Shown one piece after another: positions 1 to 64,000 of a stretch of 64,000 bases of DNA. The stretch lies in IMG/VR virus record IMGVR_UViG_3300031994_000086, positions 1-64,000 of that record. The stretch is one strand, 5' to 3'. How positions within the stretch are numbered: the first letter of the stretch is position 1; each line of letters opens with the position of its first letter. The notes under the pieces were generated by a model. The model ran no database searches, was not told the origin of the DNA, and saw only the letters and a list, made by a program, of their open reading frames with translations. A program made the translations under genes and the position numbers. This DNA comes from a virus.

Positions 1-5
1 CATGG

Positions 6-386
6 GTGGATGTAAAGCGGTCAGTGAAGCGCAACGGCATCCAGTTTTATAACCTTACGATGGGAAAATACACAGTGGGTGTGGTGGCGTATGATGAAAG
101 TTGCGATATTCATTATCACGGTGAAACGAAAGAAACTGCGTTGGACGGTCTGCGCAAGAAGAAGGAAAAACTGGATTCGGACAAACAACGCTGGGCTATG
201 GAGGGCAGTGCCTTGCTGAATGCGAGCGAAGCCCATGACCGATGGGGATTCTGTTGGCCGGGTATGACAGAATTTGCCAATGCCATAGGCTTCGATGTTG
301 ACGGTTCATATAACCACCTTTCTGACCGACGTATTCTCGGTAAGTACCGCCGTGAACTTGAAATAGCAAAAATTATTAACTATTAA
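6..386 (+). CDS. hypothetical protein (accessory region, continues the box-led gene series seen at 57-64 kb)
   Basis: Six-frame ORF of 126 aa; same orientation as neighbours; no recognisable motif. Confidence 0.3.
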   Translation: MDVKRSVKRNGIQFYNLTMGKYTVGVVAYDESCDIHYHGETKETALDGLRKKKEKLDSDKQRWAMEGSALLNASEAHDRWGFCWPGMTEFANAIGFDVDGSYNHLSDRRILGKYRRELEIAKIINY

Positions 387-390
387 CAAA

Positions 391-609
391 ATGACAATAC
401 TTCAATTATCAAAACATGCGCAGTCATACTATGACAGGCTTAAAGCCCCCAGCCTGGCGCAAGGGTGGGAAAAGTACGTTGCCACCGACGGAACTACATG
501 CCTGTTCGTTAATTCAAACTACGAACCACAATCAGGCGAAGCTGTTTTCTTCCTTTCGACAAGAAACAGAAACACAATGTGCCAGTTGTATAAGATAAGT
601 CAATCATAA
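391..609 (+). CDS. hypothetical small protein
   Basis: 72-aa ORF; 'attattaactattaac' box lies immediately upstream at 377-390. Confidence 0.25.
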   Translation: MTILQLSKHAQSYYDRLKAPSLAQGWEKYVATDGTTCLFVNSNYEPQSGEAVFFLSTRNRNTMCQLYKISQS

Positions 610-617
610 TCACAGAA

Positions 618-1085
618 ATGGACAAAAGAAAATATCCACTTTTTATCATCGATACACAGCGGAGCCACGGGCGAGGCAGAGAAATAGACTATCTCGCCTG
701 TACCTCTGCATCTACACCATTTGTCGCAGAGGTGACGATGATTAACGAAACGCAGTATGCAGAGAGTTATGACGCAAGCAACTACAAGGTCGTTTACTCT
801 GACCCACAGAGAGGCATACGCATACGAATACGCATTGTCAGCATTGCCGATAATCACGACAAGGCAGAGGTGCGACAGTTGTTGCGCAGAGCATTGAAGG
901 AGATACTTATTCGCAAGAATACCGTAGGGGTAGATATTGCAGATGTATCAAACGAAGCGGTTGTGAAAACGATGGAAATCCTGTTGCAACAAGTGTATGA
1001 AAACCTCAGAGAGGAACCAGGAGACACCCAACAGAAGATGTTGCGTGCGGTGTTTGAGAAGATAATTAACGAGTTTAACCAATAA
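618..1085 (+). CDS. hypothetical protein
   Basis: 155-aa ORF, tightly spaced with neighbours. Confidence 0.35.
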   Translation: MDKRKYPLFIIDTQRSHGRGREIDYLACTSASTPFVAEVTMINETQYAESYDASNYKVVYSDPQRGIRIRIRIVSIADNHDKAEVRQLLRRALKEILIRKNTVGVDIADVSNEAVVKTMEILLQQVYENLREEPGDTQQKMLRAVFEKIINEFNQ

Positions 1086-1094
1086 CGAAAGCGA

Positions 1095-1364
1095 ATGAAG
1101 AAAATTAAAATTGTATTTTTTGCAGACGGAAAAATCTATTCTAAGGAGGTATCACTAAAAGATACTGAAACGTTCTTTTCTCCAGAAGTTGTGAAAGAGA
1201 AAAAGATAACAAAAGATTACAGAATAGCCATCGTGGAAAATTTCGGTGTGATTTTCTGTATTGACAAAAACGGTGCAGTTGAGGACAAAGGAACAGTTCT
1301 TGTGCTTAATGATGAGACAAACAAGCCAGAAGTATTCACACCTGCATCCATTACTGAGGTATAA
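1095..1364 (+). CDS. hypothetical protein
   Basis: 89-aa ORF with an A-rich leader and MKK start. Confidence 0.35.
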   Translation: MKKIKIVFFADGKIYSKEVSLKDTETFFSPEVVKEKKITKDYRIAIVENFGVIFCIDKNGAVEDKGTVLVLNDETNKPEVFTPASITEV

Positions 1365-1439
1365 TCACCTTGCGAGCCTATCCCCGACAGTGTTTATTCA
1401 TTGTTGGGGAACTTTTATTAACCAATACAGAAAAGAAAT

Positions 1440-2273
1440 ATGGAAGAAGTAAAAACAACAGATGTAGTGCAAGTCCCGAAATATCCGTTGAACTTGCGTA
1501 TGACATTCAATAATCTTTCTGAAATTGTAGGCAGAGAGGTTAGATGGGAAGATATTACAGACCACAATTTGGAACTTCTATTCCTGAGATTAGAGGAGAA
1601 ATATCGTGGCTCTACGCTTGTAACTATCTCTTATATGCTAAAGAACTTCTTGAAGCCGTATGAAGATATCATACCATCCAAGAACTACAGAAAGATATTT
1701 GTCGTAAACCTTGGTACAGGAGCGAATAATCTTGAATATCTATCACGAGACGAACTACACCGTATCTATCGTTATACACCAAAAAATGACACTGAGCGAT
1801 ATGTGCGTGTGATATTCTTGCTGATGGCTTTTACTGGTGCAAAGAAAGAAGATGTGTCAGGCTTTACCATTTATAACATCAATGATAAGGCTGGATATCT
1901 ATTCTATACCAACGAGAAGAACGGCATAGATGTCTCTGTACCTTTACATCCTCTTGTTAAGGGATTGATAGCAGAGAAGGCACAGATAACAAACAAGCCG
2001 TCCTCAACCGCACAAAACAAAGCGTTGAAGAATATCTGTAAAGAAGTAAAGATAGCAGGAAACGCCTTTGATGGAAAAGAGAGGTTTGAGAAGGTAACAT
2101 TTATTACCGCGCAGAAATCTTTTGCCACAGGCTTGTATGACCAAAATATCAAGGTCTCCGATATTCAGGATGTAATGGGACTAACATCAAGACGTATTAC
2201 CATACGCTACATCATTGGCTATCGCATGGAGAAAAACAAATCTTTCCTCCCGACAGCCGTCAGACACTTGTAA
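1440..2273 (+). CDS. degenerate tyrosine-recombinase-like protein (catalytic residues not conserved)
   Basis: C-terminal region 'AQKSFATGLYDQ...VMGLTS...IRYI' resembles the H-x-x-R...Y region of integrases but with substitutions; convergent with the bona fide integrase. Confidence 0.3.
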   Translation: MEEVKTTDVVQVPKYPLNLRMTFNNLSEIVGREVRWEDITDHNLELLFLRLEEKYRGSTLVTISYMLKNFLKPYEDIIPSKNYRKIFVVNLGTGANNLEYLSRDELHRIYRYTPKNDTERYVRVIFLLMAFTGAKKEDVSGFTIYNINDKAGYLFYTNEKNGIDVSVPLHPLVKGLIAEKAQITNKPSSTAQNKALKNICKEVKIAGNAFDGKERFEKVTFITAQKSFATGLYDQNIKVSDIQDVMGLTSRRITIRYIIGYRMEKNKSFLPTAVRHL

Positions 2274-2297
2274 TTTGCCTTAGGTGCAGAGAAACTG

Positions 2298-3434
2298 TTA
2301 TTCCTCTGCATCGCCGCCTAAAACATAATCAATAACCTTCCTGTTTGCTTCGTCAACCTTGCGTTGATTGAAGTCAACATACACACTCGTAATCTTAAAT
2401 CCGTTTGAGTGACCGAGAGCTGCTGCGATAGTCTCCATAGGGATATCCAGGGATGCAGCAATCGTTGCCCAAGTATGACGTGCATAATATGTTGTGATAT
2501 CTTTGCCAAATATCTTCAATATCTTGTTGGCTCTGCGCATCACATACATATAGTTGGAGTTTTCTCCATAAGAGAGGAGTTTTTTCTTTCCTCTATATCT
2601 GTTGATAATCTCCATCGCCTCAGGCTCTACCTTTACAGAATAGAGTCTACCCGTCTTACTTCTTCGGTATTCCAACCTGCCGTTTACTAACTGTTCAGGT
2701 GCCGCATTGAGAAGGTCAACGCTGTTTATGCCTATAAGATAGAACATAAGGACAAACAAATCCCTGTATTTGGATTGTGCGCTTGTCAGCTCCGTTTGCG
2801 AGATGATAAACCGTAGTTCTTCTATCGGAATGTTACGTTTTCTTGTCTCCTCAGAGGGGATGGAAAATTTGCGAAACGGGTAATTGTCCGTAAGGTCGTG
2901 TTTGATTGCCCAGTTCATTACAGAACGGATATTTCGCAGATGAATAGCCATAGAGTTGACCATCAGTTCATCATTACGCATAAAACGCACAAAATCTTCA
3001 AGCCACGTCACTGTTATATTCAATGAGGCGTGGCTATCAAAAGCATCAACCTTTCTCGATGTGGCTATATACATTTCTTTTGTACGTTTCGCCTTGCAAC
3101 TTTCTGAGTACATCATTATATATTCTGACAGAGATTTGTCAAACGCTCCTTTGCCGAATACCTTATCCATGATAAGCCTGCGAAGTTCGTCGTGTGGCAT
3201 CAGGGAGTTTTCAACGGCAATCTGCTCAATACGGTCAAGATATTCATTGAGTTTTATAGTCTTTGCCTTGTGATTACTCTCTGTGCGAGGGAACACACCG
3301 TCAGAGAAAACAGACTTGGTAAACAGACCAGTGTGTATGTAGAGCCTCTGAGGAGGTCGTGACACACAGACATATATAGGCATTGAGCCATCAGCACGTT
3401 TGCGTTGTTGATTTATAAACTGATATATTCTCAT
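2298..3434 (-). CDS. int: tyrosine site-specific integrase (phage integrase family)
   Basis: 378 aa; C-terminus 'ARHTWATIAASLDIPMETIAAALGHSNGFKITSVYVDF' matches the R...H-x-x-R...Y catalytic box II of tyrosine recombinases; lies beside a tRNA-like att core. Confidence 0.8.
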   Translation of the reverse strand: MRIYQFINQQRKRADGSMPIYVCVSRPPQRLYIHTGLFTKSVFSDGVFPRTESNHKAKTIKLNEYLDRIEQIAVENSLMPHDELRRLIMDKVFGKGAFDKSLSEYIMMYSESCKAKRTKEMYIATSRKVDAFDSHASLNITVTWLEDFVRFMRNDELMVNSMAIHLRNIRSVMNWAIKHDLTDNYPFRKFSIPSEETRKRNIPIEELRFIISQTELTSAQSKYRDLFVLMFYLIGINSVDLLNAAPEQLVNGRLEYRRSKTGRLYSVKVEPEAMEIINRYRGKKKLLSYGENSNYMYVMRRANKILKIFGKDITTYYARHTWATIAASLDIPMETIAAALGHSNGFKITSVYVDFNQRKVDEANRKVIDYVLGGDAEE

Positions 3435-3482
3435 GTTTACACAATGTTTACAATTTGAGTACCTTTAAGTACCTTTAAGTGC
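3433..3482. repeat. arm-type-like direct repeats beside integrase start ('atgtttaca' x2 and tandem 'gtacctttaa' x2)
   Basis: Direct repeats at 3433-3441, 3445-3453 and 3459-3478; a third 'atgtttaca' at 3671-3679 on the other side of the tRNA-like core. Confidence 0.4.
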
Positions 3483-3552
3483 CATTTCTTGCTCCAAAAC
3501 AAAAAACGCAAGACCTACAACAACCCATTGTAAAGCCTTACGTTTCGTGTTT

Positions 3553-3600
3553 CTGTCGGGATGACCAGACTCGAACTGGCGACCACACGCCCCCCAGATA
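3553..3600 (-). other. tRNA 3'-half-like segment (T-arm GCCAG-TTCGAGT-CTGGT plus acceptor-like CATCCCGA); candidate attP/att core
   Basis: Minus-strand 'GGTCGCCAGTTCGAGTCTGGTCATCCCGACA' has a canonical T-stem/loop but no matching 5' acceptor strand upstream, so it is a fragment rather than a gene; flanked by arm-type repeats and next to int. Confidence 0.3.
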
Positions 3601-3814
3601 TTATTCAAACGAATTGTAAGGCTTTAAGGTTTAGATAGATACGTTCTTTTGCTTTGGCGAAGTTTACGAAATGTTTACAAATCGTGTGATTTTAACACTT
3701 TTTCAATATTCTCGACACAGCTTTCAAGCTCTTCTATTCGCCTTACTGCTTGTGCGAGAATTTCTGTTGTTTTTCTTCCTGCCTCTAATAGGAAAGATAA
3801 ATCTAAATCCGATG

Positions 3815-4180
3815 TCATTTCTTATTTATATTTTTAAGGGTTTCAAGTAAAGATGATATTTGTTCGTCTTTCTTTTCTATTTGTGCATTAAGTGCGACGA
3901 TATGTGTTTTCAGCATATCAATGTACTCTTGTGTTATTTTATCCGTCTTAATGTTCGGTTCTGCCATTGGCGAGGAAAACATTTCTCCTTCGCCACTAAA
4001 TAACCATGCCCTGCTGAGTTCGGGGTAAAGAGAAAGCACACATTCAAGTACTTTGTCGCTTGGTCTCTGTATATTTCTCAGATAGCCGTTTGAAACATTT
4101 ATTTTCTTTTCAAAACGTGCTGCTGGTATTCCGAGATGATTAATAAACATCAATAATCTGTCTTTCGTTGAATTATCCAT
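3815..4180 (-). CDS. HTH DNA-binding regulator (Bacteroidales-type)
   Basis: 121 aa; N-terminal 'DRLLMFINHLGIPAARFEKKINVSNGYLRNI' helix-turn-helix and the 'LSLYPELSRAWLFSGEGEM' motif typical of a Bacteroidales HTH family. Confidence 0.5.
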   Translation of the reverse strand: MDNSTKDRLLMFINHLGIPAARFEKKINVSNGYLRNIQRPSDKVLECVLSLYPELSRAWLFSGEGEMFSSPMAEPNIKTDKITQEYIDMLKTHIVALNAQIEKKDEQISSLLETLKNINKK

Positions 4181-4202
4181 AATATCGGAGGGTGTTAGGT
4201 GT

Positions 4203-4805
4203 TTATACTAATCTACCGTAGAAAGTGACACGGTATAGCTGTTTTATATCCTCTTTGCGAATAGAGAATGGTTTGTAATTATATGATGTACATATCAAAC
4301 TGTCGGCATCGTTATCATCTACTTGCAGATGCTTAATCATTCTATCGTAGGTGGTAATGATGAGGTATATTTTGTCAGGGTCTATGTATTGATTGCGCTC
4401 TACTTCATCCACCACGATGATATCGCCAGCCTTTATCACTGGCTCCATAGAGCATCCAACTACAGGGAAAGCATATTTGCCGTGCACACCGTCAATCTCT
4501 ATTCTGCCTACTGGCTTTTCATTAGCTATTACGGTTGCGAGGTCATACTGCCCTGCGCTTACCTGAACATCTTTATAATAAGGTATTCCTCTATCAGATA
4601 GATGTGCTACGGGTTGCGTAGTGGGGTAGAAATAAGACATCGGGAGTCCGAGGGCGGTGCTTAGTTCTTCTACAAGCCCCGTCTTAATGTCTTGGGCATC
4701 TAATTTCTGACTAAATGATTGCTGGCTGAGATTTAACAGCTTTGCAATTTCTGTTAGTGACTTTCCAGTTTTCTGGAGTTGCATTTTAAGTACTTCGCCT
4801 GTCAT
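4203..4805 (-). CDS. CI/LexA-like phage repressor (N-terminal XRE HTH plus C-terminal S24 peptidase)
   Basis: 200 aa; 'SLTEIAKLLNLSQQSFSQKL' HTH; 'VVGCSMEP' Ser nucleophile motif and a downstream Lys ('MIKHLQ'); divergent from early genes. Confidence 0.75.
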   Translation of the reverse strand: MTGEVLKMQLQKTGKSLTEIAKLLNLSQQSFSQKLDAQDIKTGLVEELSTALGLPMSYFYPTTQPVAHLSDRGIPYYKDVQVSAGQYDLATVIANEKPVGRIEIDGVHGKYAFPVVGCSMEPVIKAGDIIVVDEVERNQYIDPDKIYLIITTYDRMIKHLQVDDNDADSLICTSYNYKPFSIRKEDIKQLYRVTFYGRLV

Positions 4806-4873
4806 ACAATAAAAGTATTGTTAATATATATTAAAACTACAACATTACTATTGTAGGTTACAATAAAAATACT

Positions 4874-4890
4874 TATCTTTGCAAAAGATT
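4874..4890 (+). promoter_or_regulatory. Bacteroidota-type -7 promoter element (TAtcTTTG) in the repressor/early divergent region
   Basis: 'tatctttgcaaaag' matches the TAnnTTTG consensus; a hairpin 'ccgccaaacgcaaggcgg' (4944-4961) follows and may be an operator. Confidence 0.3.
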
Positions 4891-5053
4891 AAGTGACTTA
4901 TCTCTTGCATATCTTTCATCATCATTTTGCAAAGTTAGTTATTTTTTCTCATACCGCCAAACGCAAGGCGGTTTTGCAGACTTATTTATTGATACGACAT
5001 ACGATTGAGGGTAGGCTCTCAATTCTGAAAGGCTTTAACTTAGGGTAACACCT

Positions 5054-5407
5054 TTGTTTGAGCCTTTTTATTGTTTAACCGCAAAACATAAAATCATTAT
5101 GAAAGTACAAGACAACAAAATTCGCATCTCAGGCTTAGATGCCAAGATGATTGCCTCCTCTTTGAGGGGTTATGCCGATGATATTTACAACGGTAAGGAA
5201 TGTGAGAATTGCAAGGATGTGGAAATAGAGGTATGTAACGGACGTGTATATGTTGACTGCTCTATAACATATCTGACAAGCCGAGATATAGACGAGATAG
5301 ATATTGAGCGTGTTGATGCAATGATTTACGACCCTGTATATGACGCTCTATCAGGTAATGAGATAGCAGCAGAGGATTATGACACAATAAAGAAAGAGCT
5401 GTTATGA
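5054..5407 (+). CDS. hypothetical early protein (Cro-position gene)
   Basis: 117-aa ORF, first gene divergent from the repressor. Confidence 0.35.
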   Translation: MFEPFYCLTAKHKIIMKVQDNKIRISGLDAKMIASSLRGYADDIYNGKECENCKDVEIEVCNGRVYVDCSITYLTSRDIDEIDIERVDAMIYDPVYDALSGNEIAAEDYDTIKKELL

Positions 5408-5550
5408 AAAAGAAGAGAAAGATATCATTCCTCAACGAGGATAGCGGAAAACATATTGTTATGGAGTGCGTAGGAAATATATTCCAGGCATTAATGTTAG
5501 CAGTTGCAAGCGGTACGCATATAAGTCATGTTACAATAAAACAATACTAA
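5404..5550 (+). CDS. hypothetical small protein (48 aa)
   Basis: ATGA start/stop overlap with the previous ORF; K-rich N-terminus. Confidence 0.2.
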   Translation: MKKKRKISFLNEDSGKHIVMECVGNIFQALMLAVASGTHISHVTIKQY

Positions 5551-5562
5551 ATTCATATAACT

Positions 5563-5790
5563 ATGGACATTAAAACCAAATTCAGCATTGGTGATGTTAT
5601 CTACACAGTAGATACAGACACCTTAAAGATTGTCAGCGCACCGATAGATATAATATCTATTACGGTGATAAAAAGTGACGAAAAGCCTACCATAATGTAC
5701 GGCTTAAAAACAGGAAAGTTCAAGTCTGTAACAGAAGATAAATGCTTCTCGTCTGCAGAAGAGCTGATGCGACATCTGACGCAGAAATAA
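5563..5790 (+). CDS. hypothetical protein
   Basis: 75-aa ORF. Confidence 0.35.
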   Translation: MDIKTKFSIGDVIYTVDTDTLKIVSAPIDIISITVIKSDEKPTIMYGLKTGKFKSVTEDKCFSSAEELMRHLTQK

Positions 5791-5793
5791 CCC

Positions 5794-5847
5794 GGTGTGC
5801 GCCACCGCTGAAATATGGCGGTACGGTCGAACCGAGGCGCACACACC
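5794..5847 (+). other. Y-shaped structured element (10-bp outer stem GGTGTGCGCC/GGCGCACACC enclosing two hairpins); terminator or ncRNA
   Basis: Perfect complementarity seen directly; inner hairpins ACCGC-tgaaatatg-GCGGT and CGGT-cga-ACCG; no U-tract. Confidence 0.3.
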
Positions 5848-6138
5848 AAGAAAGAATACAGAGAGAAAGAGACGTTCTTTGACTTATTTACATTAATAGC
5901 GATAACAGAATTAGATAACGTGGGTATAACCCACATAGTGACTAATACAACGTAAGCGAGAGAAAGGGATGCGGCAACAGCTGCAAAATCGGTAAGACAG
6001 CTTGCTTACGGCAATACCCCACTGGTGCAACAGGCAGCATAAGCCGTCAAGTGTCCTCATAGACAGACTGACGGAGGACGTGAGTTCGAGTCTCACGTGG
6101 GGAGCACTCTGTTGTTTAACTTTTAATGAATCAAGATT

Positions 6139-6735
6139 ATGGCAGAAAAGAAAATGAATGCCCATGTATGTCTCAATGAGATACAGGGCAAGTTAAATGC
6201 TCCGAAGGGGCAGTTTAACAGTTACGGCAAGTATAAATACCGCTCTTGCGAGGACATCCTTGCGGCGGCTAAGCCGTTATTAAAGGAGTTTAATTGCTCT
6301 CTCCTTATTACTGACGATGTGCAGTTGATAGGCACACGCTTTTATATCAAAGCGACAGCGACACTGACAACGGCTGACGGAGACTCTATTTCTACAACGG
6401 CTTTTGCACGAGAGGAAGAAGCAAAGAAAGGTATGGATGCGTCACAAGTGACAGGTGCAGCAAGTAGTTACGCTCGCAAATATGCTCTCAATGGTCTGTT
6501 TGCGATAGACGACACAAAGGATGTTGATACCCTTAACAATAACGCAGCATACACTCAGCCAGTAGTAGATAACACTGCAAGACTGAAAGAAGCCCTTGCT
6601 AAGGTAGCGTCCGCTACAACCGCTGACGCAGTAAAGAACATCTACAAAGAATATGCTGACATCAAAGGTGTCAAAGCGTTTTATAATGCCGTAGTATCAC
6701 GAGGCAAGGAATTATCTAAACCATCTGTAGCATGA
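6139..6735 (+). CDS. ERF-family single-strand annealing protein
   Basis: 198 aa; 'GKYKYRSCEDILAAAKPLL' and 'GAASSYARKYALNGLF' resemble conserved ERF/SSAP blocks; followed by an exonuclease. Confidence 0.55.
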   Translation: MAEKKMNAHVCLNEIQGKLNAPKGQFNSYGKYKYRSCEDILAAAKPLLKEFNCSLLITDDVQLIGTRFYIKATATLTTADGDSISTTAFAREEEAKKGMDASQVTGAASSYARKYALNGLFAIDDTKDVDTLNNNAAYTQPVVDNTARLKEALAKVASATTADAVKNIYKEYADIKGVKAFYNAVVSRGKELSKPSVA

Positions 6736-7724
6736 TAGAACTAAAAGACATAACTCAGAGTATTCTCTTTGATGATGTCGCTCATACTTATACTCGCCTG
6801 TCAGATGGAAAAGTCCTGTGCGGTGTTACTACATTGCTCCGTAATATGGGACTTTCCGCTGACTATGGCGGTATAGATGAGACGGTGCTACAACGTGCTG
6901 CAGAACGTGGCAAGTTGATACACGCACTCTGTAACAAGACAGATATCGTCAATGAGGAACTGACAGACTTTGATGTGATAGATATGTATAACTCTCTCAA
7001 GGAGCAGGGGCATATTTCTATTCTCGAAGATGAGACAGGTATGTATGAGGCTAACGAGTATCTTCGCTTGCGTAAGGAACAAGGATTGATACCTGTCGCA
7101 TACGAATATCTTATATCGGATGGAGAGAACATCGCATCGTGTATTGACGAGGTATATACCACAGAGCTGTTACAAAAAGAGAATGCAGTAATACTCGGAG
7201 ATATAAAATCAACGAGCACTATACACCATTTACCTTTGAATTGGCAACTGAGTATATACAAGTATCTGTTTGGATTGCAGAATCCGGGCATTAAAGTCGC
7301 TGGCATTATCGGTATCTGGCTACCTAAGCGACAATATGGAGAAGCCAAGATATTTGATGCTGAGGAGATAGCAGTAAATGATGTGATACGACTGATACAA
7401 TGCTTCGCAAACGGAGAAGAGTTCAATCCTATCGCTCCTAAGCAAGACAATCTTCTCGCTCCGATACAAGACCTCGCTGATATATTACGCAAGATAGACG
7501 TACTGAAAAAGCGAGAAACAGAGATACGAGAGCAGATGGCACAATGGATGGCAGAGAACAATGTGCCTATCATAGAGCATGATGGAGTCTCTGTAATGTA
7601 TGTCCCAGGAACTTTATCAAAGCGTTTTGATAGCCGGTCATTCAAAGCAGACCATAAAGACCTTTACGAGCAATACTGTAAGGAAACTCTGGTAAAAGAA
7701 AGTATAAGAGTTAAAATCAAGTAA
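6732..7724 (+). CDS. PD-(D/E)XK family exonuclease (YqaJ/lambda-Exo-like recombination partner)
   Basis: 330 aa; 'IDEVYTTEL...ILGDIKST...QLSIYKY' fits the D...E-x-K plus QxxxY signature; translationally coupled to the ERF gene. Confidence 0.5.
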   Translation: MIELKDITQSILFDDVAHTYTRLSDGKVLCGVTTLLRNMGLSADYGGIDETVLQRAAERGKLIHALCNKTDIVNEELTDFDVIDMYNSLKEQGHISILEDETGMYEANEYLRLRKEQGLIPVAYEYLISDGENIASCIDEVYTTELLQKENAVILGDIKSTSTIHHLPLNWQLSIYKYLFGLQNPGIKVAGIIGIWLPKRQYGEAKIFDAEEIAVNDVIRLIQCFANGEEFNPIAPKQDNLLAPIQDLADILRKIDVLKKRETEIREQMAQWMAENNVPIIEHDGVSVMYVPGTLSKRFDSRSFKADHKDLYEQYCKETLVKESIRVKIK

Positions 7725-7736
7725 TTACAAAAAACT

Positions 7737-8123
7737 ATGGAAGTAGAAGGAAAAGTTATCCAGTCGCTACCTATACAAGAAGGTGGAAGCGGAGAAAAGT
7801 CATGGAAGAAGGGCGGTTTTGTTATTGAGACCTTCGGTAAATATCCGTCAACGATAGCGTTTGATGTGTTTGGCGATGAAAAGATAAACGACATCCCCAA
7901 CATTCTCGGTATGGTTGTTAAGGTGTCTTTTGATGTCAAGAGCCACGAGTATAACGGCAAGTGGTTTCATAACGTAACCGCTTACAAAGTGGATATTGCA
8001 GGAGATAGAGAAAGACAGCAACCTACTGGACTTATCTCAAGACCAACGAGCGCACAGCCTGCGCAAGTTGCACAGACAACGCAGGCAGCTCCACAGGAAA
8101 ATGAAGATCCACTGCCGTTTTAA
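7737..8123 (+). CDS. DUF3127-like OB-fold protein (putative ssDNA-binding)
   Basis: 128 aa; 'GKVIQSLPIQEGGSGEKSWKKGGFVIETFGKYPSTIAFDVFGDE...NGKWFHNVTAYKV' matches the Bacteroidales DUF3127 pattern. Confidence 0.5.
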   Translation: MEVEGKVIQSLPIQEGGSGEKSWKKGGFVIETFGKYPSTIAFDVFGDEKINDIPNILGMVVKVSFDVKSHEYNGKWFHNVTAYKVDIAGDRERQQPTGLISRPTSAQPAQVAQTTQAAPQENEDPLPF

Positions 8124-8193
8124 TAAATCTTGATTATCGGAGCTGTCTGTTACAATGACAGGCAGTTCCTTTTCTTCTTAAATATCCAAACCG

Positions 8194-8634
8194 ATGAAAT
8201 TAAATGTATTGTACCGCAACGGAGTGTTAGCGCCTTGTTACAACGAGGATTATGAGAAAGCCAAGAGCCTCCCACAGAATACACCTCTGAGCGCAAGTTT
8301 TCAGACATATAGAAATCCTGACTTCAACAGGAAATACCACGCACTGATAAATCGTGCCTGGGAAGTGATGAATGAACAACAGACATCTTTCTTCGGTGCG
8401 AGAGGCAAGGAGGCTTTCAGGAAATCTATGCAAGTGACGGCAGGGTTTTATGACCCAGTGTATAACTTCTCGACAAAACAGTGGCAACAAGTTCCACGCT
8501 CTACATCCTTTGAGAACATGGAGGAAGATGAGTTTAACGAGTTGTATAACGGGGTGTATGATGCTATCAGGGCATTGTTCACTAATAGCAGTATGACAGA
8601 AGATGAATTTGATGCGGTATTTTGTGATTTTTGA
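8194..8634 (+). CDS. hypothetical protein
   Basis: 146-aa ORF. Confidence 0.4.
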   Translation: MKLNVLYRNGVLAPCYNEDYEKAKSLPQNTPLSASFQTYRNPDFNRKYHALINRAWEVMNEQQTSFFGARGKEAFRKSMQVTAGFYDPVYNFSTKQWQQVPRSTSFENMEEDEFNELYNGVYDAIRALFTNSSMTEDEFDAVFCDF

Positions 8635-8834
8635 CTATGAGAACAGCAAAGGTAATACCAATAAAGAGCGAGTTTATATCCAATGCTAAGGCACAGGAAT
8701 ATCTCGGTGTAAACGCAACGTTTTTCAAACGCTTGCGAATGAATGCTCAGATACACTATTATCGTGTAGGTAGAACGGTGTTCTACAAAGTCAAAGACAT
8801 CAATGATTTGATAGAAAAGAATAAAATACTTTGA
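8631..8834 (+). CDS. small HTH/excisionase-like DNA-binding protein
   Basis: 67 aa; 'AQEYLGVNATFFKRLRMNAQIHYYRVGRTVFY' resembles the MerR/Xis-type HTH common in Bacteroidales elements. Confidence 0.45.
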   Translation: MTMRTAKVIPIKSEFISNAKAQEYLGVNATFFKRLRMNAQIHYYRVGRTVFYKVKDINDLIEKNKIL

Positions 8835-9745
8835 CTATGGGAAAGAAATTCACGTTTTATCGCAGATGGTGGGATTATCTCTCTGAGTTTGACGATGATA
8901 TAAAGCTTGCATCATACGATGCTGTCTTTGCCTATATCTTTGAACACACAGAACCCGATAACGGTATTGTGAAAGCAATAACAAAACCAATCTTCTCTGA
9001 GATTGATAAGGAAGAAGAAAAGACGGAGGCACTAAGACAGAAGCGTAGCGAAGCAGGGAAAAAGCATAAGGGAAATCAACATACAAAGACTAAAAACGAT
9101 AAAAAATGGAACAAGTGTTCCAAAAATGGAACAAGTGTTCCAAAAATGGAACAAAATGGAACAAGTGTTCCAAATTTAGAGAAAAAAGAAACAACAAATA
9201 CGAAAGATAGTATAGAAAATTGGAACAAGTGTTCCAAAAATGGAACAAGTGTTCCAAAAACAAACGAAAGTGAAGAAAAAAATAAAACAAAAAAAGAAGA
9301 AATCCCCCCACACCCCCCTATAGAAGAAAAAAATAAAACAAAAAAAGAAGAAACAAACTATAATGCGTGCGAGAAAAAAAAATCGGACAGAGAAAAAAAT
9401 GAGAAATCTCTTAGAGAAAGGCAAGCCGCTTTTGCATCAGCCGTCCAGGCGCACGCAGAGAACTATGACGAAGCAATGCTCAGGGATTTTATAGACTACT
9501 GGACTGAGCCAAATAAGTCTTACTCTAAGATGCGCTTTGAACAGGAACGGACGTGGGAACTGAAACGCAGGCTTGACTATTGGGAAAGAAGAAGTAAACA
9601 ATTCAAACGTATAAGCTATGGCACCACAAACAGTAACGGATATATTGCACCAGAGTTACGTGCAACCCAAGAGCGAAGAGAACAAGAAGAACGTCTTGCA
9701 GTGCGTATCAGGCAACTTGCAGAGGAAGATGGAGGCGGTATGTAG
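8831..9745 (+). CDS. replisome-organizer-like replication initiator with internal iteron array
   Basis: 304 aa; N-terminus 'FTFYRRWWDYLSEFDDDIKLASYDAVFAYIF' resembles a phage replisome organizer N-domain; central K/N-rich low-complexity region is encoded by the iterons. Confidence 0.5.
   Translation: MTMGKKFTFYRRWWDYLSEFDDDIKLASYDAVFAYIFEHTEPDNGIVKAITKPIFSEIDKEEEKTEALRQKRSEAGKKHKGNQHTKTKNDKKWNKCSKNGTSVPKMEQNGTSVPNLEKKETTNTKDSIENWNKCSKNGTSVPKTNESEEKNKTKKEEIPPHPPIEEKNKTKKEETNYNACEKKKSDREKNEKSLRERQAAFASAVQAHAENYDEAMLRDFIDYWTEPNKSYSKMRFEQERTWELKRRLDYWERRSKQFKRISYGTTNSNGYIAPELRATQERREQEERLAVRIRQLAEEDGGGM
9101..9345 (+). repeat. candidate origin: 5 copies of inverted-repeat iteron 'aaaatGGAACAagTGTTCCaaa' plus duplicated A-rich block
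   Basis: Copies start at 9108, 9128, 9158, 9222 and 9242, with a half copy at 9147; 20-30 bp phasing; 'gaagaaaaaaataaaacaaaaaaagaagaaa' occurs twice at about 9283-9350. Confidence 0.5.
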
Positions 9746-10247
9746 GCGATACGGAAACCGTGAGAAGTTTCTACATCAGATGTCGCCCGTCTATCAGACC
9801 TATGCAGCACAGAACCCTGACAAGGCTTTCTTCGGTGACGCTCCCACACTGACGGTTATCAATGCCACCTATGGCAAGAATACTGCAGTGATGTGGTTGA
9901 TACCGCAGCTCAACAACGTGTCACGCTTCTGTGGGTGCAAAGAGAGGCTGACGGATGAAGTGACAGAGGAACTGGCAAGGAGCATAGCCGCTGAATACTA
10001 CTACCTCAAAACGTCTGAACTGATGTTATTCCTCCAACGGTTTAAGATGGGACACTATGGACGTTTTTACGGAGCAGTTGACCCTCTTGTTATCACCACC
10101 GCACTGCAAGACTTCCTCGCTGACAGACGCACAGCCTATGCCAAGCACCAGCAAGAGGAAGAGCGCAAGCAGCGTGAGGCGTGGGAGAAGGAGGAGAGAA
10201 TGACTTACGAGGAATACAGGCGGTTCAAAGCAAAGAGGAATGAATAA
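9729..10247 (+). CDS. hypothetical protein (downstream of replication initiator; start adjusted to the first ATG after the overlap)
   Basis: In frame with the listed 9618 ORF; likely translationally coupled to the 8831-9745 gene. Confidence 0.4.
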   Translation: MEAVCRRYGNREKFLHQMSPVYQTYAAQNPDKAFFGDAPTLTVINATYGKNTAVMWLIPQLNNVSRFCGCKERLTDEVTEELARSIAAEYYYLKTSELMLFLQRFKMGHYGRFYGAVDPLVITTALQDFLADRRTAYAKHQQEEERKQREAWEKEERMTYEEYRRFKAKRNE

Positions 10248-10467
10248 AAAGAAGATACCCAAACAGATAGTCAGATGTCGTGACTGCAAGCACGCTTACC
10301 TCATGCGGAGCAGACCTGAGAACCCGGTCGTTGCGCTATGCACTGCGCAGGGCAATACTTTCAACCACCACGGCAGACGTGAGGTGGCAAGCTGCAAGAG
10401 GCTATGCGAGAGTTTTGTTCGCAGGGTTTGTCCAGAGGTTGTCAACCCGATGATATGGATTGTATAA
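10240..10467 (+). CDS. Cys-rich small protein (zinc-ribbon-like)
   Basis: 75 aa with CRDCKH...C...C. Confidence 0.35.
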   Translation: MNKKKIPKQIVRCRDCKHAYLMRSRPENPVVALCTAQGNTFNHHGRREVASCKRLCESFVRRVCPEVVNPMIWIV

Positions 10468-10490
10468 TTTAACCAAAAACAAATAACGCT

Positions 10491-10637
10491 ATGAAAATTA
10501 TTGTTATCGGAATATTTGCAGGTATAGGGATAGTATATTCCGCAACCAAAATCGCACAGGCTGTCCTGTGGGTAATGAAATACAAGAACACGATAGAGGC
10601 TTACGCCGAGTTGTTAAAGGCTAAAAAGGAGGACTGA
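10491..10637 (+). CDS. small single-TM membrane peptide (48 aa)
   Basis: Hydrophobic 'IIVIGIFAGIGIVY'; 'taatttaacc' box upstream. Confidence 0.25.
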   Translation: MKIIVIGIFAGIGIVYSATKIAQAVLWVMKYKNTIEAYAELLKAKKED

Positions 10638-10675
10638 CTTATGGACTACAAGAACACTAACCAACACAAAGAGAT

Positions 10676-10840
10676 ATGCTGAACTTTAACCGAACAACCG
10701 CCCTTGTTATGGGCATCTTAGGACTGACAGGCATAGTGGCAGGCATAGCCACCAAAACACCGCGCAACATAGTGATAGGCGTTGTCTGCGTACTGCTGAT
10801 GCTGATGTGCGTACATACCGACAGAATTAAGAATGAATAA
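10676..10840 (+). CDS. small two-TM membrane peptide (54 aa)
   Basis: 'ALVMGILGLTGIVAGIA...IVIGVVCVLLMLMCV'. Confidence 0.25.
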   Translation: MLNFNRTTALVMGILGLTGIVAGIATKTPRNIVIGVVCVLLMLMCVHTDRIKNE

Positions 10841-10971
10841 AGAAATCAGAAAACTAATAGACATACGAGCAAACACAGTCAGTGAGTGCTTTACCTGTAC
10901 TAAGGACTGTAAGGATTGCTCAGTATGCGTATGGAGGAAATTAAAATAAAAATTAAAGGAGGAATAGAGTT

Positions 10972-11706
10972 ATGAAAAAATATGAACTTATCCCCTCGGA
11001 CAAGAAGGGATTATACCAAATAAAAGCAATATGTGACTTTGGTAACATCAAAACAGGCGATATAGGCGGTTACATCGAGAGCGAGGGGAACCTAAGCCAC
11101 GACGGTAACGCTTGGGTGTACGGTAACGCTAAGGTGTACGGTAACGCTGAGGTGTACGGTAACGCTGAGGTGTGCGGTAACGCTGAGGTGTGCGGTAACG
11201 CTAAGGTGTGCGGTAACGCTAAGGTGTGCGGTAACGCTATAGTGTACGGTAACGCTAAGGTGTGCGGTAACGCTAAGGTGTACGGTAACGCTGAGGTGTA
11301 CGGTAACGCTGAGGTGTACGGTAACGCTTGGGTGTGCGGTGACGCTTGGGTGTACGGTAACGCTAAGGTGTACGGTGACGCTGAGGTGTACGGTAACGCT
11401 GAGGTGTACGGTAACGCTGAGGTGTGCGGTAACGCTAAGGTGTGCGGTAACGCTTGGGTGTGCGGTGACGCTGAGGTGTGCGGTAACGCTGATTATATAG
11501 TTTTCAAAAATTGGTGGAGCAGCGGCCGATACTTCACGTGGACCCGCTCTAACAACAAGTGGGCTGTAGGTTGTTTTTACGGCACAGGTGAGGAACTGAT
11601 AGCCAAGGCATACGAAGACAGCGAGAAGTCGGGGTGTGAATATGAGCGTATAGTCAGGTATGTGGAAGAAATCCTAAAGGGAACCATAAATGAAAAGAAT
11701 GAATAA
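10972..11706 (+). CDS. hexapeptide tandem-repeat protein (about 21 copies of V-[YC]-G-[ND]-A-[EKW])
   Basis: 244 aa; strong SD 'aaaggagg' upstream; near-perfect 18-nt DNA repeats; unique N- and C-terminal domains. Confidence 0.5.
   Translation: MKKYELIPSDKKGLYQIKAICDFGNIKTGDIGGYIESEGNLSHDGNAWVYGNAKVYGNAEVYGNAEVCGNAEVCGNAKVCGNAKVCGNAIVYGNAKVCGNAKVYGNAEVYGNAEVYGNAWVCGDAWVYGNAKVYGDAEVYGNAEVYGNAEVCGNAKVCGNAWVCGDAEVCGNADYIVFKNWWSSGRYFTWTRSNNKWAVGCFYGTGEELIAKAYEDSEKSGCEYERIVRYVEEILKGTINEKNE
11101..11490 (+). repeat. 18-bp tandem repeat array ('ggtaacgct[ag]aggtgt[ag]c') of about 21 units inside a CDS
   Basis: Visible directly; units differ at only 2-3 positions. Confidence 0.8.
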
Positions 11707-11868
11707 AGAAAATAACGAACTTGATATTAAAGCGACATGACCGATTTAAGCAAGAGTTAGACAGTTTGATTACAGAGTATTCAGACTTATCATACAAAGA
11801 ACTTTCAGATGCTTTAGAATATTATGCAAACATATATCGCTGAAAGGCATTAAAGGAGGAATATACTT

Positions 11869-12231
11869 ATGAAAGCAAGAATAAGAAAAACAGGTGAAAT
11901 AGTAGATGTAATTTGTTATGGCGGAAGTCCTTATAGTAGGAATAGTGTACTTGACTATGTGAATTATATTGATTCACAAGGTGTTGAGCATACAGAACCT
12001 AATCATTTAAATTACTATTGGGATTTTGAGTTAGTTGAGAACAAGGAAAACAATGATTGGGATGCTCTTAGGAGTCAGGCAGCAATAGCAGCTATGCAAG
12101 GAGTTATGAACTTCTTTGGTTCTATTGACTACAACAAAGAAACTATTGCTAAACTTGCAGTAGAGCAAGCAGATGCACTTATTGAAGAACTTAAAAAAGC
12201 CTACATTGAAAATGAGAAGAATAAACATTAA
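11869..12231 (+). CDS. hypothetical protein
   Basis: 120 aa; SD 'aaaggagg' upstream with a leader almost identical to that of the 10972 gene. Confidence 0.4.
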   Translation: MKARIRKTGEIVDVICYGGSPYSRNSVLDYVNYIDSQGVEHTEPNHLNYYWDFELVENKENNDWDALRSQAAIAAMQGVMNFFGSIDYNKETIAKLAVEQADALIEELKKAYIENEKNKH

Positions 12232-12259
12232 CAATCCCGAAGAACTCAAAAAGTTCAAG

Positions 12260-12481
12260 ATGGAAACAAGTGGCTTTGTGTCAACTTATGGTTTCCCATA
12301 CAGACTTGATGACCTTACGGAAAAGGGTGCTAACTATACCGTGTTCTGTCCTCTCAGATGGAAATCGATATTCTTACCAGCAAGGTTACGAAAGTTGTTG
12401 CGGGAAGATGTTGATGCTGATGTGATTAAGGTTGAGTACATAAACTTTGTTAAGGAGGAAATTGAAGATAAGGAGAAATAA
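12260..12481 (+). CDS. hypothetical protein (start adjusted)
   Basis: In frame with the listed 12173 ORF; the first ATG follows the stop of the previous gene. Confidence 0.3.
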   Translation: METSGFVSTYGFPYRLDDLTEKGANYTVFCPLRWKSIFLPARLRKLLREDVDADVIKVEYINFVKEEIEDKEK

Positions 12482-12483
12482 CT

Positions 12484-12762
12484 ATGGAGAAGATAAAACT
12501 ATACCTTGACCAGCTGGATAACGGCTGGGTTTTACAGGACGAGACAGACACACAGAATAGCACAACAGAGATTGTGGAAGATGAGAACATACGCTATAAG
12601 TTAGGTTCGACAATCATGGACTATATAAGAAGTGCAATGGATGAAGTTGCAAGTAACGGATGCGAGATAGAACTGACAGTAAGTGCTGTACCGTCAAGGC
12701 TGATTAAGACGGAACAAGTTAAAATAAAAAGTGAAATTATAGAAGTACAAAATTATGATTGA
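12484..12762 (+). CDS. hypothetical acidic protein
   Basis: 92 aa; SD 'aaggagg' at 12449. Confidence 0.4.
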   Translation: MEKIKLYLDQLDNGWVLQDETDTQNSTTEIVEDENIRYKLGSTIMDYIRSAMDEVASNGCEIELTVSAVPSRLIKTEQVKIKSEIIEVQNYD

Positions 12763-13483
12763 TATTGAAAAGTTTATTTGCTCATTGTTGGCAGACCATC
12801 CAGAAGGTGTTGCAGTTAGAAAAGATATACATAAAGCACTCAAGGAACAAGGACTTGAATATAAAGACGGAAAGATAGTGCCGATTGAGGATAAAACCGA
12901 GCTCAAAGAGAGTGAGGATGAGAGTGAGGATGAGAAGATAAGGAAAGAGATAATAACCTATCTATCTACGGTTGATGATAAAGAGCTTATTCCTTATGAA
13001 AGTTGGATTGCTTGGCTTAACTCTCTTAAAGACAAAGTCCAATCAAAGCAGGACGAACACGATATTACAGAACCAAAGTTCAAGGTTGGAGATTGGGTAA
13101 TCTTTAACAATAATAATAACAAAGATAGTATATATAGAATTGAAAAGGCTGAAAATTACCAATACACTCTTAGACATATCTTAGGTGGCTCAATGCCTTT
13201 GTCGTGCTGCAGTGAGAATATGCTTAGACTTTGGACTGCTGGTGATGCCAAGGAAGGTGATGTGCTTGCGGCATCTGATAATTCTATTTTCATTTATGCG
13301 AAAACAATAGACACAGGGTGTGTGCCTTATATTGTATTAACAGCCGACGGTATAATAAAGAAAAACAGAGATTTATTAGCCGCATGGGAATCTGTAATGG
13401 GTGTTCGTCCTGCAACCAAAGAGCAGCGTAACCTGCTATTCCAAAAGATGAGGGAAGCAGGGTATACATGGGATAACCAATAA
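12755..13483 (+). CDS. hypothetical protein
   Basis: 242 aa. Confidence 0.4.
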   Translation: MIDIEKFICSLLADHPEGVAVRKDIHKALKEQGLEYKDGKIVPIEDKTELKESEDESEDEKIRKEIITYLSTVDDKELIPYESWIAWLNSLKDKVQSKQDEHDITEPKFKVGDWVIFNNNNNKDSIYRIEKAENYQYTLRHILGGSMPLSCCSENMLRLWTAGDAKEGDVLAASDNSIFIYAKTIDTGCVPYIVLTADGIIKKNRDLLAAWESVMGVRPATKEQRNLLFQKMREAGYTWDNQ

Positions 13484-13677
13484 GAAGAATATAACCCTAC
13501 GTGGCGGTGTTTATTGCAACACGCTCCTCCCCTATCTGTTACCAATCACAAAGCCATTTTATCACAGGCAGCGTGTACGGGACACCGCCACAAGGGTATT
13601 TATTATTAATTAAATAATTTTCATGAACATGGAAAGAATAAGCACAAATTTACACTCTCATAAATTATCAAGGAACT

Positions 13678-14112
13678 ATGAAGTATATTGATTCAGATAA
13701 ACTGATTGCCGAGATAAACAAAAGGCTGATGGACGTAAATCTTGAAGAGTTGCACAACTTTGGGGCGCACAGGGTTTGGGCCTATAATGATGTCAAGTCC
13801 ATTATCGACCAAATGCAGCAGGAAGAACCGACACCTCCGGGCATCGAAGAGGAAAGTCAGAGGAAAGGCTGGCTCGACTACGGACTGATGATGAGCGAGA
13901 TTGGTTTGCACCGCTACAATGCGATACACCGCATCAAGGAGCACAAGGAGCAGTTCAATCCGCAGGCTGTCCCCGACCTCTATCACGTCGCAGAATACTA
14001 TAAGGCTGTAGGTGCGGAGCTGACATGCTGCTGCCTACAGGCATACGGCGAAGACTTTATCTTCACGCAGGACGAAGTAAAGGAAATCATCGAAAAGGAG
14101 GGCAAGCAATGA
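13678..14112 (+). CDS. hypothetical protein
   Basis: 144 aa. Confidence 0.4.
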   Translation: MKYIDSDKLIAEINKRLMDVNLEELHNFGAHRVWAYNDVKSIIDQMQQEEPTPPGIEEESQRKGWLDYGLMMSEIGLHRYNAIHRIKEHKEQFNPQAVPDLYHVAEYYKAVGAELTCCCLQAYGEDFIFTQDEVKEIIEKEGKQ

Positions 14113-14198
14113 ACAAGACATTTGAACAGGAATGCAAGGAGGGTCGCTTCGCCTTCAACTTATTATTAATAAAAATATAAACTAACAAAACTAAGATT

Positions 14199-14476
14199 AT
14201 GTACAAAGACTTATTAAACAAGAAAGTATTGGTACGCTCTTACGATGCAGGAGTGTACTTCGGAACACTTACCAAAGTAGAAGGTGAGACAGTAAGAATG
14301 GAGAATGTGCGTAATATCTGGCATTGGATTGGTGCCAGCTGTCTTTCTCAGATTGTTAACGATGGTATCAAAGGCGACAAGGTATCACCTATTGTCAGCA
14401 ACATGGTGCTGAATGGAGTATGTCAGATATTGCCACTATCTGACAAAGCTATAAAAAACTTAGAAGCACAACCTAT

Positions 14477-14489
<13 letters not shown>
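14199..14489 (+). CDS. hypothetical protein
   Basis: 96 aa; 'ttattattaat' box upstream. Confidence 0.4.
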
Positions 14490-15226
<737 letters not shown>

Positions 15227-15320
15227 GTAAACAAGGGCGAGGGTGGCACACCCCATCCTTGCCCACACAAGAAATGAGCAATGAAAAGAATAAAGATAGA
15301 TACAATTAATTTATTAAACT

Positions 15321-15581
15321 ATGAAGATAAAAGAAGCATGGGGCATCATCGCAGGGTTTAGCATAGAACTTGTGGAGCAGTATTCGGTCAAAGAATACGA
15401 CCGATGGCGAGACGCTGTTCAGACTATGCAGAAGTTCTTGCAACCGATATTAGACGAACCGGAAGCGGACGTTGTTACCACATACGATGATAAGAGCGGA
15501 GAGTGGAACGTAGAGCTGACAACGACAAGTCTTAGGTTCAACGGTCGCTATCCGCATACAACACGAGTTAAAGCGAATTGA
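15321..15581 (+). CDS. hypothetical protein
   Basis: 86 aa. Confidence 0.35.
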   Translation: MKIKEAWGIIAGFSIELVEQYSVKEYDRWRDAVQTMQKFLQPILDEPEADVVTTYDDKSGEWNVELTTTSLRFNGRYPHTTRVKAN

Positions 15582-15641
15582 ACGAATTATTTTCGCGGGC
15601 ATCATTCCCGCATAGTATTAACAAACAAAATTAAAGGAACT

Positions 15642-16469
15642 ATGAAACAAAGAACGATTTTTGGCCTATTGGCCGCAGTGATTGTAACATTGTCAATGAC
15701 ATCGTGCCACATGGCATCACCCGACGCAGACGAGGAAGCCGTGCTAATTAAAAAGCCGTGGTTCTTCGGACATGGCGGTGTGGACGATGACGCAGTGGAA
15801 AGCGGACTGACGTGGTGTGTATGGAGTACGTCGGTGGAGTATTTCAAGACGGTGCCTGTGCGCTACGATGAATCATTTGACGACATCTTCAGCAACGACA
15901 ACACACCGTTGGACTTCAACACCTACATCAACATTCAGATTGAGAAAGGCAAGTCGCCAATACTGATGAAGAACTATGGTACGGACTGGTATAAGAACAA
16001 TATCCAAGTGTTCTACCGCAACAAGACACGCGAGCAGGTCAGCCGATACTCGCCTTTTGACCTGATAAGCAACCGCGAGATACTGAAACGCATCGACTCG
16101 ACCATCATCGCCGACGTTAAGAAGTACGTTGAAAAACTGAGCCACGACAAGGAGTTCCCTATCATCATTTGTAGCGTGACAACGGGCGCGGCTCATCCGA
16201 ACCAAGACCAGATGGCAGAGATGAATCAGACCGCAGCCGCTATCCAGGCAGCACAGACGCAACAGCGCAAGAAGGAGATGGAGCAGCAGCGCGAGGCGGC
16301 AGAACGTCAGCGAGCCATTGCCGACAAAGCGTACATGAACGAAATGAACCTCACGCCGTCGCAATTCATCCAACTGCGTGCGTGGGACATCATCGACAAG
16401 AAGCAAGGAGCTAACGTTGATGTGCTCTTCAACGGCTCTGCTGATGCAATATGGAACATTCGCCGATAA
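15642..16469 (+). CDS. SPFH/band-7-like lipoprotein
   Basis: Signal peptide plus lipobox 'LSMTSC'; C-terminal 'QTQQRKKEMEQQREAAERQRAIADKAYM' coiled segment typical of SPFH C-termini. Confidence 0.4.
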   Translation: MKQRTIFGLLAAVIVTLSMTSCHMASPDADEEAVLIKKPWFFGHGGVDDDAVESGLTWCVWSTSVEYFKTVPVRYDESFDDIFSNDNTPLDFNTYINIQIEKGKSPILMKNYGTDWYKNNIQVFYRNKTREQVSRYSPFDLISNREILKRIDSTIIADVKKYVEKLSHDKEFPIIICSVTTGAAHPNQDQMAEMNQTAAAIQAAQTQQRKKEMEQQREAAERQRAIADKAYMNEMNLTPSQFIQLRAWDIIDKKQGANVDVLFNGSADAIWNIRR

Positions 16470-17100
16470 TCGGCAACAATCGGAGAGTGAGGAGTAATTC
16501 TTTACTTAAAATTAGGACACAAGTAAGATGATTTTTTCAAGGTCGTTTTTAATAGTATATTTTTGATGCACTTTTACCCACAGCGGTGGGCAACAAAACT
16601 TCAAATTATTAATTGTGTTTTAATAGTATTAAGTTTAAGGTTTTGAATGTTTATGCCTATCTGTGAGAGACAGGCTAACACTCCCCTCAGCGGAGGGGAT
16701 TATGTGAGGGTTGTCACGGCATCTGGTTAGCGTGACAGAGCAAACAAACAGTGTCGGATTTTTCAATAGGTATTCAGCGTGTCAACGGCACTGAGATATA
16801 GGCTCCTGAGAAACAAGTGGGGTCCGAATCCTCACCCTCACACTCAAACATGACAGTTCATATCATTTGATTTTATGTTCGTACTACTGTCGGTTCGTGA
16901 GAATAGGCAGTAATTGGGCAGAAAGGCGCGACGGCAGCGCAGGGGGACACACCAAACCATGCTTCACCCCTCTACCACTCTGAAAGCGGTTCGACTCCGC
17001 AGATGCCCACTACTGATAACAAACCCATATTGATTGTGCGCTCACTGGTTCGTGAGAATAGGTGAGCTTTTTTAAGACAAAAAATTAACACGAAAATAAG
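16470..17100 (+). ncRNA. candidate structured noncoding RNA region (GC-rich hairpins, T-arm-like GCGG-TTCGACT-CCGC, 16-nt direct repeats)
   Basis: No ORF of 60 aa or more; hairpins CTCCCCTC/GAGGGGA (16681-16700), TGTCACG/CGTGACA (16712-16736); 'ggttcgtgagaatagg' at 16891 and 17047; ends in a terminator. Confidence 0.25.
17038..17073 (+). terminator. rho-independent terminator (GCTCAC...GTGAGC plus T6)
   Basis: Stem-loop followed by 'tttttt'. Confidence 0.4.
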
Positions 17101-17195
17101 TTCCGTGGGTGGCTCTAACCGTAAGGATGAGCAGTGCAGTCCAAAGCACTATAGGATACCCATATTTTTTTGACAACAAACTAAAAACAAGATAT

Positions 17196-17483
17196 ATGAA
17201 CGACAAATACCAACTATTCTCTAATGGCATGGAGTTTATGCAATGGCAATCAAGAAACTGTGAGCAATGCGTAAAAGCCGTGTTCTACAACGAGAAAAAA
17301 GACTTCTACCCTAAGTACCGATGCAAGATACAAGAGCATATAGAAATGGCTGCAATCGGTGACGGAACAGGCAATAAGCGTGACTATGATGCGACACATT
17401 CTTGTGACTGCCCACATAAACGTACTAAGCGATGGAAGAAATCGACACAGAAAGAAATTAATCAACTATGTATATTATTTTGA
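17196..17483 (+). CDS. Cys-rich hypothetical protein
   Basis: In frame with the listed 17109 ORF; A-rich leader. Confidence 0.35.
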   Translation: MNDKYQLFSNGMEFMQWQSRNCEQCVKAVFYNEKKDFYPKYRCKIQEHIEMAAIGDGTGNKRDYDATHSCDCPHKRTKRWKKSTQKEINQLCILF

Positions 17484-17486
17484 GAT

Positions 17487-17747
17487 ATGAGAACAATATT
17501 TAAGACTAAGCTCGATGTCTGTGACTTTCAGACGATAAAGCTCCCACAGGGCTTTAGTATATTGCATATAGGAATGCAATGCGGACAGCCTTGTATCTGG
17601 TACGAATGCGACAGTGACATGCCTTTGGTAAGCCTTGACATATACTGCTTTGGTACAGGCTTCCGCATGGATGCTTTGCCACCGATGACATATATTGGTA
17701 CGGTCAATCAGAATGATGATTTTATTTGGCATTTCTACCGTGCGTAG
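17487..17747 (+). CDS. hypothetical protein
   Basis: 86 aa; MRT start overlapping the upstream stop. Confidence 0.35.
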   Translation: MRTIFKTKLDVCDFQTIKLPQGFSILHIGMQCGQPCIWYECDSDMPLVSLDIYCFGTGFRMDALPPMTYIGTVNQNDDFIWHFYRA

Positions 17748-18121
17748 ATAGAAAACAAATGTATAACAAAAACATTATTCACATTGAGGGCAGCGAGTTC
17801 TGGGGTAGATACATCTACCTCACTGCTGCACAAGGCTTCGCACTCGTCAAGCTGATATTTGACAACAGATGTGGCAAAGGAGTGTGCGAGATTGGAGAGG
17901 TAAACACACACCCTTGTAAGCAACGACAAGGCTATGCCACTATGCTGATGCAAGAGGCTGAACGCATAGCAAAGGAAAACGGTTGTACCGTCATACAACT
18001 ATGGACTAAGAAAGACAGTTGGATGCAAGAGTGGTATGAGCGTATGGGGTACAAAGTACAGGTTTTTATGACACCTCCGTCAGATGATACAGTATGGTTG
18101 TGTAAAGGGTTAACTAAATAG
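17726..18121 (+). CDS. GNAT-family N-acetyltransferase
   Basis: 'CKQRQGYATMLMQEAERIAKENG' fits the acetyl-CoA binding motif A (Q/R-x-x-G-x-G/A). Confidence 0.55.
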   Translation: MAFLPCVDRKQMYNKNIIHIEGSEFWGRYIYLTAAQGFALVKLIFDNRCGKGVCEIGEVNTHPCKQRQGYATMLMQEAERIAKENGCTVIQLWTKKDSWMQEWYERMGYKVQVFMTPPSDDTVWLCKGLTK

Positions 18122-18240
18122 GCTATGTAACTTTGCAAATTTATCAAGAATTAGCAAGAATTATAAAGAATAAGGAACTATGACATATAATGCCTAAGAT
18201 GTGTCTAAGATATGTCTAAGAAAGGAAAGGAGAATAAGAT

Positions 18241-18462
18241 ATGAAACTTGAAGATTTTTTATTTCTTATACAAGATGAAGATGCAAGAATAGAACTTGAA
18301 ATTGATGATAAAGAAGATTATCAATATCATCATTTTTGGCTCAGTGATTTTCGCGCAAATTCTAACGTTGCTAAATGTTATAGAGATTATGATGTAAGTA
18401 GCTTTAGCTTTTACCCAGAAAAAGACACACACGCTGATATAGGCATATATATTAAACAATAA
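18241..18462 (+). CDS. hypothetical protein
   Basis: 73 aa. Confidence 0.3.
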   Translation: MKLEDFLFLIQDEDARIELEIDDKEDYQYHHFWLSDFRANSNVAKCYRDYDVSSFSFYPEKDTHADIGIYIKQ

Positions 18463-18465
18463 GAT

Positions 18466-18771
18466 ATGGCACAAGAAGAAAAATTAAAAGAAGAAGCAGT
18501 AGCAATTCCCAAAGCACTGTATGACAGACTGAACTATTTAGGGCTGATACCTAATGATGTAAGAAACCACAATGTCGGTGAGAGCGACTATTCACAGTAC
18601 ACCATTCAAGCGTGGAGTGTGTGGCTTGATTGGAATCTTAACCCTTGGGATGCAGACATCGTAAAGCGCATACAGCGTAAGAAATCAACCGACCCACGAA
18701 AAAAGGACTACGAAAAGATAATACACATCTGTCAAGAACGCATAAGACAGATAGACTTAAACGGACAATAA
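18466..18771 (+). CDS. hypothetical protein
   Basis: 101 aa. Confidence 0.35.
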   Translation: MAQEEKLKEEAVAIPKALYDRLNYLGLIPNDVRNHNVGESDYSQYTIQAWSVWLDWNLNPWDADIVKRIQRKKSTDPRKKDYEKIIHICQERIRQIDLNGQ

Positions 18772-18776
18772 ACACA

Positions 18777-19604
18777 ATGACAATAAAGACTAATCTCACA
18801 GGGACAGTAACAACAGAGCAGCTGAACAACGCACTGCCGTATATCTCAGCAATCGTTAAGCAAGTAATGGGAGTGGCTAACAATATAGTGTATGTGTCTA
18901 TGACCGATGCACTATACAACATCAAGCAACACCCACGATACAAGCAGAACATCAAGCAGGCGTTCAACAAGGCAGAAGAAGCGTGGAACACCTACGAAAA
19001 AGAACTGCTTAACCCAGTCGGCATAAGGTACTTTCACGTTGAGGATATGCCGCCAGAGGTGCGCAAAAAATACGGTGACATCAGCGACCGTGACTATTAC
19101 GAATTTTGGCAAAATATAGGCTGGTCTGTCTTTGCCAAGAACAGAGCGTTCTTCACGATGATGGATAACAAGTTTAAGTTGTCACTTGAAAAGCACGGTG
19201 TGCCACACGCTGACCTCTTGTGCAGGGCAATGACAACGGAGCAATTACTTAACATCGCCTGCACTCGATACCACGATGCAACAAAGGTCGTGCACAAGGA
19301 GACAGGACTGCCGTATGATGCACTTGACACTCTGTTCGGTTGTTTCAACCTCAAACGCCTGCACGAGCGATGGGCTAAGGCTATGACGCTGATTGTGCCT
19401 AACTTTCCGCTTGGCGAGGTAGAGGATAAGAACCTGCGTATGTCCGTTGAGCAGTTGTATGAGATTATCGCTGACATACCAGAGATGTATGAGGGTATAG
19501 GCAAGTCAACAGAGGACTACCAAGAGGTGTTCCGTACCAAAGGAGAATGGAAAAAAGCAATGAGAGAGATAGAGGAAGAAATGAATGTATTACAGACTAA
19601 ATAA
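18777..19604 (+). CDS. hypothetical protein
   Basis: 275 aa. Confidence 0.4.
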   Translation: MTIKTNLTGTVTTEQLNNALPYISAIVKQVMGVANNIVYVSMTDALYNIKQHPRYKQNIKQAFNKAEEAWNTYEKELLNPVGIRYFHVEDMPPEVRKKYGDISDRDYYEFWQNIGWSVFAKNRAFFTMMDNKFKLSLEKHGVPHADLLCRAMTTEQLLNIACTRYHDATKVVHKETGLPYDALDTLFGCFNLKRLHERWAKAMTLIVPNFPLGEVEDKNLRMSVEQLYEIIADIPEMYEGIGKSTEDYQEVFRTKGEWKKAMREIEEEMNVLQTK

Positions 19605-19736
19605 CAGATATGATGACAAATTATGATAAAGAACGTCTCGCCATATTAGAGTATGAGCGTGACAATGCGACTAAGCATAAATGCCCAAGAGTGGCAGCGG
19701 CAAGACAAAGGGAGATAGACAAAATAATGAAGAGAT

Positions 19737-20810
19737 ATGGAAATGCAGACGTTTAATGTAGGCGACAAGGAGTGCGTGGCACTTGTGAGGAAACTGACAC
19801 CTCGTGAATGTTTCCGTCTTATGGGCGTATCTGACACCGATATAGATAAGATACAAGATGCAGATGTCAGCGTGTCGGCACAATACAAACTCGCTGGTAA
19901 CAGTATCGTGGTTGACGTGCTTTACCACATCTTCCGTAAGGCTTTCGTCAATCGTGGCAATGACACAAGGCAGATGACTATCTTTGATGCTTGTGCAGAA
20001 CAAAACGAGATGGAGTACACACACGGCAATCCGCTACGAGTTGTAACGCTTTGCTCTGGGTATGACAGTCAGTGCCTGGCACTTGAAAGATTAAAAGCGG
20101 ACTACCCACCGTTTGATTATGAGCTGATAGCGTGGAGTGAGATAGAACCTGCCGCCTGTAAGGCACACGATGCACTGTTTCCTCAGTGGGCAGACAGAAA
20201 CCTTGGCGATATGACGAAGATTGACTGGAACAACGTACCCGATTTTAACCTTCTGTTTTACAGTATTCCTTGCACGGATATTTCTCAAAGCGGAAAACAA
20301 GCAGGCTTTACTGAGGGTAGCGGCACTCGCAGCTCTATCATCTGGAATGTGCGTGATGCGCTGATGATTAAGAAACCTAAATACGCTTGTCTGGAGAACG
20401 TGGCGGCAATGGTAAGTCAGAAATTCCTTCCGATGTTCAACCTTTGGCAGAACGAGGTAATGCGGTTAGGTTATACCAACTTCGCAAAGCTGCTCAACGC
20501 AAAGGACTACGGAGTACCGCAGAACAGAGAACGTATATTCCTGTGGTCTGTGCTCAACGAGGGCAAGGACGTGAACTATTACTTTCCGCAGCCGATACCG
20601 TTGACTAAGACGCTGAAAGACATCCTTGAAGATGAGGTTGACACACGTTTCTATCTCAATCCTGGGAGGGTGCAGGAGTTTGTTCGTGACAACATAGACA
20701 AGGTTACACAATATGCTAACGATGGTATTGGCGAGATAGAGCCGATGCCCAATAGGCTGAGGGAATGGGTAGAGAATTATGAGAAGAAATGTATCACCAC
20801 AGACAAGTGA
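19737..20810 (+). CDS. DNA (cytosine-5)-methyltransferase with circularly permuted motif order (IX-X-I-IV-VI-VIII-TRD)
   Basis: N-terminus 'TPRECFRLMGVSD' (motif IX) and 'AGNSIVVDV' (motif X); then 'VTLCSGYDSQ' (I), 'PCTDIS' (IV), 'ENV' (VI), 'QNRERIF' (VIII). Confidence 0.65.
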   Translation: MEMQTFNVGDKECVALVRKLTPRECFRLMGVSDTDIDKIQDADVSVSAQYKLAGNSIVVDVLYHIFRKAFVNRGNDTRQMTIFDACAEQNEMEYTHGNPLRVVTLCSGYDSQCLALERLKADYPPFDYELIAWSEIEPAACKAHDALFPQWADRNLGDMTKIDWNNVPDFNLLFYSIPCTDISQSGKQAGFTEGSGTRSSIIWNVRDALMIKKPKYACLENVAAMVSQKFLPMFNLWQNEVMRLGYTNFAKLLNAKDYGVPQNRERIFLWSVLNEGKDVNYYFPQPIPLTKTLKDILEDEVDTRFYLNPGRVQEFVRDNIDKVTQYANDGIGEIEPMPNRLREWVENYEKKCITTDK

Positions 20811-20879
20811 CGGTTGTATTCCTGCGCTGACTACAAGGTATGAGGCGATGGGAGTGACAAATATCATAGACACAGGTCA

Positions 20880-21700
20880 TTACCCAAGGGGGGGGGGTAA
20901 TAGAGTATTATGAAATCAGTAATTAACCAAACGGCAGATAAAAACTGCAGAACCTTGTGCTCACACTACCACAAGGCAGGTGTGACGGATTTCCTGCCTA
21001 TCAGGGGGGGCAGTAGAGAACTAGAAACCGTAATAGTAGAGATTTATGAGAACAAACGTAGTAGCAAACCTGATGTTCCATCCGTATGACACGATGTTTG
21101 AACAGTCAAGGCGTGTGTACGGTGTCAACGCACTCGCTCCTGCAATGCACACAGTAGGGGGGGGTAACTTAGAACCAAAGATAATAGTGGTATATGAGAC
21201 AGACAATATTCGGGTGGTCGAGGGATAGCAGGGGAGTAGTCACGGACAGACACCCCGTCACGGTGTGCAACTGCATCACCGTAGGTATGCGAGACAACAC
21301 CACACCTTATGTAGTAACGGTATATGAGAACTAAGAACAAGACACTTGTATTAGGGGGTGGGTACGCAGGACTATCAGAGGGGTATGGTAATGTGCTTAT
21401 TATAGGACTGATGAGAACCCTGAGCGTGAACACCGCCTATCCGTTTGTTGCACTGATTTATGAGAACAATAATTGTAAGAAATATGATACAGACAAAACA
21501 ATGCCGCAGTTGTGGAAGGGTGCTGCCACTGACAGAGTACGGTATCAACAGAGCCAAGAATGACGGCTACCAGATATACTGCAAGGAGTGCACCAACATC
21601 AAAAGACGAGAATACAGAGATAGCGTAAGACGCAGGGAAAGGCTAAGGATGTATGAGAGAAAGATTGCAAGATAATAGAAATGTATAATAATTAAAAATC
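20880..21700 (+). repeat. degenerate tandem array (about 130-150 bp units) carrying poly-G tracts (G10, G7, G8, G5TG3) and overlapping small ORFs joined by 'tTATGAGAAC'
   Basis: G10 at 20888-20897, G7 at 21004-21010, G8 at 21157-21164; 'tatgaga[ac]' at 21045, 21193, 21321 and 21458; stem TTACCC/GGGTAA flanks the G10 tract. Confidence 0.5.
21460..21675 (+). CDS. basic zinc-ribbon small protein (CxxC...CxxC)
   Basis: 'CRSCGRV...CKEC' followed by an R/K-rich tail. Confidence 0.35.
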   Translation: MRTIIVRNMIQTKQCRSCGRVLPLTEYGINRAKNDGYQIYCKECTNIKRREYRDSVRRRERLRMYERKIAR

Positions 21701-21708
21701 AAAAAAAC

Positions 21709-22143
21709 ATGAAAACGTATTTTGAAGTCGGCATCCGCTACGACAAGACAATGGAGGACGGCAGCGTCCGCAAGGTAACAGAGAACTATCTCTTGGACGC
21801 ACTAACCTTCACTGAGGCAGAGGCGAGAGTGACAGAGGAAATGACTGCCTATATCAGTGGTGATATGCAGGTGGTGACGGAGAAGATAACCAACATCGCT
21901 GAGGTAGTCACCACGGAAGATGCAGAAGCGGACAAGTACTACAAGGTAAAGCACAGCATCCTCACCATAGATGAGAGGTCTGGCAAGGAAAAGAAACAGG
22001 CGCAGTACGTCATTATCCAGGCTGTAAGTGTTGATGATGCGAGGAAACGCTATGAGCAGTACATCAAAGGCAGCATGATGGACTTGATACTGGAGGCTGT
22101 CAGCGAGACAAAGTATGTAGATTATTTCCCTTACAACGAATGA
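21709..22143 (+). CDS. DUF4494-like protein
   Basis: 'MKTYFEVGIRYDKTMEDGSVRKVTENYLLDALTFTEAEARV' resembles the Bacteroidales DUF4494 N-terminus. Confidence 0.4.
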   Translation: MKTYFEVGIRYDKTMEDGSVRKVTENYLLDALTFTEAEARVTEEMTAYISGDMQVVTEKITNIAEVVTTEDAEADKYYKVKHSILTIDERSGKEKKQAQYVIIQAVSVDDARKRYEQYIKGSMMDLILEAVSETKYVDYFPYNE

Positions 22144-22730
22144 AAGACTGGAAGGGAAATACTAACTCTGTGTTCAAAATCATTGGTGCAAGTAATCACG
22201 CAGACCACGAAAGGGAAAAGCGTGATTACTATGCCACCGAGCCAAAGGCAGCTGAAATGCTCCTTGAACTTGAACAGTTTGCATCACATATCCTGGAGCC
22301 GTGTTGCGGAGCAGGACACCTCGCCAATGTGTTAAAGGATGCAGGCTACAAAGTGGAGTGTAATGACATCATAGACAGAGGATGCAACGATACCACAAGC
22401 GACTATCTCACACGCACAGAAGAATGGCAGGGCGACATCATTACCAATCCCCCATACTCTAAAGCACAGGAGTTCGTGGAGAAGTCACTCTCACTTGTCA
22501 GCGATGGCAACAAGGTGGCGATGTTCCTGAAACTCACGTTCCTTGAAGGAAAGAAACGCAGGACACTGTTTGATGAACACCCACCGAGACGTATATGGGT
22601 AAGCAGCTCACGACTGAAATGCGCAATAAACGGAGACTTTGGCAATACAGGCACCAGTGCTACCGCCTATGCGTGGTATGTGTGGGAGAAAGGCTACAAG
22701 GGTAGTCCAGAGATAAGATGGTTTAACTAA
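22140..22730 (+). CDS. N6-adenine (or N4-cytosine) DNA methyltransferase, NPPY class
   Basis: 'ILEPCCGAGHLA' (SAM motif I) precedes 'DIITNPPYS' (motif IV). Confidence 0.6.
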   Translation: MKDWKGNTNSVFKIIGASNHADHEREKRDYYATEPKAAEMLLELEQFASHILEPCCGAGHLANVLKDAGYKVECNDIIDRGCNDTTSDYLTRTEEWQGDIITNPPYSKAQEFVEKSLSLVSDGNKVAMFLKLTFLEGKKRRTLFDEHPPRRIWVSSSRLKCAINGDFGNTGTSATAYAWYVWEKGYKGSPEIRWFN

Positions 22731-22776
22731 AACTGTTCACACAGAACACTGTCCTTGCAAAGCAAAGTAAATAATC

Positions 22777-22815
22777 AAAAAGCGGTACTCCTTTTTGGGG
22801 GTATCGCTTTTTTTG
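22777..22815. terminator. bidirectional rho-independent terminator between the convergent early(+) and late(-) operons
   Basis: AAAAAGCG...CGCTTTTTTT, symmetric A/T tracts. Confidence 0.45.
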
Positions 22816-22844
22816 TAAGGCTCAGTTACAACAGAAACGATTTT

Positions 22845-23360
22845 TTATACATTAAAGTATTTTCTGATGTTAAACACACCATCTTCATCTTTCAGATAAT
22901 CAAGGGCAAGGGCATTCATTACACTGACAAGTTTTTCTGTCGGTATCTCTGCCAGAGGTTTCTCCCACACTTTTTCTGCCAGCGTTTCTGCATTGTCGGA
23001 ATACACCATATTCATAGCAACCCACAATGCGTATGGGTTGTAATAAGGTTTTTCTTCTGTCTTAATACCGAAACTCTCCATTGCCTGTACCCATGTCTGC
23101 CATGACCACGGAGCTTTCGGCTTCATGCCTGCAACGATTTTCTCTGCTTCCTTGTGCGTAAGGTAGTTATTCCATTTCATTGCCTCAAGGGTGTCTATGT
23201 ATTCTTCCGCTTCTGCTGGATGAACCTCTATCATATCACCCATCATCTTGCGCATAACCGAACCAAATAGACGCATATTTTCCACCTCGGTAGAGGCTGA
23301 CATCATACTGTATAACTCATCAAAACGTTCTTTTAATTCTGTGTTTTGTGTCTGTGCCAT
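22845..23360 (-). CDS. hypothetical protein (last gene of late operon)
   Basis: 171 aa. Confidence 0.4.
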   Translation of the reverse strand: MAQTQNTELKERFDELYSMMSASTEVENMRLFGSVMRKMMGDMIEVHPAEAEEYIDTLEAMKWNNYLTHKEAEKIVAGMKPKAPWSWQTWVQAMESFGIKTEEKPYYNPYALWVAMNMVYSDNAETLAEKVWEKPLAEIPTEKLVSVMNALALDYLKDEDGVFNIRKYFNV

Positions 23361-23363
23361 ATT

Positions 23364-23861
23364 TTATTTCTTTAGTAGTTTTTCAATCATTGCTTTCATT
23401 TCCTTTGTGTCGGCAGCCTGTTTGTCTATAATGCTCTGCATCTCGTTCAGCCGTTTCTCATAGGCTACATTTTGCTGATACACTGGGTCAATGTTCTGCA
23501 ACAGTGCCGCACATTTCTTTTTCACTTCCTCGTGCATAGGCATAAGGCGCAGTGCTTCCTCGCTTCTTGCCTGTAGCATACGCACACCGTTCACTACATC
23601 TTCCTTGTTCGGAGTAATAAGCATAGCACCATCATTACTCATCGTCTGACTGAGGGAGTCCGTCAGCTCTATGCTCTGTGTCCTACCGCCAAAGTTTGCG
23701 GTAACATCAATAACAGATTGCAACTGCCCTTTAGCAATCTTTGCTTTGTCCTGTGTGATGTGCGGTGTACCTACATACGTCACAGTACCTGTTCCGACTT
23801 CTATCTTGTTGCAGTCAAGGATGTAAAGCGGATAGCCTTGTTTGAGTTCTTTGAATAACAT
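23364..23861 (-). CDS. hypothetical protein with C-terminal coiled coil
   Basis: 165 aa. Confidence 0.4.
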   Translation of the reverse strand: MLFKELKQGYPLYILDCNKIEVGTGTVTYVGTPHITQDKAKIAKGQLQSVIDVTANFGGRTQSIELTDSLSQTMSNDGAMLITPNKEDVVNGVRMLQARSEEALRLMPMHEEVKKKCAALLQNIDPVYQQNVAYEKRLNEMQSIIDKQAADTKEMKAMIEKLLKK

Positions 23862-23919
23862 AATGCTTTTGTTTTAAGTTAAGGGCGAGCCAAGCATAAC
23901 CCGACTCGCCCGAATAGTC

Positions 23920-24591
23920 TTACGGTGTTGTTGTGGTTGTTTTCAGCGAGTTTATGATGTCTTGTGTCTGGTTCAAACGACCGACCTCGTCACGGAGCTG
24001 CTGAATGGTTGTAGCCTGTTCGAGTTGCTTGCTATTGCACAGCCAATCGAGGACTTTCTGTGTGTTCGCTGTGTCATTGGCTGCAAGCATCTGACCTTGC
24101 TGCTGGATAAGATAGCCAATGTTGGCGAAGCCTGCCTGCATGGTGTTTGTCTGCTGACAGTTAGCCAGTTGGTTCTGATAGCCCTGCTCCAGTGTCGCAG
24201 TTTTCATCTGACAGCAACAGTCCTTCATACCCAGAGCGAAAGAGTTAAGACTGGTGTTTACGTCTCCTATCTGCGCTCCTATCTGTGTAAAGCCTGCCTG
24301 TGTCTGCGCTTGTGCAGCGTTAGCTGCCATCTGTCCGCTCAGTCCGTCTATACGGCTGTTTACTCCACTGATACTACCCATCAGCTGTGCCTCCTGCTGA
24401 CCTGCGAGTATCTGACGGCTCAAAGAGTCAGTACCTTGTGTAGCTGCCATAGCTGCTGCTCCTCCAGCGTTGTTATTACCGAACAGTCCACCGTTACCAA
24501 GCATAGCACCGAGGAAACCACCGAAACCAGCACCGAACAGGTCGCCCCAGCAACCGCTACCACCACCTGTGTAAATCTTTTCTGTGTCCAT
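23920..24591 (-). CDS. Gly-zipper / Gln-Asn-rich protein with CCC motif
   Basis: 'GGGSGCWGDLFGAGFGGFLGAMLGNGGLFGNNNAGG' then a Q/N/A-rich low-complexity segment and poly-T tail 'TTTTP'. Confidence 0.4.
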   Translation of the reverse strand: MDTEKIYTGGGSGCWGDLFGAGFGGFLGAMLGNGGLFGNNNAGGAAAMAATQGTDSLSRQILAGQQEAQLMGSISGVNSRIDGLSGQMAANAAQAQTQAGFTQIGAQIGDVNTSLNSFALGMKDCCCQMKTATLEQGYQNQLANCQQTNTMQAGFANIGYLIQQQGQMLAANDTANTQKVLDWLCNSKQLEQATTIQQLRDEVGRLNQTQDIINSLKTTTTTP

Positions 24592-24716
24592 AATTGTGTT
24601 TGTGTTATTGAAAGTTAGACTTAAATTTCAATGCGCATTGTTAGTGCGAAGATAGACAAATAACCCTGCCGACACAAACAATTAGACAGATACAGAGTGC
24701 CGTTATTTGGCACTAT

Positions 24717-24944
24717 CTAACAGACGGATGAAAGCCTCTTAATGATGCGTAACAGTGTTCTTCTTGGTATGTTATACTTCTCTGATAACTTTTCGTAGAT
24801 ATATTCTTTCTTTTCGTTGTTTCCGACCATCATTGTATATTCCTCATACATATCTGTGTACTGATAGTCTTTAATTCTGATGCCATAACTTGACATCATT
24901 TCCATTGTTTTTCCGTTAATCTTTACTAATTCTGCCAATTTCAT
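24717..24944 (-). CDS. hypothetical small protein
   Basis: 75 aa. Confidence 0.3.
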   Translation of the reverse strand: MKLAELVKINGKTMEMMSSYGIRIKDYQYTDMYEEYTMMVGNNEKKEYIYEKLSEKYNIPRRTLLRIIKRLSSVC

Positions 24945-25113
24945 AGTGCAAATTCAATTAAATTGTGTAACTTTGCACTCATTCTCAACCCAACATACGG
25001 ACACAACAATCCACATCGTGAAAAGAGAGGAGCACCATATTCCCCGACTTCCACGATGTGGACTGTGTATGTAATTGGGTTGAGATACTTTTACATAGGT
25101 CGGGGATTTTTTT

Positions 25114-25773
25114 CTAAACCCCTATTGCTTTCTTCGCTCTTGTGATATATTTCTCGCACTCAGCCCATCCGTTAAGCCCTCCGTTGATACGCTTGCGTAC
25201 ATCCTTGCCCTTGTCTTGCTTGGCAAGCAACAGACATTTGCTTCCAAAATAATGGCAGGCGGAACGGAAACTACCCACACGCTTAGACATTAAATCGGGG
25301 TCTTTGACAACATCATAGCCGCACCATCGGGCATAGTCCTTGTAGTTAGCCTTGCCAGCATATTGTATCAGTCCACGACCTCTGTACTTCCATCCATCTC
25401 CACTCTGCTCGTCACCGTTGCCGTTACGCCACGCATAGACATAGTTAGCAATTTTTGAAGGCTTATATTGGTACTGCATCGCCATCTGTGTTGTCGGGAA
25501 ACGCTTAGTCCAAGTATTCCGCAACCCTGCCGCTGAGTAGTTAAGGTTTTCTTCCGAGTAACGTAATTCAGCACTTTCAACGGCAACGTTAGCAAGAAAA
25601 TGAACCCATTGTAACGGTTCTGTGATACCACTCTCAGCCGCATAGTAGTTAAGCAGTTGTGTTGCCGTGGTAATATCCAATGGCATACCGTTGGAATACC
25701 AGTTCTTGTTCCGTGCCACGTTCGCCTGTGCGTTGGGCATTATCTTTAGTAATTGCGATGTTGTTATCTGCAT
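25114..25773 (-). CDS. endolysin, glycoside hydrolase family 19-like
   Basis: 'GWKYRGRGLIQYAGKANY' matches the GH19 catalytic-core signature (Y-R-G-R-G-x-I-Q-L-T-G-x-x-N-Y). Confidence 0.65.
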   Translation of the reverse strand: MQITTSQLLKIMPNAQANVARNKNWYSNGMPLDITTATQLLNYYAAESGITEPLQWVHFLANVAVESAELRYSEENLNYSAAGLRNTWTKRFPTTQMAMQYQYKPSKIANYVYAWRNGNGDEQSGDGWKYRGRGLIQYAGKANYKDYARWCGYDVVKDPDLMSKRVGSFRSACHYFGSKCLLLAKQDKGKDVRKRINGGLNGWAECEKYITRAKKAIGV

Positions 25774-25808
25774 AGCGTTATATGTTTATTTCTTCAATCT
25801 CTAATTCA

Positions 25809-26192
25809 TTAAACCTCCACCAGAGTAAACTCTATGCGAGGATGTTCTTTATCTATATACTTGTTTGCGACAATCTTTACACAGTTACGGTCATTCTTGA
25901 TAGTCTTACTTGACTGTAACGTGTCAAGGACTAACTTAAAAGCACCGTCTAAATCCTTTCTGTTACTGCTGAAATACACATCAAGATATATCTCAAAGAA
26001 CCCACTTATATTTGCATTTCTCAGTGGGTTCTGTAAATAGAACTTTTCCTCAAAAGCCTTGACTGCATCTGTCTTTTTCAGCGATGCGTGACCGCCTATC
26101 TTGATGATACGGTACTGATTGGATTTAGAAACAACGTCTCCGTAAATAGTTACTTTTGGATAACTTTTCCTCTCACTTGTCATATTAAGCAT
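25809..26192 (-). CDS. hypothetical protein (lysis cassette)
   Basis: 127 aa. Confidence 0.35.
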   Translation of the reverse strand: MLNMTSERKSYPKVTIYGDVVSKSNQYRIIKIGGHASLKKTDAVKAFEEKFYLQNPLRNANISGFFEIYLDVYFSSNRKDLDGAFKLVLDTLQSSKTIKNDRNCVKIVANKYIDKEHPRIEFTLVEV

Positions 26193-26226
26193 TATTAATC
26201 AGTCTTATTTTACTGCGACAATATAA

Positions 26227-26673
26227 CTACTTATTGTTGAACAACTTAATTGCTCCAACTAAGATAACACCAGCAAGTAAGCAGAGCAAAACCTTGGTAA
26301 GGAAATCATCGTACCACGCTTCTTTCTTCTCTGCCACCTCCTTGCTCTGCGCCTGTACCTCTCGCACCTTATACACCGTATCAACACGCACACGGTCATT
26401 GTAGCGTACATTCCAGCGTTCAGTGACGGAATAGACCGTATCGCCACGCTCATAGACGTGGTAAAACACACTGTCACGATGTATGATGCTATCTCTCTGC
26501 TGTGTGTAAATGCGCACTGTGTCCGTCTTGGTAACGATGTTTTCTTGCTCAACGGTTTTGCACCCCCCGAACAACAAGGCAAGCCCCAACATAGCATACA
26601 CTATGGCAATACCGCCTACCAATTCAATTAGAAATTGCTTGATTACTTGTTTATGTTCTTTACTCATACGCAT
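26227..26673 (-). CDS. membrane protein with N- and C-terminal TM segments (spanin-like)
   Basis: N-terminal TM plus 'FGGCKT' lipobox-like, and a C-terminal TM. Confidence 0.35.
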   Translation of the reverse strand: MRMSKEHKQVIKQFLIELVGGIAIVYAMLGLALLFGGCKTVEQENIVTKTDTVRIYTQQRDSIIHRDSVFYHVYERGDTVYSVTERWNVRYNDRVRVDTVYKVREVQAQSKEVAEKKEAWYDDFLTKVLLCLLAGVILVGAIKLFNNK

Positions 26674-26875
26674 AGTCTTTGATAAATCCCTCTATCCTCA
26701 CGGACTGAGGGTGGAAAAATTAACTTATATATACCATGAAAAACAACTATCTTAGAATAGATTGCCTTGTGCGTAGTAGCTGATAAGGTCTGCATTTTCC
26801 CTCAGCCACGCACGCATCATCTTCCTGCGCATCTTGCTACCACCCTTGACAGATGATTTGCGCCTGTCACGGAGA

Positions 26876-27361
26876 TTACTTGTTCGCATTAAGTGCCTCC
26901 TCCACTTCTTCGGGTGCGACTCCCAATTTGTTAGCTATCTCGCCTTTTAACACTGTCTTGAACAATCGCAAAAATGGCATATCTGGCTTGACTATCAGCA
27001 TACTGCCAGCCATACTCCATATCTCACAGACTAAGATGGGTATTGATACAACCGTGGTGCATAATGTTGTACTTGCAACCTTATCTACTTGTATCAAGGC
27101 TGCCAGCGCACTGCCATAGATGGCTATCTTTGCCACTGTCTGACGCATCAGTTCGGATAGAGCGAACTTACCTTGCTTGATAGAGGCTGAAATGCCCCAG
27201 ACGGCATCAAGCAAGATAGCTATAAGCACTGCCTTGACCACTATCGCATGGTCAGCAAAGAAATACTCAGCGAGGAACAGCCCTAATGCTATCACCCAGC
27301 CTTGCACCGTCTGCAAGATTGCGCCGAGCTTGGTTAGTGTTTTGATGATTATCTGTGTCAT
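26876..27361 (-). CDS. putative holin (multi-TM small membrane protein)
   Basis: 161 aa with three or four hydrophobic helices and a charged C-terminus; next to the endolysin. Confidence 0.4.
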   Translation of the reverse strand: MTQIIIKTLTKLGAILQTVQGWVIALGLFLAEYFFADHAIVVKAVLIAILLDAVWGISASIKQGKFALSELMRQTVAKIAIYGSALAALIQVDKVASTTLCTTVVSIPILVCEIWSMAGSMLIVKPDMPFLRLFKTVLKGEIANKLGVAPEEVEEALNANK

Positions 27362-27367
27362 TGTATG

Positions 27368-27631
27368 TTAGTTGATTAGAATGTATCTTACCGCATAGCC
27401 TATTGTCGCACCTGCAACAGTGCAGAGCCAGTCAAGCCAATCCCACTTGTTGCCATACTTCAAATCTTTCAGCTCCAGCGCACTCGCCACACCTACACCT
27501 GTGTACTCTGCGCAGTACCATGAGTCAGCCAAAAATCCTATGGCTATGGCACATACAAGGTGCTGCCACCTGTTACTATCGGTCAGCCACTTAAACATCT
27601 TCCACCTCACTTTCCTGCTGTATTGATGCAA
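27368..27631 (-). CDS. small membrane protein
   Basis: 87 aa with two TM segments. Confidence 0.3.
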   Translation of the reverse strand: MHQYSRKVRWKMFKWLTDSNRWQHLVCAIAIGFLADSWYCAEYTGVGVASALELKDLKYGNKWDWLDWLCTVAGATIGYAVRYILIN

Positions 27632-27638
27632 TCATATC

Positions 27639-28028
27639 TTATCTATGTTCTATTGTTATTGCATTCACTATTGGCTTGTCTAACGCTGCCGCTCTTGCAT
27701 TTGACAGATACGAATATAAAAATCTATTAGCATTCTGCGGAATCCGTATTCGGTGGAATTCATAATCAGCGTATCCTACACCGATGACAAATGTATTGCC
27801 ATTGAAGAATGCGAGACCATACGGTGCATAACCTGTTGCCCTGAATATCACGGCAGTGTCAGTCGTCGCAAGTTCCACATCACAGTACTTCTGATTGGCA
27901 TTGGGTATAAGTAGCCCATCTGCACATCCTACAGCTTGACCAATAGTAAATGAAGGAGTAACAACTCTCTCTGACGTAATAGCATTGGCTGAATAATTTG
28001 CGCCTTTAATAACTAAATTTTTTCCCAT
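27639..28028 (-). CDS. hypothetical protein (tail-fibre accessory?)
   Basis: 129 aa. Confidence 0.35.
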   Translation of the reverse strand: MGKNLVIKGANYSANAITSERVVTPSFTIGQAVGCADGLLIPNANQKYCDVELATTDTAVIFRATGYAPYGLAFFNGNTFVIGVGYADYEFHRIRIPQNANRFLYSYLSNARAAALDKPIVNAITIEHR

Positions 28029-28034
28029 CTTTAA

Positions 28035-30644
28035 TTAATAATTACTAAAATAATTAGACATCAAGACCTTTCTGGACATAGTTCGGACTACTTGTCCGTC
28101 AAATTCCAACTTATAGATATGCCTACCTTTGGCGGGTATAAGATATATACTGCCATTCTCTGCTAACACTCCACCTGCACATTTAGCCTCGTTATAATCA
28201 CCGCCTACTGTGTCGCTGATAGTATCTACAATAGTAACAGTGTCGTTAGTCGGGTCTAACTCCCATACATCAGTTCCATTACCTACTCCAGAATACAACT
28301 TGCCATTCAGTGCGAGTTCAGTGCTGTAATAACCAGTTCCAACTGTGCCTTCGTGAATAAAAGATATTGTGTCATTATTTACTACATCAATCTTGAGTAT
28401 GCCTCCATTTGTTCTGTTAGTGAAGCCGTAAATACATTTATTGTTCGGTGCTACACTTGCACCATACACACTACATGATTGCAACACACTCCCCAATTCT
28501 GTGATTGCGTCATTCAACGGATTTAATTTCAAAACCTTAGCGTTATATTCAGGGATGAAATAGATATATCCATTTGGATGGTATATACAGGCACTATAGC
28601 GTGCAATATATGTAAGAATATTCTCACCAAGACGTTCAATTTGCCATGTTCTCAGGTTTATCTTCAGTATATGATTAGCGGCGCGGGGAGCAAGATACAT
28701 ATAGTCACCGACGATACAACCTCCATAATGGTGGTTTTGCTCGTAATTAGTACCTAAATCCACTTCTTCTACGCCTTGTGTAACAGGGTCGATAATCAGT
28801 ACAGAATTAGCAGACCTTGGATAACCGTATATCATGCCATTCTTGCCGATGCCACAACCTGACCATTTGAAGCTGCCAGAAGATAAGTTACCGAACAGAC
28901 AATATGTATCAGTCTCAGGATTTATCTCTAAGACTTGCCTATTCCCATTCGTTATGCCGTATATCCGACCATTCGCTGCCATACATGCTCCTACCCACTT
29001 GAAGTCGAAGTCAAACGAACCTATGCTTTTATGTTGCTTGTATGACAGAATAGCGTTAGCATCTGTAACAGGCACGACTTCACCATCATAATCTACGCCA
29101 GAAATTATGCGTGCATATAGTTCAGAATTGAAATTCTTGGTCTTAATATGACCGTCAGACAGACGCATTAGTACATTTCCGTCTTCATCGGAAACATCGA
29201 GGTCTGACTCAACATCAGTATCCGTTATAGATGGTGTCGTATCATACACACCACCACTCTTAACAGGATTGTCGCTGTCAGCAGTAGGTACATCGTCCAC
29301 ATCATCCTCTGTGATGTAGCCTACATCATTATTGAATGCGGACACATTAGTCGGCACTGTTGGGATTGTTGGCTTGTCCGCCAAGTCGTTGTAGCTTCCC
29401 GATGTGGCTACAGCTGCAAGATCATCTGTGTTCGCTTTACCGTTAAGCAATGTAGTCAACTCACTATTCGTAGGCAGGTCGGACAACTTAGTGACAAGAC
29501 CGCTGGTAATATCACTGTTCAGTGCCGCCCACTGAGCAGCCGTAAAACCGCTGTTGTTTAACGAGTATTCGTACGCCCATGCAGTGCCATCATACTTGTA
29601 TCTGTCTATGCGTGCAATCTCTGTAGGTGTATCATCTGCCGTAGGTATCTGCACAAAGCAATAGTCATTGTTATCAGCAGTCTGTATCGCAGTAGCAAGT
29701 GCTGTGGCTATCTGTGCGTGTGTTGCTGATATTGTCAGTGACAAGTCAGTAACAAGGTTGTACGCACCTCTGTATGTTGCCGTAGCGGTTGCAATCGAGG
29801 AATTGACAAAATCCTTGTCTGCGAGTTGGTTGCTTGATGATGCCTGCGCAGGGATAACCGCCTCAATATCCGTAATTTTTTGTTTATCATCAGCCGACAT
29901 CAGTCCGTTCTTCTCCGTCGTTGCTGCTGGTATCTGCTCAATGGCTGTCTTCTCCCAGACTACGGAGTCTTGGTCAAAGCCAATAGTACCTCTGTATATG
30001 CTATTGCCGAATGTCTGAAACCTGCCGTCAGGAGATGACACCGACCAACCGCCTGCACTGAATGAGCCAGTCTGATTGATAACTCCCTGTTTATCAGCAA
30101 GAGTCATCATTATGTTTCCTTGCGAATAGATAGTCATATTACCATGTCCGTCATTATCCATCTTTGGAACATACACGTCAAGGTCAGGCTTGTTCTTGAT
30201 GTAGTCCACGGCACTTGCATCCGTCTGTGCCCAGTCGGCTTGTTGCTGCTCAATGCCACCGCCACCGCCAGCGGTGATGGTGCTCTCCAACTCCACAGAT
30301 GCAGCCTCTATCACGTCACCATCGTCACCGTCCTCCTCCATGTAGGAGTGTGGAACGAGCGTCACGGCATCCACTACGTCAAGTGTTACCATGCCGTCCT
30401 CGCCCTTGTTCTCCTGCAACACTGCCACATAGTTGCCTAATGTGACTTGATGCTTGCCTCGGAAGGTGAACGTCACCACGCCAGTGGCTATGGTTACGTC
30501 TTCGATAGTCACAGGTCGCTGCAAGGGAGATATGAGTTTTACCTCTACCTCCTTGCCGTCGAATGATTCTGGCGTTTGAGACTCTCCGCTCTTGCGGTAG
30601 ATATGCCAGGTGAATTGTATGTCGTTGCCTATTCTCTTCTTCAT
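28035..30644 (-). CDS. tail fibre / receptor-binding protein with C-terminal six-bladed beta-propeller repeats
   Basis: 869 aa; six repeats 'NG.IYG/Y.P...N.VLKI(D/N)P' in the C-terminal 350 aa. Confidence 0.5.
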   Translation of the reverse strand: MKKRIGNDIQFTWHIYRKSGESQTPESFDGKEVEVKLISPLQRPVTIEDVTIATGVVTFTFRGKHQVTLGNYVAVLQENKGEDGMVTLDVVDAVTLVPHSYMEEDGDDGDVIEAASVELESTITAGGGGGIEQQQADWAQTDASAVDYIKNKPDLDVYVPKMDNDGHGNMTIYSQGNIMMTLADKQGVINQTGSFSAGGWSVSSPDGRFQTFGNSIYRGTIGFDQDSVVWEKTAIEQIPAATTEKNGLMSADDKQKITDIEAVIPAQASSSNQLADKDFVNSSIATATATYRGAYNLVTDLSLTISATHAQIATALATAIQTADNNDYCFVQIPTADDTPTEIARIDRYKYDGTAWAYEYSLNNSGFTAAQWAALNSDITSGLVTKLSDLPTNSELTTLLNGKANTDDLAAVATSGSYNDLADKPTIPTVPTNVSAFNNDVGYITEDDVDDVPTADSDNPVKSGGVYDTTPSITDTDVESDLDVSDEDGNVLMRLSDGHIKTKNFNSELYARIISGVDYDGEVVPVTDANAILSYKQHKSIGSFDFDFKWVGACMAANGRIYGITNGNRQVLEINPETDTYCLFGNLSSGSFKWSGCGIGKNGMIYGYPRSANSVLIIDPVTQGVEEVDLGTNYEQNHHYGGCIVGDYMYLAPRAANHILKINLRTWQIERLGENILTYIARYSACIYHPNGYIYFIPEYNAKVLKLNPLNDAITELGSVLQSCSVYGASVAPNNKCIYGFTNRTNGGILKIDVVNNDTISFIHEGTVGTGYYSTELALNGKLYSGVGNGTDVWELDPTNDTVTIVDTISDTVGGDYNEAKCAGGVLAENGSIYLIPAKGRHIYKLEFDGQVVRTMSRKVLMSNYFSNY

Positions 30645-30680
30645 AGCAATACCTTAGTTGTGATGTTATTATCTGTATAT

Positions 30681-32879
30681 CTATCCTCCCACAAATTTAA
30701 TCGTCGGCTGTAACATTACGTTGAGGTCAGTGCCGTTTACTTTTTCAATAATGATTTTCTTACTGCTTGCCAATGGGGTGTTACCGTAGTCAAGGACACA
30801 TTCTACAAACGTGTTACTATTATTGGGTAAAGTCACAGTGGTTGACTGTGTATTATCTTCGTCTGCAACAGTCAGCGTGACTGAACCCGTACCTTCAGGA
30901 TTTCTCAGCATCAATTTCACAGCATACAACTCGTGACCGCTTGTAATTACAATGTCACCGCCCTGGCACACAAAAGCATATTCGTTTTGCCCTATCTGCG
31001 CTTCGCTAAGAGTGAAATTCTCGTCATTGGAGAAAACCTCATTGCTCGTATAGTTTGTATCTATATTTGTGTAATGATTATTTTGTATGTCTGCTTCTTG
31101 TCCCTCTGTGCTGGTATTGAGAAGTAGTGCTTTTAGTGCTCCCCAATACACAGAGTTTGTTGAATCGAAATTCATATAGTTGTCACCCATACGGATTATT
31201 CCCCCGTTGGATGTCAGCTCGGAAAACAATGTAGCAAAAGTATCGGAGCCTCCACCGCCTTGACCACGCTCTTGCCACAATGTATCAACGTGTGATTTAT
31301 CTGTGGCTGACATCTTGCCTGAGAATTGTGTACTTGCTATATTTTCTCCAAAAGCCCTCAGAACCCACTCAGGAACATCGGTGTCATCATAACTGTCCAT
31401 ATACTCCCAGCCTGTTGTAGAATTGCCAAAGGTGTGAAATTCAAAACCGCTTTCTTCCGAAGCGTCCATATGCTGGATGCAGAATATCAAAGTCCAAGAT
31501 GTTGCTCCGTCTTGTATTACTCGCAAGTGTGATATTGGTCTGCCTGAATATACATACAGTCCAGTCCAAGGTAATACAGAACCCTCTGTAAGATACCTCG
31601 TCAATTCAATGGTGGTCGCTTTGTCTCCTACTGCTTGCGACAGAGCTTGTTCTACTGTCTCTGCACGAGTTTTCTCTGCCGATAATGCAGTCGTACTCGC
31701 TTTGCCTGCAAGAGCAGTGTCCATCTCTTCTACAGTAGCAAGGTCTTTGCCGACACCATTTACGGTTTTCTGCATAATGGGAGATTCAACAGAAGAAGGT
31801 GTAATCTTTGTCGTGTTATCTCCATTTGTGAGTGTTATAGAGCCATCTGTAGAAATTTTATCTGCTGTGACATTACCCAAAGTGGTTTTCCCTCCAAAGG
31901 TGTTATTGCCGCTAAAAGTATTATCGCCGCTTTTGGTAGGTAAGGCACTAATAGCATCTTGTAAGGCATCAATATCTCCTTCCGCAGCACTTACATGATT
32001 TGCAAGGTTTGTTAAATCCGAAGCAGATGCTTTGCCATTGACAGCCCCACTGAGGGTTTCTATATCATCCTCTAAATCTTCTATATCGCTTGCAAGGGCT
32101 GACTGAGCATTTTCCAAAGCCTTACCTCTGTTACCTGCAAATGCTGTTTGCGCTGTCTCTCCAAGAGCAAGACTTGGACTCACCTCCGAATACTGCGTGC
32201 CACTCCATCTGTACTGCTTATTTGTGTCAAGCGCAAGATATATATGAGCATCATCACCTGTTGCAGGAAATTCAGAGATACTTGTATACTCCAATATATC
32301 ATCAACGTATGCAGGTAACTGATTGGCTGGCACCTTGCCGTCCACCAAATCCGCCTTGGTGCTGATACTTGCATTTATCATAGATTGCACCGTGGCACTG
32401 TCTAACTCGCCTATACGTTGCCATTCAGTCCACGTTGTCACACCGTTAACTCTCTGACTGCTACGAGTGTAAATACCCACTCCTGTGAGAATACCTCCGT
32501 TGGACATCACATAACCATTAAGTATCGTTTGTGTGTATTGGTCGCCTGCATAACTAATGACATTTTGCAGAACATAAACGAAAGCGCCATTGATATACAA
32601 GCGTAACAAGCCAAGCGGTACTGCACCACCCTCCGTTGTGTGCAAGCTATTAAGCCATTCTTTTGCATCTAAGTATGCTTGCTCCCCTCCTGAGAACTGC
32701 TTGTAGTAGAATGGGTCAAGGGTATTATCGTGTGGAATGGAGTTACCTTGTGCATCCCTGTCCTTGCCTTGCATACGATAAACAAGGTCGGTGACATCTT
32801 TTGTCAAATCAGCCACTCTTTCATCCTGTAAATCGTAAGGAACGCCTCTTACAACTATGTCTGATATGTTTCCTGCCAT
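30681..32879 (-). CDS. tail fibre / structural protein
   Basis: 732 aa, Ala/Ser/Thr/Gly-rich fibrous segments. Confidence 0.45.
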   Translation of the reverse strand: MAGNISDIVVRGVPYDLQDERVADLTKDVTDLVYRMQGKDRDAQGNSIPHDNTLDPFYYKQFSGGEQAYLDAKEWLNSLHTTEGGAVPLGLLRLYINGAFVYVLQNVISYAGDQYTQTILNGYVMSNGGILTGVGIYTRSSQRVNGVTTWTEWQRIGELDSATVQSMINASISTKADLVDGKVPANQLPAYVDDILEYTSISEFPATGDDAHIYLALDTNKQYRWSGTQYSEVSPSLALGETAQTAFAGNRGKALENAQSALASDIEDLEDDIETLSGAVNGKASASDLTNLANHVSAAEGDIDALQDAISALPTKSGDNTFSGNNTFGGKTTLGNVTADKISTDGSITLTNGDNTTKITPSSVESPIMQKTVNGVGKDLATVEEMDTALAGKASTTALSAEKTRAETVEQALSQAVGDKATTIELTRYLTEGSVLPWTGLYVYSGRPISHLRVIQDGATSWTLIFCIQHMDASEESGFEFHTFGNSTTGWEYMDSYDDTDVPEWVLRAFGENIASTQFSGKMSATDKSHVDTLWQERGQGGGGSDTFATLFSELTSNGGIIRMGDNYMNFDSTNSVYWGALKALLLNTSTEGQEADIQNNHYTNIDTNYTSNEVFSNDENFTLSEAQIGQNEYAFVCQGGDIVITSGHELYAVKLMLRNPEGTGSVTLTVADEDNTQSTTVTLPNNSNTFVECVLDYGNTPLASSKKIIIEKVNGTDLNVMLQPTIKFVGG

Positions 32880-33137
32880 AATAAGAAGATGTTTATTTAC
32901 AAAATTAGAAAAAAAATCTATTAAAACAAAGTAAAAAGTCTAAAAATATTAGAATAAAATTATAACACATAAAATATTTTTCTACTTTTGTGCATATATA
33001 TGGTTAGTTTAACTTAGGTTTGCAAAAATAGAATATGCTTCTATATTTTGATAGAAGTGCAGATTATTGTGCGATATTTCTTGCGTACTTGGCAAAGTAT
33101 TTGTATTTTTGTGGGAGTAATTCTAAACAATAGGAAT

Positions 33138-33719
33138 ATGAGGAAATTTTATTTGTATATCGTGACAGTCGTTGCGTTTTTATTTTTAGCAGGGTGTAAT
33201 AATGCTAATAATGGTAATGATGACAAAAAAGCCGAAATAGATACAGCTGCGTATGTATTGCAGGTTCTTGACAGTCTTGAAAAAGGTGGTGTGACATATC
33301 ATAAAGAAAACTGGGAAATAGGATTATTTGGCTATGAATTTAACCGAATTAAGGTAAACACTAATCGTGTGGCGTTATCATCTGACACACTATATTTCGT
33401 GAATTTAGAATGCAAGAAATACAAATATGAGAGTGCTATTATCCCCGAAACAGAGATATCTAAGTTTCGAGAGGTGATAAAAAGTATGATAGACAATAGC
33501 AAAAGAGATGTTAAAACTCCAGAACACTATACCTATACATCCAAATCAGGCTTAATGTTAAATATGAATTTAGTAAATGAGAAAGGCAAATATGATATGT
33601 CTATGTTCCTAAAAGGCAAGAATAGTGATAATCTATTTATATTTAGGGATGACCTAATAAAACTTGATAGCTTATTATGCCAGGCACAAATAAAGATTAA
33701 GGAACTGAAAAAGAAATAG
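33138..33719 (+). CDS. lipoprotein moron on the opposite strand within the tail module
   Basis: Signal 'MRKFYLYIVTVVAFLFLAGC' with lipobox; own promoter region and terminator; opposite to all flanking genes. Confidence 0.5.
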   Translation: MRKFYLYIVTVVAFLFLAGCNNANNGNDDKKAEIDTAAYVLQVLDSLEKGGVTYHKENWEIGLFGYEFNRIKVNTNRVALSSDTLYFVNLECKKYKYESAIIPETEISKFREVIKSMIDNSKRDVKTPEHYTYTSKSGLMLNMNLVNEKGKYDMSMFLKGKNSDNLFIFRDDLIKLDSLLCQAQIKIKELKKK

Positions 33720-33723
33720 AGCA

Positions 33724-33750
33724 GGGGAGGCTTAAAACCTCCCCTTTCTT
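33724..33750. terminator. bidirectional terminator (GGGGAGG-cttaaaa-CCTCCCC)
   Basis: Perfect 7-bp GC stem followed by a T-rich run. Confidence 0.5.
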
Positions 33751-36376
33751 ATTTACCTAACATCTGTTGTAGTGTTACGTTCTGTGGCTTCTCCGTCAGT
33801 GCCACCTCATACTTTGGCAGATATTCCTCTTGGTACTTGATAGTAAGCGTTTTGATGTATCGCTTTACATCGCCAGCATTAAGGTCGCCCGTAGTGCCTT
33901 CCTCGTCACCTGCATCCCTATCATTAAACTGTATCGTAAGACCTTCCTGTATCTTGTTAGCAAGTGCAGGGTGACTTGCAAGGAACTGATTGTCTAACTC
34001 AGGAGCATACTGATATACCTCGTGGTCATATTCTGCAAGATACTCCCTCGCCTGATTTAATAGGCGCACCTCTGCGCTCTCTACGTAGATGTCTGGCATA
34101 TAGATACCCGTCAAAACGTATTGGTCGCCACTTTGCAGCTGGAATACACTGTTCGGGAAATACATATTCATAGTATCTATATCGCTATCATCTCTGGCGA
34201 GCCTTAGTTTATAGCCTGCCTCCCAAGGAGACAACTCTTCACAGCCAAGTATCTCAAAACTCCTGCCTGCGCACATACCGCTTTTCATACACAACATCGG
34301 TTTGTCATAAGGGTCAAAGAAATCCTCGACATTAAAGAATATCTGCGGTATATTCACATAGAACTCATCTTCAATCGGTGCACCGTTGGTATCTGTTTTT
34401 TGTTCTTTTTTGTCGATGTTGTCATCCATAACACCGTTGTCTATCACACCTGAGCCTTCTACAAGCATATCAAGTCTGCCATGACTGTCTGGCACGTTAT
34501 TGTAAAGATAGCTTGTTATGGCATTAATCTGTGACTGTGTTATCTTGTATTGATGATTGCGAGAAATATCTAACTCTGTTCCCCACGGCTGATATACTCC
34601 ATCTTTGTACATCAGTTCGTTTAATTTCGCCTGAAAAGTGTTTACGAAGGCAGTTGCAGCCACAGAGTTATATTTCGCAATCTGCATAGGCGTGACATTC
34701 TCTTTTGTGATTATTATCAACTGCCTTACCTTAACGCCTTTTTCAAAGTCATAGTCTGTATATTCCGTTTCTTCAAAGACATAAGTAGTGCTTATTTCGC
34801 CAATAACCAACTTACCTCTGTTTACCCAAGCACCAGTGGAGCTACCTAAGCCATATCTGTTTGCATTATAATTGTCTAATCCATAACCAGATATAATAGT
34901 CCACTCTGGCTCGTAATAATAGAAATCAGGATAAACCTCGAAACTGCCGTTTGCGATAAGATATCTATTTGTCCCCTCTATCTTTCTTGTAAGCTCCTTA
35001 CCTTTTGCAAGGTGAGCGGTAGCATATATCCACGGCTTCTCTGCCTGATATTCCACATATTCGCAGTAACTATGAGGGTTAACACCTGCGTAGAACGCCT
35101 GCACAAGATTTCGCCAACCAGAAACCAAAGGTATCTGTGTCTTATCCTCATTGTTGTAGTCTATCAGGATGCGTGCCAAAAATTCCCAAGTCTCGGAATA
35201 TGTATGCCCTGTTTGGTCTGCGAGCCATGCTTGTAAAGTCGTGAAAATAGTTTGCTGCTCCTCACTCGCACCTGTATAATATCCTGTCATTCCTGGTGAT
35301 ATGTGATGTATGCGCATACCTTCTAATGACGGATATATCTCCTGCCATTTCTCATCGCTGCCATCAAATGTTACAGTACCCTCACGTAAGCCATATTTGG
35401 CGATAGTTTCACTGTCTATATAGGCATCGTACATCTTACTCTTTATCACCCAGTTATTATAGGGGAGCATAAGTTTATTGATATATGTAGCCTCTAACAG
35501 ATATTTGCCGTTTTCGTCAAATAACTCAGGGTACTGGATATTGTCGTTGTATTTTTTGTTGTAGTATCGGAAAGGCAGGTTTCGTGTACTACCGTATGCG
35601 TGCAGTCTTGTGACAATCGCCTCACTTTCGTCTCTTGACTGTGTTAGGCTTTTCAGTCCTCTACCTTCTCCATAACCCCAACTATCTACATTGATTGTTG
35701 TGTCTCCACCAACAATGATGGTATTAACACCATTAATAACGGTAATGATGTAGTTTAGTTCAAACAGTGAGTTGTAAAGGTTTAGCGCATCATGAAGATT
35801 GGTGCCGCTGCTAACAGAGACAGATTTGTCTGTTATTTCTATCGGTGCGCCGTGTACTATTATCTCTCCGTCAGAGTCATACACATCTTCCGTGGCAATG
35901 ATAATGTTCCACACACCCTCTCCGTAGGCAAGGATAAGGTTTGCCAATATCCTATTTGCTAAATCGTCAGGCTTTGTCATATAGAACGAGAAAGCGTCAA
36001 GACCAGAGTAATGCAATAGATTGTCGCCTATAACATAGTCCTTAAACTGTATCACAACGAGGTCATTGACAATACTCTGGAATACAACATTCTCATATAC
36101 TAAGCCTGCACCGTATTCGCCTCTGCGTGCTTGCTTTTTTGCAGGTGGAGTGGCTTTAATCTTAAAATACTGACCTCGGAGATATACATAATCATCTATC
36201 TGCCAGTCTATCTTCACTGGTGAATGTACAGTGGCGGTGACTTTCCTGTCACCCATATATTCCCCGTTGTACTGCCATTTGCTCAGTACGGTACGTACCG
36301 TTTGTCCGTCTTTACTGTAAACTGTTAGTCCTGCCATAATTATACGATGTAAAGGGTTTGACCTACAACATAACAA
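33749..36376 (-). CDS. large tail (baseplate/Tal-like) protein
   Basis: 875 aa, position distal to the TMP. Confidence 0.45.
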   Translation of the reverse strand: MLCCRSNPLHRIIMAGLTVYSKDGQTVRTVLSKWQYNGEYMGDRKVTATVHSPVKIDWQIDDYVYLRGQYFKIKATPPAKKQARRGEYGAGLVYENVVFQSIVNDLVVIQFKDYVIGDNLLHYSGLDAFSFYMTKPDDLANRILANLILAYGEGVWNIIIATEDVYDSDGEIIVHGAPIEITDKSVSVSSGTNLHDALNLYNSLFELNYIITVINGVNTIIVGGDTTINVDSWGYGEGRGLKSLTQSRDESEAIVTRLHAYGSTRNLPFRYYNKKYNDNIQYPELFDENGKYLLEATYINKLMLPYNNWVIKSKMYDAYIDSETIAKYGLREGTVTFDGSDEKWQEIYPSLEGMRIHHISPGMTGYYTGASEEQQTIFTTLQAWLADQTGHTYSETWEFLARILIDYNNEDKTQIPLVSGWRNLVQAFYAGVNPHSYCEYVEYQAEKPWIYATAHLAKGKELTRKIEGTNRYLIANGSFEVYPDFYYYEPEWTIISGYGLDNYNANRYGLGSSTGAWVNRGKLVIGEISTTYVFEETEYTDYDFEKGVKVRQLIIITKENVTPMQIAKYNSVAATAFVNTFQAKLNELMYKDGVYQPWGTELDISRNHQYKITQSQINAITSYLYNNVPDSHGRLDMLVEGSGVIDNGVMDDNIDKKEQKTDTNGAPIEDEFYVNIPQIFFNVEDFFDPYDKPMLCMKSGMCAGRSFEILGCEELSPWEAGYKLRLARDDSDIDTMNMYFPNSVFQLQSGDQYVLTGIYMPDIYVESAEVRLLNQAREYLAEYDHEVYQYAPELDNQFLASHPALANKIQEGLTIQFNDRDAGDEEGTTGDLNAGDVKRYIKTLTIKYQEEYLPKYEVALTEKPQNVTLQQMLGK

Positions 36377-36933
36377 TGCTCATAAGGCACAACTTCTTCG
36401 CCATTGATAATAAGTCCTGTACCTCCCTCAGAATCTATCGTGCCTGTTGCGCTATCGTAAAACACTTCCGTCAAAGGGTCGTTAACCTTAAAAGTAGCTT
36501 CAATGCTAAACACATACCCTCCGTCATTCAAGGCTTCATATTCCGCTTCGTCGTCAAGTTTCTGCAAACGAATATCCTTGCGCCCTACTCCGTGGTACTC
36601 GTCATATATCATAAAAGCTACGCCCGTATTGTCACGCCCTAAGAGATAATTACGTAGCCGTGAATACCTTGTGTACAACTCTTCTTTCGTTCCTTTTGAG
36701 ATGAATTTTACCTTCATATCGTAGGATTTGATGCGTAGGTGTGCAGGCATCCATTCGTTACTGCCATCCTCATCAAAATAATCGACTGTATCGACATCCT
36801 TGACATCAGTGGATAAATCAAATGGAAGTTCCTGTATGACAAAGCCGAAGTGTTCCCTGATATTGTATGTAGGTCTTGCGTTACCTTCGCCATCCGCTCC
36901 CATTTTTCTTATGTAAACATTTACAAGTGCCAT
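36340..36933 (-). CDS. distal tail protein candidate
   Basis: 197 aa, directly downstream of the TMP module. Confidence 0.35.
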   Translation of the reverse strand: MALVNVYIRKMGADGEGNARPTYNIREHFGFVIQELPFDLSTDVKDVDTVDYFDEDGSNEWMPAHLRIKSYDMKVKFISKGTKEELYTRYSRLRNYLLGRDNTGVAFMIYDEYHGVGRKDIRLQKLDDEAEYEALNDGGYVFSIEATFKVNDPLTEVFYDSATGTIDSEGGTGLIINGEEVVPYEHCYVVGQTLYIV

Positions 36934-36945
36934 AGTGTATAGTTT

Positions 36946-37467
36946 TTATCGTGTTTTACTTTCGCCAAAGAAACCTTTGCGCTCTTTTATTGAAATGTTC
37001 TCCCCGTGTATTTCTATCTTCGCATCGCCGTAGTTGTGCAAGAATACTTTTGATGTTTCGTCACACCAAATGCGCACTGTCGTGAAATCCAATGTGTTTA
37101 CCCATACTTTTGCATTATTGGAAGCGACAAGCTCAAGCACGGATTGATGCCGTACGTATATCTCGCCAACTATTCCTTGCATTAGTACCCTGGCGTTGGT
37201 ATCGCCTAACAGTACCGACATCTGTCTGTTAACTATCAAAGCGTTCTCATCAGCATATATACCGAAGGAATTGATTGTTTCACCAAATTTCTCTTTGATA
37301 AAATCCACAGAAGGGTAGTTGTGTTTGAGACAGAAATCAATTCCTCGGAGGTACTTTTCAATTAGTACCTCCTTAGAACTGTTATCTTCCCACTCCTGTT
37401 GCCACTGGTCGCATAGACCAAGACTGACAGCTTTTTCTTTGCAAATATCTGATAGTGTGCTCTCCAT
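36946..37467 (-). CDS. tail protein, hypothetical
   Basis: 173 aa. Confidence 0.35.
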   Translation of the reverse strand: MESTLSDICKEKAVSLGLCDQWQQEWEDNSSKEVLIEKYLRGIDFCLKHNYPSVDFIKEKFGETINSFGIYADENALIVNRQMSVLLGDTNARVLMQGIVGEIYVRHQSVLELVASNNAKVWVNTLDFTTVRIWCDETSKVFLHNYGDAKIEIHGENISIKERKGFFGESKTR

Positions 37468-40400
37468 TATGCTACGTTGTTAATTTTAACATTGAGGTAT
37501 CTTCTTCCAAAGACTACATCGTCCATCCTTTCATCCATTCTGTCTATACTGCTTGATATAGCGTCAAGTGTTGACCTTATTCCTCGCAACTCAGCAAGAC
37601 TAAGGTTCATAGATGCACCCATTGTAGGCATTACTTCCTCTACAAGCCTCTGCAGATAGCCTCTATTCAGGCTGACATCGGCACGAATAGCATTGATGTA
37701 ACTTGCGAGAAGGTCTGCTGTGTCCTCTGTAACTCCCTTGATGCCAGAGGAAAGAGAACTTGATGCTGAGTCTTTCATGTCATAACCGTAAATCTTTGCA
37801 ATGTCATTCCAGTTATCCATAAAAGAGTTTGCCATTGACACTCTGTCTTGCAGTCCAAGGAAGATATTGTTAAGGTCGGCAAACAATCTACCATCCATAA
37901 CGCCGTTCTTGCGTTGGAACTCGTCAAGCCAAGTGTCTATATTGTCATCAAGCCACGTTCCGAGTATCTTCTGTTGCATTACACTCTGAGATACGTTTCT
38001 CAATGCCTCAGACACAGCATCCTTGTATGCCTTTACAGAGTTTGTTCCAGCTGCCCAAGCATCAACAAGTGACGAAGCAAGACTCTCAGAATAACCAGTA
38101 AAATCAATAGAGTACAGTTCTGCCGCCATCGTCTTAGCAAAATTGGTTATCTGCTGTTGTAACTTCTGTAACTCCTGTGAATATTCTGCAATCTTGGTGC
38201 TGTCTTGGTCTTTCTTCTCTTGCTCAAGTTGCAACATCATCCCTGCTTGGTCTTTCTGAGCCATCAGCAAAGCATACTGGGTGTCATAGTATGACTTGGA
38301 ATGCTTTGCTGTTCCAATCTGTTTTAATGTCTGAGCTGACAGGTGGTCTCGTAACGTGGTAGTCTCCACTCCGTTAAACAAATCGTGTAGGAATGAGCCT
38401 TCTACCTCATACTGCACCTTCATCAGCTCTTGTAACTGACTAAAGGCTTCGTCGGCTTTCTTGTCGCCCCAAGAATATACACCACCGGCAAGTGATTGTA
38501 TTGCTTCGGAAAGCATAGAAGAAAGGTTTGACAAGAGTTTATTACCCTCTTGCAGTTCTTGTATCATTGCCTCTCTGTCTGCATCAGGGTCTCCGATGAT
38601 GTCCGAAGCCACAGAGATTGCCGCTGCTGCCGCCGCTCCATAAGGTCCAGCAGCAGACAAGGCACTACCTAATCCACTATCCTTACCTGCCGCCTTGCTC
38701 AGAGTATCAAATGAGCCTGCCACAGAACTTGCAGATGACAAAGCATTGTTGCTCGCTCCAAGAATACCTGCCAATCCCTTTGCTCCTAACTTGTCAAACA
38801 AGTCTGCAACTGGTTGTAAGATAGAGTTGAGTGCCTGGAACGAATTAATCAGTGCGTCAGTATTCTTTTTCAGCTTATCTTGCGCACTTGTCTCACCGCT
38901 CTGGAAGTATTCACGACCATATCGCTGTCCCTCCTTCAAGCCTAATCTCCTGTCTCTTGCACTGTTTGTCGCAGTATAGGTCTTAGATGTACCCATTTCG
39001 TTAAGCACGCTACGGTAGTCACGCACTTGCGAGTAACTTGTGCCAAACTGTGTGAATACATCTTTGCGCTCCGTAATCTTGTCAAAGACATCTTTGACCT
39101 GCTCTGTTGCCTGTAAGAACTTGTCAAAAGTGATTATGCCATTCTCGTATTCATCGGTAATCTGCTGCAGTATTCTGTCACGCTCCTTTATAAGGGTGTC
39201 ATCATCCATATTCCATGCTGCACGATTGAATGTTCGATAGCCCTCAGAAGCCTCCATAATCTTTCGGTTTGCGTTTATCGTGGCAATTCTTGATGCTCTG
39301 TCTCGCACCTCCTTCGTGGCTTCTTCATCCACTTTGTCACCATCTTTAACCTTCAGATTGTTTATTATTCGCAAGGTATCGACTAATTCGTTCTTGATAC
39401 GCTCCAGTGCGGCTTCCTCACCTTCAAAACTATCTAACTGACCTACAACGGCATTGACGGCTTCTTTTTGAATATCCATTCTCGCCTGTCGCAGGTCTTT
39501 GATGATTTTGATAATGTCACCATCTTTGCCGAAAAGGTCTGTCAGTTCATCATCTTTCAGGTCTATCACATCGTCAAGCGTGAGCGTAGAGTTATCACGC
39601 TCGTTGACCTCGGCAATGCGCCTCTTTAATCTTTCAGTGAGGTCTCTTTCGTAGTCTTTACCGAGATTGATGTTTGATTTTCCATCAGTATCGGTATAGG
39701 TTACTGCATTATCAGCCAATATAGAAGCAACATTCTTACCGTACTTCTTGCGTATAGAGTCACGCAAATCGTACTGCGCCTTTAACTGCTGCGTAAATTC
39801 TTGGTAAGACTTTGTAAGTGCATCAACGACACGCTTTTCCTTGTCATACTGTGCCGTTTCCACATTCGTTTCCTTTGACTGCCAAGTGGCTTTTCTTGCC
39901 TCCTGCCACTCTTTCAGTCCCTTGCCGATGAGTTTCTTTGCATCGTCAGCTATGTACTGGCGCACTCCGACCTCGTCGCTCCAATCCTCAATACCTGTAA
40001 TGCCCTCCTGCTCTGCCTTTCTTGTGACACGCCTTGTTGCTTCTATCTCTCCGTAGAGGTCACGATATTTCTTATACAGTGCGATAAGTTTCTCAATAGC
40101 CTCCCAGCGTTTCTTCAAAGCGTCTAACTCTCTGTCACGAGGTGTACCACCACGACCATTCTTCTTTTTGTCATCATCAGTAAAGCCGTAGATGTCATAA
40201 TAGAGATATTTTTGCTTCTCATAATCTGCTTTCGCTTTATTAAGCTTTTCCTTAGTCCATTTTTCTTGACCTTTCTTTATTGACTGACTTATCAGGTCAA
40301 AATCCTTCTTCGCACTATCCAAGTCGGCTTTTGCCTTCTTTTGAAGGGCTGTAAAGTTGCCTTCTTGTGTCTGTTCCTCTAATGTTGACAAATAGTCTTT

Positions 40401-43400
40401 ATAATTTGGCTTACCAGTGCCAAGTTTTGACATCAAGCGGTCTGTCATCGTCTTTGTCAAGTCGTTTGTCTGTGTACCAGTGGTAAGTTTTGCTATAACC
40501 TGCACATAGAAAGGACTATTGTCAAGCAAACGCTGGAAATCTGCCGCCTTGTTAGGATATTCGGCTTTCATCGCTTCTATGGCAGCGGTGATAGCTTCTC
40601 TGCCCTGTCCTTCTGCGATGTCCTTGATATTCATACCATCCTTTATCTGCTGCTTGAAACCTTTGATGGCATCACCTCCCATCTTTTCCACCTTGGCAGC
40701 GATGATATTTCCGTAGGTGTCCCAGTTGTTCATTCTAAGGGCATCATGAGCCATCAATCTTAAAGCGTCTGCCATTTCAGGCGATTTCTTTTCAATGGTC
40801 TGTATCCAAGAGTTCAGATTTACCTCGAATATCTGTTGCTGTTCTTCCAGGGATTTGCCTGGATTTGCGTTCTTCGTCAGTTCCCAAAGCTCTGTCAGAT
40901 GTTCTTTCAACTGCTCATACAAGGTGTTGTAATCTCTTGAAAAGACATCTTTTGCAACAGCATCATTAGGTGTTTTCAGCAACTCATTGTATCTCTTTTG
41001 CAAATCCTCGATGTTTTCTTCGATAGAGTCTTCCCAGAAATTAAATGCCGACTTCTTCATCTCGTCAGCCCACGCATTTGACAACTGTTCTGCCGCTGGC
41101 TCAGCCTTATTTATCTTTTCTAACTCCTCACGAACCTTTTGCAGTTTGTCAATAACACTGTCATTGATGTCGAAATTTGCAAAGACAGAACCCGTCTGAG
41201 ACTCATACTCTTTCATCAGCTCGTTTAGATCATTGGTAGCTTCGTGCTCGTCTAAGTTGAGTCTCAAAGGGTGAGCGTCAAGAAATTCGGTCAGTCTTTC
41301 ATATCTGCTCCGTATTCCTTCTTCCATCGCCTTGGTTTGCTGCTCTACCTCTGTCTGTCTCTGCTGGTATTTGGCGTATGCAACAAATCCTGCCGTCAAA
41401 GCTACGCCTGCCCAGCCTCCCATCATACCGAGTGCGCCTGATGCAAGTGAGCCTATTCCTCTCATGGCAAGTGCGCCTGTACCTTTCATCGCAGTTCCCA
41501 TGTTACCAAACATACCTGCGATGTTGCCCTTCATCATATTTGCATTGATTTGGGCATAGGCAGACTTTGTCCTTTGCAGTATCACCAGACGTTCTGCCTC
41601 TTGTCTCGTGATTGCACCTGCGTTTTTCAGTGCTATCGCATCTCTGATAGTTATCTGGTTCTTTGTCGCAAGTATTCTCCTTTCTGCATCGTTCAGGGCA
41701 TTAGCACCTTGCAGGAGCGCCTTCTGTGATGCTTGCTGAACAAGGATTTGCTTAGAGGATATTGCGTTATTCAGTGAGCGACCTCCTAACAGACCGTTAA
41801 AGATAAGTCCACCTACCTTCTTTGCCGCAAAGGTGGCAAAAAATGCCATGACAACACCTGCAGCCTTGTTAAAGCCAAGTATTATCTCTGTAATGAAGTT
41901 CAGGATGCTCTTCATCGTGCCACCGACAACACTATCGCCTTTCGCAAACTCTGACAGCATTATCTCCCATGCGTCAACGAGTTTGTTGTAACGACCATAC
42001 AATGTCTGTGACAAGGTTTCCTGCATATTGAAGAACTGACCTCCCTTATCGGTCATATCCCACAATACCTGCTGTACATCTTCAAAAGACACCTGACGCT
42101 TGAATACCATCTGTCTTACCTCACCAGTGGTATATGCGTGGTCGCCCTGCTTGGTGTACATATCAGCGAGTTTCTGCAACAGTGGCACACCTGCATAAGC
42201 AAATTGACGCAATTCCTTACCGTCAAGCCAAGAACGTGCCTTAACCTGACCGTATGCCAATCCTAATCGCTCGAAAGATACGCCAAGTCCTGATGATATA
42301 TCGGCAAGTCGTTTCGTGGTGTCGTACAAATCGTCTGCTTCTACACCGAAGGCGGCTAACTGCTTGACATCTCGGTTCAGTTCTCCGAAGGTGAATGGAG
42401 AACTAAGGGCAAGTCCCTTAATCTGTCCGAACAGTTCATCTGCGTCTTGTAAGTCTCCGATGATAGAGCGCAGTGCGATGTGCTGTTTCTCTATCTCACC
42501 ACCAATCTGTATGACGCTCATTACAAGTTGTTGCATACCATATACGGGAGCAAACTGATACAGCATATTCGTCAGTTGTCCCATAGTGGTGTTTGCACCG
42601 TGTGCGGCACTCTGCAACTGCTTGTACTTGTCTGCTAACTGCTGTATCTGCTGTGCGTTACGTCTCGCTGCTTCCTCTGCTCGCTTTTGCGCATCTTCTT
42701 GCTCTCTCGCTGCTTTTGTTGCAGCTTTTGATGCAGCGTTGGCTTGCGTCTGCGCAACGCTGAGACTATTCAGTGCATCTTGCTTGCCTGCTGTGAGGTC
42801 TCGTTTTGAGTATAGTGCGCCGCCATTCTGTAATGCCTGCACCATCTGTTGATATGTGGCAATAACGCTCTGTATCTCCTGTTTGGCGGCTTCTAACTTT
42901 GATGTGTCAATATTAGGCGAATATTTCTTTTCGTCAGCTTCCCTTAATGTTGTTGACAATGACTTTATCTGTCTTTCAAGGAAGTCTATCTGACTGTCTC
43001 GCTTCGCCTGTATCTTGTTCTTCGCATTGAATTGGTCTAACTGACGCTGTGCAGCCTCCATCGCCTTTGCGTACTGATTGAGTGCCTGCACCTTGTCAGC
43101 ACCAGCGAGTTGGAAGTCTCTCTTTGTGGCAGACTTGTTGTCAAGGAGGTTGTAAAGGTCTATAATCTTCCTCAGTTCCGCTGCTTGCTGTGTCAGTCGT
43201 GAAGTGTCAAGTCCGGCGTCACGCATCTTGCCGCTTGTGGTATAGAGGTCTTTGAGTTTGTTTTGTAACCCTTCTACCTCTTTCGCTACCCTCAGATGAT
43301 TTGCCGCCTGTGCGTCAAGTGCCTTTTCGCTTTCTTTGGCGGCTTGTGCCTGCGCCCTTGCAGACTCTACGGCTGCTTTTTCTTGCGCTGTATAGAACTC

Positions 43401-44597
43401 TTTGAAGGCATTGCGCTCACCACTTGTCATCGTACGTTGTCCCTGTGACTGCATAGTGACACGCATTCGTGCTTCCTCTGCTCGCTTAAAGGACTGCTCA
43501 ATCGCTTTTGCGGTGTTTTCTGCCTCTCTTGCAACAGACTTGAAGTCATTGAGAAGGTTGCCGCCATTCATTCCCAAGAATGGATTGCTTCTTGTTATGT
43601 CAACAGAGTTCAGCATTTCACGCATACGCTGTATCTGTTGCATCTGCGCTGTTATCTGATTGTCCTGAGCCGAGCCTGTTTTTGTATTCGTCCTTGCAAT
43701 GTTCAGTCGCTCCTCCAGTTCAACAAGCCGTCTGAGTGCATCCTGTTGCTTTTCATAGTTAGCGGCGGTACGGACAAAAGACTGCTCATCTGCGTTACGC
43801 CCTGCAACCGCTATGCCAGCACGTTGCATCTCATTACGCATCTGTCTATGCTGGTCGTAGAAGTTGCGGAATGTACTCTCTAAAAATACACCGTCTTGCT
43901 TTGCATTCGTGATAAGGGTGCGCCAACCTGCCTCTAACGACTGAAAATCCTGTATGCGCTGACGCATAGCAGTAACTCGTGTGTCGTTCTCTCCGTATTT
44001 GGATATAGAAGCGTTGAGCTGTGCTGCGGCACGAGCAGACATCGTTTGTATCTGTTGTATCGCTCCGTTTGCCATATTGGAGTATTTCATATACTCCTTT
44101 GTCTCAGACTGAAACGCCTTAACAACGGCTTGCGACTCCTTCCCTAATGATAAGAACTTCTCAAAACCGATGTTATCTACGATATGATTGACAAGCTTTC
44201 CTGGACTCCCTGCCTTACTCTGCAATGACTCCAACGTAGCATATAACTTTCGTATCTGCTCTGTTGTCTGCGCTATCTTGTCTGAGCCAAAACCGAGGTC
44301 TATCTGCTGACGTTTTAAGTCGTTCAGGCGCATCATACTATCAACCATCTGGTCGATACTTCTTGTCGCCTGCTTGGCTTCTGACGGACTGATAATACCA
44401 CTTATCGTCTTGCCGTTTGCAGTTGTCATCTCCTTAGCCAAGCCTCCAATGCCTGTCTTTAACTTGGAAAACAGACTTTGCGTCCTGGATATCTCTGCAT
44501 TTATTTCTGAGATGGATTTTTCCACCTTGCCAAGCGGAGCAGATACACCATCTTTTAACCCAAGTTCTATTTCTAATGCTCCTATATTCTCTGCCAT
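37467..44597 (-). CDS. tape measure protein (2376 aa)
   Basis: Very long coiled-coil-rich ORF with Ala/Gly-rich hydrophobic central segments; follows the chaperone pair. Confidence 0.7.
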   Translation of the reverse strand: MAENIGALEIELGLKDGVSAPLGKVEKSISEINAEISRTQSLFSKLKTGIGGLAKEMTTANGKTISGIISPSEAKQATRSIDQMVDSMMRLNDLKRQQIDLGFGSDKIAQTTEQIRKLYATLESLQSKAGSPGKLVNHIVDNIGFEKFLSLGKESQAVVKAFQSETKEYMKYSNMANGAIQQIQTMSARAAAQLNASISKYGENDTRVTAMRQRIQDFQSLEAGWRTLITNAKQDGVFLESTFRNFYDQHRQMRNEMQRAGIAVAGRNADEQSFVRTAANYEKQQDALRRLVELEERLNIARTNTKTGSAQDNQITAQMQQIQRMREMLNSVDITRSNPFLGMNGGNLLNDFKSVAREAENTAKAIEQSFKRAEEARMRVTMQSQGQRTMTSGERNAFKEFYTAQEKAAVESARAQAQAAKESEKALDAQAANHLRVAKEVEGLQNKLKDLYTTSGKMRDAGLDTSRLTQQAAELRKIIDLYNLLDNKSATKRDFQLAGADKVQALNQYAKAMEAAQRQLDQFNAKNKIQAKRDSQIDFLERQIKSLSTTLREADEKKYSPNIDTSKLEAAKQEIQSVIATYQQMVQALQNGGALYSKRDLTAGKQDALNSLSVAQTQANAASKAATKAAREQEDAQKRAEEAARRNAQQIQQLADKYKQLQSAAHGANTTMGQLTNMLYQFAPVYGMQQLVMSVIQIGGEIEKQHIALRSIIGDLQDADELFGQIKGLALSSPFTFGELNRDVKQLAAFGVEADDLYDTTKRLADISSGLGVSFERLGLAYGQVKARSWLDGKELRQFAYAGVPLLQKLADMYTKQGDHAYTTGEVRQMVFKRQVSFEDVQQVLWDMTDKGGQFFNMQETLSQTLYGRYNKLVDAWEIMLSEFAKGDSVVGGTMKSILNFITEIILGFNKAAGVVMAFFATFAAKKVGGLIFNGLLGGRSLNNAISSKQILVQQASQKALLQGANALNDAERRILATKNQITIRDAIALKNAGAITRQEAERLVILQRTKSAYAQINANMMKGNIAGMFGNMGTAMKGTGALAMRGIGSLASGALGMMGGWAGVALTAGFVAYAKYQQRQTEVEQQTKAMEEGIRSRYERLTEFLDAHPLRLNLDEHEATNDLNELMKEYESQTGSVFANFDINDSVIDKLQKVREELEKINKAEPAAEQLSNAWADEMKKSAFNFWEDSIEENIEDLQKRYNELLKTPNDAVAKDVFSRDYNTLYEQLKEHLTELWELTKNANPGKSLEEQQQIFEVNLNSWIQTIEKKSPEMADALRLMAHDALRMNNWDTYGNIIAAKVEKMGGDAIKGFKQQIKDGMNIKDIAEGQGREAITAAIEAMKAEYPNKAADFQRLLDNSPFYVQVIAKLTTGTQTNDLTKTMTDRLMSKLGTGKPNYKDYLSTLEEQTQEGNFTALQKKAKADLDSAKKDFDLISQSIKKGQEKWTKEKLNKAKADYEKQKYLYYDIYGFTDDDKKKNGRGGTPRDRELDALKKRWEAIEKLIALYKKYRDLYGEIEATRRVTRKAEQEGITGIEDWSDEVGVRQYIADDAKKLIGKGLKEWQEARKATWQSKETNVETAQYDKEKRVVDALTKSYQEFTQQLKAQYDLRDSIRKKYGKNVASILADNAVTYTDTDGKSNINLGKDYERDLTERLKRRIAEVNERDNSTLTLDDVIDLKDDELTDLFGKDGDIIKIIKDLRQARMDIQKEAVNAVVGQLDSFEGEEAALERIKNELVDTLRIINNLKVKDGDKVDEEATKEVRDRASRIATINANRKIMEASEGYRTFNRAAWNMDDDTLIKERDRILQQITDEYENGIITFDKFLQATEQVKDVFDKITERKDVFTQFGTSYSQVRDYRSVLNEMGTSKTYTATNSARDRRLGLKEGQRYGREYFQSGETSAQDKLKKNTDALINSFQALNSILQPVADLFDKLGAKGLAGILGASNNALSSASSVAGSFDTLSKAAGKDSGLGSALSAAGPYGAAAAAAISVASDIIGDPDADREAMIQELQEGNKLLSNLSSMLSEAIQSLAGGVYSWGDKKADEAFSQLQELMKVQYEVEGSFLHDLFNGVETTTLRDHLSAQTLKQIGTAKHSKSYYDTQYALLMAQKDQAGMMLQLEQEKKDQDSTKIAEYSQELQKLQQQITNFAKTMAAELYSIDFTGYSESLASSLVDAWAAGTNSVKAYKDAVSEALRNVSQSVMQQKILGTWLDDNIDTWLDEFQRKNGVMDGRLFADLNNIFLGLQDRVSMANSFMDNWNDIAKIYGYDMKDSASSSLSSGIKGVTEDTADLLASYINAIRADVSLNRGYLQRLVEEVMPTMGASMNLSLAELRGIRSTLDAISSSIDRMDERMDDVVFGRRYLNVKINNVA

Positions 44598-44615
44598 AAC
44601 ATTTACTCTTTGTCG

Positions 44616-44867
44616 TTATTTTTTGAAAAATTCTCCGAGTGATGTTCTCTTTCCTCCCTTAAACTCCTGCAACGGGTCGGAAACGCCCTTTGCTCCTCCT
44701 TTTTTCTTTTCCCAGCGTTCTGCAAGGTCATCCATCTGCTTCTTGGTGTTCTTTTTCTCTTTCTTGAAACTTACAAATGGCTGGTCTGCTATCATTAGCT
44801 CTATCTGCGCTTTTGTATAACCCCACCAATAATCGTAAGCCTTAACGCCAAACCTCCTTTCAAACAA
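44616..44867 (-). CDS. tail assembly chaperone, -1 frame extension (GT-like C-terminal part)
   Basis: Its frame stays open upstream back to the A9 tract at 45014-45022 and overlaps the 149-aa chaperone ORF. Confidence 0.45.
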   Translation of the reverse strand: MFERRFGVKAYDYWWGYTKAQIELMIADQPFVSFKKEKKNTKKQMDDLAERWEKKKGGAKGVSDPLQEFKGGKRTSLGEFFKK

Positions 44868-44884
44868 GAAAGGATGCTTCTCTG

Positions 44885-45334
44885 CTAAGGAGTATGCGGC
44901 TCCCCACGTCGTGCGGCTTGGAAACGTTTTACTTCCTCCTTCGTCATCGTCATCATCAAGTCCGTCATCTCTGTCAAGTACATGGTAGCCAAGTAAAATG
45001 CTTCGTGCTGTACTTTTTTTTTAGCCACATCAAGTACCCGCAGGGCATCTACATTGTCAAGGTCTTTGACATAGTACAACCAACGCCACATAAACCAATA
45101 AAGGAAGAATATCTTAAACTTTCCGTTAAGCAGTATCGCTGCTACCGTCTTACAGTGCGCCTTTTGGGGGTCTTCTTCGGTTTGCATAATATGCGTCACT
45201 TTCCGTTGTGTGCCGTTATGAACCCAGCCGATGGTGTAAGTATGACCGTTAACATTCACTTTCTCTGGCGTAGCAGAATAAAGCTCATCTAACTTTTTCT
45301 GCAGCACTATGTCGGGAGTCTCTTTTTCTTTCAT
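44885..45334 (-). CDS. tail assembly chaperone (G-like), with a slippery A9 tract
   Basis: 149 aa; lies upstream of the TMP; the '...AKKKVQ...' segment is encoded by 'gct aaa aaa aaa gta'. Confidence 0.5.
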   Translation of the reverse strand: MKEKETPDIVLQKKLDELYSATPEKVNVNGHTYTIGWVHNGTQRKVTHIMQTEEDPQKAHCKTVAAILLNGKFKIFFLYWFMWRWLYYVKDLDNVDALRVLDVAKKKVQHEAFYLATMYLTEMTDLMMTMTKEEVKRFQAARRGEPHTP

Positions 45335-45419
45335 ATAAACTTAAACAAGAAGGGCAGTGACGGAATACACCATCACCGCCCTCGGTAAAACTAATAATCA
45401 AACATCATGAAAACAGTTC

Positions 45420-46025
45420 TTAGTTAGCGTCAACACGCTTCAACCATGCGAAGTTAGCGTCGCCTGAGGTCTCGATAGAACCAGAGAACTGAATAGCAAA
45501 CGGCTCTGTTGATGCGTTCTCATACAGAGGCTTCGCATACAGTGCGATGTTGCTGATAATCATAAAGTTCTCCTTGTTCTCGTCAAGAAGTCCTATTGTA
45601 CCAGTCACCTTCTGCATATTTACCACAACAGAAGCGCCTTCCCACTTCTTGCCTGTGCCAGCAGGAGAGTCACCACCAGTCATAGTCGCACCAGTGATGG
45701 TCTTGTAAGCAGTCTCGCCGAAAGCGAGCTTGATAACATCCTCCGCCTTTGTAGGTACGGTGAACTGTACAGTGAAGTCACCTGCCTCGGCTGATGATGT
45801 CCAGTCACCCTGCAAGCCGATAACCTTGTAGTGGTTGATTGTAGGGTCGTCCTGGGAAATCTGAAGTGTGTCAACGGTGACAGGGAGGTCGTAGTCCCAG
45901 TCAATACTGATAGCATTACCGCCTGCATCTGTTGCTCCGTCAAGGTCAACAGCAGTCTTGCAGAAGTACAGTGAGGAAAGTCCGTTAAATACGTCTTTCA
46001 ACTCGGTCTTTGTCTTAAAAGCCAT
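45420..46025 (-). CDS. major tail protein candidate
   Basis: 201 aa, T/G/S-rich, between the connector genes and the chaperones. Confidence 0.5.
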   Translation of the reverse strand: MAFKTKTELKDVFNGLSSLYFCKTAVDLDGATDAGGNAISIDWDYDLPVTVDTLQISQDDPTINHYKVIGLQGDWTSSAEAGDFTVQFTVPTKAEDVIKLAFGETAYKTITGATMTGGDSPAGTGKKWEGASVVVNMQKVTGTIGLLDENKENFMIISNIALYAKPLYENASTEPFAIQFSGSIETSGDANFAWLKRVDAN

Positions 46026-46042
46026 AGTCTTTTCTCCTTTTT

Positions 46043-46465
46043 TTAATTGTTGTCAATATATGTCGTCAGTCTTGCAGTTATCAATACATAGTGCCAGCCG
46101 TCACCATCTGATGATGAGAAGATAACTCTCGGATTGTGTATCATTACGCTTTTCTCCTTGTCTATTATCGGAAAAAGTGCCATCACCGATTTTGTTATCT
46201 TGTCTATACGCTGTATGTTCAGCTGGTTTGTTTGCTGTGAGGTCTGCTTGTCTCTCACATATAGGTCTATGTCTATCGTCGTGACATAGTAGTTTAATTC
46301 ATCTTCTCCTCCTAACTCTCTGTTGCTGATATAACTCGGACAATACACAACGGCATACTCACCAACTTGTTCACTAACCGCTTTCGGACGGTCGAAGTAA
46401 ACCTTTGGTGTTACAGTCTTTAATGCCTTGTAGGCTGTCTGTATATAGTCGCCGATATTTATCAT
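46043..46465 (-). CDS. tail terminator / completion protein candidate
   Basis: 140 aa. Confidence 0.35.
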   Translation of the reverse strand: MINIGDYIQTAYKALKTVTPKVYFDRPKAVSEQVGEYAVVYCPSYISNRELGGEDELNYYVTTIDIDLYVRDKQTSQQTNQLNIQRIDKITKSVMALFPIIDKEKSVMIHNPRVIFSSSDGDGWHYVLITARLTTYIDNN

Positions 46466-47058
46466 CTTCCGAATTGCGCTTTAAGAAGTCCTGTTAATGT
46501 CTCTTGTAGTTTATTGTCATGTTTTTCGTTTATATCCTTTGCGTATGGCATATTTGCGTACACATATAGCGATACCCAGTGTCTTTTGCCTGTGCTCTTG
46601 CCACCTCTAAGGTCTTGCCTATATTGTATCGCTCTCTCTATACCTGTCCGTAGTCCTCCATCCATAGTCGCCTTAAACGGAGCTTTGTTCTCCTTGCCGC
46701 TGTAATAATATGGCAACAGATATCTCTCTCCTGCTCTCAGTGGCTTACGTGTCGGCTCGCCTGCTCCTCTTTGATATGGCATAAAGGTGCGGCTTAGTAT
46801 GTAACGGTGCGTCTTAGGGTCATTCTTTATTACTGATACACCCATACTCGAAAAAAGGTTACCTGTTACACCGAAAAATCCAAGATGCCCACCCCTTTCA
46901 AGCCTTGCAATGTTTTCTGATAACGCCTCGGCTCTGTCAACCATTAGCGCATAGGCTTTCTGTGACGCTTCTTGCTTCACGATGTCGCTGATAGTACTTT
47001 TGGCAAGTTTGCCAGTCGCTCTCAGTCCGTGCCCTTGTGTCCAGTTTGCCCATTTCAT
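46462..47058 (-). CDS. head-tail joining protein candidate
   Basis: 198 aa, overlaps its neighbours. Confidence 0.35.
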   Translation of the reverse strand: MKWANWTQGHGLRATGKLAKSTISDIVKQEASQKAYALMVDRAEALSENIARLERGGHLGFFGVTGNLFSSMGVSVIKNDPKTHRYILSRTFMPYQRGAGEPTRKPLRAGERYLLPYYYSGKENKAPFKATMDGGLRTGIERAIQYRQDLRGGKSTGKRHWVSLYVYANMPYAKDINEKHDNKLQETLTGLLKAQFGR

Positions 47059-47065
47059 TGCGTTA

Positions 47066-47539
47066 TCAGTCTGTTACTCTCGGACGCTCCCAATAAATGA
47101 GTGTCCTGTCATTGTCGGGTTCAATATCTTTTACCTCTCCGCTATATATCACATCACCAACCTTTACCGCTATTCTATCTCCATCAAGTACTTCGTGCGT
47201 CCATTCGTCAAAACGTACAGGTATAGAACATTTCCTGCGGTTCATGTCCATGTGGGTGTCACCTGTGGTTGTCGTATCGGTAAATGTCCTTCCTCTGCCA
47301 TCATACAACACCACTGTAACATCATGTGTTATCTCCTCCGCATCAGAAGGAAACTCATATCGCACATCTTCCGTCTGTTCTTCATCAGAAGCAACATCTT
47401 CCGTCTGCTCGGTTTCTTCATCACCGAAAAGGTCGTCATCGTCAGTGTCCGTTTCTTCAAAGGGATTGTCAGGGACGATGAGCCTCGTTATCACTACGTG
47501 ATGTGGGTATCTGTTATTTTCTCTGATGACTTTCAGCAT
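47066..47539 (-). CDS. head-tail connector protein candidate with acidic tract
   Basis: 157 aa; 'ETDTDDDDLFGDEETEQTEDVASDEEQTEDV'. Confidence 0.35.
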   Translation of the reverse strand: MLKVIRENNRYPHHVVITRLIVPDNPFEETDTDDDDLFGDEETEQTEDVASDEEQTEDVRYEFPSDAEEITHDVTVVLYDGRGRTFTDTTTTGDTHMDMNRRKCSIPVRFDEWTHEVLDGDRIAVKVGDVIYSGEVKDIEPDNDRTLIYWERPRVTD

Positions 47540-48009
47540 ATTATATGCGGTTGTGGCTGCCCATTGGTGTCAAAATCAGCTGGACGTATGCCATAGGATT
47601 GTATCTTTACTGATGTCTTGCCGATAGTCTTTTCTCCGTTCTCTTCATAGATAGCGTTTGCAGCTTTAAGGAACAGTGCTTTGTCTGCCTCTGTGAGGGT
47701 GTAGCCTCCGTCGGTATGGTTCCAACCGTTGTCTGTATCGGACGTGTTACCTCTGCGACTTACACCATATACCATCCAGACAAGCAAGTCTGCCTTACAG
47801 AGATTGCGTACATTGCGCTCCACAGCCATTGCGTCAGCATTGTAGTCTATGTCCCTATCTACACAGATGCGTACTATCACCTCACTCGGTATGTCGAAAT
47901 TGACAGAACTTGCCAGATAGTCCATCATCGTGAAGGAGAAAACCTCGGCACTGTCCTCCTTTCGGAGGGCAGCACCTTTGGTCTCTATTATCTCTGTAGC
48001 TATACTCAT
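47533..48009 (-). CDS. head completion / adaptor candidate
   Basis: 158 aa. Confidence 0.35.
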   Translation of the reverse strand: MSIATEIIETKGAALRKEDSAEVFSFTMMDYLASSVNFDIPSEVIVRICVDRDIDYNADAMAVERNVRNLCKADLLVWMVYGVSRRGNTSDTDNGWNHTDGGYTLTEADKALFLKAANAIYEENGEKTIGKTSVKIQSYGIRPADFDTNGQPQPHIIC

Positions 48010-48022
48010 TGTATAAAGGAGT

Positions 48023-49195
48023 TTAAGCGGTTACAGTACTTACGAACATTCCGTTTGTGGCTGATGGTACACAGAGCTGTGCTGCCTCAGACTCTATATA
48101 GATAGAGTGTGTCTCAGGGATAGCACGCTGTGTAAGTACCAGACGACCACCGTCATACAATGCCACCTTGTCTGCATCGTAGCCGAGAGTGATAGGTGCG
48201 ACACCCATGATATCGCCGAGCTTGCCGTCTGGCACGAAAGCGATATTCTTGCTGTCGAAAGACTCTATCTGTGTAGTCACGATATCCTTTACAGTAGCAT
48301 CTGCGCTGTCAACATAAGCGTAAGTGTCCTTCGGAACTATTCTCACGCCACACAAGCGGTTAAGCCACTCTGCTATAGTGCCTTCGGCTACATTCTGTGC
48401 ATTGGCAACGGCTGTAGTGTCGTCGGCTGCAGCCGGGAACATAGCATAACCGATACGTTTCAGCACTGCTGAGTGTGTCAGAAGGTCGTCGTACATATCC
48501 TGACTTATCTCAACGTGCAGACCACCATAGTAGTGCTTGTCTCTGCGGATGAACTTTATTCTATCCTTGATATACTTGATTGGGTCAGCTGCAGAACCTT
48601 CGGTGGTGCGTGCTGCATTAGTCCACCAACGTGCAGTACCAGTCAGTGTGTCACGGTGTGTAGAGTCGATGAAGTCAATCTCGATGCCCTGCAAGCCACG
48701 TGGATTGTTCTTCTCATCTATGACAAACTTACCTGTTGACACGATACGCATACGCTGATGTGTCAGTGCGTTCATGAAAGAGCCAATCAGACCGTCAGTA
48801 CCCTCATCGATAAGCCCCATAAATACATTACGCATTTCTGGAGTGAGGGCGGCGGCTCCTACCTGTTGCAACAACTGCAGACGCTCTGAGACAATGACAC
48901 GGTTCAGACGATAAAATTTCTTCATCGTAGGAATGTTACCTGTCTTGCCCTTTACCTCTTTGAGTGCAGCCTCGTAGCCTGGAGACTCTGGGTCAACGTA
49001 TGCAGGAAGGGTGTTTGCGCCTGTCTCTGCAATCAACTGTTGGAAGGTGTAGCTCAGCTGCAGTGGAGCGAACTCAAAGCCGTCAACCTGAGCTATATCG
49101 TATTTCTCGGCATAGCGGTCAACAAACTGCTGCCAAGTGTCATTACCCAATCCATAGGCGATGACGTTATACAAATCTAATGGAAGTGTATTCAT
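48023..49195 (-). CDS. major capsid protein candidate
   Basis: 390 aa; lies between the scaffold and the connector genes. Confidence 0.5.
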   Translation of the reverse strand: MNTLPLDLYNVIAYGLGNDTWQQFVDRYAEKYDIAQVDGFEFAPLQLSYTFQQLIAETGANTLPAYVDPESPGYEAALKEVKGKTGNIPTMKKFYRLNRVIVSERLQLLQQVGAAALTPEMRNVFMGLIDEGTDGLIGSFMNALTHQRMRIVSTGKFVIDEKNNPRGLQGIEIDFIDSTHRDTLTGTARWWTNAARTTEGSAADPIKYIKDRIKFIRRDKHYYGGLHVEISQDMYDDLLTHSAVLKRIGYAMFPAAADDTTAVANAQNVAEGTIAEWLNRLCGVRIVPKDTYAYVDSADATVKDIVTTQIESFDSKNIAFVPDGKLGDIMGVAPITLGYDADKVALYDGGRLVLTQRAIPETHSIYIESEAAQLCVPSATNGMFVSTVTA

Positions 49196-49221
49196 TGCTT
49201 TGTGGAATTAAAGGGTTAAAC

Positions 49222-49629
49222 TTAGATTACCCACACTATCTGTGGTACAGTGGTGAGGGTTTTCAATTTTGTCAGTACTGCGGCTGTGTACATATGCTCG
49301 TACAGCTCACCTGCATAAACAGCGGTGCCAGATGCGACAGTGTTTGCGTCGGTAATCACGATATCCTCTTGCAGATATGCGTTGATACCGAGAGAAGAGA
49401 AGGTCTCAGCACCAGTTATTGCTGTGTCGGTATAAGCTACGATAGCCTTCTTGCCGTTTGCATCGACATAGTACTTGATAGGTGTTCCTGCGGGTATCTT
49501 GCCAGCAGCAACCCAGTCAGACACATTCTCTACGATGCCGCCTGCAGGATAGACGTGGCGCACGCTGCGCCATACCTTAGAGGCGTGACCGTAAGTCTTG
49601 GTCTTAGCGTCAAATGTATTTCCGTTCAT
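49222..49629 (-). CDS. head decoration / hypothetical
   Basis: 135 aa. Confidence 0.3.
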   Translation of the reverse strand: MNGNTFDAKTKTYGHASKVWRSVRHVYPAGGIVENVSDWVAAGKIPAGTPIKYYVDANGKKAIVAYTDTAITGAETFSSLGINAYLQEDIVITDANTVASGTAVYAGELYEHMYTAAVLTKLKTLTTVPQIVWVI

Positions 49630-49653
49630 AACTTTTACTTTTAGGGTTGTTAA

Positions 49654-50313
49654 TTACTTTTTGTCGCCCCAGCCCTCCTTGCGCTTTTTCTGTGCGAAGT
49701 AGTCATCTGCGGCATTGTGTCCTTTCTGACCTCCTTGACCACCAGCTCGTGGCGGCTCAGTGTCAAACCCTGCCTCTTTGAGGTTGCGGTAATAAGCCTT
49801 TTCCGCTTCTTTCGTCAAAGCCTTGATGTCCGCATCGGTATCAGGTATCTCTATATCTCTCAACGTTTGTTTCAAGATGTAGGGGTTTTCCTTCAAACCA
49901 GCAGTGTTGAACTTGTTTAGGAGTTCTTCACGGACAGATGATAAGATAGAGGCTTTTTCTGCTTTCTTCTTCTCATCTTTTCTTTCTTGCTCCAAGGCGG
50001 TGATTTTCGCATTCAACTCCTTAAACCGTTTAGACATCTCGTCATCTGGGTCATCCTTCTGACCAGCGTCTGGCTTTGGTTGCTGTCTTTTCCAATCGTT
50101 TATCCTTTCTGATACATCGTGGTTGATTTGACCGTCGATGGTTTTTGCGAGACTGACTTTTCTTTGGATAAACTCATCGGTAAGACGGGTGTCGTCATCT
50201 CCAATCTCTGCAAGGGCATCTTGCAACATACCGTCTAATGTGCGTTCACTTAACTGTAACTTGGTGCTTCCAAGTCCTTCTTGAAATTTGGATTTTAGTG
50301 CTTCTAAGTCCAT
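49654..50313 (-). CDS. scaffolding protein candidate
   Basis: 219 aa, highly charged coiled coil, first gene of the late leftward operon. Confidence 0.45.
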   Translation of the reverse strand: MDLEALKSKFQEGLGSTKLQLSERTLDGMLQDALAEIGDDDTRLTDEFIQRKVSLAKTIDGQINHDVSERINDWKRQQPKPDAGQKDDPDDEMSKRFKELNAKITALEQERKDEKKKAEKASILSSVREELLNKFNTAGLKENPYILKQTLRDIEIPDTDADIKALTKEAEKAYYRNLKEAGFDTEPPRAGGQGGQKGHNAADDYFAQKKRKEGWGDKK

Positions 50314-50329
50314 AACTCTACGAATAATA

Positions 50330-50425
50330 GAATGTTTATTTGCAAATTTAGAATAAAATTCTTATTTTTGCAAATAAAATTAGAGAAAAATTCTTATTTT
50401 TGTAGATAAAATTAGAAAAAACGTA
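50330..50425. promoter_or_regulatory. divergent promoter region with tandem roughly 38-bp repeat carrying TAttTTTG -7 motifs
   Basis: 'aaattcttatttttgcaaataaaattaga' and 'aaattcttatttttgtagataaaattaga'. Confidence 0.4.
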
Positions 50426-50444
50426 TATTTGATATAGAATTTGT

Positions 50445-52076
50445 ATGTCAGAGTTTGAATGTTTTGTGGATGCCTATGGTCACCAGGTCTATACACAGAA
50501 CTACATACAGGGACTACGTGATGCAGACACGAAAAAAAGCGATGGGCTGAAAATCATCGCTCAGCGTGGCGCACAGGAGAGGATTTTGGCTCAAAATGCT
50601 GATATTCTCATCTGTGGAGGTAACCGTGGCGGCTCAAAGACTTTCTCTTTGCTCCTTGAAGGACTATATGACTGCTACGACTCGCATTTTAACGCTATCA
50701 TCTTCCGTAGGGAAAAGCCAGACCTTGATGGCATCATAGATGTGCACGACCAAGTGTATAGTCAGTACGGCACATACAATCGCTCAGACAATGACAAGGC
50801 ATGGTATTTCAACAATGGCGGAAAACTCAAACTGAATTATTACAATGATGAGTTTGAGGACTTCAAGAAGCGTTTTCAGGGACATCAGTATTCTTATATA
50901 GGTGTTGACGAGATAACGCAGATGCCATACAATAAGTTCAAGTATATGCTTACTTGTAACCGTAACGCCTATGGCATACGCAACCGCTTTATAGGGACGT
51001 GCAACCCTGACCCTGACTGTTGGGTGCGCATCTTCATAGACTGGTGGATTGGTGAAGATGGCTATCCTATCAAGGAACGTGATGGTGTACTCCGTTACTG
51101 TTTTATGGACGGCGATGACCCCCATTCTATCTATTGGGGAGACTCAAAGCAAGAGGTGTACGAGCAGTGCAAGCATATCATTGACCCTTTATGGAGTGAC
51201 AAGTATGCGGAGTTAGGCTACAATAAGGTGGATATGTTTATCAAGTCCGTCACTTTTGTGAAAGCTGCCCTCGAAGATAACGTAAAACTCCTTTCGTCAG
51301 ACCCGACGTATGTTGCCAACCTCGCAGGACAGGATGAGGAACAGCGTATGCGTGACCTCGATGGTAACTGGAACTGGAAGAATACAGGCTCTGACCTTAT
51401 CAAAATGGCGGATTTAGAGCAGGTTTTCAATAACTCTCAGCAAGAAGGTGACGGAGTGCGCAGAGCCTCGTGCGATATCGCCTTTACGGGTGGTGATAAC
51501 CTCGTTATGTGGCTTTGGGAGGGCAATCACATACTCGACCTGTATGTCTGCCGTACGGACTCACGTATCGTTGTAGCAACTGTCAAGGAGAAGTTGGCAG
51601 AGTGGGGGGTATTGGAGGAGAATATGACATACGACCTCAATGGCATAGGGCAGTATTTCAAGGGCTATTTCCCGTCAGCGATGCCTTTTAACAATATGGC
51701 GGCTCCGATAGCGCAGAACAGTAACGACGCAAAGGGTATCAAGTACCTCTATGCCAATTTGAAGTCTCAATGCGCATATATCTTCTACAAGATGATACTG
51801 TCGCAGGAGATAAGCATAGATAATCGTCTGTTAGAAAAAAAGTACTCTGGTAACGGCTATGAGAACCGTCCTCTGCGTGATATACTTATGAAAGAACGTA
51901 AATGTTTCCGTCGTGCGGTATCATCAGAGGATAAGGGCTTTGCGCTGATAAAGAAAAGTGAGATGAAACGTATAGTTGGGCACTCTCCTGACTTTTGGGA
52001 GTCCCTTTTCTATATAGTTATATTCCAGTTGCATAAGAACAAACATAAAAAACCTAAGGGGCTATGGATGTATTAA
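50445..52076 (+). CDS. terL: terminase large subunit
   Basis: 'ILICGGNRGGSKTFSLLLE' (Walker A), 'YIGVDEITQMP' (Walker B); C-terminal nuclease-sized region. Confidence 0.8.
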   Translation: MSEFECFVDAYGHQVYTQNYIQGLRDADTKKSDGLKIIAQRGAQERILAQNADILICGGNRGGSKTFSLLLEGLYDCYDSHFNAIIFRREKPDLDGIIDVHDQVYSQYGTYNRSDNDKAWYFNNGGKLKLNYYNDEFEDFKKRFQGHQYSYIGVDEITQMPYNKFKYMLTCNRNAYGIRNRFIGTCNPDPDCWVRIFIDWWIGEDGYPIKERDGVLRYCFMDGDDPHSIYWGDSKQEVYEQCKHIIDPLWSDKYAELGYNKVDMFIKSVTFVKAALEDNVKLLSSDPTYVANLAGQDEEQRMRDLDGNWNWKNTGSDLIKMADLEQVFNNSQQEGDGVRRASCDIAFTGGDNLVMWLWEGNHILDLYVCRTDSRIVVATVKEKLAEWGVLEENMTYDLNGIGQYFKGYFPSAMPFNNMAAPIAQNSNDAKGIKYLYANLKSQCAYIFYKMILSQEISIDNRLLEKKYSGNGYENRPLRDILMKERKCFRRAVSSEDKGFALIKKSEMKRIVGHSPDFWESLFYIVIFQLHKNKHKKPKGLWMY

Positions 52077-53785
52077 ATTTTAGAGAGATTTTGGTCAAGC
52101 AGCCGTTCTTACAGATAACGGCTCGGAGACCGTTGGAAACACTAAGGGTTGTTGACAAGAAAGATGCTGTTGAGTATGAGGGACAGGACAAAGCGTCATA
52201 CACGGTATTGTCGCAAGAGGAGATGTTACGTCAGTATTATCCTACAGGACACAAGATAAACAACGAGCTTCTTTATCCCGACATTTGGAAGCAAGACCCT
52301 GACACAAAGAAATGGTATCAGCAGAAGATAACACGTTGTTCGTTGGGTTTTCAGCAAGTGATAACAACTAAGCATATTATTCACTTGACGGGTAACGATG
52401 TTCAATTTGAACTTGCTGAGGGCGACAAGGATGTAAACAAGCGTGAACTTGCTGTTGGTGAGGATATCAATCCTGACCTGTTGTTCAAGGAAGATGAAGG
52501 CAGTCGTGCCCATCTTTTGTCTCTATTCCGTCAAGGATGGCTGAAACTCGGAATGGAGATGGTATTCTATGAGACGGTTCGCTCTCTGATGATAACGGCG
52601 GAGTGTGCTGTTGTAGCCTACCGGCGTGGCAAGGGTAACGCAGGCTTCCGTTCATTGTCGTATCTTAACGGCGACAAGCTCTATCCTCATTACGACCCTG
52701 TGAGTGGCGAGCTTACCCTCTTTGCCCGTAAGTTCTACGACTATGATGAGGACGGCACGGCGATTACTGAATGGGTGGAGGTATGGGATGATAAGATGTT
52801 CTATCGTTTCAAACGCAGTACTCCTGAGAGTTCTACGGTTATCCGCATAAAGGATTGGTTCGGTCTTAACGGTTTTGAGAAAGTCTTGGAGGAGCGACAC
52901 GGTTTTGACTTCATACCTGTGGCTTATTGCCGTAATGATAACGGCTGTTGTTGGTCTGCGGCACAGGATACCATCGAGAAGTTCGAGGAGGCGATGTCAT
53001 ATTTCTTTGAGAACAACAAGGCTTTTGCCTTCCCAATCCTTGTAGTGTCTGGTGAAGGTGTGGAGTTGAAAGGCGATGCCAACGGTGCGGTAAAGGCTAT
53101 CTCCATAGACAGCAGTGACGGTGATGCGCATTTCCTTGACCATAACGATGTATCAAACTCATACAACACCCTCTTGACAAAGTTCTACGACCTTATCTAT
53201 GAGCAGTCTTTCACCGTCAAGCCACCAGAATTGAAGTCAGGCGACCTGCCAGGCGTGGCATTGAAACTGCTGTACTCTCCTGCGATAGAGCGAGCCATAG
53301 AAGATGCTCAGATACTCCAACCTCTCCTTGACAAGTTGGTGTATATGGTCAAATATATATGGGGCTTGCATGAGGATTGTCAGGCAGACCTTCTAAGTCT
53401 TGATATCAATGCGTGGATTGAGCCTTATGTGCACCAGAATGACACTGAGTTGACCACCAATCTTTCCCAGGCGGTACAGAACAACATTCTGTCTATCCGT
53501 ACGGCTTCTGAGCGTCTTACCAAGTATGCTAAGAATGACGAGTATGAGCGCATAACCCGTCAGATGAAGGAGAAGATGCTGCTGAACGTAGCAGAGGCTA
53601 ACTTGAAGCGGACGCACACTGTAAAGGAGGATATCCGCAAACAGGAGACTCTGTTAAAATTCGGCAAAGGACAGGATGTGAACACAGGTCTTGGTGGTGG
53701 CAGTGGTCGTACAAGAGAGACGGACGAGAACGGCAACCACCCAGGAGAGAATAATTGGGATAAGTTCGACCAACAGAGATTTTGA
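52064..53785 (+). CDS. portal protein candidate
   Basis: 573 aa, directly after terL. Confidence 0.55.
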   Translation: MDVLNFREILVKQPFLQITARRPLETLRVVDKKDAVEYEGQDKASYTVLSQEEMLRQYYPTGHKINNELLYPDIWKQDPDTKKWYQQKITRCSLGFQQVITTKHIIHLTGNDVQFELAEGDKDVNKRELAVGEDINPDLLFKEDEGSRAHLLSLFRQGWLKLGMEMVFYETVRSLMITAECAVVAYRRGKGNAGFRSLSYLNGDKLYPHYDPVSGELTLFARKFYDYDEDGTAITEWVEVWDDKMFYRFKRSTPESSTVIRIKDWFGLNGFEKVLEERHGFDFIPVAYCRNDNGCCWSAAQDTIEKFEEAMSYFFENNKAFAFPILVVSGEGVELKGDANGAVKAISIDSSDGDAHFLDHNDVSNSYNTLLTKFYDLIYEQSFTVKPPELKSGDLPGVALKLLYSPAIERAIEDAQILQPLLDKLVYMVKYIWGLHEDCQADLLSLDINAWIEPYVHQNDTELTTNLSQAVQNNILSIRTASERLTKYAKNDEYERITRQMKEKMLLNVAEANLKRTHTVKEDIRKQETLLKFGKGQDVNTGLGGGSGRTRETDENGNHPGENNWDKFDQQRF

Positions 53786-54333
53786 CGATGAGAACATTGC
53801 AGTATAGTAGCAAGACGACATCTCTTGCATCGGTATATGACCTCAGTGTAGACGAATTGGCTTTCGTTGACCTTATAGCATCAGGATGGGACACCAGCGA
53901 TGCTTTCTGCTATACTATGACAGAAGAGGCAGAGGGTATGAGCACATCGGCGATAGACAAGGGCGCTCGTGAGATTTTGGCGCGCCCAGGAGCAAAGAAG
54001 CGTATCAGGGAGTTACGTAAGACTGGCATCAATGAGGCTGCCAAGGATGCTGTACGTAGTGCCAGAGAGCCAGTAAGGGATGATGAGGATGTATTGAAGC
54101 AGTTATCCAAGGAGAGTATGCTTCGTGACCTCTATCTTGCGAGAAAGAAGATGAAGATAGGCTCAAAGGACTGGCTTGACACTAACAAGATGATAGCGGA
54201 CATCACCCGTATGAAACAGGAGGAGGTAAAGACGGAGGACAATACCGTCCATTTCTATCTCCCCCTGACGTGTAACAAATGCTCTCTGTATATCGTAAAC
54301 AAGCAGAAAGAGCAGGAGATGTTGCGTCAATAA
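53782..54333 (+). CDS. small DNA-binding protein, possibly terminase small subunit-like
   Basis: 183 aa; N-terminal 'LSVDELAFVDLIASGWDTSDAFCYTM...AIDKGAREILARPGAKKRIRELRK' resembles the TerS HTH region; its position after the portal is atypical. Confidence 0.3.
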   Translation: MTMRTLQYSSKTTSLASVYDLSVDELAFVDLIASGWDTSDAFCYTMTEEAEGMSTSAIDKGAREILARPGAKKRIRELRKTGINEAAKDAVRSAREPVRDDEDVLKQLSKESMLRDLYLARKKMKIGSKDWLDTNKMIADITRMKQEEVKTEDNTVHFYLPLTCNKCSLYIVNKQKEQEMLRQ

Positions 54334-54444
54334 TGTTAAAAATTGTAGAAAAATCGCTTTTTTGTTGTTTTTCTGCTTGTTATTTACTATCTTTGTAATT
54401 GCAATTCACACTGACCAAATATAATTGTAAGGTTAAACAATAGA

Positions 54445-54478
54445 GGCGGATAGATTTTTTGCTATCCGCCTTTTTTTT
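54445..54478. terminator. bidirectional rho-independent terminator (GGCGGATAG...CTATCCGCC plus T8)
   Basis: Visible directly. Confidence 0.5.
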
Positions 54479-54854
54479 ATTTGCTTGTCTGTCTTTCTAT
54501 GAGATGTCTCTTTATCTCTTCTTTCTCTGCATAATAGTCGTTATCTCCTATTGTTACAGCATCCTCCATCAGCAGCTTCAAGAATGTCTCCAATGTTTTG
54601 AGTTCCTTCTCGTCGTCATGTGAGAAGGCGTTGATACAGTGGAACATCTTACAGTATGACGGGTATTCCACCGCCCACACGCCGGTATTGTGCTCTATGC
54701 GTGTCACCATACACGTCTTACTGCCTTCCAAGTCCTTCTCTGCCTGTTCTCCGAGTTGTTCTTTTATAGCCTTACGCTGATACTCGGTGATTTCTCTCTC
54801 TGAGTTCCTGATGATGAACTCTCCGATAATAAAATTGTCTTTTCTCTTTTCCAT
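54477..54854 (-). CDS. hypothetical protein
   Basis: 125 aa. Confidence 0.35.
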   Translation of the reverse strand: MEKRKDNFIIGEFIIRNSEREITEYQRKAIKEQLGEQAEKDLEGSKTCMVTRIEHNTGVWAVEYPSYCKMFHCINAFSHDDEKELKTLETFLKLLMEDAVTIGDNDYYAEKEEIKRHLIERQTSK

Positions 54855-54867
54855 AGTGGTAGTGTTT

Positions 54868-56409
54868 TTAGTCTGTTTCTTCTATGTATGTCTCTTTGTT
54901 CAAGTTTACCTTGTCCTCGCTTTTAAGGAATGTCTCGTTTCTTATCACAAACGGCGTGAGCAGGTCTCTCATCATTATGCCATAGAGCTTGTACTGGTAG
55001 CCGTCTCTGTCTCTTTTCTTGTCAAAGCCCATAGATGACAGGGTATGTCCCACTTTCTGTTTTGTAGGGCAGTCCACGCCGTTATCCTCGCAGAAGTCGG
55101 CTATACAGTTGTATATCTCTGCCGATGTCACCCATATATTCGCCTCATTCCTTGCCTGTGCCTCTGCACGTACGTGATAGGCATTAGCCCAGGCTATTAT
55201 CGGGTTTCCGTGCAGCTGTGCCAACAGCAGTTGTCTCCTGCTTCCCTCTGCATCAGGGAACTGGAACTTACGTTTCCTTATCTCTCTTGTACCTCTCATC
55301 ACCCAGTTGAAGATACCGCTGTACTCCTTTGCAAGCTCGTGAGCAAGTTCCTTGTTCTGTTTCTCTTCTGGTATAGTGACCTCAAAAGACACAAACTGCA
55401 GTCTGCGTATAAACCCTAACGAGTTGTCATCGGGGTACGGCAAGTCATTGAGATTAAAGATAAGGTACGGCAGTCGGAAGTTCTGTGCCACATTACCGCC
55501 TATTGCCCTGTCTGTTACAGGCTCTCCGCTGACTATTCTCTTGAATACACCTGTCCTTTTCTTCCCAAAGGTACGTGAGTCACTGTCAGACGACCAGTTG
55601 AAGATGGCATCGCGCAATAGTAACCTCGCACGCATACCCTCATCACCTCCTGCAGTCAACTCGTCATAATCCACTCCGCTTATCCTGCTCTTGCCGAATA
55701 CTCCCATAGCAGTCTGATACACCACACTCTTACCGTTAGCACCACTGCCTATCAAGACAAGGCACAACTCCACCTTTGACCTCTCCTTACCCTCTGACTG
55801 CTCATAGACAGTACCTCTCTCTATCAATCCCAGTCCTAAGAACATCTGCAGTATTATCCTGCTCCTCTTGTCAGGCAACACCTCTTTCAAGAACTCCTGC
55901 CACTTAGGACACTTAGCCTGTGGATTGTAAGGGTACGGATGATAGTACAGACAGTGATATGACGTAGAGAAGCTGTGGAAACTGCAATCCTCTAACTCCA
56001 ATACACCGTTGCTGAAAGCCACAATGTCTAACCTCGGCTCTAACTTGTTCGTTATCTTTATAGAACGCATAAAGTCAAACTTGAACACATCACGCTTACG
56101 CTTCTGAGACAACTTCAAACCTATACGCATCATCCATAAGTCAAACGCACTCTCTACCGCATCCATACTCACAGGAACATATATCCTGCCGTCAAAAACA
56201 TAGAATACACCATTGTGCCACTTCAAACTACACCTCGCAGCAATGTTGTATATCTCCTCTATCAAGGCATTCTCTACCTCAGGCTCATAACGATAGTGAA
56301 CATCACGAAACATCTGAACAACCTGAGACATCCTACTGTCTATACCCTGACTCAAACTAAATAACTCATCGTACACTAACGTACGCATCTCAATCTCTGT
56401 CATAATCAA
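54868..56409 (-). CDS. P4/D5-family primase C-terminal domain plus SF3 helicase protein
   Basis: 513 aa; 'LVLIGSGANGKSVVYQTAMGVFG' Walker A in a D5_N/Primase_C-like context. Confidence 0.55.
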   Translation of the reverse strand: MIMTEIEMRTLVYDELFSLSQGIDSRMSQVVQMFRDVHYRYEPEVENALIEEIYNIAARCSLKWHNGVFYVFDGRIYVPVSMDAVESAFDLWMMRIGLKLSQKRKRDVFKFDFMRSIKITNKLEPRLDIVAFSNGVLELEDCSFHSFSTSYHCLYYHPYPYNPQAKCPKWQEFLKEVLPDKRSRIILQMFLGLGLIERGTVYEQSEGKERSKVELCLVLIGSGANGKSVVYQTAMGVFGKSRISGVDYDELTAGGDEGMRARLLLRDAIFNWSSDSDSRTFGKKRTGVFKRIVSGEPVTDRAIGGNVAQNFRLPYLIFNLNDLPYPDDNSLGFIRRLQFVSFEVTIPEEKQNKELAHELAKEYSGIFNWVMRGTREIRKRKFQFPDAEGSRRQLLLAQLHGNPIIAWANAYHVRAEAQARNEANIWVTSAEIYNCIADFCEDNGVDCPTKQKVGHTLSSMGFDKKRDRDGYQYKLYGIMMRDLLTPFVIRNETFLKSEDKVNLNKETYIEETD

Positions 56410-57184
56410 CCTCCTTCTTCTAATTCTATAACTCTAAATCCTAACTAATAAATAAACCGTATCAACTATATTTTACTTAAATAATTGACAAAAGTCAATT
56501 TTAACCCCGATAATTCATTTTTGTGATAAAAACACAAATCATACACACTGTATAACGTGCAGATAATCACATATATACAAATTTCGTGTGAACGAGTGAA
56601 CGCACCAGAGGGGGGCACTAAGAATTTCTACGAGCGTGAACACGAACGCAAAAACATAGTTTTTATTCATATAATACACAAAGTTAATAAATTCTACGCA
56701 ATTAGACAAATATTCATACATAAATAGAATTTTATTCATACATAACTGTGATAGAACTTGAATTATTTTACATTTTTTTAAGTATGTTAATTTAGGGAAT
56801 TTTAACAATTGGAAATTCGGAGAGAAAAATTTTGGGAAAAATTTGGGAGAAAAATTTTTGAAAAAAAATATTTAGGGGAGGTCAATAGGGGTCCCCATTT
56901 GACTTACATCAAGGGGGGTGTATACCCTTTCACTTAAAAACTATACATAAAGACGGCTAAATGTGCATAAAAGTAACATTTTGTTACTTTTTAGTGTGCG
57001 TTTGTGTCGCTTTGCAAGCGTTGGAACGTGGCGCATAATAAAACGTTAGTTTGTTTGTGTATGTGCGAAATTATGCGTACCTTTGTAATAGATAAAGGAT
57101 AAAACGTTATCCGATGAGTTAGCGACAATATAAAACAGGGAAAATTTCCCTAAAACATATTATTAACTTAAAAAATTTGAAATT
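56410..57184. promoter_or_regulatory. AT-rich ori/promoter-like region with short direct repeats and G6 tracts
   Basis: 'gggaaaaatttgggagaaaaattttt' repeats at 56815-56870; G6 at 56610 and 56913. Confidence 0.3.
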
Positions 57185-57712
57185 ATGACTACAAGAAACG
57201 AAAAGCAAATCAAGAATTTGCAGAAAGAAGAAACCAGGAAAGCAACGGTTAAAACTTCTAAGGGAGGAACAACAGACCCAACGGGCGAAAAGATGGAGAA
57301 AACAGACAAAGCGACCTTTGTCAAACTCTTTCAAAAAGTTGTTAACAATCATCTTTCCGAGATGCTCGCGGAAACTTGCAAACTTGCCCAAAGTAACGAA
57401 GAATTAAAAGAGGAGGGCGCAAAAATTGCAGAAATGCTGAATGAGTTGCAAAAGTATTCTTGCCGTTGGCAATCTTTAGGAGATGCAAGTTTAAGCAAAG
57501 ATTCTTTCAAATCTCGCATAATGAGAGAAGACGAAGAAACGGGCTATTATCTTGTAAGAAATGACGGCACAGTTTCCGAAATTGCGGGAAATTTACACTC
57601 ATTCTTTGTATATAACAAAGAACGTGAAAGGATTGCAGAACGTAAGAGGTTACAAGCGTTTAAGAATTTGAGCCGTGAAGAACAAATTAAACTGCTTTCT
57701 TCTTTGATGTAA
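57185..57712 (+). CDS. hypothetical K/E-rich protein
   Basis: 175 aa; 'attattaac' box at 57161. Confidence 0.4.
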   Translation: MTTRNEKQIKNLQKEETRKATVKTSKGGTTDPTGEKMEKTDKATFVKLFQKVVNNHLSEMLAETCKLAQSNEELKEEGAKIAEMLNELQKYSCRWQSLGDASLSKDSFKSRIMREDEETGYYLVRNDGTVSEIAGNLHSFFVYNKERERIAERKRLQAFKNLSREEQIKLLSSLM

Positions 57713-57736
57713 GACACACAGACAATTAAAACAAAT

Positions 57737-57762
57737 TAGGCGGATTATTTCCGCCTTTTTTG
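57737..57762 (+). terminator. rho-independent terminator (GGCGG-attattt-CCGCC plus T6)
   Basis: Visible directly. Confidence 0.5.
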
Positions 57763-58362
57763 TTGCCCTTTACCGTTTGGGGGTTTATGAGGTCCGAAAC
57801 CTCAAAAGGGCACAAATAACATAATAAAGCGTTTATATTCTGTTAAACGTATTAGCCAAGAAAGACGGCAAAAAGCCGTTTTTTTTGTTGTCCGTTCCAG
57901 GCGGATGCGAACAAATTGTTTTGCATCCGTATTAAGTCGGGAGATAAAAAGCGTAAATAATTGTTTTCGTCGCTTGTCATAGCGATGACAGCGCAAAGAA
58001 ACGTGCAAGTACTTGCAAGAATTGTTTGAGGAAAGCGTGCTATTTGTGAGATTAAAGAAGAAAACATTACGCAACAGAAAAAATCATATTCTTTTTTATA
58101 TGTGAAAAAATCGGAGAGAAAAAACGATAGAGAAAAAACTCCGCTGCGCTGCCAGTGCCGAAAGTGTGCGAAGTGGTTAAACGCACATAGTAGGCTAAAG
58201 GGAAATATTTTAGTTCACATTTTAATTTTCCCGTTCAGGTAAAAAATGATATTAACCACGAAACAGATTGTTATCTGTGGGATGGGTAGAATAAAGAAAC
58301 GTTTGGGAGAGTCCGACAAACTTCCTCCATCTATGGACAAATAGAAGGCAAAAACGGAGGGC

Positions 58363-58572
58363 GTGCATTTGTTTGTGCGCTCTCTACTAATTATTAACCA
58401 ATTAAAAGAAAAGATTATGAAAATAGAAGTTTATGACCCGATTACATTAATTGTTGTTTGGGAAAAAGATTACGAAGCACAAAACAAGAAAGATGCTATA
58501 ACGAGAGCTGCGTATGATTTCTGCGAAGAAACAAGTTTCAGCCCTGGCGATTTTAATGTACGTGTTAAGTGA
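58363..58572 (+). CDS. hypothetical small protein
   Basis: 69 aa. Confidence 0.3.
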   Translation: MHLFVRSLLIINQLKEKIMKIEVYDPITLIVVWEKDYEAQNKKDAITRAAYDFCEETSFSPGDFNVRVK

Positions 58573-58634
58573 TTTGCCTACGGCATACGGAGAAATCCGT
58601 GTGCTACTAATTGTTTAACTAAAAAACTAAGAAT

Positions 58635-58757
58635 ATGGATACAAGAGAAATGCTGTCCCTCGCCCTGGCGATATGTGCAGGCGTGGACGTTGACACAGAA
58701 AAAGAAGAAATTGCAAAGGCTTATCCCGTGGCATATTTTGATATGACACAGGGCTGA
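58635..58757 (+). CDS. hypothetical 40-aa peptide
   Basis: 'aattgtttaac' box 45 nt upstream. Confidence 0.2.
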   Translation: MDTREMLSLALAICAGVDVDTEKEEIAKAYPVAYFDMTQG

Positions 58758-58833
58758 GGATTTTTTGTCTGACTCGCTTTGTGGAAAATCACAAAGTGAG
58801 TACGATTGTTTAACCTACAAAGAAAAAAGAAAG

Positions 58834-59049
58834 ATGAAAAAGTTTGTATTTGCACTTATCGGTGTTGTAGTTCTCACAAGTTCCGTAAACCTTAGAAGCG
58901 CAGTGTATTTCGTGGAGGATGGCTATTATTTCCACCACAAAGGAGATTGCGCCCTGAAAGACAGAGGGAAAAGTGAAAAGAAAATCTACATCACTACGAC
59001 TGAGGGAGCGATAGAAAACGGCTACCACGAGTGCACGAAATGTCACTAA
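58834..59049 (+). CDS. secreted small Cys/His protein (signal peptide, C-terminal HxC...CxxCH)
   Basis: 'MKKFVFALIGVVVLTSSVNL' signal peptide; hairpin+box leader. Confidence 0.35.
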   Translation: MKKFVFALIGVVVLTSSVNLRSAVYFVEDGYYFHHKGDCALKDRGKSEKKIYITTTEGAIENGYHECTKCH

Positions 59050-59133
59050 AATTGTGCCTGGGAATTTTTTGCCTGCTCAAATCGTAGAGAAATCTCGGTT
59101 TGAGTACGATTTTTAACTTAAAACTTAGAGATT

Positions 59134-59310
59134 ATGATTAAAAGACAAATTCTTGCGGCATTTTTGTTCGCACCGCTCATCCTTATCCTTACGGGACAAC
59201 TCTCTATGATGATTATCGGAGTTATTTATGCTGGGTGGCTATCCTCAAATGAAAATCTAAGACCATTTTACAGGAAATTGCTCGCTGATGTTGAGAAAAT
59301 GTTTCAGTAA
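59134..59310 (+). CDS. small two-TM membrane peptide
   Basis: 'ILAAFLFAPLILILTG...MMIIGVIYAGWL'; hairpin+box leader. Confidence 0.3.
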   Translation: MIKRQILAAFLFAPLILILTGQLSMMIIGVIYAGWLSSNENLRPFYRKLLADVEKMFQ

Positions 59311-59395
59311 TCTGTGCCTGGGAATTTTTGCCTTGCTCGGAGCAAATGAAAATCTTGCTCTGAGTACGATTGTTTAACCTAAAAAAGAAAGAATT

Positions 59396-59872
59396 ATGAA
59401 TAAAAGATTTGAAACTTACACAAATTCTCTCACTCCGATGAAAAAGAAAATCGCAGAGGAAGCCATCAGGGAATTTCTGGCTGGCGAGAAAGAGATAATA
59501 AAAAAGGTCGATAGCCCTAAGGCTGTTTATGACCTTTGCAGAGATTTGCAGTTAGAAAGCGACGAACACGCAGTTATTGTTCTCGCTAATCAGCGTTACG
59601 GACTGATTAGGAGAATGGAAGTAGCGAGAGGCGGACTGACGGAAACTCTCTTTGATGTTCGTGTGGTAATGCGTGAATGTCTGCTGAATAATGCCACCGT
59701 CTTATTCTTGGTGCATAATCATCCGTCTGGCGATACGATGCCGTCAAGAGAGGACGATAATCTGACAAAGAAAATGCAAGATGCAGCTCGTCTTCTGCGC
59801 ATCCATCTTGCCGACCACGTAATTATTGGTAACGGAAATTATTTTTCCTACCAAGAAAACGGGAAATTGTGA
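59396..59872 (+). CDS. RadC-like JAB/MPN-domain protein
   Basis: 'HNHPSGDTMPSREDDNLTKKM...DHVIIG' matches the RadC H-x-H-P-S-G...D signature. Confidence 0.7.
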   Translation: MNKRFETYTNSLTPMKKKIAEEAIREFLAGEKEIIKKVDSPKAVYDLCRDLQLESDEHAVIVLANQRYGLIRRMEVARGGLTETLFDVRVVMRECLLNNATVLFLVHNHPSGDTMPSREDDNLTKKMQDAARLLRIHLADHVIIGNGNYFSYQENGKL

Positions 59873-60121
59873 TTTTTTTGCCTCGGTTTTGTCTGATTTT
59901 TCGGACAGAACCACAAATAACCGAAGAAATATTTGCGGATTTTGAAAAACATCCGTACATTTGCACTGCAAACTTGCTTTTCAGGTTTGTCATAATTTCA
60001 AATTTTTAAGTTATTAATTAGGACATAGGGCTGTGAAGCTCTGTGTCCTTTTCTATGCCTAAATCTTACAAAGACGGTTACTTTGTAGGATTTCTTATTA
60101 TTAACCAAAACTATAAGAAAT

Positions 60122-61240
60122 ATGATTACGAAATTAGGAAAAGCAGACAATCTGTTTATGCTTGGCGCAAACGGAATGGAAGAACTTGAAAGAGTCCATA
60201 TTGGTAAAGGTACGAAGATTTACGCTTACGGCTTTGCCATGAGCGAGCAGTATTTCGTCGTCTATGATGATGAGATGCACGCAGTAGAGATTTGTACGGG
60301 AAATCCTGACGAAGTTTCCGAGACAGACCTTGAACGCTATTTCTCAGAGAAAAAGACGCTTGACGATACTACAAGACCAATTTCTAAGCAGTTCGGTATC
60401 GGTTTCTATTATGACGAAAGCGGAGAGATAATCCCTGATGACGTTATAGAGAAATCCCTAAAACGTGCGGAAAATCTTGCAAACCTAAGAAAGCGTGTGG
60501 ATGATGAGAAAAAACGCAAGGACGCAGAGACAAAGGAAAATCTGCCGAAGTTATATCCGTATCTCACACGATGCGAGATGTACGACTACAAGACGTGCGG
60601 AAAGAATATCCGTACAGAGTTGAAAAAGAACTTCCCGAAAACAAAATTCTCTGTCAAGTTCAGCCGTTTCAGCGGTGGTAATTCTTACGATATCACATGG
60701 ACTGACGGACCGAAGGCAGAAGATGTTGACGCTATCGTGCGAAAATATCAAAACAAACACCCTGACGAGTATTCTATGGGTGACTATTGGGACGAGAAGC
60801 AGAGCATCTTTAATAAAATGTTCGGCTCTGTCGGCTACGTGATGACAGAACGTTGTATCTCTGACGAAGCTGTGGAAAAGATACGTGCAGAATACTCTGA
60901 CCTTACTGACGATAACGCACAGAACTACATTTTCAAGGATGAAGATGCAGAGCATATTCAACGCCATATGCGTTGTTGGTCAGTGAAAGATTTGTTACGC
61001 CAAATCGCCTATGGTAGAGATTTCCAGGAGCCAGAGAAGAAGCAAGAAACCGTCTGCGTAAAAACTGACGGTCTGCAGATTGTGGAGTATTCCGAAAAAG
61101 CGTTTGCCGTTATCGGTAACACAAAGGAATACAAAGATGATTTGAAAAAACTCGGTGGTCGTTTTAATGCTCGCTTGTCTTGCGGTGCGGGATGGATATT
61201 CAGCAACAAGCAGAGAGAAGCCGTTGAAGCGATTATCTAA
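60122..61240 (+). CDS. hypothetical 372-aa protein (polyvalent-protein-like accessory domain?)
   Basis: No catalytic motif recognised; box leader. Confidence 0.4.
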   Translation: MITKLGKADNLFMLGANGMEELERVHIGKGTKIYAYGFAMSEQYFVVYDDEMHAVEICTGNPDEVSETDLERYFSEKKTLDDTTRPISKQFGIGFYYDESGEIIPDDVIEKSLKRAENLANLRKRVDDEKKRKDAETKENLPKLYPYLTRCEMYDYKTCGKNIRTELKKNFPKTKFSVKFSRFSGGNSYDITWTDGPKAEDVDAIVRKYQNKHPDEYSMGDYWDEKQSIFNKMFGSVGYVMTERCISDEAVEKIRAEYSDLTDDNAQNYIFKDEDAEHIQRHMRCWSVKDLLRQIAYGRDFQEPEKKQETVCVKTDGLQIVEYSEKAFAVIGNTKEYKDDLKKLGGRFNARLSCGAGWIFSNKQREAVEAII

Positions 61241-61307
61241 GCCTGTAATGCCGGTGATGCCTTGCGGTGTCACTGACAGCCATATTATTAACCAAAAAGG
61301 AAAGATT

Positions 61308-61697
61308 ATGAGAACAATGGACAAATTTGACAGGATTGCTCACTCTATGGGCTTTACTCCAACTTATACGGGTAGTAATATCCGTTCCTTGTATTCTTAC
61401 AACAGGAAAAATGCAAAGGGAGAAGCCTTGCAGATTGATATGTCTGTAAGCAGTGGTGTGACTCTGCCTACTACGTGGCTGAAAAAAGGCTACACGAAGG
61501 AACTTATCACCGATTGGTGGTGTGTAGATACATTCGTCACGAACAAAGACGGAGAGTGCTACAAGGACTATGACCCTACGTGCAAGCCGAGCGACGACGG
61601 AAAACGGTGGGTGGTAGATTTTGACTGGCACCTGAAAGCCACAGAAGAAAATTTCGTGAAACTGCTGACGGAGATACTCAGACGTTTCAACGGATAA
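61308..61697 (+). CDS. hypothetical protein (start adjusted to the box-led ATG)
   Basis: In frame with the listed 61155 ORF; 'attattaacc' box 18 nt upstream. Confidence 0.4.
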   Translation: MRTMDKFDRIAHSMGFTPTYTGSNIRSLYSYNRKNAKGEALQIDMSVSSGVTLPTTWLKKGYTKELITDWWCVDTFVTNKDGECYKDYDPTCKPSDDGKRWVVDFDWHLKATEENFVKLLTEILRRFNG

Positions 61698-61766
61698 GCC
61701 TCAGAGCGGAGATATGGAAACGTATCTTCGCTTTCTTTTTAAGTATAACCATAAAATTATAAGAGT

Positions 61767-62420
61767 ATGAAAAAAGAAAGTATTGACAAACTGCAGACTA
61801 TCTACAGAGAACTCATGCAGATTGAGGAAACGACACTCGCAGAAATGATAACAGAGGTTGTTCGTGCAGAAACAGTAATCACGAAAGTGGGCAAATTCTC
61901 TTTCTATGACTTTGCATCAAAGGAAGCGTGTAGAGAAGTGATGCAAGGAGTATATCACGATGGCGGCTTCAAAGTTGCGTCAGATGGGTATATCCTTATC
62001 GCTATTCGTGAAGAGTACGACAAGGACTTTGAAGGAAAAATCCTTGCGAAGGACGGCTCTTTCATAGAACAGCGTTATCCACGATGGAGAAGTGTCATTC
62101 CTCAGGAAGAAGGGGAGTTTTACGAGATAGACGAAAGCAAATTCACTGAGCAACTTGCTAAGATACGTGCAGAGTATAAGATGCAGTATGTAAAAGCCAA
62201 GCGATGGGATAGTTCCTGGGTAGTGAAGATTGGTGGCGCATACTATTCTGCCGAGTATTTCGCAAGGGTGCTTACGGCAATGAAGTATATCGGCATTACA
62301 AAGGTGCAGATAACAGAGCGCAATGTGCTCTTGCACAAAAGTGACGATGCAATTCTGATACTGATGCCGAGGTACATCACAGAAAATGATGTTGCCGACT
62401 ATTCAGTTATTGAACTCTAA
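61767..62420 (+). CDS. hypothetical protein
   Basis: 217 aa. Confidence 0.4.
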   Translation: MKKESIDKLQTIYRELMQIEETTLAEMITEVVRAETVITKVGKFSFYDFASKEACREVMQGVYHDGGFKVASDGYILIAIREEYDKDFEGKILAKDGSFIEQRYPRWRSVIPQEEGEFYEIDESKFTEQLAKIRAEYKMQYVKAKRWDSSWVVKIGGAYYSAEYFARVLTAMKYIGITKVQITERNVLLHKSDDAILILMPRYITENDVADYSVIEL

Positions 62421-62487
62421 GCCTATGATGGGACAGAATAAATCTCTGTCCTGTCAGCCATTATTAACTCAAAAAATAGAAAGAATT

Positions 62488-62808
62488 ATGAAACGATTAC
62501 AGGATTTTACAAAGAGCGACCTCGCAAAGTTGCGCAAGGAGATAGTTTTGAACTCTCTCTATGTGCACGACTTCGAGAACTCTTTTGGTATTTGTGCGGA
62601 GAGCGTGTGCGCTTTCTTTGACGGTTACTTTGAAAACATCTGTGAGATTGCCGCAGAAGATAATTTCAAGTGGAGTTATGAAAAGAATTACAGAGATTTT
62701 CTTAACAAGTATGATACTATTGAAAATCTATATTCTTGGCTATATTGCTTTGAAGATTTTTCTTGGGTAAAGTACGAAAATGAAGAAGAATATAGGAAGG
62801 TAGCATAA
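62488..62808 (+). CDS. hypothetical protein (start adjusted)
   Basis: Hairpin+box leader at 62430-62487. Confidence 0.35.
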   Translation: MKRLQDFTKSDLAKLRKEIVLNSLYVHDFENSFGICAESVCAFFDGYFENICEIAAEDNFKWSYEKNYRDFLNKYDTIENLYSWLYCFEDFSWVKYENEEEYRKVA

Positions 62809-62894
62809 AGACACAACATAACAAGTAGCCTTAGGGCGGTAAGCGAGTGAGATACTTGCGCCGCCTACTATTATTAACCATACAAAAAGAAAGA

Positions 62895-63362
62895 ATGAAC
62901 ATGAAAAAGTTACAAGAGTATTGCTCTAATTGTTGCCAAGAGGTGACGATAGATGCTGAGTTCAAGATGCAAGTTTGCCCTAATTGTGGTAAAGTCATTC
63001 TTCCTTGCTCTATGTGCGACATGGATAGCGCAAAATGTAATGCGTGCAAACTGAGAGTGCAAGACACCCCATACGAGGTTTACCACAATTACCCACCTAT
63101 CCACGTAGAAGGTCTGTACTATTTGGATGACAACGACAACAAAGTCACTCCATTTAGTATCTACTTTTCTTCGGATTTGCGCATTTGGCGAGATGATGTG
63201 AAAGAAACTCACGGCCGTGCATACACGATGTACGGAGGTGCGCACGGCACTACTCTCGCTCCTGTGTATCTGCCTGACGGCACACAATACAGAAATGAGG
63301 ATTTGGCAAGCGTTTCCGCTTACTACAAAAATGGTATTATATCAGATTTTCATCACGAATAA
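62895..63362 (+). CDS. zinc-ribbon protein (CxxC x3)
   Basis: 'CSNCCQ...CPNCG...CSMC...CNAC'. Confidence 0.4.
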   Translation: MNMKKLQEYCSNCCQEVTIDAEFKMQVCPNCGKVILPCSMCDMDSAKCNACKLRVQDTPYEVYHNYPPIHVEGLYYLDDNDNKVTPFSIYFSSDLRIWRDDVKETHGRAYTMYGGAHGTTLAPVYLPDGTQYRNEDLASVSAYYKNGIISDFHHE

Positions 63363-63374
63363 AAGGAGGGTGTT

Positions 63375-63551
63375 ATGAACTACCAACAGAGAAAAGAAAA
63401 TGCCAGAGCAAAGGCTATTGACTGGCAGTCGAAAGCAAGCGAGGAGAGAACATCTTACTATGACCTTGCAAAGATTGGAGAGTATTTTTACAAACTTGGT
63501 AAGCGTTACGGACTTCTGAGAGAGTTCCGCACAAACGCCATACCTTGTTAG
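63375..63551 (+). CDS. hypothetical small protein
   Basis: SD 'aaaggaggg' upstream; 58 aa. Confidence 0.25.
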   Translation: MNYQQRKENARAKAIDWQSKASEERTSYYDLAKIGEYFYKLGKRYGLLREFRTNAIPC

Positions 63552-63619
63552 TGCCTATGCCTGAGCAGAAAAAACTGCTTGGGCAACTATTGTTTAACTA
63601 ATAGAAAGGAAAAAGAATT

Positions 63620-64000
63620 ATGAAAACATTAGACGAAATTATTAACAACGAGAATTACACAAAGTTGAATGGCGCATTAGTTGACCGTAGTATTGAACTT
63701 GCAGGAAAAATCAGAGAGGCTATGCAGTCGGCAGAGATAGAAGAAATCGGTGATTATTCTATCCGCACGGTTAGAACCCGCTCAGGGTTCAGCGATACTG
63801 CTTTATATATAGAGGCGATGGTGGATAGTAGTAACTGGGGGGCTACACCCGAATATCACAGTCTCGAAACTTCTGGGAGTGGTTACTATACTGGTGATTT
63901 CAACTGTTGGATACAGGCAGCTGCTGGTAAAGACAGACTAAAATTCCTCAACGATGCAAAGAGCATCTTAGAAGAAATAGAAAAAATCAAACAGAAGAGA
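63620..64000 (+). CDS. hypothetical protein, 3' end truncated by the window
   Basis: Hairpin+box leader at 63560-63619; the ORF runs to the window end. Confidence 0.35.
   Translation, partial: MKTLDEIINNENYTKLNGALVDRSIELAGKIREAMQSAEIEEIGDYSIRTVRTRSGFSDTALYIEAMVDSSNWGATPEYHSLETSGSGYYTGDFNCWIQAAAGKDRLKFLNDAKSILEEIEKIKQKR

What the first reader, a model, noticed from the sequence alone, without database searches (positions are those of the whole stretch)
58586..63622. Recurrent 5' leader family: hairpin, then (A/G)TT(A/G)TTTAAC(C) box, then A-rich spacer, then ATG
At least 15 genes carry a nearly identical box (consensus about tATT[AG]TTTAACC) 6-25 nt upstream of the start codon. Most sit in the 57-64 kb accessory island: starts at 57185, 58635, 58834, 59134, 59396, 60122, 61308, 62488, 62895 and 63620. 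Others are early genes at 391, 6139, 10491, 14199 and 15642.

The box is usually preceded by a short hairpin. Three intergenic regions share conserved flanks, 'tgtgcctgggaattttttgcc' and 'gagtacgatt[gt]tttaac', but differ in hairpin sequence: about 58740-58835, 59045-59135 and 59305-59398. That pattern suggests structure rather than sequence is what is kept. Two of the hairpin loops mimic tRNA T-loops (GTTCGAGTC).

The box is not the canonical Bacteroidota TAnnTTTG -7 element and not an SD. It may be a phage-specific promoter, an antitermination or translation signal, or a regulator-binding site coordinating the accessory genes.
Basis: seen in the sequence. Interest (0 to 1): 0.7.

Follow-up and report, generated by a model that had tools for sequence, protein, structure and literature searches.

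The report
Start-linked leader cassettes in Prevotella phage
A temperate Bacteroidota (probably Prevotella) phage puts the same small cassette in front of about twenty genes: an RNA hairpin, a T-rich box ending in TTAAC about 18 bases before the start codon, and an A-rich leader. The cassette most likely lets each small gene be translated independently, and it also marks the points where genes are swapped between related phages.

Summary
The box is WWTKWTTAAC. Exact ATTATTAAC occurs 8 times, all on the + strand, against 0.8 expected. TTAAC ends 13-22 nt before the ATG of 20 of 88 genes (0.87 expected), including the cI-like, cro-like, ERF and major capsid genes.

Related phages (RadC 50-92% identical) have the same 60-70 nt spacers: stop codon, hairpin, optional AGTACGA, box, A-rich leader, ATG. 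The C of AAC lies 17-18 nt before the ATG (interquartile range), while the hairpin-to-box distance varies from 0 to 26 nt. The hairpins covary, favour the mRNA strand and mostly lack a U-tract. The leader carries the Bacteroidia start-site signals (A-13/-12, A-3).

The box does not fit the canonical TTTG/TAnnTTTG promoter. It lies inside long 5'UTRs of canonical promoters, and it is at background frequency in 748 Prevotellaceae genes. Breakpoints between relatives fall at the box or at the ATG.

Best reading (0.45): an mRNA-level, start-associated translation cassette that also serves as a recombination joint. It resembles T4 PeSLs and mycobacteriophage SAS/ESAS. A phage-specific promoter (0.25) or a regulator site (0.2) is not excluded.

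The parts
57078..57085 (+). Canonical Bacteroidota promoter at the head of the island: TTTG, 20 nt, then TACCTTTG. It lies 99 nt before the first island gene.
   Evidence: the box at 57159 lies inside this 5'UTR
57136..57184 (+). Cassette 1: hairpin 57136-57152, box ATTATTAAC 57159-57167, A-rich leader, ATG at 57185.
58356..58416 (+).
58582..58634 (+). Cassette 3: hairpin 58582-58605 with a GAAA loop, CTACTA, box ATTGTTTAAC 58610-58619, ATG at 58635.
   Evidence: 96% identical in L003, where it precedes an unrelated ORF
58772..58833 (+). Cassette 4: hairpin 58772-58801, AGTACGA 58799-58805, box 58805-58814, ATG at 58834.
59076..59133 (+). Cassette 5: hairpin 59076-59104, AGTACGA 59103-59109, box ATTTTTAAC 59109-59117, ATG at 59134.
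59336..59395 (+). Cassette 6, before the RadC gene: hairpin 59336-59364, AGTACGA 59363-59369, box 59369-59378, ATG at 59396.
   Evidence: the left edge of the 3.1-kb synteny block with L003 falls here
59956..60121 (+). Canonical promoter TACATTTG at 59956-59963, then a terminator-like hairpin 60020-60049 followed by TTTTCT, then cassette 7: hairpin 60061-60093, box 60097-60105, ATG at 60122 (LPD29 gene).
   Evidence: conserved in L003, L013 and L014
61252..61307 (+). Cassette 8: hairpin 61252-61275, box 61284-61292, ATG at 61308.
61703..61766 (+). Cassette 9: hairpin 61703-61734 followed by TTTTT (a true terminator shape), degenerate box AAGTATAACC 61741-61750, ATG at 61767.
62426..62487 (+). 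Cassette 10: hairpin 62426-62456, box 62460-62468, ATG at 62488.
   Evidence: in L003 the same box and leader are reused before a different ORF
62834..62894 (+). Cassette 11: hairpin 62834-62866, CTACT, box 62870-62878, ATG at 62895.
   Evidence: L003 has one extra gene cassette inserted at this box
63558..63619 (+). Cassette 12: hairpin 63558-63585, box ATTGTTTAAC 63589-63598, ATG at 63620.
   Evidence: in L003 the hairpin and the leader are joined to different partners
372..390 (+). Box ATTATTAAC 372-380, only 10 nt before the ATG at 391. This is the far end of the same island on the circular genome.
1381..1439 (+). Hairpin 1381-1410, box TTTATTAAC 1414-1422, ATG at 1440 (small tyrosine recombinase, the last gene of the island).
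5020..5098 (+). Hairpin with a T-run 5020-5069, box ATTGTTTAAC 5070-5079, ATG at 5099 (cro-position gene). It lies about 190 nt downstream of the canonical -7 element TATCTTTG at 4874.
6062..6138 (+). tRNA-like hairpin with a GTTCGAGTC loop, box TTGTTTAAC 6112-6120, ATG at 6139 (ERF recombinase).
49196..49264 (-). Upstream of the major capsid gene (start 49195, - strand): hairpin about 49225-49264 and TTAAC 49215-49219, 19 nt before the ATG.
23862..23925 (-). Hairpin and TTAAC 23878-23882, 16 nt before the ATG at 23861 (- strand).

Best explanation
The unit is a composite leader or inter-cistron cassette that works on the mRNA.

**Proposed mechanism (inferred)**
- A few canonical host-type promoters start long transcripts through an array of small accessory and early genes. 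In the window these are at 57078, 59956, 65191/65460 (window-equivalent coordinates on L002, beyond the window end) and 4874.
- Between uncoupled genes sits a 60-70 nt module. It consists of the stop codon, a stable hairpin, an optional AGTACGA or CTACTA motif, the U-rich box WWUKWUUAAC, and then an A-rich, unstructured Bacteroidia-type start site.
- The hairpin is inferred to stabilise or insulate the neighbouring messages. At most it attenuates read-through weakly.
- The box together with the A-tract is inferred to be the loading site for the SD-blind host 30S subunit and bS1. It would act either alone, like the UUGUUUAAC enhancer region of the T7 gene 10 leader, or with a phage factor. Each small ORF would then be initiated independently.
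- Because the module is conserved while the ORFs are not, it also acts as the homology patch where gene cassettes are exchanged.

**What is shown**
The anatomy, the RNA-strand hairpins, the lock to the start codon, the restriction to these phages, and the breakpoints at the box and at the ATG.

**What is inferred**
The translation role and the stabiliser role.
For: 1. **Register with the start codon.** In 69 elements from 5 phages the C of AAC is 17 nt (median) before the ATG, with an interquartile range of 17-18 nt. The distance from hairpin to AAC ranges from 0 to 26 nt.
2. **Enrichment at the start.** TTAAC ends 13-22 nt before the ATG in 20 of 88 window genes against 0.87 expected, on both strands and always in gene orientation. 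A weight matrix built only from distant relatives finds 17 window genes against 1.03 expected.
3. **Known Bacteroidia start-site determinants.** The leader has A at -13 in 74 of 84 elements, at -12 in 64 of 84 and at -3 in 67 of 84. These are the determinants measured in F. johnsoniae (PMC6847099). [quoted passage not shown]
4. **Location inside transcripts.** The box lies inside 5'UTRs of 94 to about 215 nt downstream of canonical promoters at 57078, 59956 and 4874. The same arrangement holds for the first island gene of L004, L007 and L009.
5. **No promoter-like conservation.** Nothing is conserved upstream of the 10-mer: there is no TA at the -11 equivalent and no -33 TTTG.
6. **Hairpins act as RNA.**
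   - The + strand folds are more stable than the - strand folds in 69 of 84 cases against 14 (p = 5e-9).
   - Substitutions between orthologues keep pairing in 14 of 18 stem events.
   - Covariation exceeds all 500 shuffles.
   - Only 1.07 T on average occurs in the first 4 nt after the stem, so most are not intrinsic terminators and transcripts should read through.
7. **Precedent in T7.** The T7 gene 10 leader has the same order: 5' hairpin, AAUAAUUUUGUUUAAC with its C at -21, purine-rich tract, AUG. It contains the epsilon enhancer.
8. **Recombination joints.** Synteny breakpoints between the window phage and L003 fall at the box or at the ATG. The same hairpin, or the same box plus leader, is joined to unrelated ORFs.
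Against: - The box is not a general host feature. It is found at the right distance in 2.1% of 748 genes in 868 kb of Prevotellaceae DNA, which equals the 1.8% background. A pure ribosome signal might be expected in host genes too, although T7 epsilon is likewise rare in E. coli genes.
- The near-invariant TAAC looks more like a site for a sequence-specific protein than for bS1.
- Tightly joined genes mostly lack the box (3 of 23), which a promoter would explain equally well.
- The sub-array 58417-59872 follows two strong terminators, and no canonical promoter was found between them and the array.
- No transcript, ribosome-binding or protein-binding data exist for any of these phages.
Confidence: 0.45

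Rival explanations
1. The box is a phage-specific promoter. WWTKWTTAAC would be a non-canonical -7-type element with initiation at the A of AAC, giving 5'UTRs of about 19-20 nt. The hairpin would be the attenuator or terminator of the preceding gene. This would make the cassette a true analogue of the T4-type PeSL, used by host RNA polymerase with a phage factor or as a weak constitutive promoter.
For: - PeSLs have the same layout and the same genomic setting (PMC2839356).
- Arrays of 10-13 kb with 20-30 genes have almost no canonical promoters inside them.
- The sub-array 58417-59872 follows two strong terminators with no canonical promoter in between.
- A start at AAC would give a 5'UTR close to the modal 23 nt of B. 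thetaiotaomicron (PMC7366714).
- Three elements read TACGATTG, a 7-of-8 match to TAnnTTTG, at a suitable distance; one of them also has a -33 TTTG.
- The box is phage-specific.
Against: - There is no conserved TA or -33 element; only 10 nt are conserved.
- In most copies a TA in the right register is absent.
- No sigma factor or RNA polymerase was found among the window proteins scanned.
- The box lies downstream of canonical promoters in at least three long 5'UTRs.
- A one-nucleotide interquartile range for the distance to the ATG is unusual for promoters.
- Only about 30-36 nt separate the hairpin from the ATG, which is too short for a two-element promoter plus a leader.
Confidence: 0.25
2. 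The conserved motifs (the box, and AGTACGA in relatives) are binding or cleavage sites for a phage-encoded sequence-specific factor that co-regulates the whole set of genes. Three forms are possible. On DNA they could work like the 'stoperators' of Cluster A mycobacteriophages, with the repressor silencing the array in lysogens. On RNA they could work like the T4 RegA translational repressor. They could also be targets of a RegB-like nuclease.
For: - The motifs are restricted to this phage lineage, asymmetric, and always in gene orientation.
- Copies sit before both the cro-position gene and the cI-like gene.
- AGTACGA occurs 21, 16, 12 and 10 times on the + strand of L004, L007, L009 and L016 against about 1 expected, with 0-3 copies on the - strand.
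- AGTACGA also forms clusters spaced about 20 nt apart and occurs directly after some ATGs.
- RegA and RegB act on motifs in the start regions of about 30 T4 early mRNAs (PMC3014915).
- SAS/ESAS were proposed to be sites for a host or phage product (PMC3203893).
Against: - No candidate factor was identified. The first island gene, which has a canonical promoter and its own terminator, is not conserved between the window phage and L004, L007 or L009.
- Operators do not need a fixed 17-18 nt distance to the ATG.
- An antisense-RNA version was tested. Anti-box stretches occur in the non-coding gap of the window phage and of L009, but not of L004 or L007.
Confidence: 0.2
3. The hairpin plus the T-rich box is simply a leaky intrinsic terminator, with the box as an interrupted U-tract. 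Its recurrence would then reflect copying by recombination and not a separate function.
For: - The consensus scan flags six hairpin-plus-box units as terminator-like.
- A few units have real T-runs: 61703-61734, 60020-60049, and the hairpin before 5070.
Against: - On average only 1.07 T occurs in the first 4 nt after the stem and 2.7 in the first 8 nt.
- The invariant part is AAC, not T.
- The box keeps its register with the ATG and not with the hairpin.
- The box also occurs without any hairpin: at 64055 (window-equivalent coordinate on L002), 1075-1079, 10469-10473 and in L009 at 8804.
Confidence: 0.06
4. The array is integron-like. The hairpins with conserved flanks would be folded recombination sites (like attC) used by the small tyrosine recombinase encoded at the end of the array.
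For: - The ORFs are small, uniformly oriented and promoter-poor, and are separated by sites of 60-70 nt with variable stems and conserved ends.
- GTTTAAC and GTCTAAC fit the attC pattern RYYYAAC.
- A tyrosine recombinase of about 275 aa ends the array in the window phage, L003 and BI-TP1.
- Breakpoints fall at the box.
Against: - There is no inverted partner (GTTRRRY) on the other side of the hairpin. The 5' flank is GCCT or AACTCT.
- The box is on the 3' side of the hairpin, where attC would carry GTTRRRY.
- ATTATTAAC copies do not fit RYYYAAC.
- In BI-TP1 the small recombinase sits next to a ParA-like gene, which fits a role in dimer resolution.
Confidence: 0.02

Closest known systems
PeSL cassettes (promoter-early stem-loop) of T4-like phages (PMC2839356, PMC4122927)
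   Same: - Both are small composite intergenic modules repeated in a hyperplastic region full of orphan ORFs.
- Both have a stem-loop first, then an expression signal, a ribosome site and the ATG.
- In both, indels and replacements between close relatives have their breakpoints inside the module.
   Different: - A PeSL carries a consensus host sigma-70 promoter with an AT-rich UP region and an SD, spread over about 100 bp.
- Here the space is 60-70 nt and there is no host-consensus promoter (TTTG/TAnnTTTG).
- The conserved 10-mer is locked to the ATG.
- The stems vary in sequence and covary.
- The host is SD-blind.
[quoted passage not shown]
   Same: - Both are short asymmetric repeats in about 11-19 copies, in one orientation.
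- Both sit at a fixed short distance upstream of the start codons of a subset of genes, mostly non-structural.
- Both occur in temperate siphoviruses and are absent from the host genome.
- In both, about half or more of the copies are preceded by inverted repeats with a variable spacer, and the repeat is associated with unrelated genes.
   Different: - The SAS is GGGATAGGAGCCC, lies 3-7 bp from the start and contains an SD core. The box here is AT-rich, lies 17-18 nt from the start and has no SD.
- ESAS repeats are conserved in sequence and do not support RNA pairing. Here the stems differ in sequence and covary, favouring the RNA strand.
T7 gene 10 leader with the epsilon translational enhancer (UUAACUUUA)
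   Same: - Both have the order 5' hairpin, AAUAAUUUUGUUUAAC, purine-rich tract, AUG.
- The nonamer TTGTTTAAC is identical.
- The C of AAC is at -21 in T7 against -18 to -22 here.
- Both are phage signals that are rare in host genes.
   Different: - T7 has a strong SD downstream and a single copy.
- The T7 hairpin is the 5' end of a transcript made by T7 RNA polymerase.
- The resemblance is a lead that was checked only at the sequence level.
Stoperators of Cluster A mycobacteriophages (as described in PMC3203893)
   Same: Both are many asymmetric copies in short intergenic spaces of a temperate phage, oriented with transcription.
   Different: Stoperators are repressor-binding DNA sites with no fixed distance to the start codon. 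Binding was not tested here.
T4 RegA operators and RegB cleavage sites (PMC3014915)
   Same: Both are short motifs in the start regions or intergenic regions of some 30 early mRNAs that allow joint post-transcriptional control. RegA sites are A+U-rich and unstructured (AAAAUUGUUAUG).
   Different: RegA sites overlap the AUG and RegB cuts GGAG. No RegA or RegB homologue was identified here.
Canonical Bacteroidota sigma-ABfr promoter (-33 TTTG / -7 TAnnTTTG)
   Same: The phage uses canonical promoters of this type at 4874, 50363/50424, 57078 and 59956 on the + strand, and at 4937, 32907, 50350 and 56686 on the - strand.
   Different: The box does not match this promoter in register, and it has no -33 partner.

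Membership tests
PeSL (T4-like phages) | Repeated composite motif in a hyperplastic region, flanking orphan ORFs | tested here: met
   At least 12 cassettes lie in 57-64 kb, and 60-70 nt spacers dominate the arrays of 5 related phages. Most ORFs have no Pfam hit.
PeSL (T4-like phages) | [quoted passage not shown] | tested here: not met
   No TTTG/TAnnTTTG is present in the cassettes, and only a 10-mer is conserved.
PeSL (T4-like phages) | Stem-loop that terminates or attenuates transcription | tested here: inconclusive
   Stable RNA-strand hairpins are present, but most lack a U-tract. Termination itself cannot be tested here.
PeSL (T4-like phages) | Recombination between copies causes indels and replacements between close relatives | tested here: met
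   All block edges between the window phage and L003 fall at the box or at the ATG, and one extra cassette is inserted at a box.
PeSL (T4-like phages) | Mini-circles formed by exchange between neighbouring copies | not testable with these tools
   This needs inverse PCR or read-level data.
SAS/ESAS (Cluster K mycobacteriophages) | Short asymmetric repeat in one orientation, at a fixed short distance upstream of the start codons of a subset of genes | tested here: met
   20 of 88 genes carry it, always in gene orientation, with an interquartile range of 17-18 nt. The distance is 17-18 nt, not 3-7 nt.
SAS/ESAS (Cluster K mycobacteriophages) | Consensus GGGATAGGAGCCC occupying the SD position | tested here: not met
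   The consensus here is WWTKWTTAAC, and it lies upstream of an SD-less A-rich leader.
SAS/ESAS (Cluster K mycobacteriophages) | Absent from the host genome | tested here: met
   2.1% of 748 genes in Prevotellaceae loci have it at the right distance, against a background of 1.8%. The host assignment rests on the att site only.
SAS/ESAS (Cluster K mycobacteriophages) | Upstream inverted repeats conserved in sequence and not supporting RNA pairing | tested here: not met
   The stems differ in sequence, covary and favour the mRNA strand.
Canonical Bacteroidota promoter | -7 element TAnnTTTG | tested here: not met
   Only 58801 (TACGATTG) comes within one mismatch; the other copies are out of register.
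Canonical Bacteroidota promoter | -33 TTTG 19-21 nt upstream | tested here: not met
   The profile anchored on AAC shows no conservation from -25 to -8.
Intrinsic terminator | G+C-rich hairpin directly followed by a U-tract | tested here: not met
   Hairpins are present, but on average only 1.07 T occurs in the first 4 nt after the stem. Exceptions are 60020-60049, 61703-61734 and the hairpin before 5070.
T7 epsilon-type translational enhancer | UUAAC(UUUA) motif upstream of the ribosome site, about 16-24 nt before the AUG | tested here: met
   Shares TTGTTTAAC with the T7 gene 10 leader, with similar spacing.
T7 epsilon-type translational enhancer | Raises translation of the downstream gene; proposed pairing with 16S rRNA | not testable with these tools
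   No host 16S sequence was among the fetched loci, and no expression data exist.
Integron attC site | Inverse core RYYYAAC and core GTTRRRY as an inverted pair flanking the stem | tested here: not met
   Only one side is present. The 5' flank is GCCT or AACTCT.
Rfam families / tRNA | Match to a curated RNA family or a tRNA model | tested here: not met
   No match at gathering score in the whole window. At E<=5 in the island there are only two chance-level hits. No tRNA was found.

The most novel reading that the evidence does not exclude
The box, with AGTACGA in relatives, is a sequence-specific signal private to this phage lineage that substitutes for the missing Shine-Dalgarno interaction in an SD-blind Bacteroidia host. 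It would recruit or position the 30S subunit at a fixed 18-nt distance from the start. The recruitment would go through a defined contact, either a ribosomal protein or rRNA segment, or a phage-encoded adaptor or repressor. The phage could then switch a whole array of some 20-30 anti-defence or early genes on or off at the level of translation.
Probability: 0.2. Interest if true: 0.8.

Novelty: new variant of a known kind. Interest (0 to 1): 0.6.

Why it matters
- **Translation in Bacteroidia.** How these ribosomes choose start codons without SD pairing is only partly understood: the known factors are A at -3, -6, -12 and -13, low structure, and bS1. A conserved 10-mer locked at -18 in front of dozens of unrelated phage genes is a concrete candidate cis-element that can be mutated.
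- **Phage genome evolution.** The cassette marks exact gene boundaries in arrays of small orphan ORFs, some of them of anti-defence type (RadC, LPD29, WYL_2, ddrB-ParB). This helps start-codon annotation and shows where cassettes are exchanged. It is a Bacteroidota counterpart of T4 PeSLs and mycobacteriophage SAS/ESAS, whose own function is still unresolved.
- **Engineering.** A compact, context-insulated expression module would be useful for work in Bacteroides and Prevotella.

Tried and rejected
- **Close relatives in public collections.**
  - Megablast of the island against GenBank phages found no hit.
  - In IMG/VR the LPD29 protein found one 39% relative without the box, the primase found none, and an 18-mer of the element found none.
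  - The LPD29 protein found nothing in GTDB genomes.
  - Relatives came instead from RadC homologues and their contigs.
- **Canonical promoter reading.** Rejected on register and on the missing -33 element.
- **Intrinsic terminator reading.** Rejected for most copies.
- **Known RNA family or tRNA.** None found.
- **attC or integron reading.** There is no inverted core partner.
- **Antisense RNA from the conserved non-coding gap.** Anti-box stretches occur in the window phage (TGGTTAAAC at 58174) and in L009 (11 nt), but not in L004 or L007, so this was dropped.
- **The first island gene as a shared regulator.** It is not homologous between the window phage and L004, L007 or L009. No sigma factor or RNA polymerase was found in about 50 window proteins scanned.
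- **General host start-site feature.** Rejected, because the box is at background level in 748 Prevotellaceae genes.
- **Pairing of the box with host 16S rRNA.** This could not be tested, because no 16S sequence was among the fetched loci.
- **Antitermination (nut or put type).** Rejected on copy number.

Full report
**What the window is**

The window is most of a circular or circularly permuted genome of about 67 kb belonging to a temperate siphovirus-type phage of a Bacteroidota host.
- It encodes an integrase (2298-3434, - strand) and a second small tyrosine recombinase (1440-2273).
- It has an S24-type cI-like repressor (4203-4805, -), an ERF recombinase, a large terminase, a portal protein, a major capsid protein and a D5-type primase.
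- A contig identical over 13,879 nt (L002) runs 3.5 kb past the window end and back into the window start.
- The nearest described phages are LoVEphage, BI-TP1 and PV4-TP1, with 58% identity in the large terminase. BI-TP1 has the same gene order.
- Canonical Bacteroidota promoters (TTTG, 19-21 nt, TAnnTTTG) head the main operons.
- An attP-like tRNA-Pro 3' end lies beside the integrase. Its 24-mer matches 117 genome stretches, almost all from Prevotella, Segatella or other Prevotellaceae. The host is therefore probably a Prevotella relative.

- ATTATTAAC occurs 8 times, all on the + strand, against 0.80 expected. ATTRTTWAAC occurs 6 times against 0.78 expected.
- With the two length variants there are 12 exact copies on the + strand and 4 near-variants. 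Each lies 15-21 nt before an ATG, except 372 at 10 nt.
- The core TTAAC ends 13-22 nt before the ATG of 20 of 88 genes, against 0.87 expected. These include the cI-like, cro-position, ERF and major capsid genes, and the core is always in gene orientation.
- Every island box is preceded by a stable hairpin.

**Relatives show a conserved module**

RadC homologues led to contigs from phages with 50-92% RadC identity. Each has a primase on one strand. On the other strand it has a canonical promoter, a first gene with a strong terminator, a non-coding gap of about 500 nt, and then an array of 20-30 small genes.

Spacer lengths in the arrays peak sharply at 60-69 nt (46 of about 120 junctions). The geometry of the spacers is as follows:

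| Feature | Value |
|---|---|
| Stop codon to hairpin | median 5 nt |
| Hairpin stem | median 12 pairs |
| Hairpin loop | median 6 nt |
| Hairpin to AAC | 0-26 nt |
| C of AAC to ATG | median 17 nt, interquartile range 17-18 nt |

- In relatives the hairpin is often followed by AGTACGA; in the window phage it is followed by AGTACGA or CTACTA.
- Motif sampling on 84 spacers converges on T[G/T][T/A]TTAAC, with AAC almost invariant.
- Anchored on AAC, only WWTKWTTAAC is conserved, and nothing further upstream.
- A weight matrix built only from the distant relatives finds 17 window genes against 1.03 expected.

**The hairpins act as RNA**

- The mRNA-sense strand folds better than its complement in 69 of 84 cases against 14 (p = 5e-9). 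The median z-score against shuffles is -3.2.
- Between close relatives, 14 of 18 substitutions in stems keep the pair, mostly through G.U intermediates, and 27 substitutions fall in unpaired positions.
- In the subfamily with shared flanks (GCCTGGGAATTTTTTGCC ... GAGTACGATTGTTTAACC), the stems between a fixed CTC and GAG differ by compensating changes. Cells paired are 90.9% against 77.6% in shuffles, the covariation score is 0.485 against 0.243, and no shuffle in 500 is as high. Slid controls give 23-46%.
- After the stem there are on average only 1.07 T in the first four bases. Most hairpins are therefore not intrinsic terminators, although the simple consensus scan flags some.

**The leader is a Bacteroidia start site**

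- Anchored on the ATG, A is found at -13 in 74 of 84 elements, at -12 in 64, at -14 in 62 and at -3 in 67. T is found at -1 in 76 and at -2 in 68.
- Predicted accessibility shows paired arms at -60/-50 and -40/-30 and an open stretch from -30 to +20.

**Promoter or mRNA signal?**

Against a promoter:
- The box does not fit TAnnTTTG in register, it has no -33 partner, and nothing is conserved beyond 10 nt.
- It lies inside long 5'UTRs downstream of canonical promoters at 57078, 59956 and 4874, and likewise before the first island gene of L004, L007 and L009.
- Its distance to the ATG is far tighter than its distance to the hairpin.
- No sigma factor or polymerase was found.

For a promoter:
- The arrays have almost no canonical promoters inside.
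- The genes 58417-59872 follow two strong terminators.
- A start at AAC would give a 5'UTR near the 23-nt mode of B. thetaiotaomicron.
- The PeSL precedent exists.
- The box accompanies 60 of 84 spacer junctions but only 3 of 23 tight junctions. Both readings predict this.

**The box is phage-specific**

- In 868 kb of Prevotellaceae DNA (748 called genes), the box is at the right distance in 2.1% of genes, against a background of 1.8%.
- Other Bacteroidota-type loci carrying RadC have none.
- This leaves room for a phage-encoded factor.
- In relatives, AGTACGA is strongly strand-biased and over-represented: 21, 16, 12 and 10 copies on the + strand against about 1 expected. It forms clusters spaced about 20 nt apart and also follows some ATGs. 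That pattern looks like a protein site on DNA or RNA.

**Recombination joints**

- Against L003, every synteny block edge falls at the box or at the ATG.
- The spacer at 58573-58626 is 96% identical in L003 but precedes an unrelated ORF.
- The box and leader of 62488 and of 63620 are reused before other ORFs.
- One extra cassette is inserted at the box of 62895.

**Comparison with known systems**

- The layout and evolutionary behaviour match T4-type PeSLs (PMC2839356), but the host-consensus promoter that defines them is missing.
- The link to the start codon, the orientation, the copy number, the restriction to the phage and the upstream inverted repeats match SAS/ESAS of Cluster K mycobacteriophages (PMC3203893). 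The function of SAS/ESAS is still untested (PMC12699233). The sequence, the distance and the RNA-type covariation differ here.
- The T7 gene 10 leader has the same order of parts and the identical TTGTTTAAC at a similar distance. This gives a working precedent for a hairpin followed by an AU-rich enhancer.
- Neither Rfam nor the LoVEphage paper describes the element. A full-text search for a description of such an element in Bacteroides phages found none.

**Verdict**

This is a real, conserved family of start-associated cassettes that has not been described. I rate an mRNA-level role in independent translation initiation, with hairpin-mediated stabilisation or insulation and a side role as a recombination joint, at 0.45. 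A phage-specific promoter is at 0.25, a site for a phage regulator at 0.2, and the remaining readings together below 0.1.

Noticed in passing
window 3545-3600 (- strand): An attP-like segment identical to the 3' end of tRNA-Pro genes lies just upstream of the integrase. Its 24-mer hits 117 genome stretches, nearly all from Prevotella, Segatella or other Prevotellaceae. The phage therefore probably integrates into tRNA-Pro of a Prevotella-like host.
   Followed up: partly
window 6017-6108 (+): A second tRNA-like 3' half (T-arm GTGAGTTCGAGTCTCAC plus an acceptor-like GTGGGGAGCA) is not called by ARAGORN. It sits directly before the box and the ERF gene.
   Followed up: partly
window 57713-58416; L004 7284-7818; L007 7679-8194; L009 7529-8220: A conserved arrangement: the first island gene, a strong terminator (57738-57756 and 57865-57879 in the window), then a non-coding gap of 500-700 nt before the gene array. 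The window gap holds the direct repeat GAGAAAAAAC twice, at about 58112-58135. L004, L007 and L009 share a TCCATAATTGA motif. It could be an origin, a small RNA gene or the array promoter.
   Followed up: partly
L004 8464-8992; L016 9767-9825; L007, L009; window 58799, 59103, 59363: The heptamer AGTACGA is over-represented 10- to 20-fold and almost only on the gene strand. It occurs after hairpins, in clusters spaced about 20 nt apart, and directly after some start codons (ATGAAGTACGA).
   Followed up: partly
window gene starts 10972, 11869, 12484, 18241, 63375 (+); 46025, 56403 (-): A subset of genes, including the primase, carries strong Shine-Dalgarno sequences (AAGGAGG or AAGGAG), although Bacteroidia ribosomes are reported to be SD-blind unless they lack bS21 or bS18 (PMC13000457). 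The phage may therefore have two classes of start site.
   Followed up: no
window 59956-60093: A canonical promoter is followed about 55 nt later by a terminator-shaped hairpin (60020-60049 plus TTTTCT) and then by the ordinary hairpin and box of the LPD29 gene. The arrangement is conserved in L003, L013 and L014. It could be a short leader RNA or an attenuator.
   Followed up: no
window 1440-2273 (+) and 2298-3434 (-): Two tyrosine recombinases lie end to end, with the small one as the last gene of the island. BI-TP1 has the same pair next to a ParA-like gene, and L003 has it too.
   Followed up: no
window and L003 spacers, e.g. 61241, 61698, 62421, 63555: GCCT recurs 0-8 nt after the stop codon and just 5' of the hairpin (TAAGCCT...). 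In the more distant relatives the equivalent is AACTCT or AACTTT, which forms the conserved base of the stem together with ...AGT of AGTACGA.
   Followed up: partly
window 58417-63620 leaders: Leaders of the window phage and L003 often contain AGAAAG at about -13 to -5. From memory this could pair with the extreme 3' end of Bacteroidales 16S rRNA (..CCUCCUUUCU). This was not tested because no 16S sequence was available.
   Followed up: no
L012 (BI-TP1) 9840-12338: The island of the cultivated relative BI-TP1 uses a variant module: hairpin, ATTATTCACCC or TTTCACCC, then TTTAAA(N)TTTG a few bases before ATTATG.
   Followed up: no
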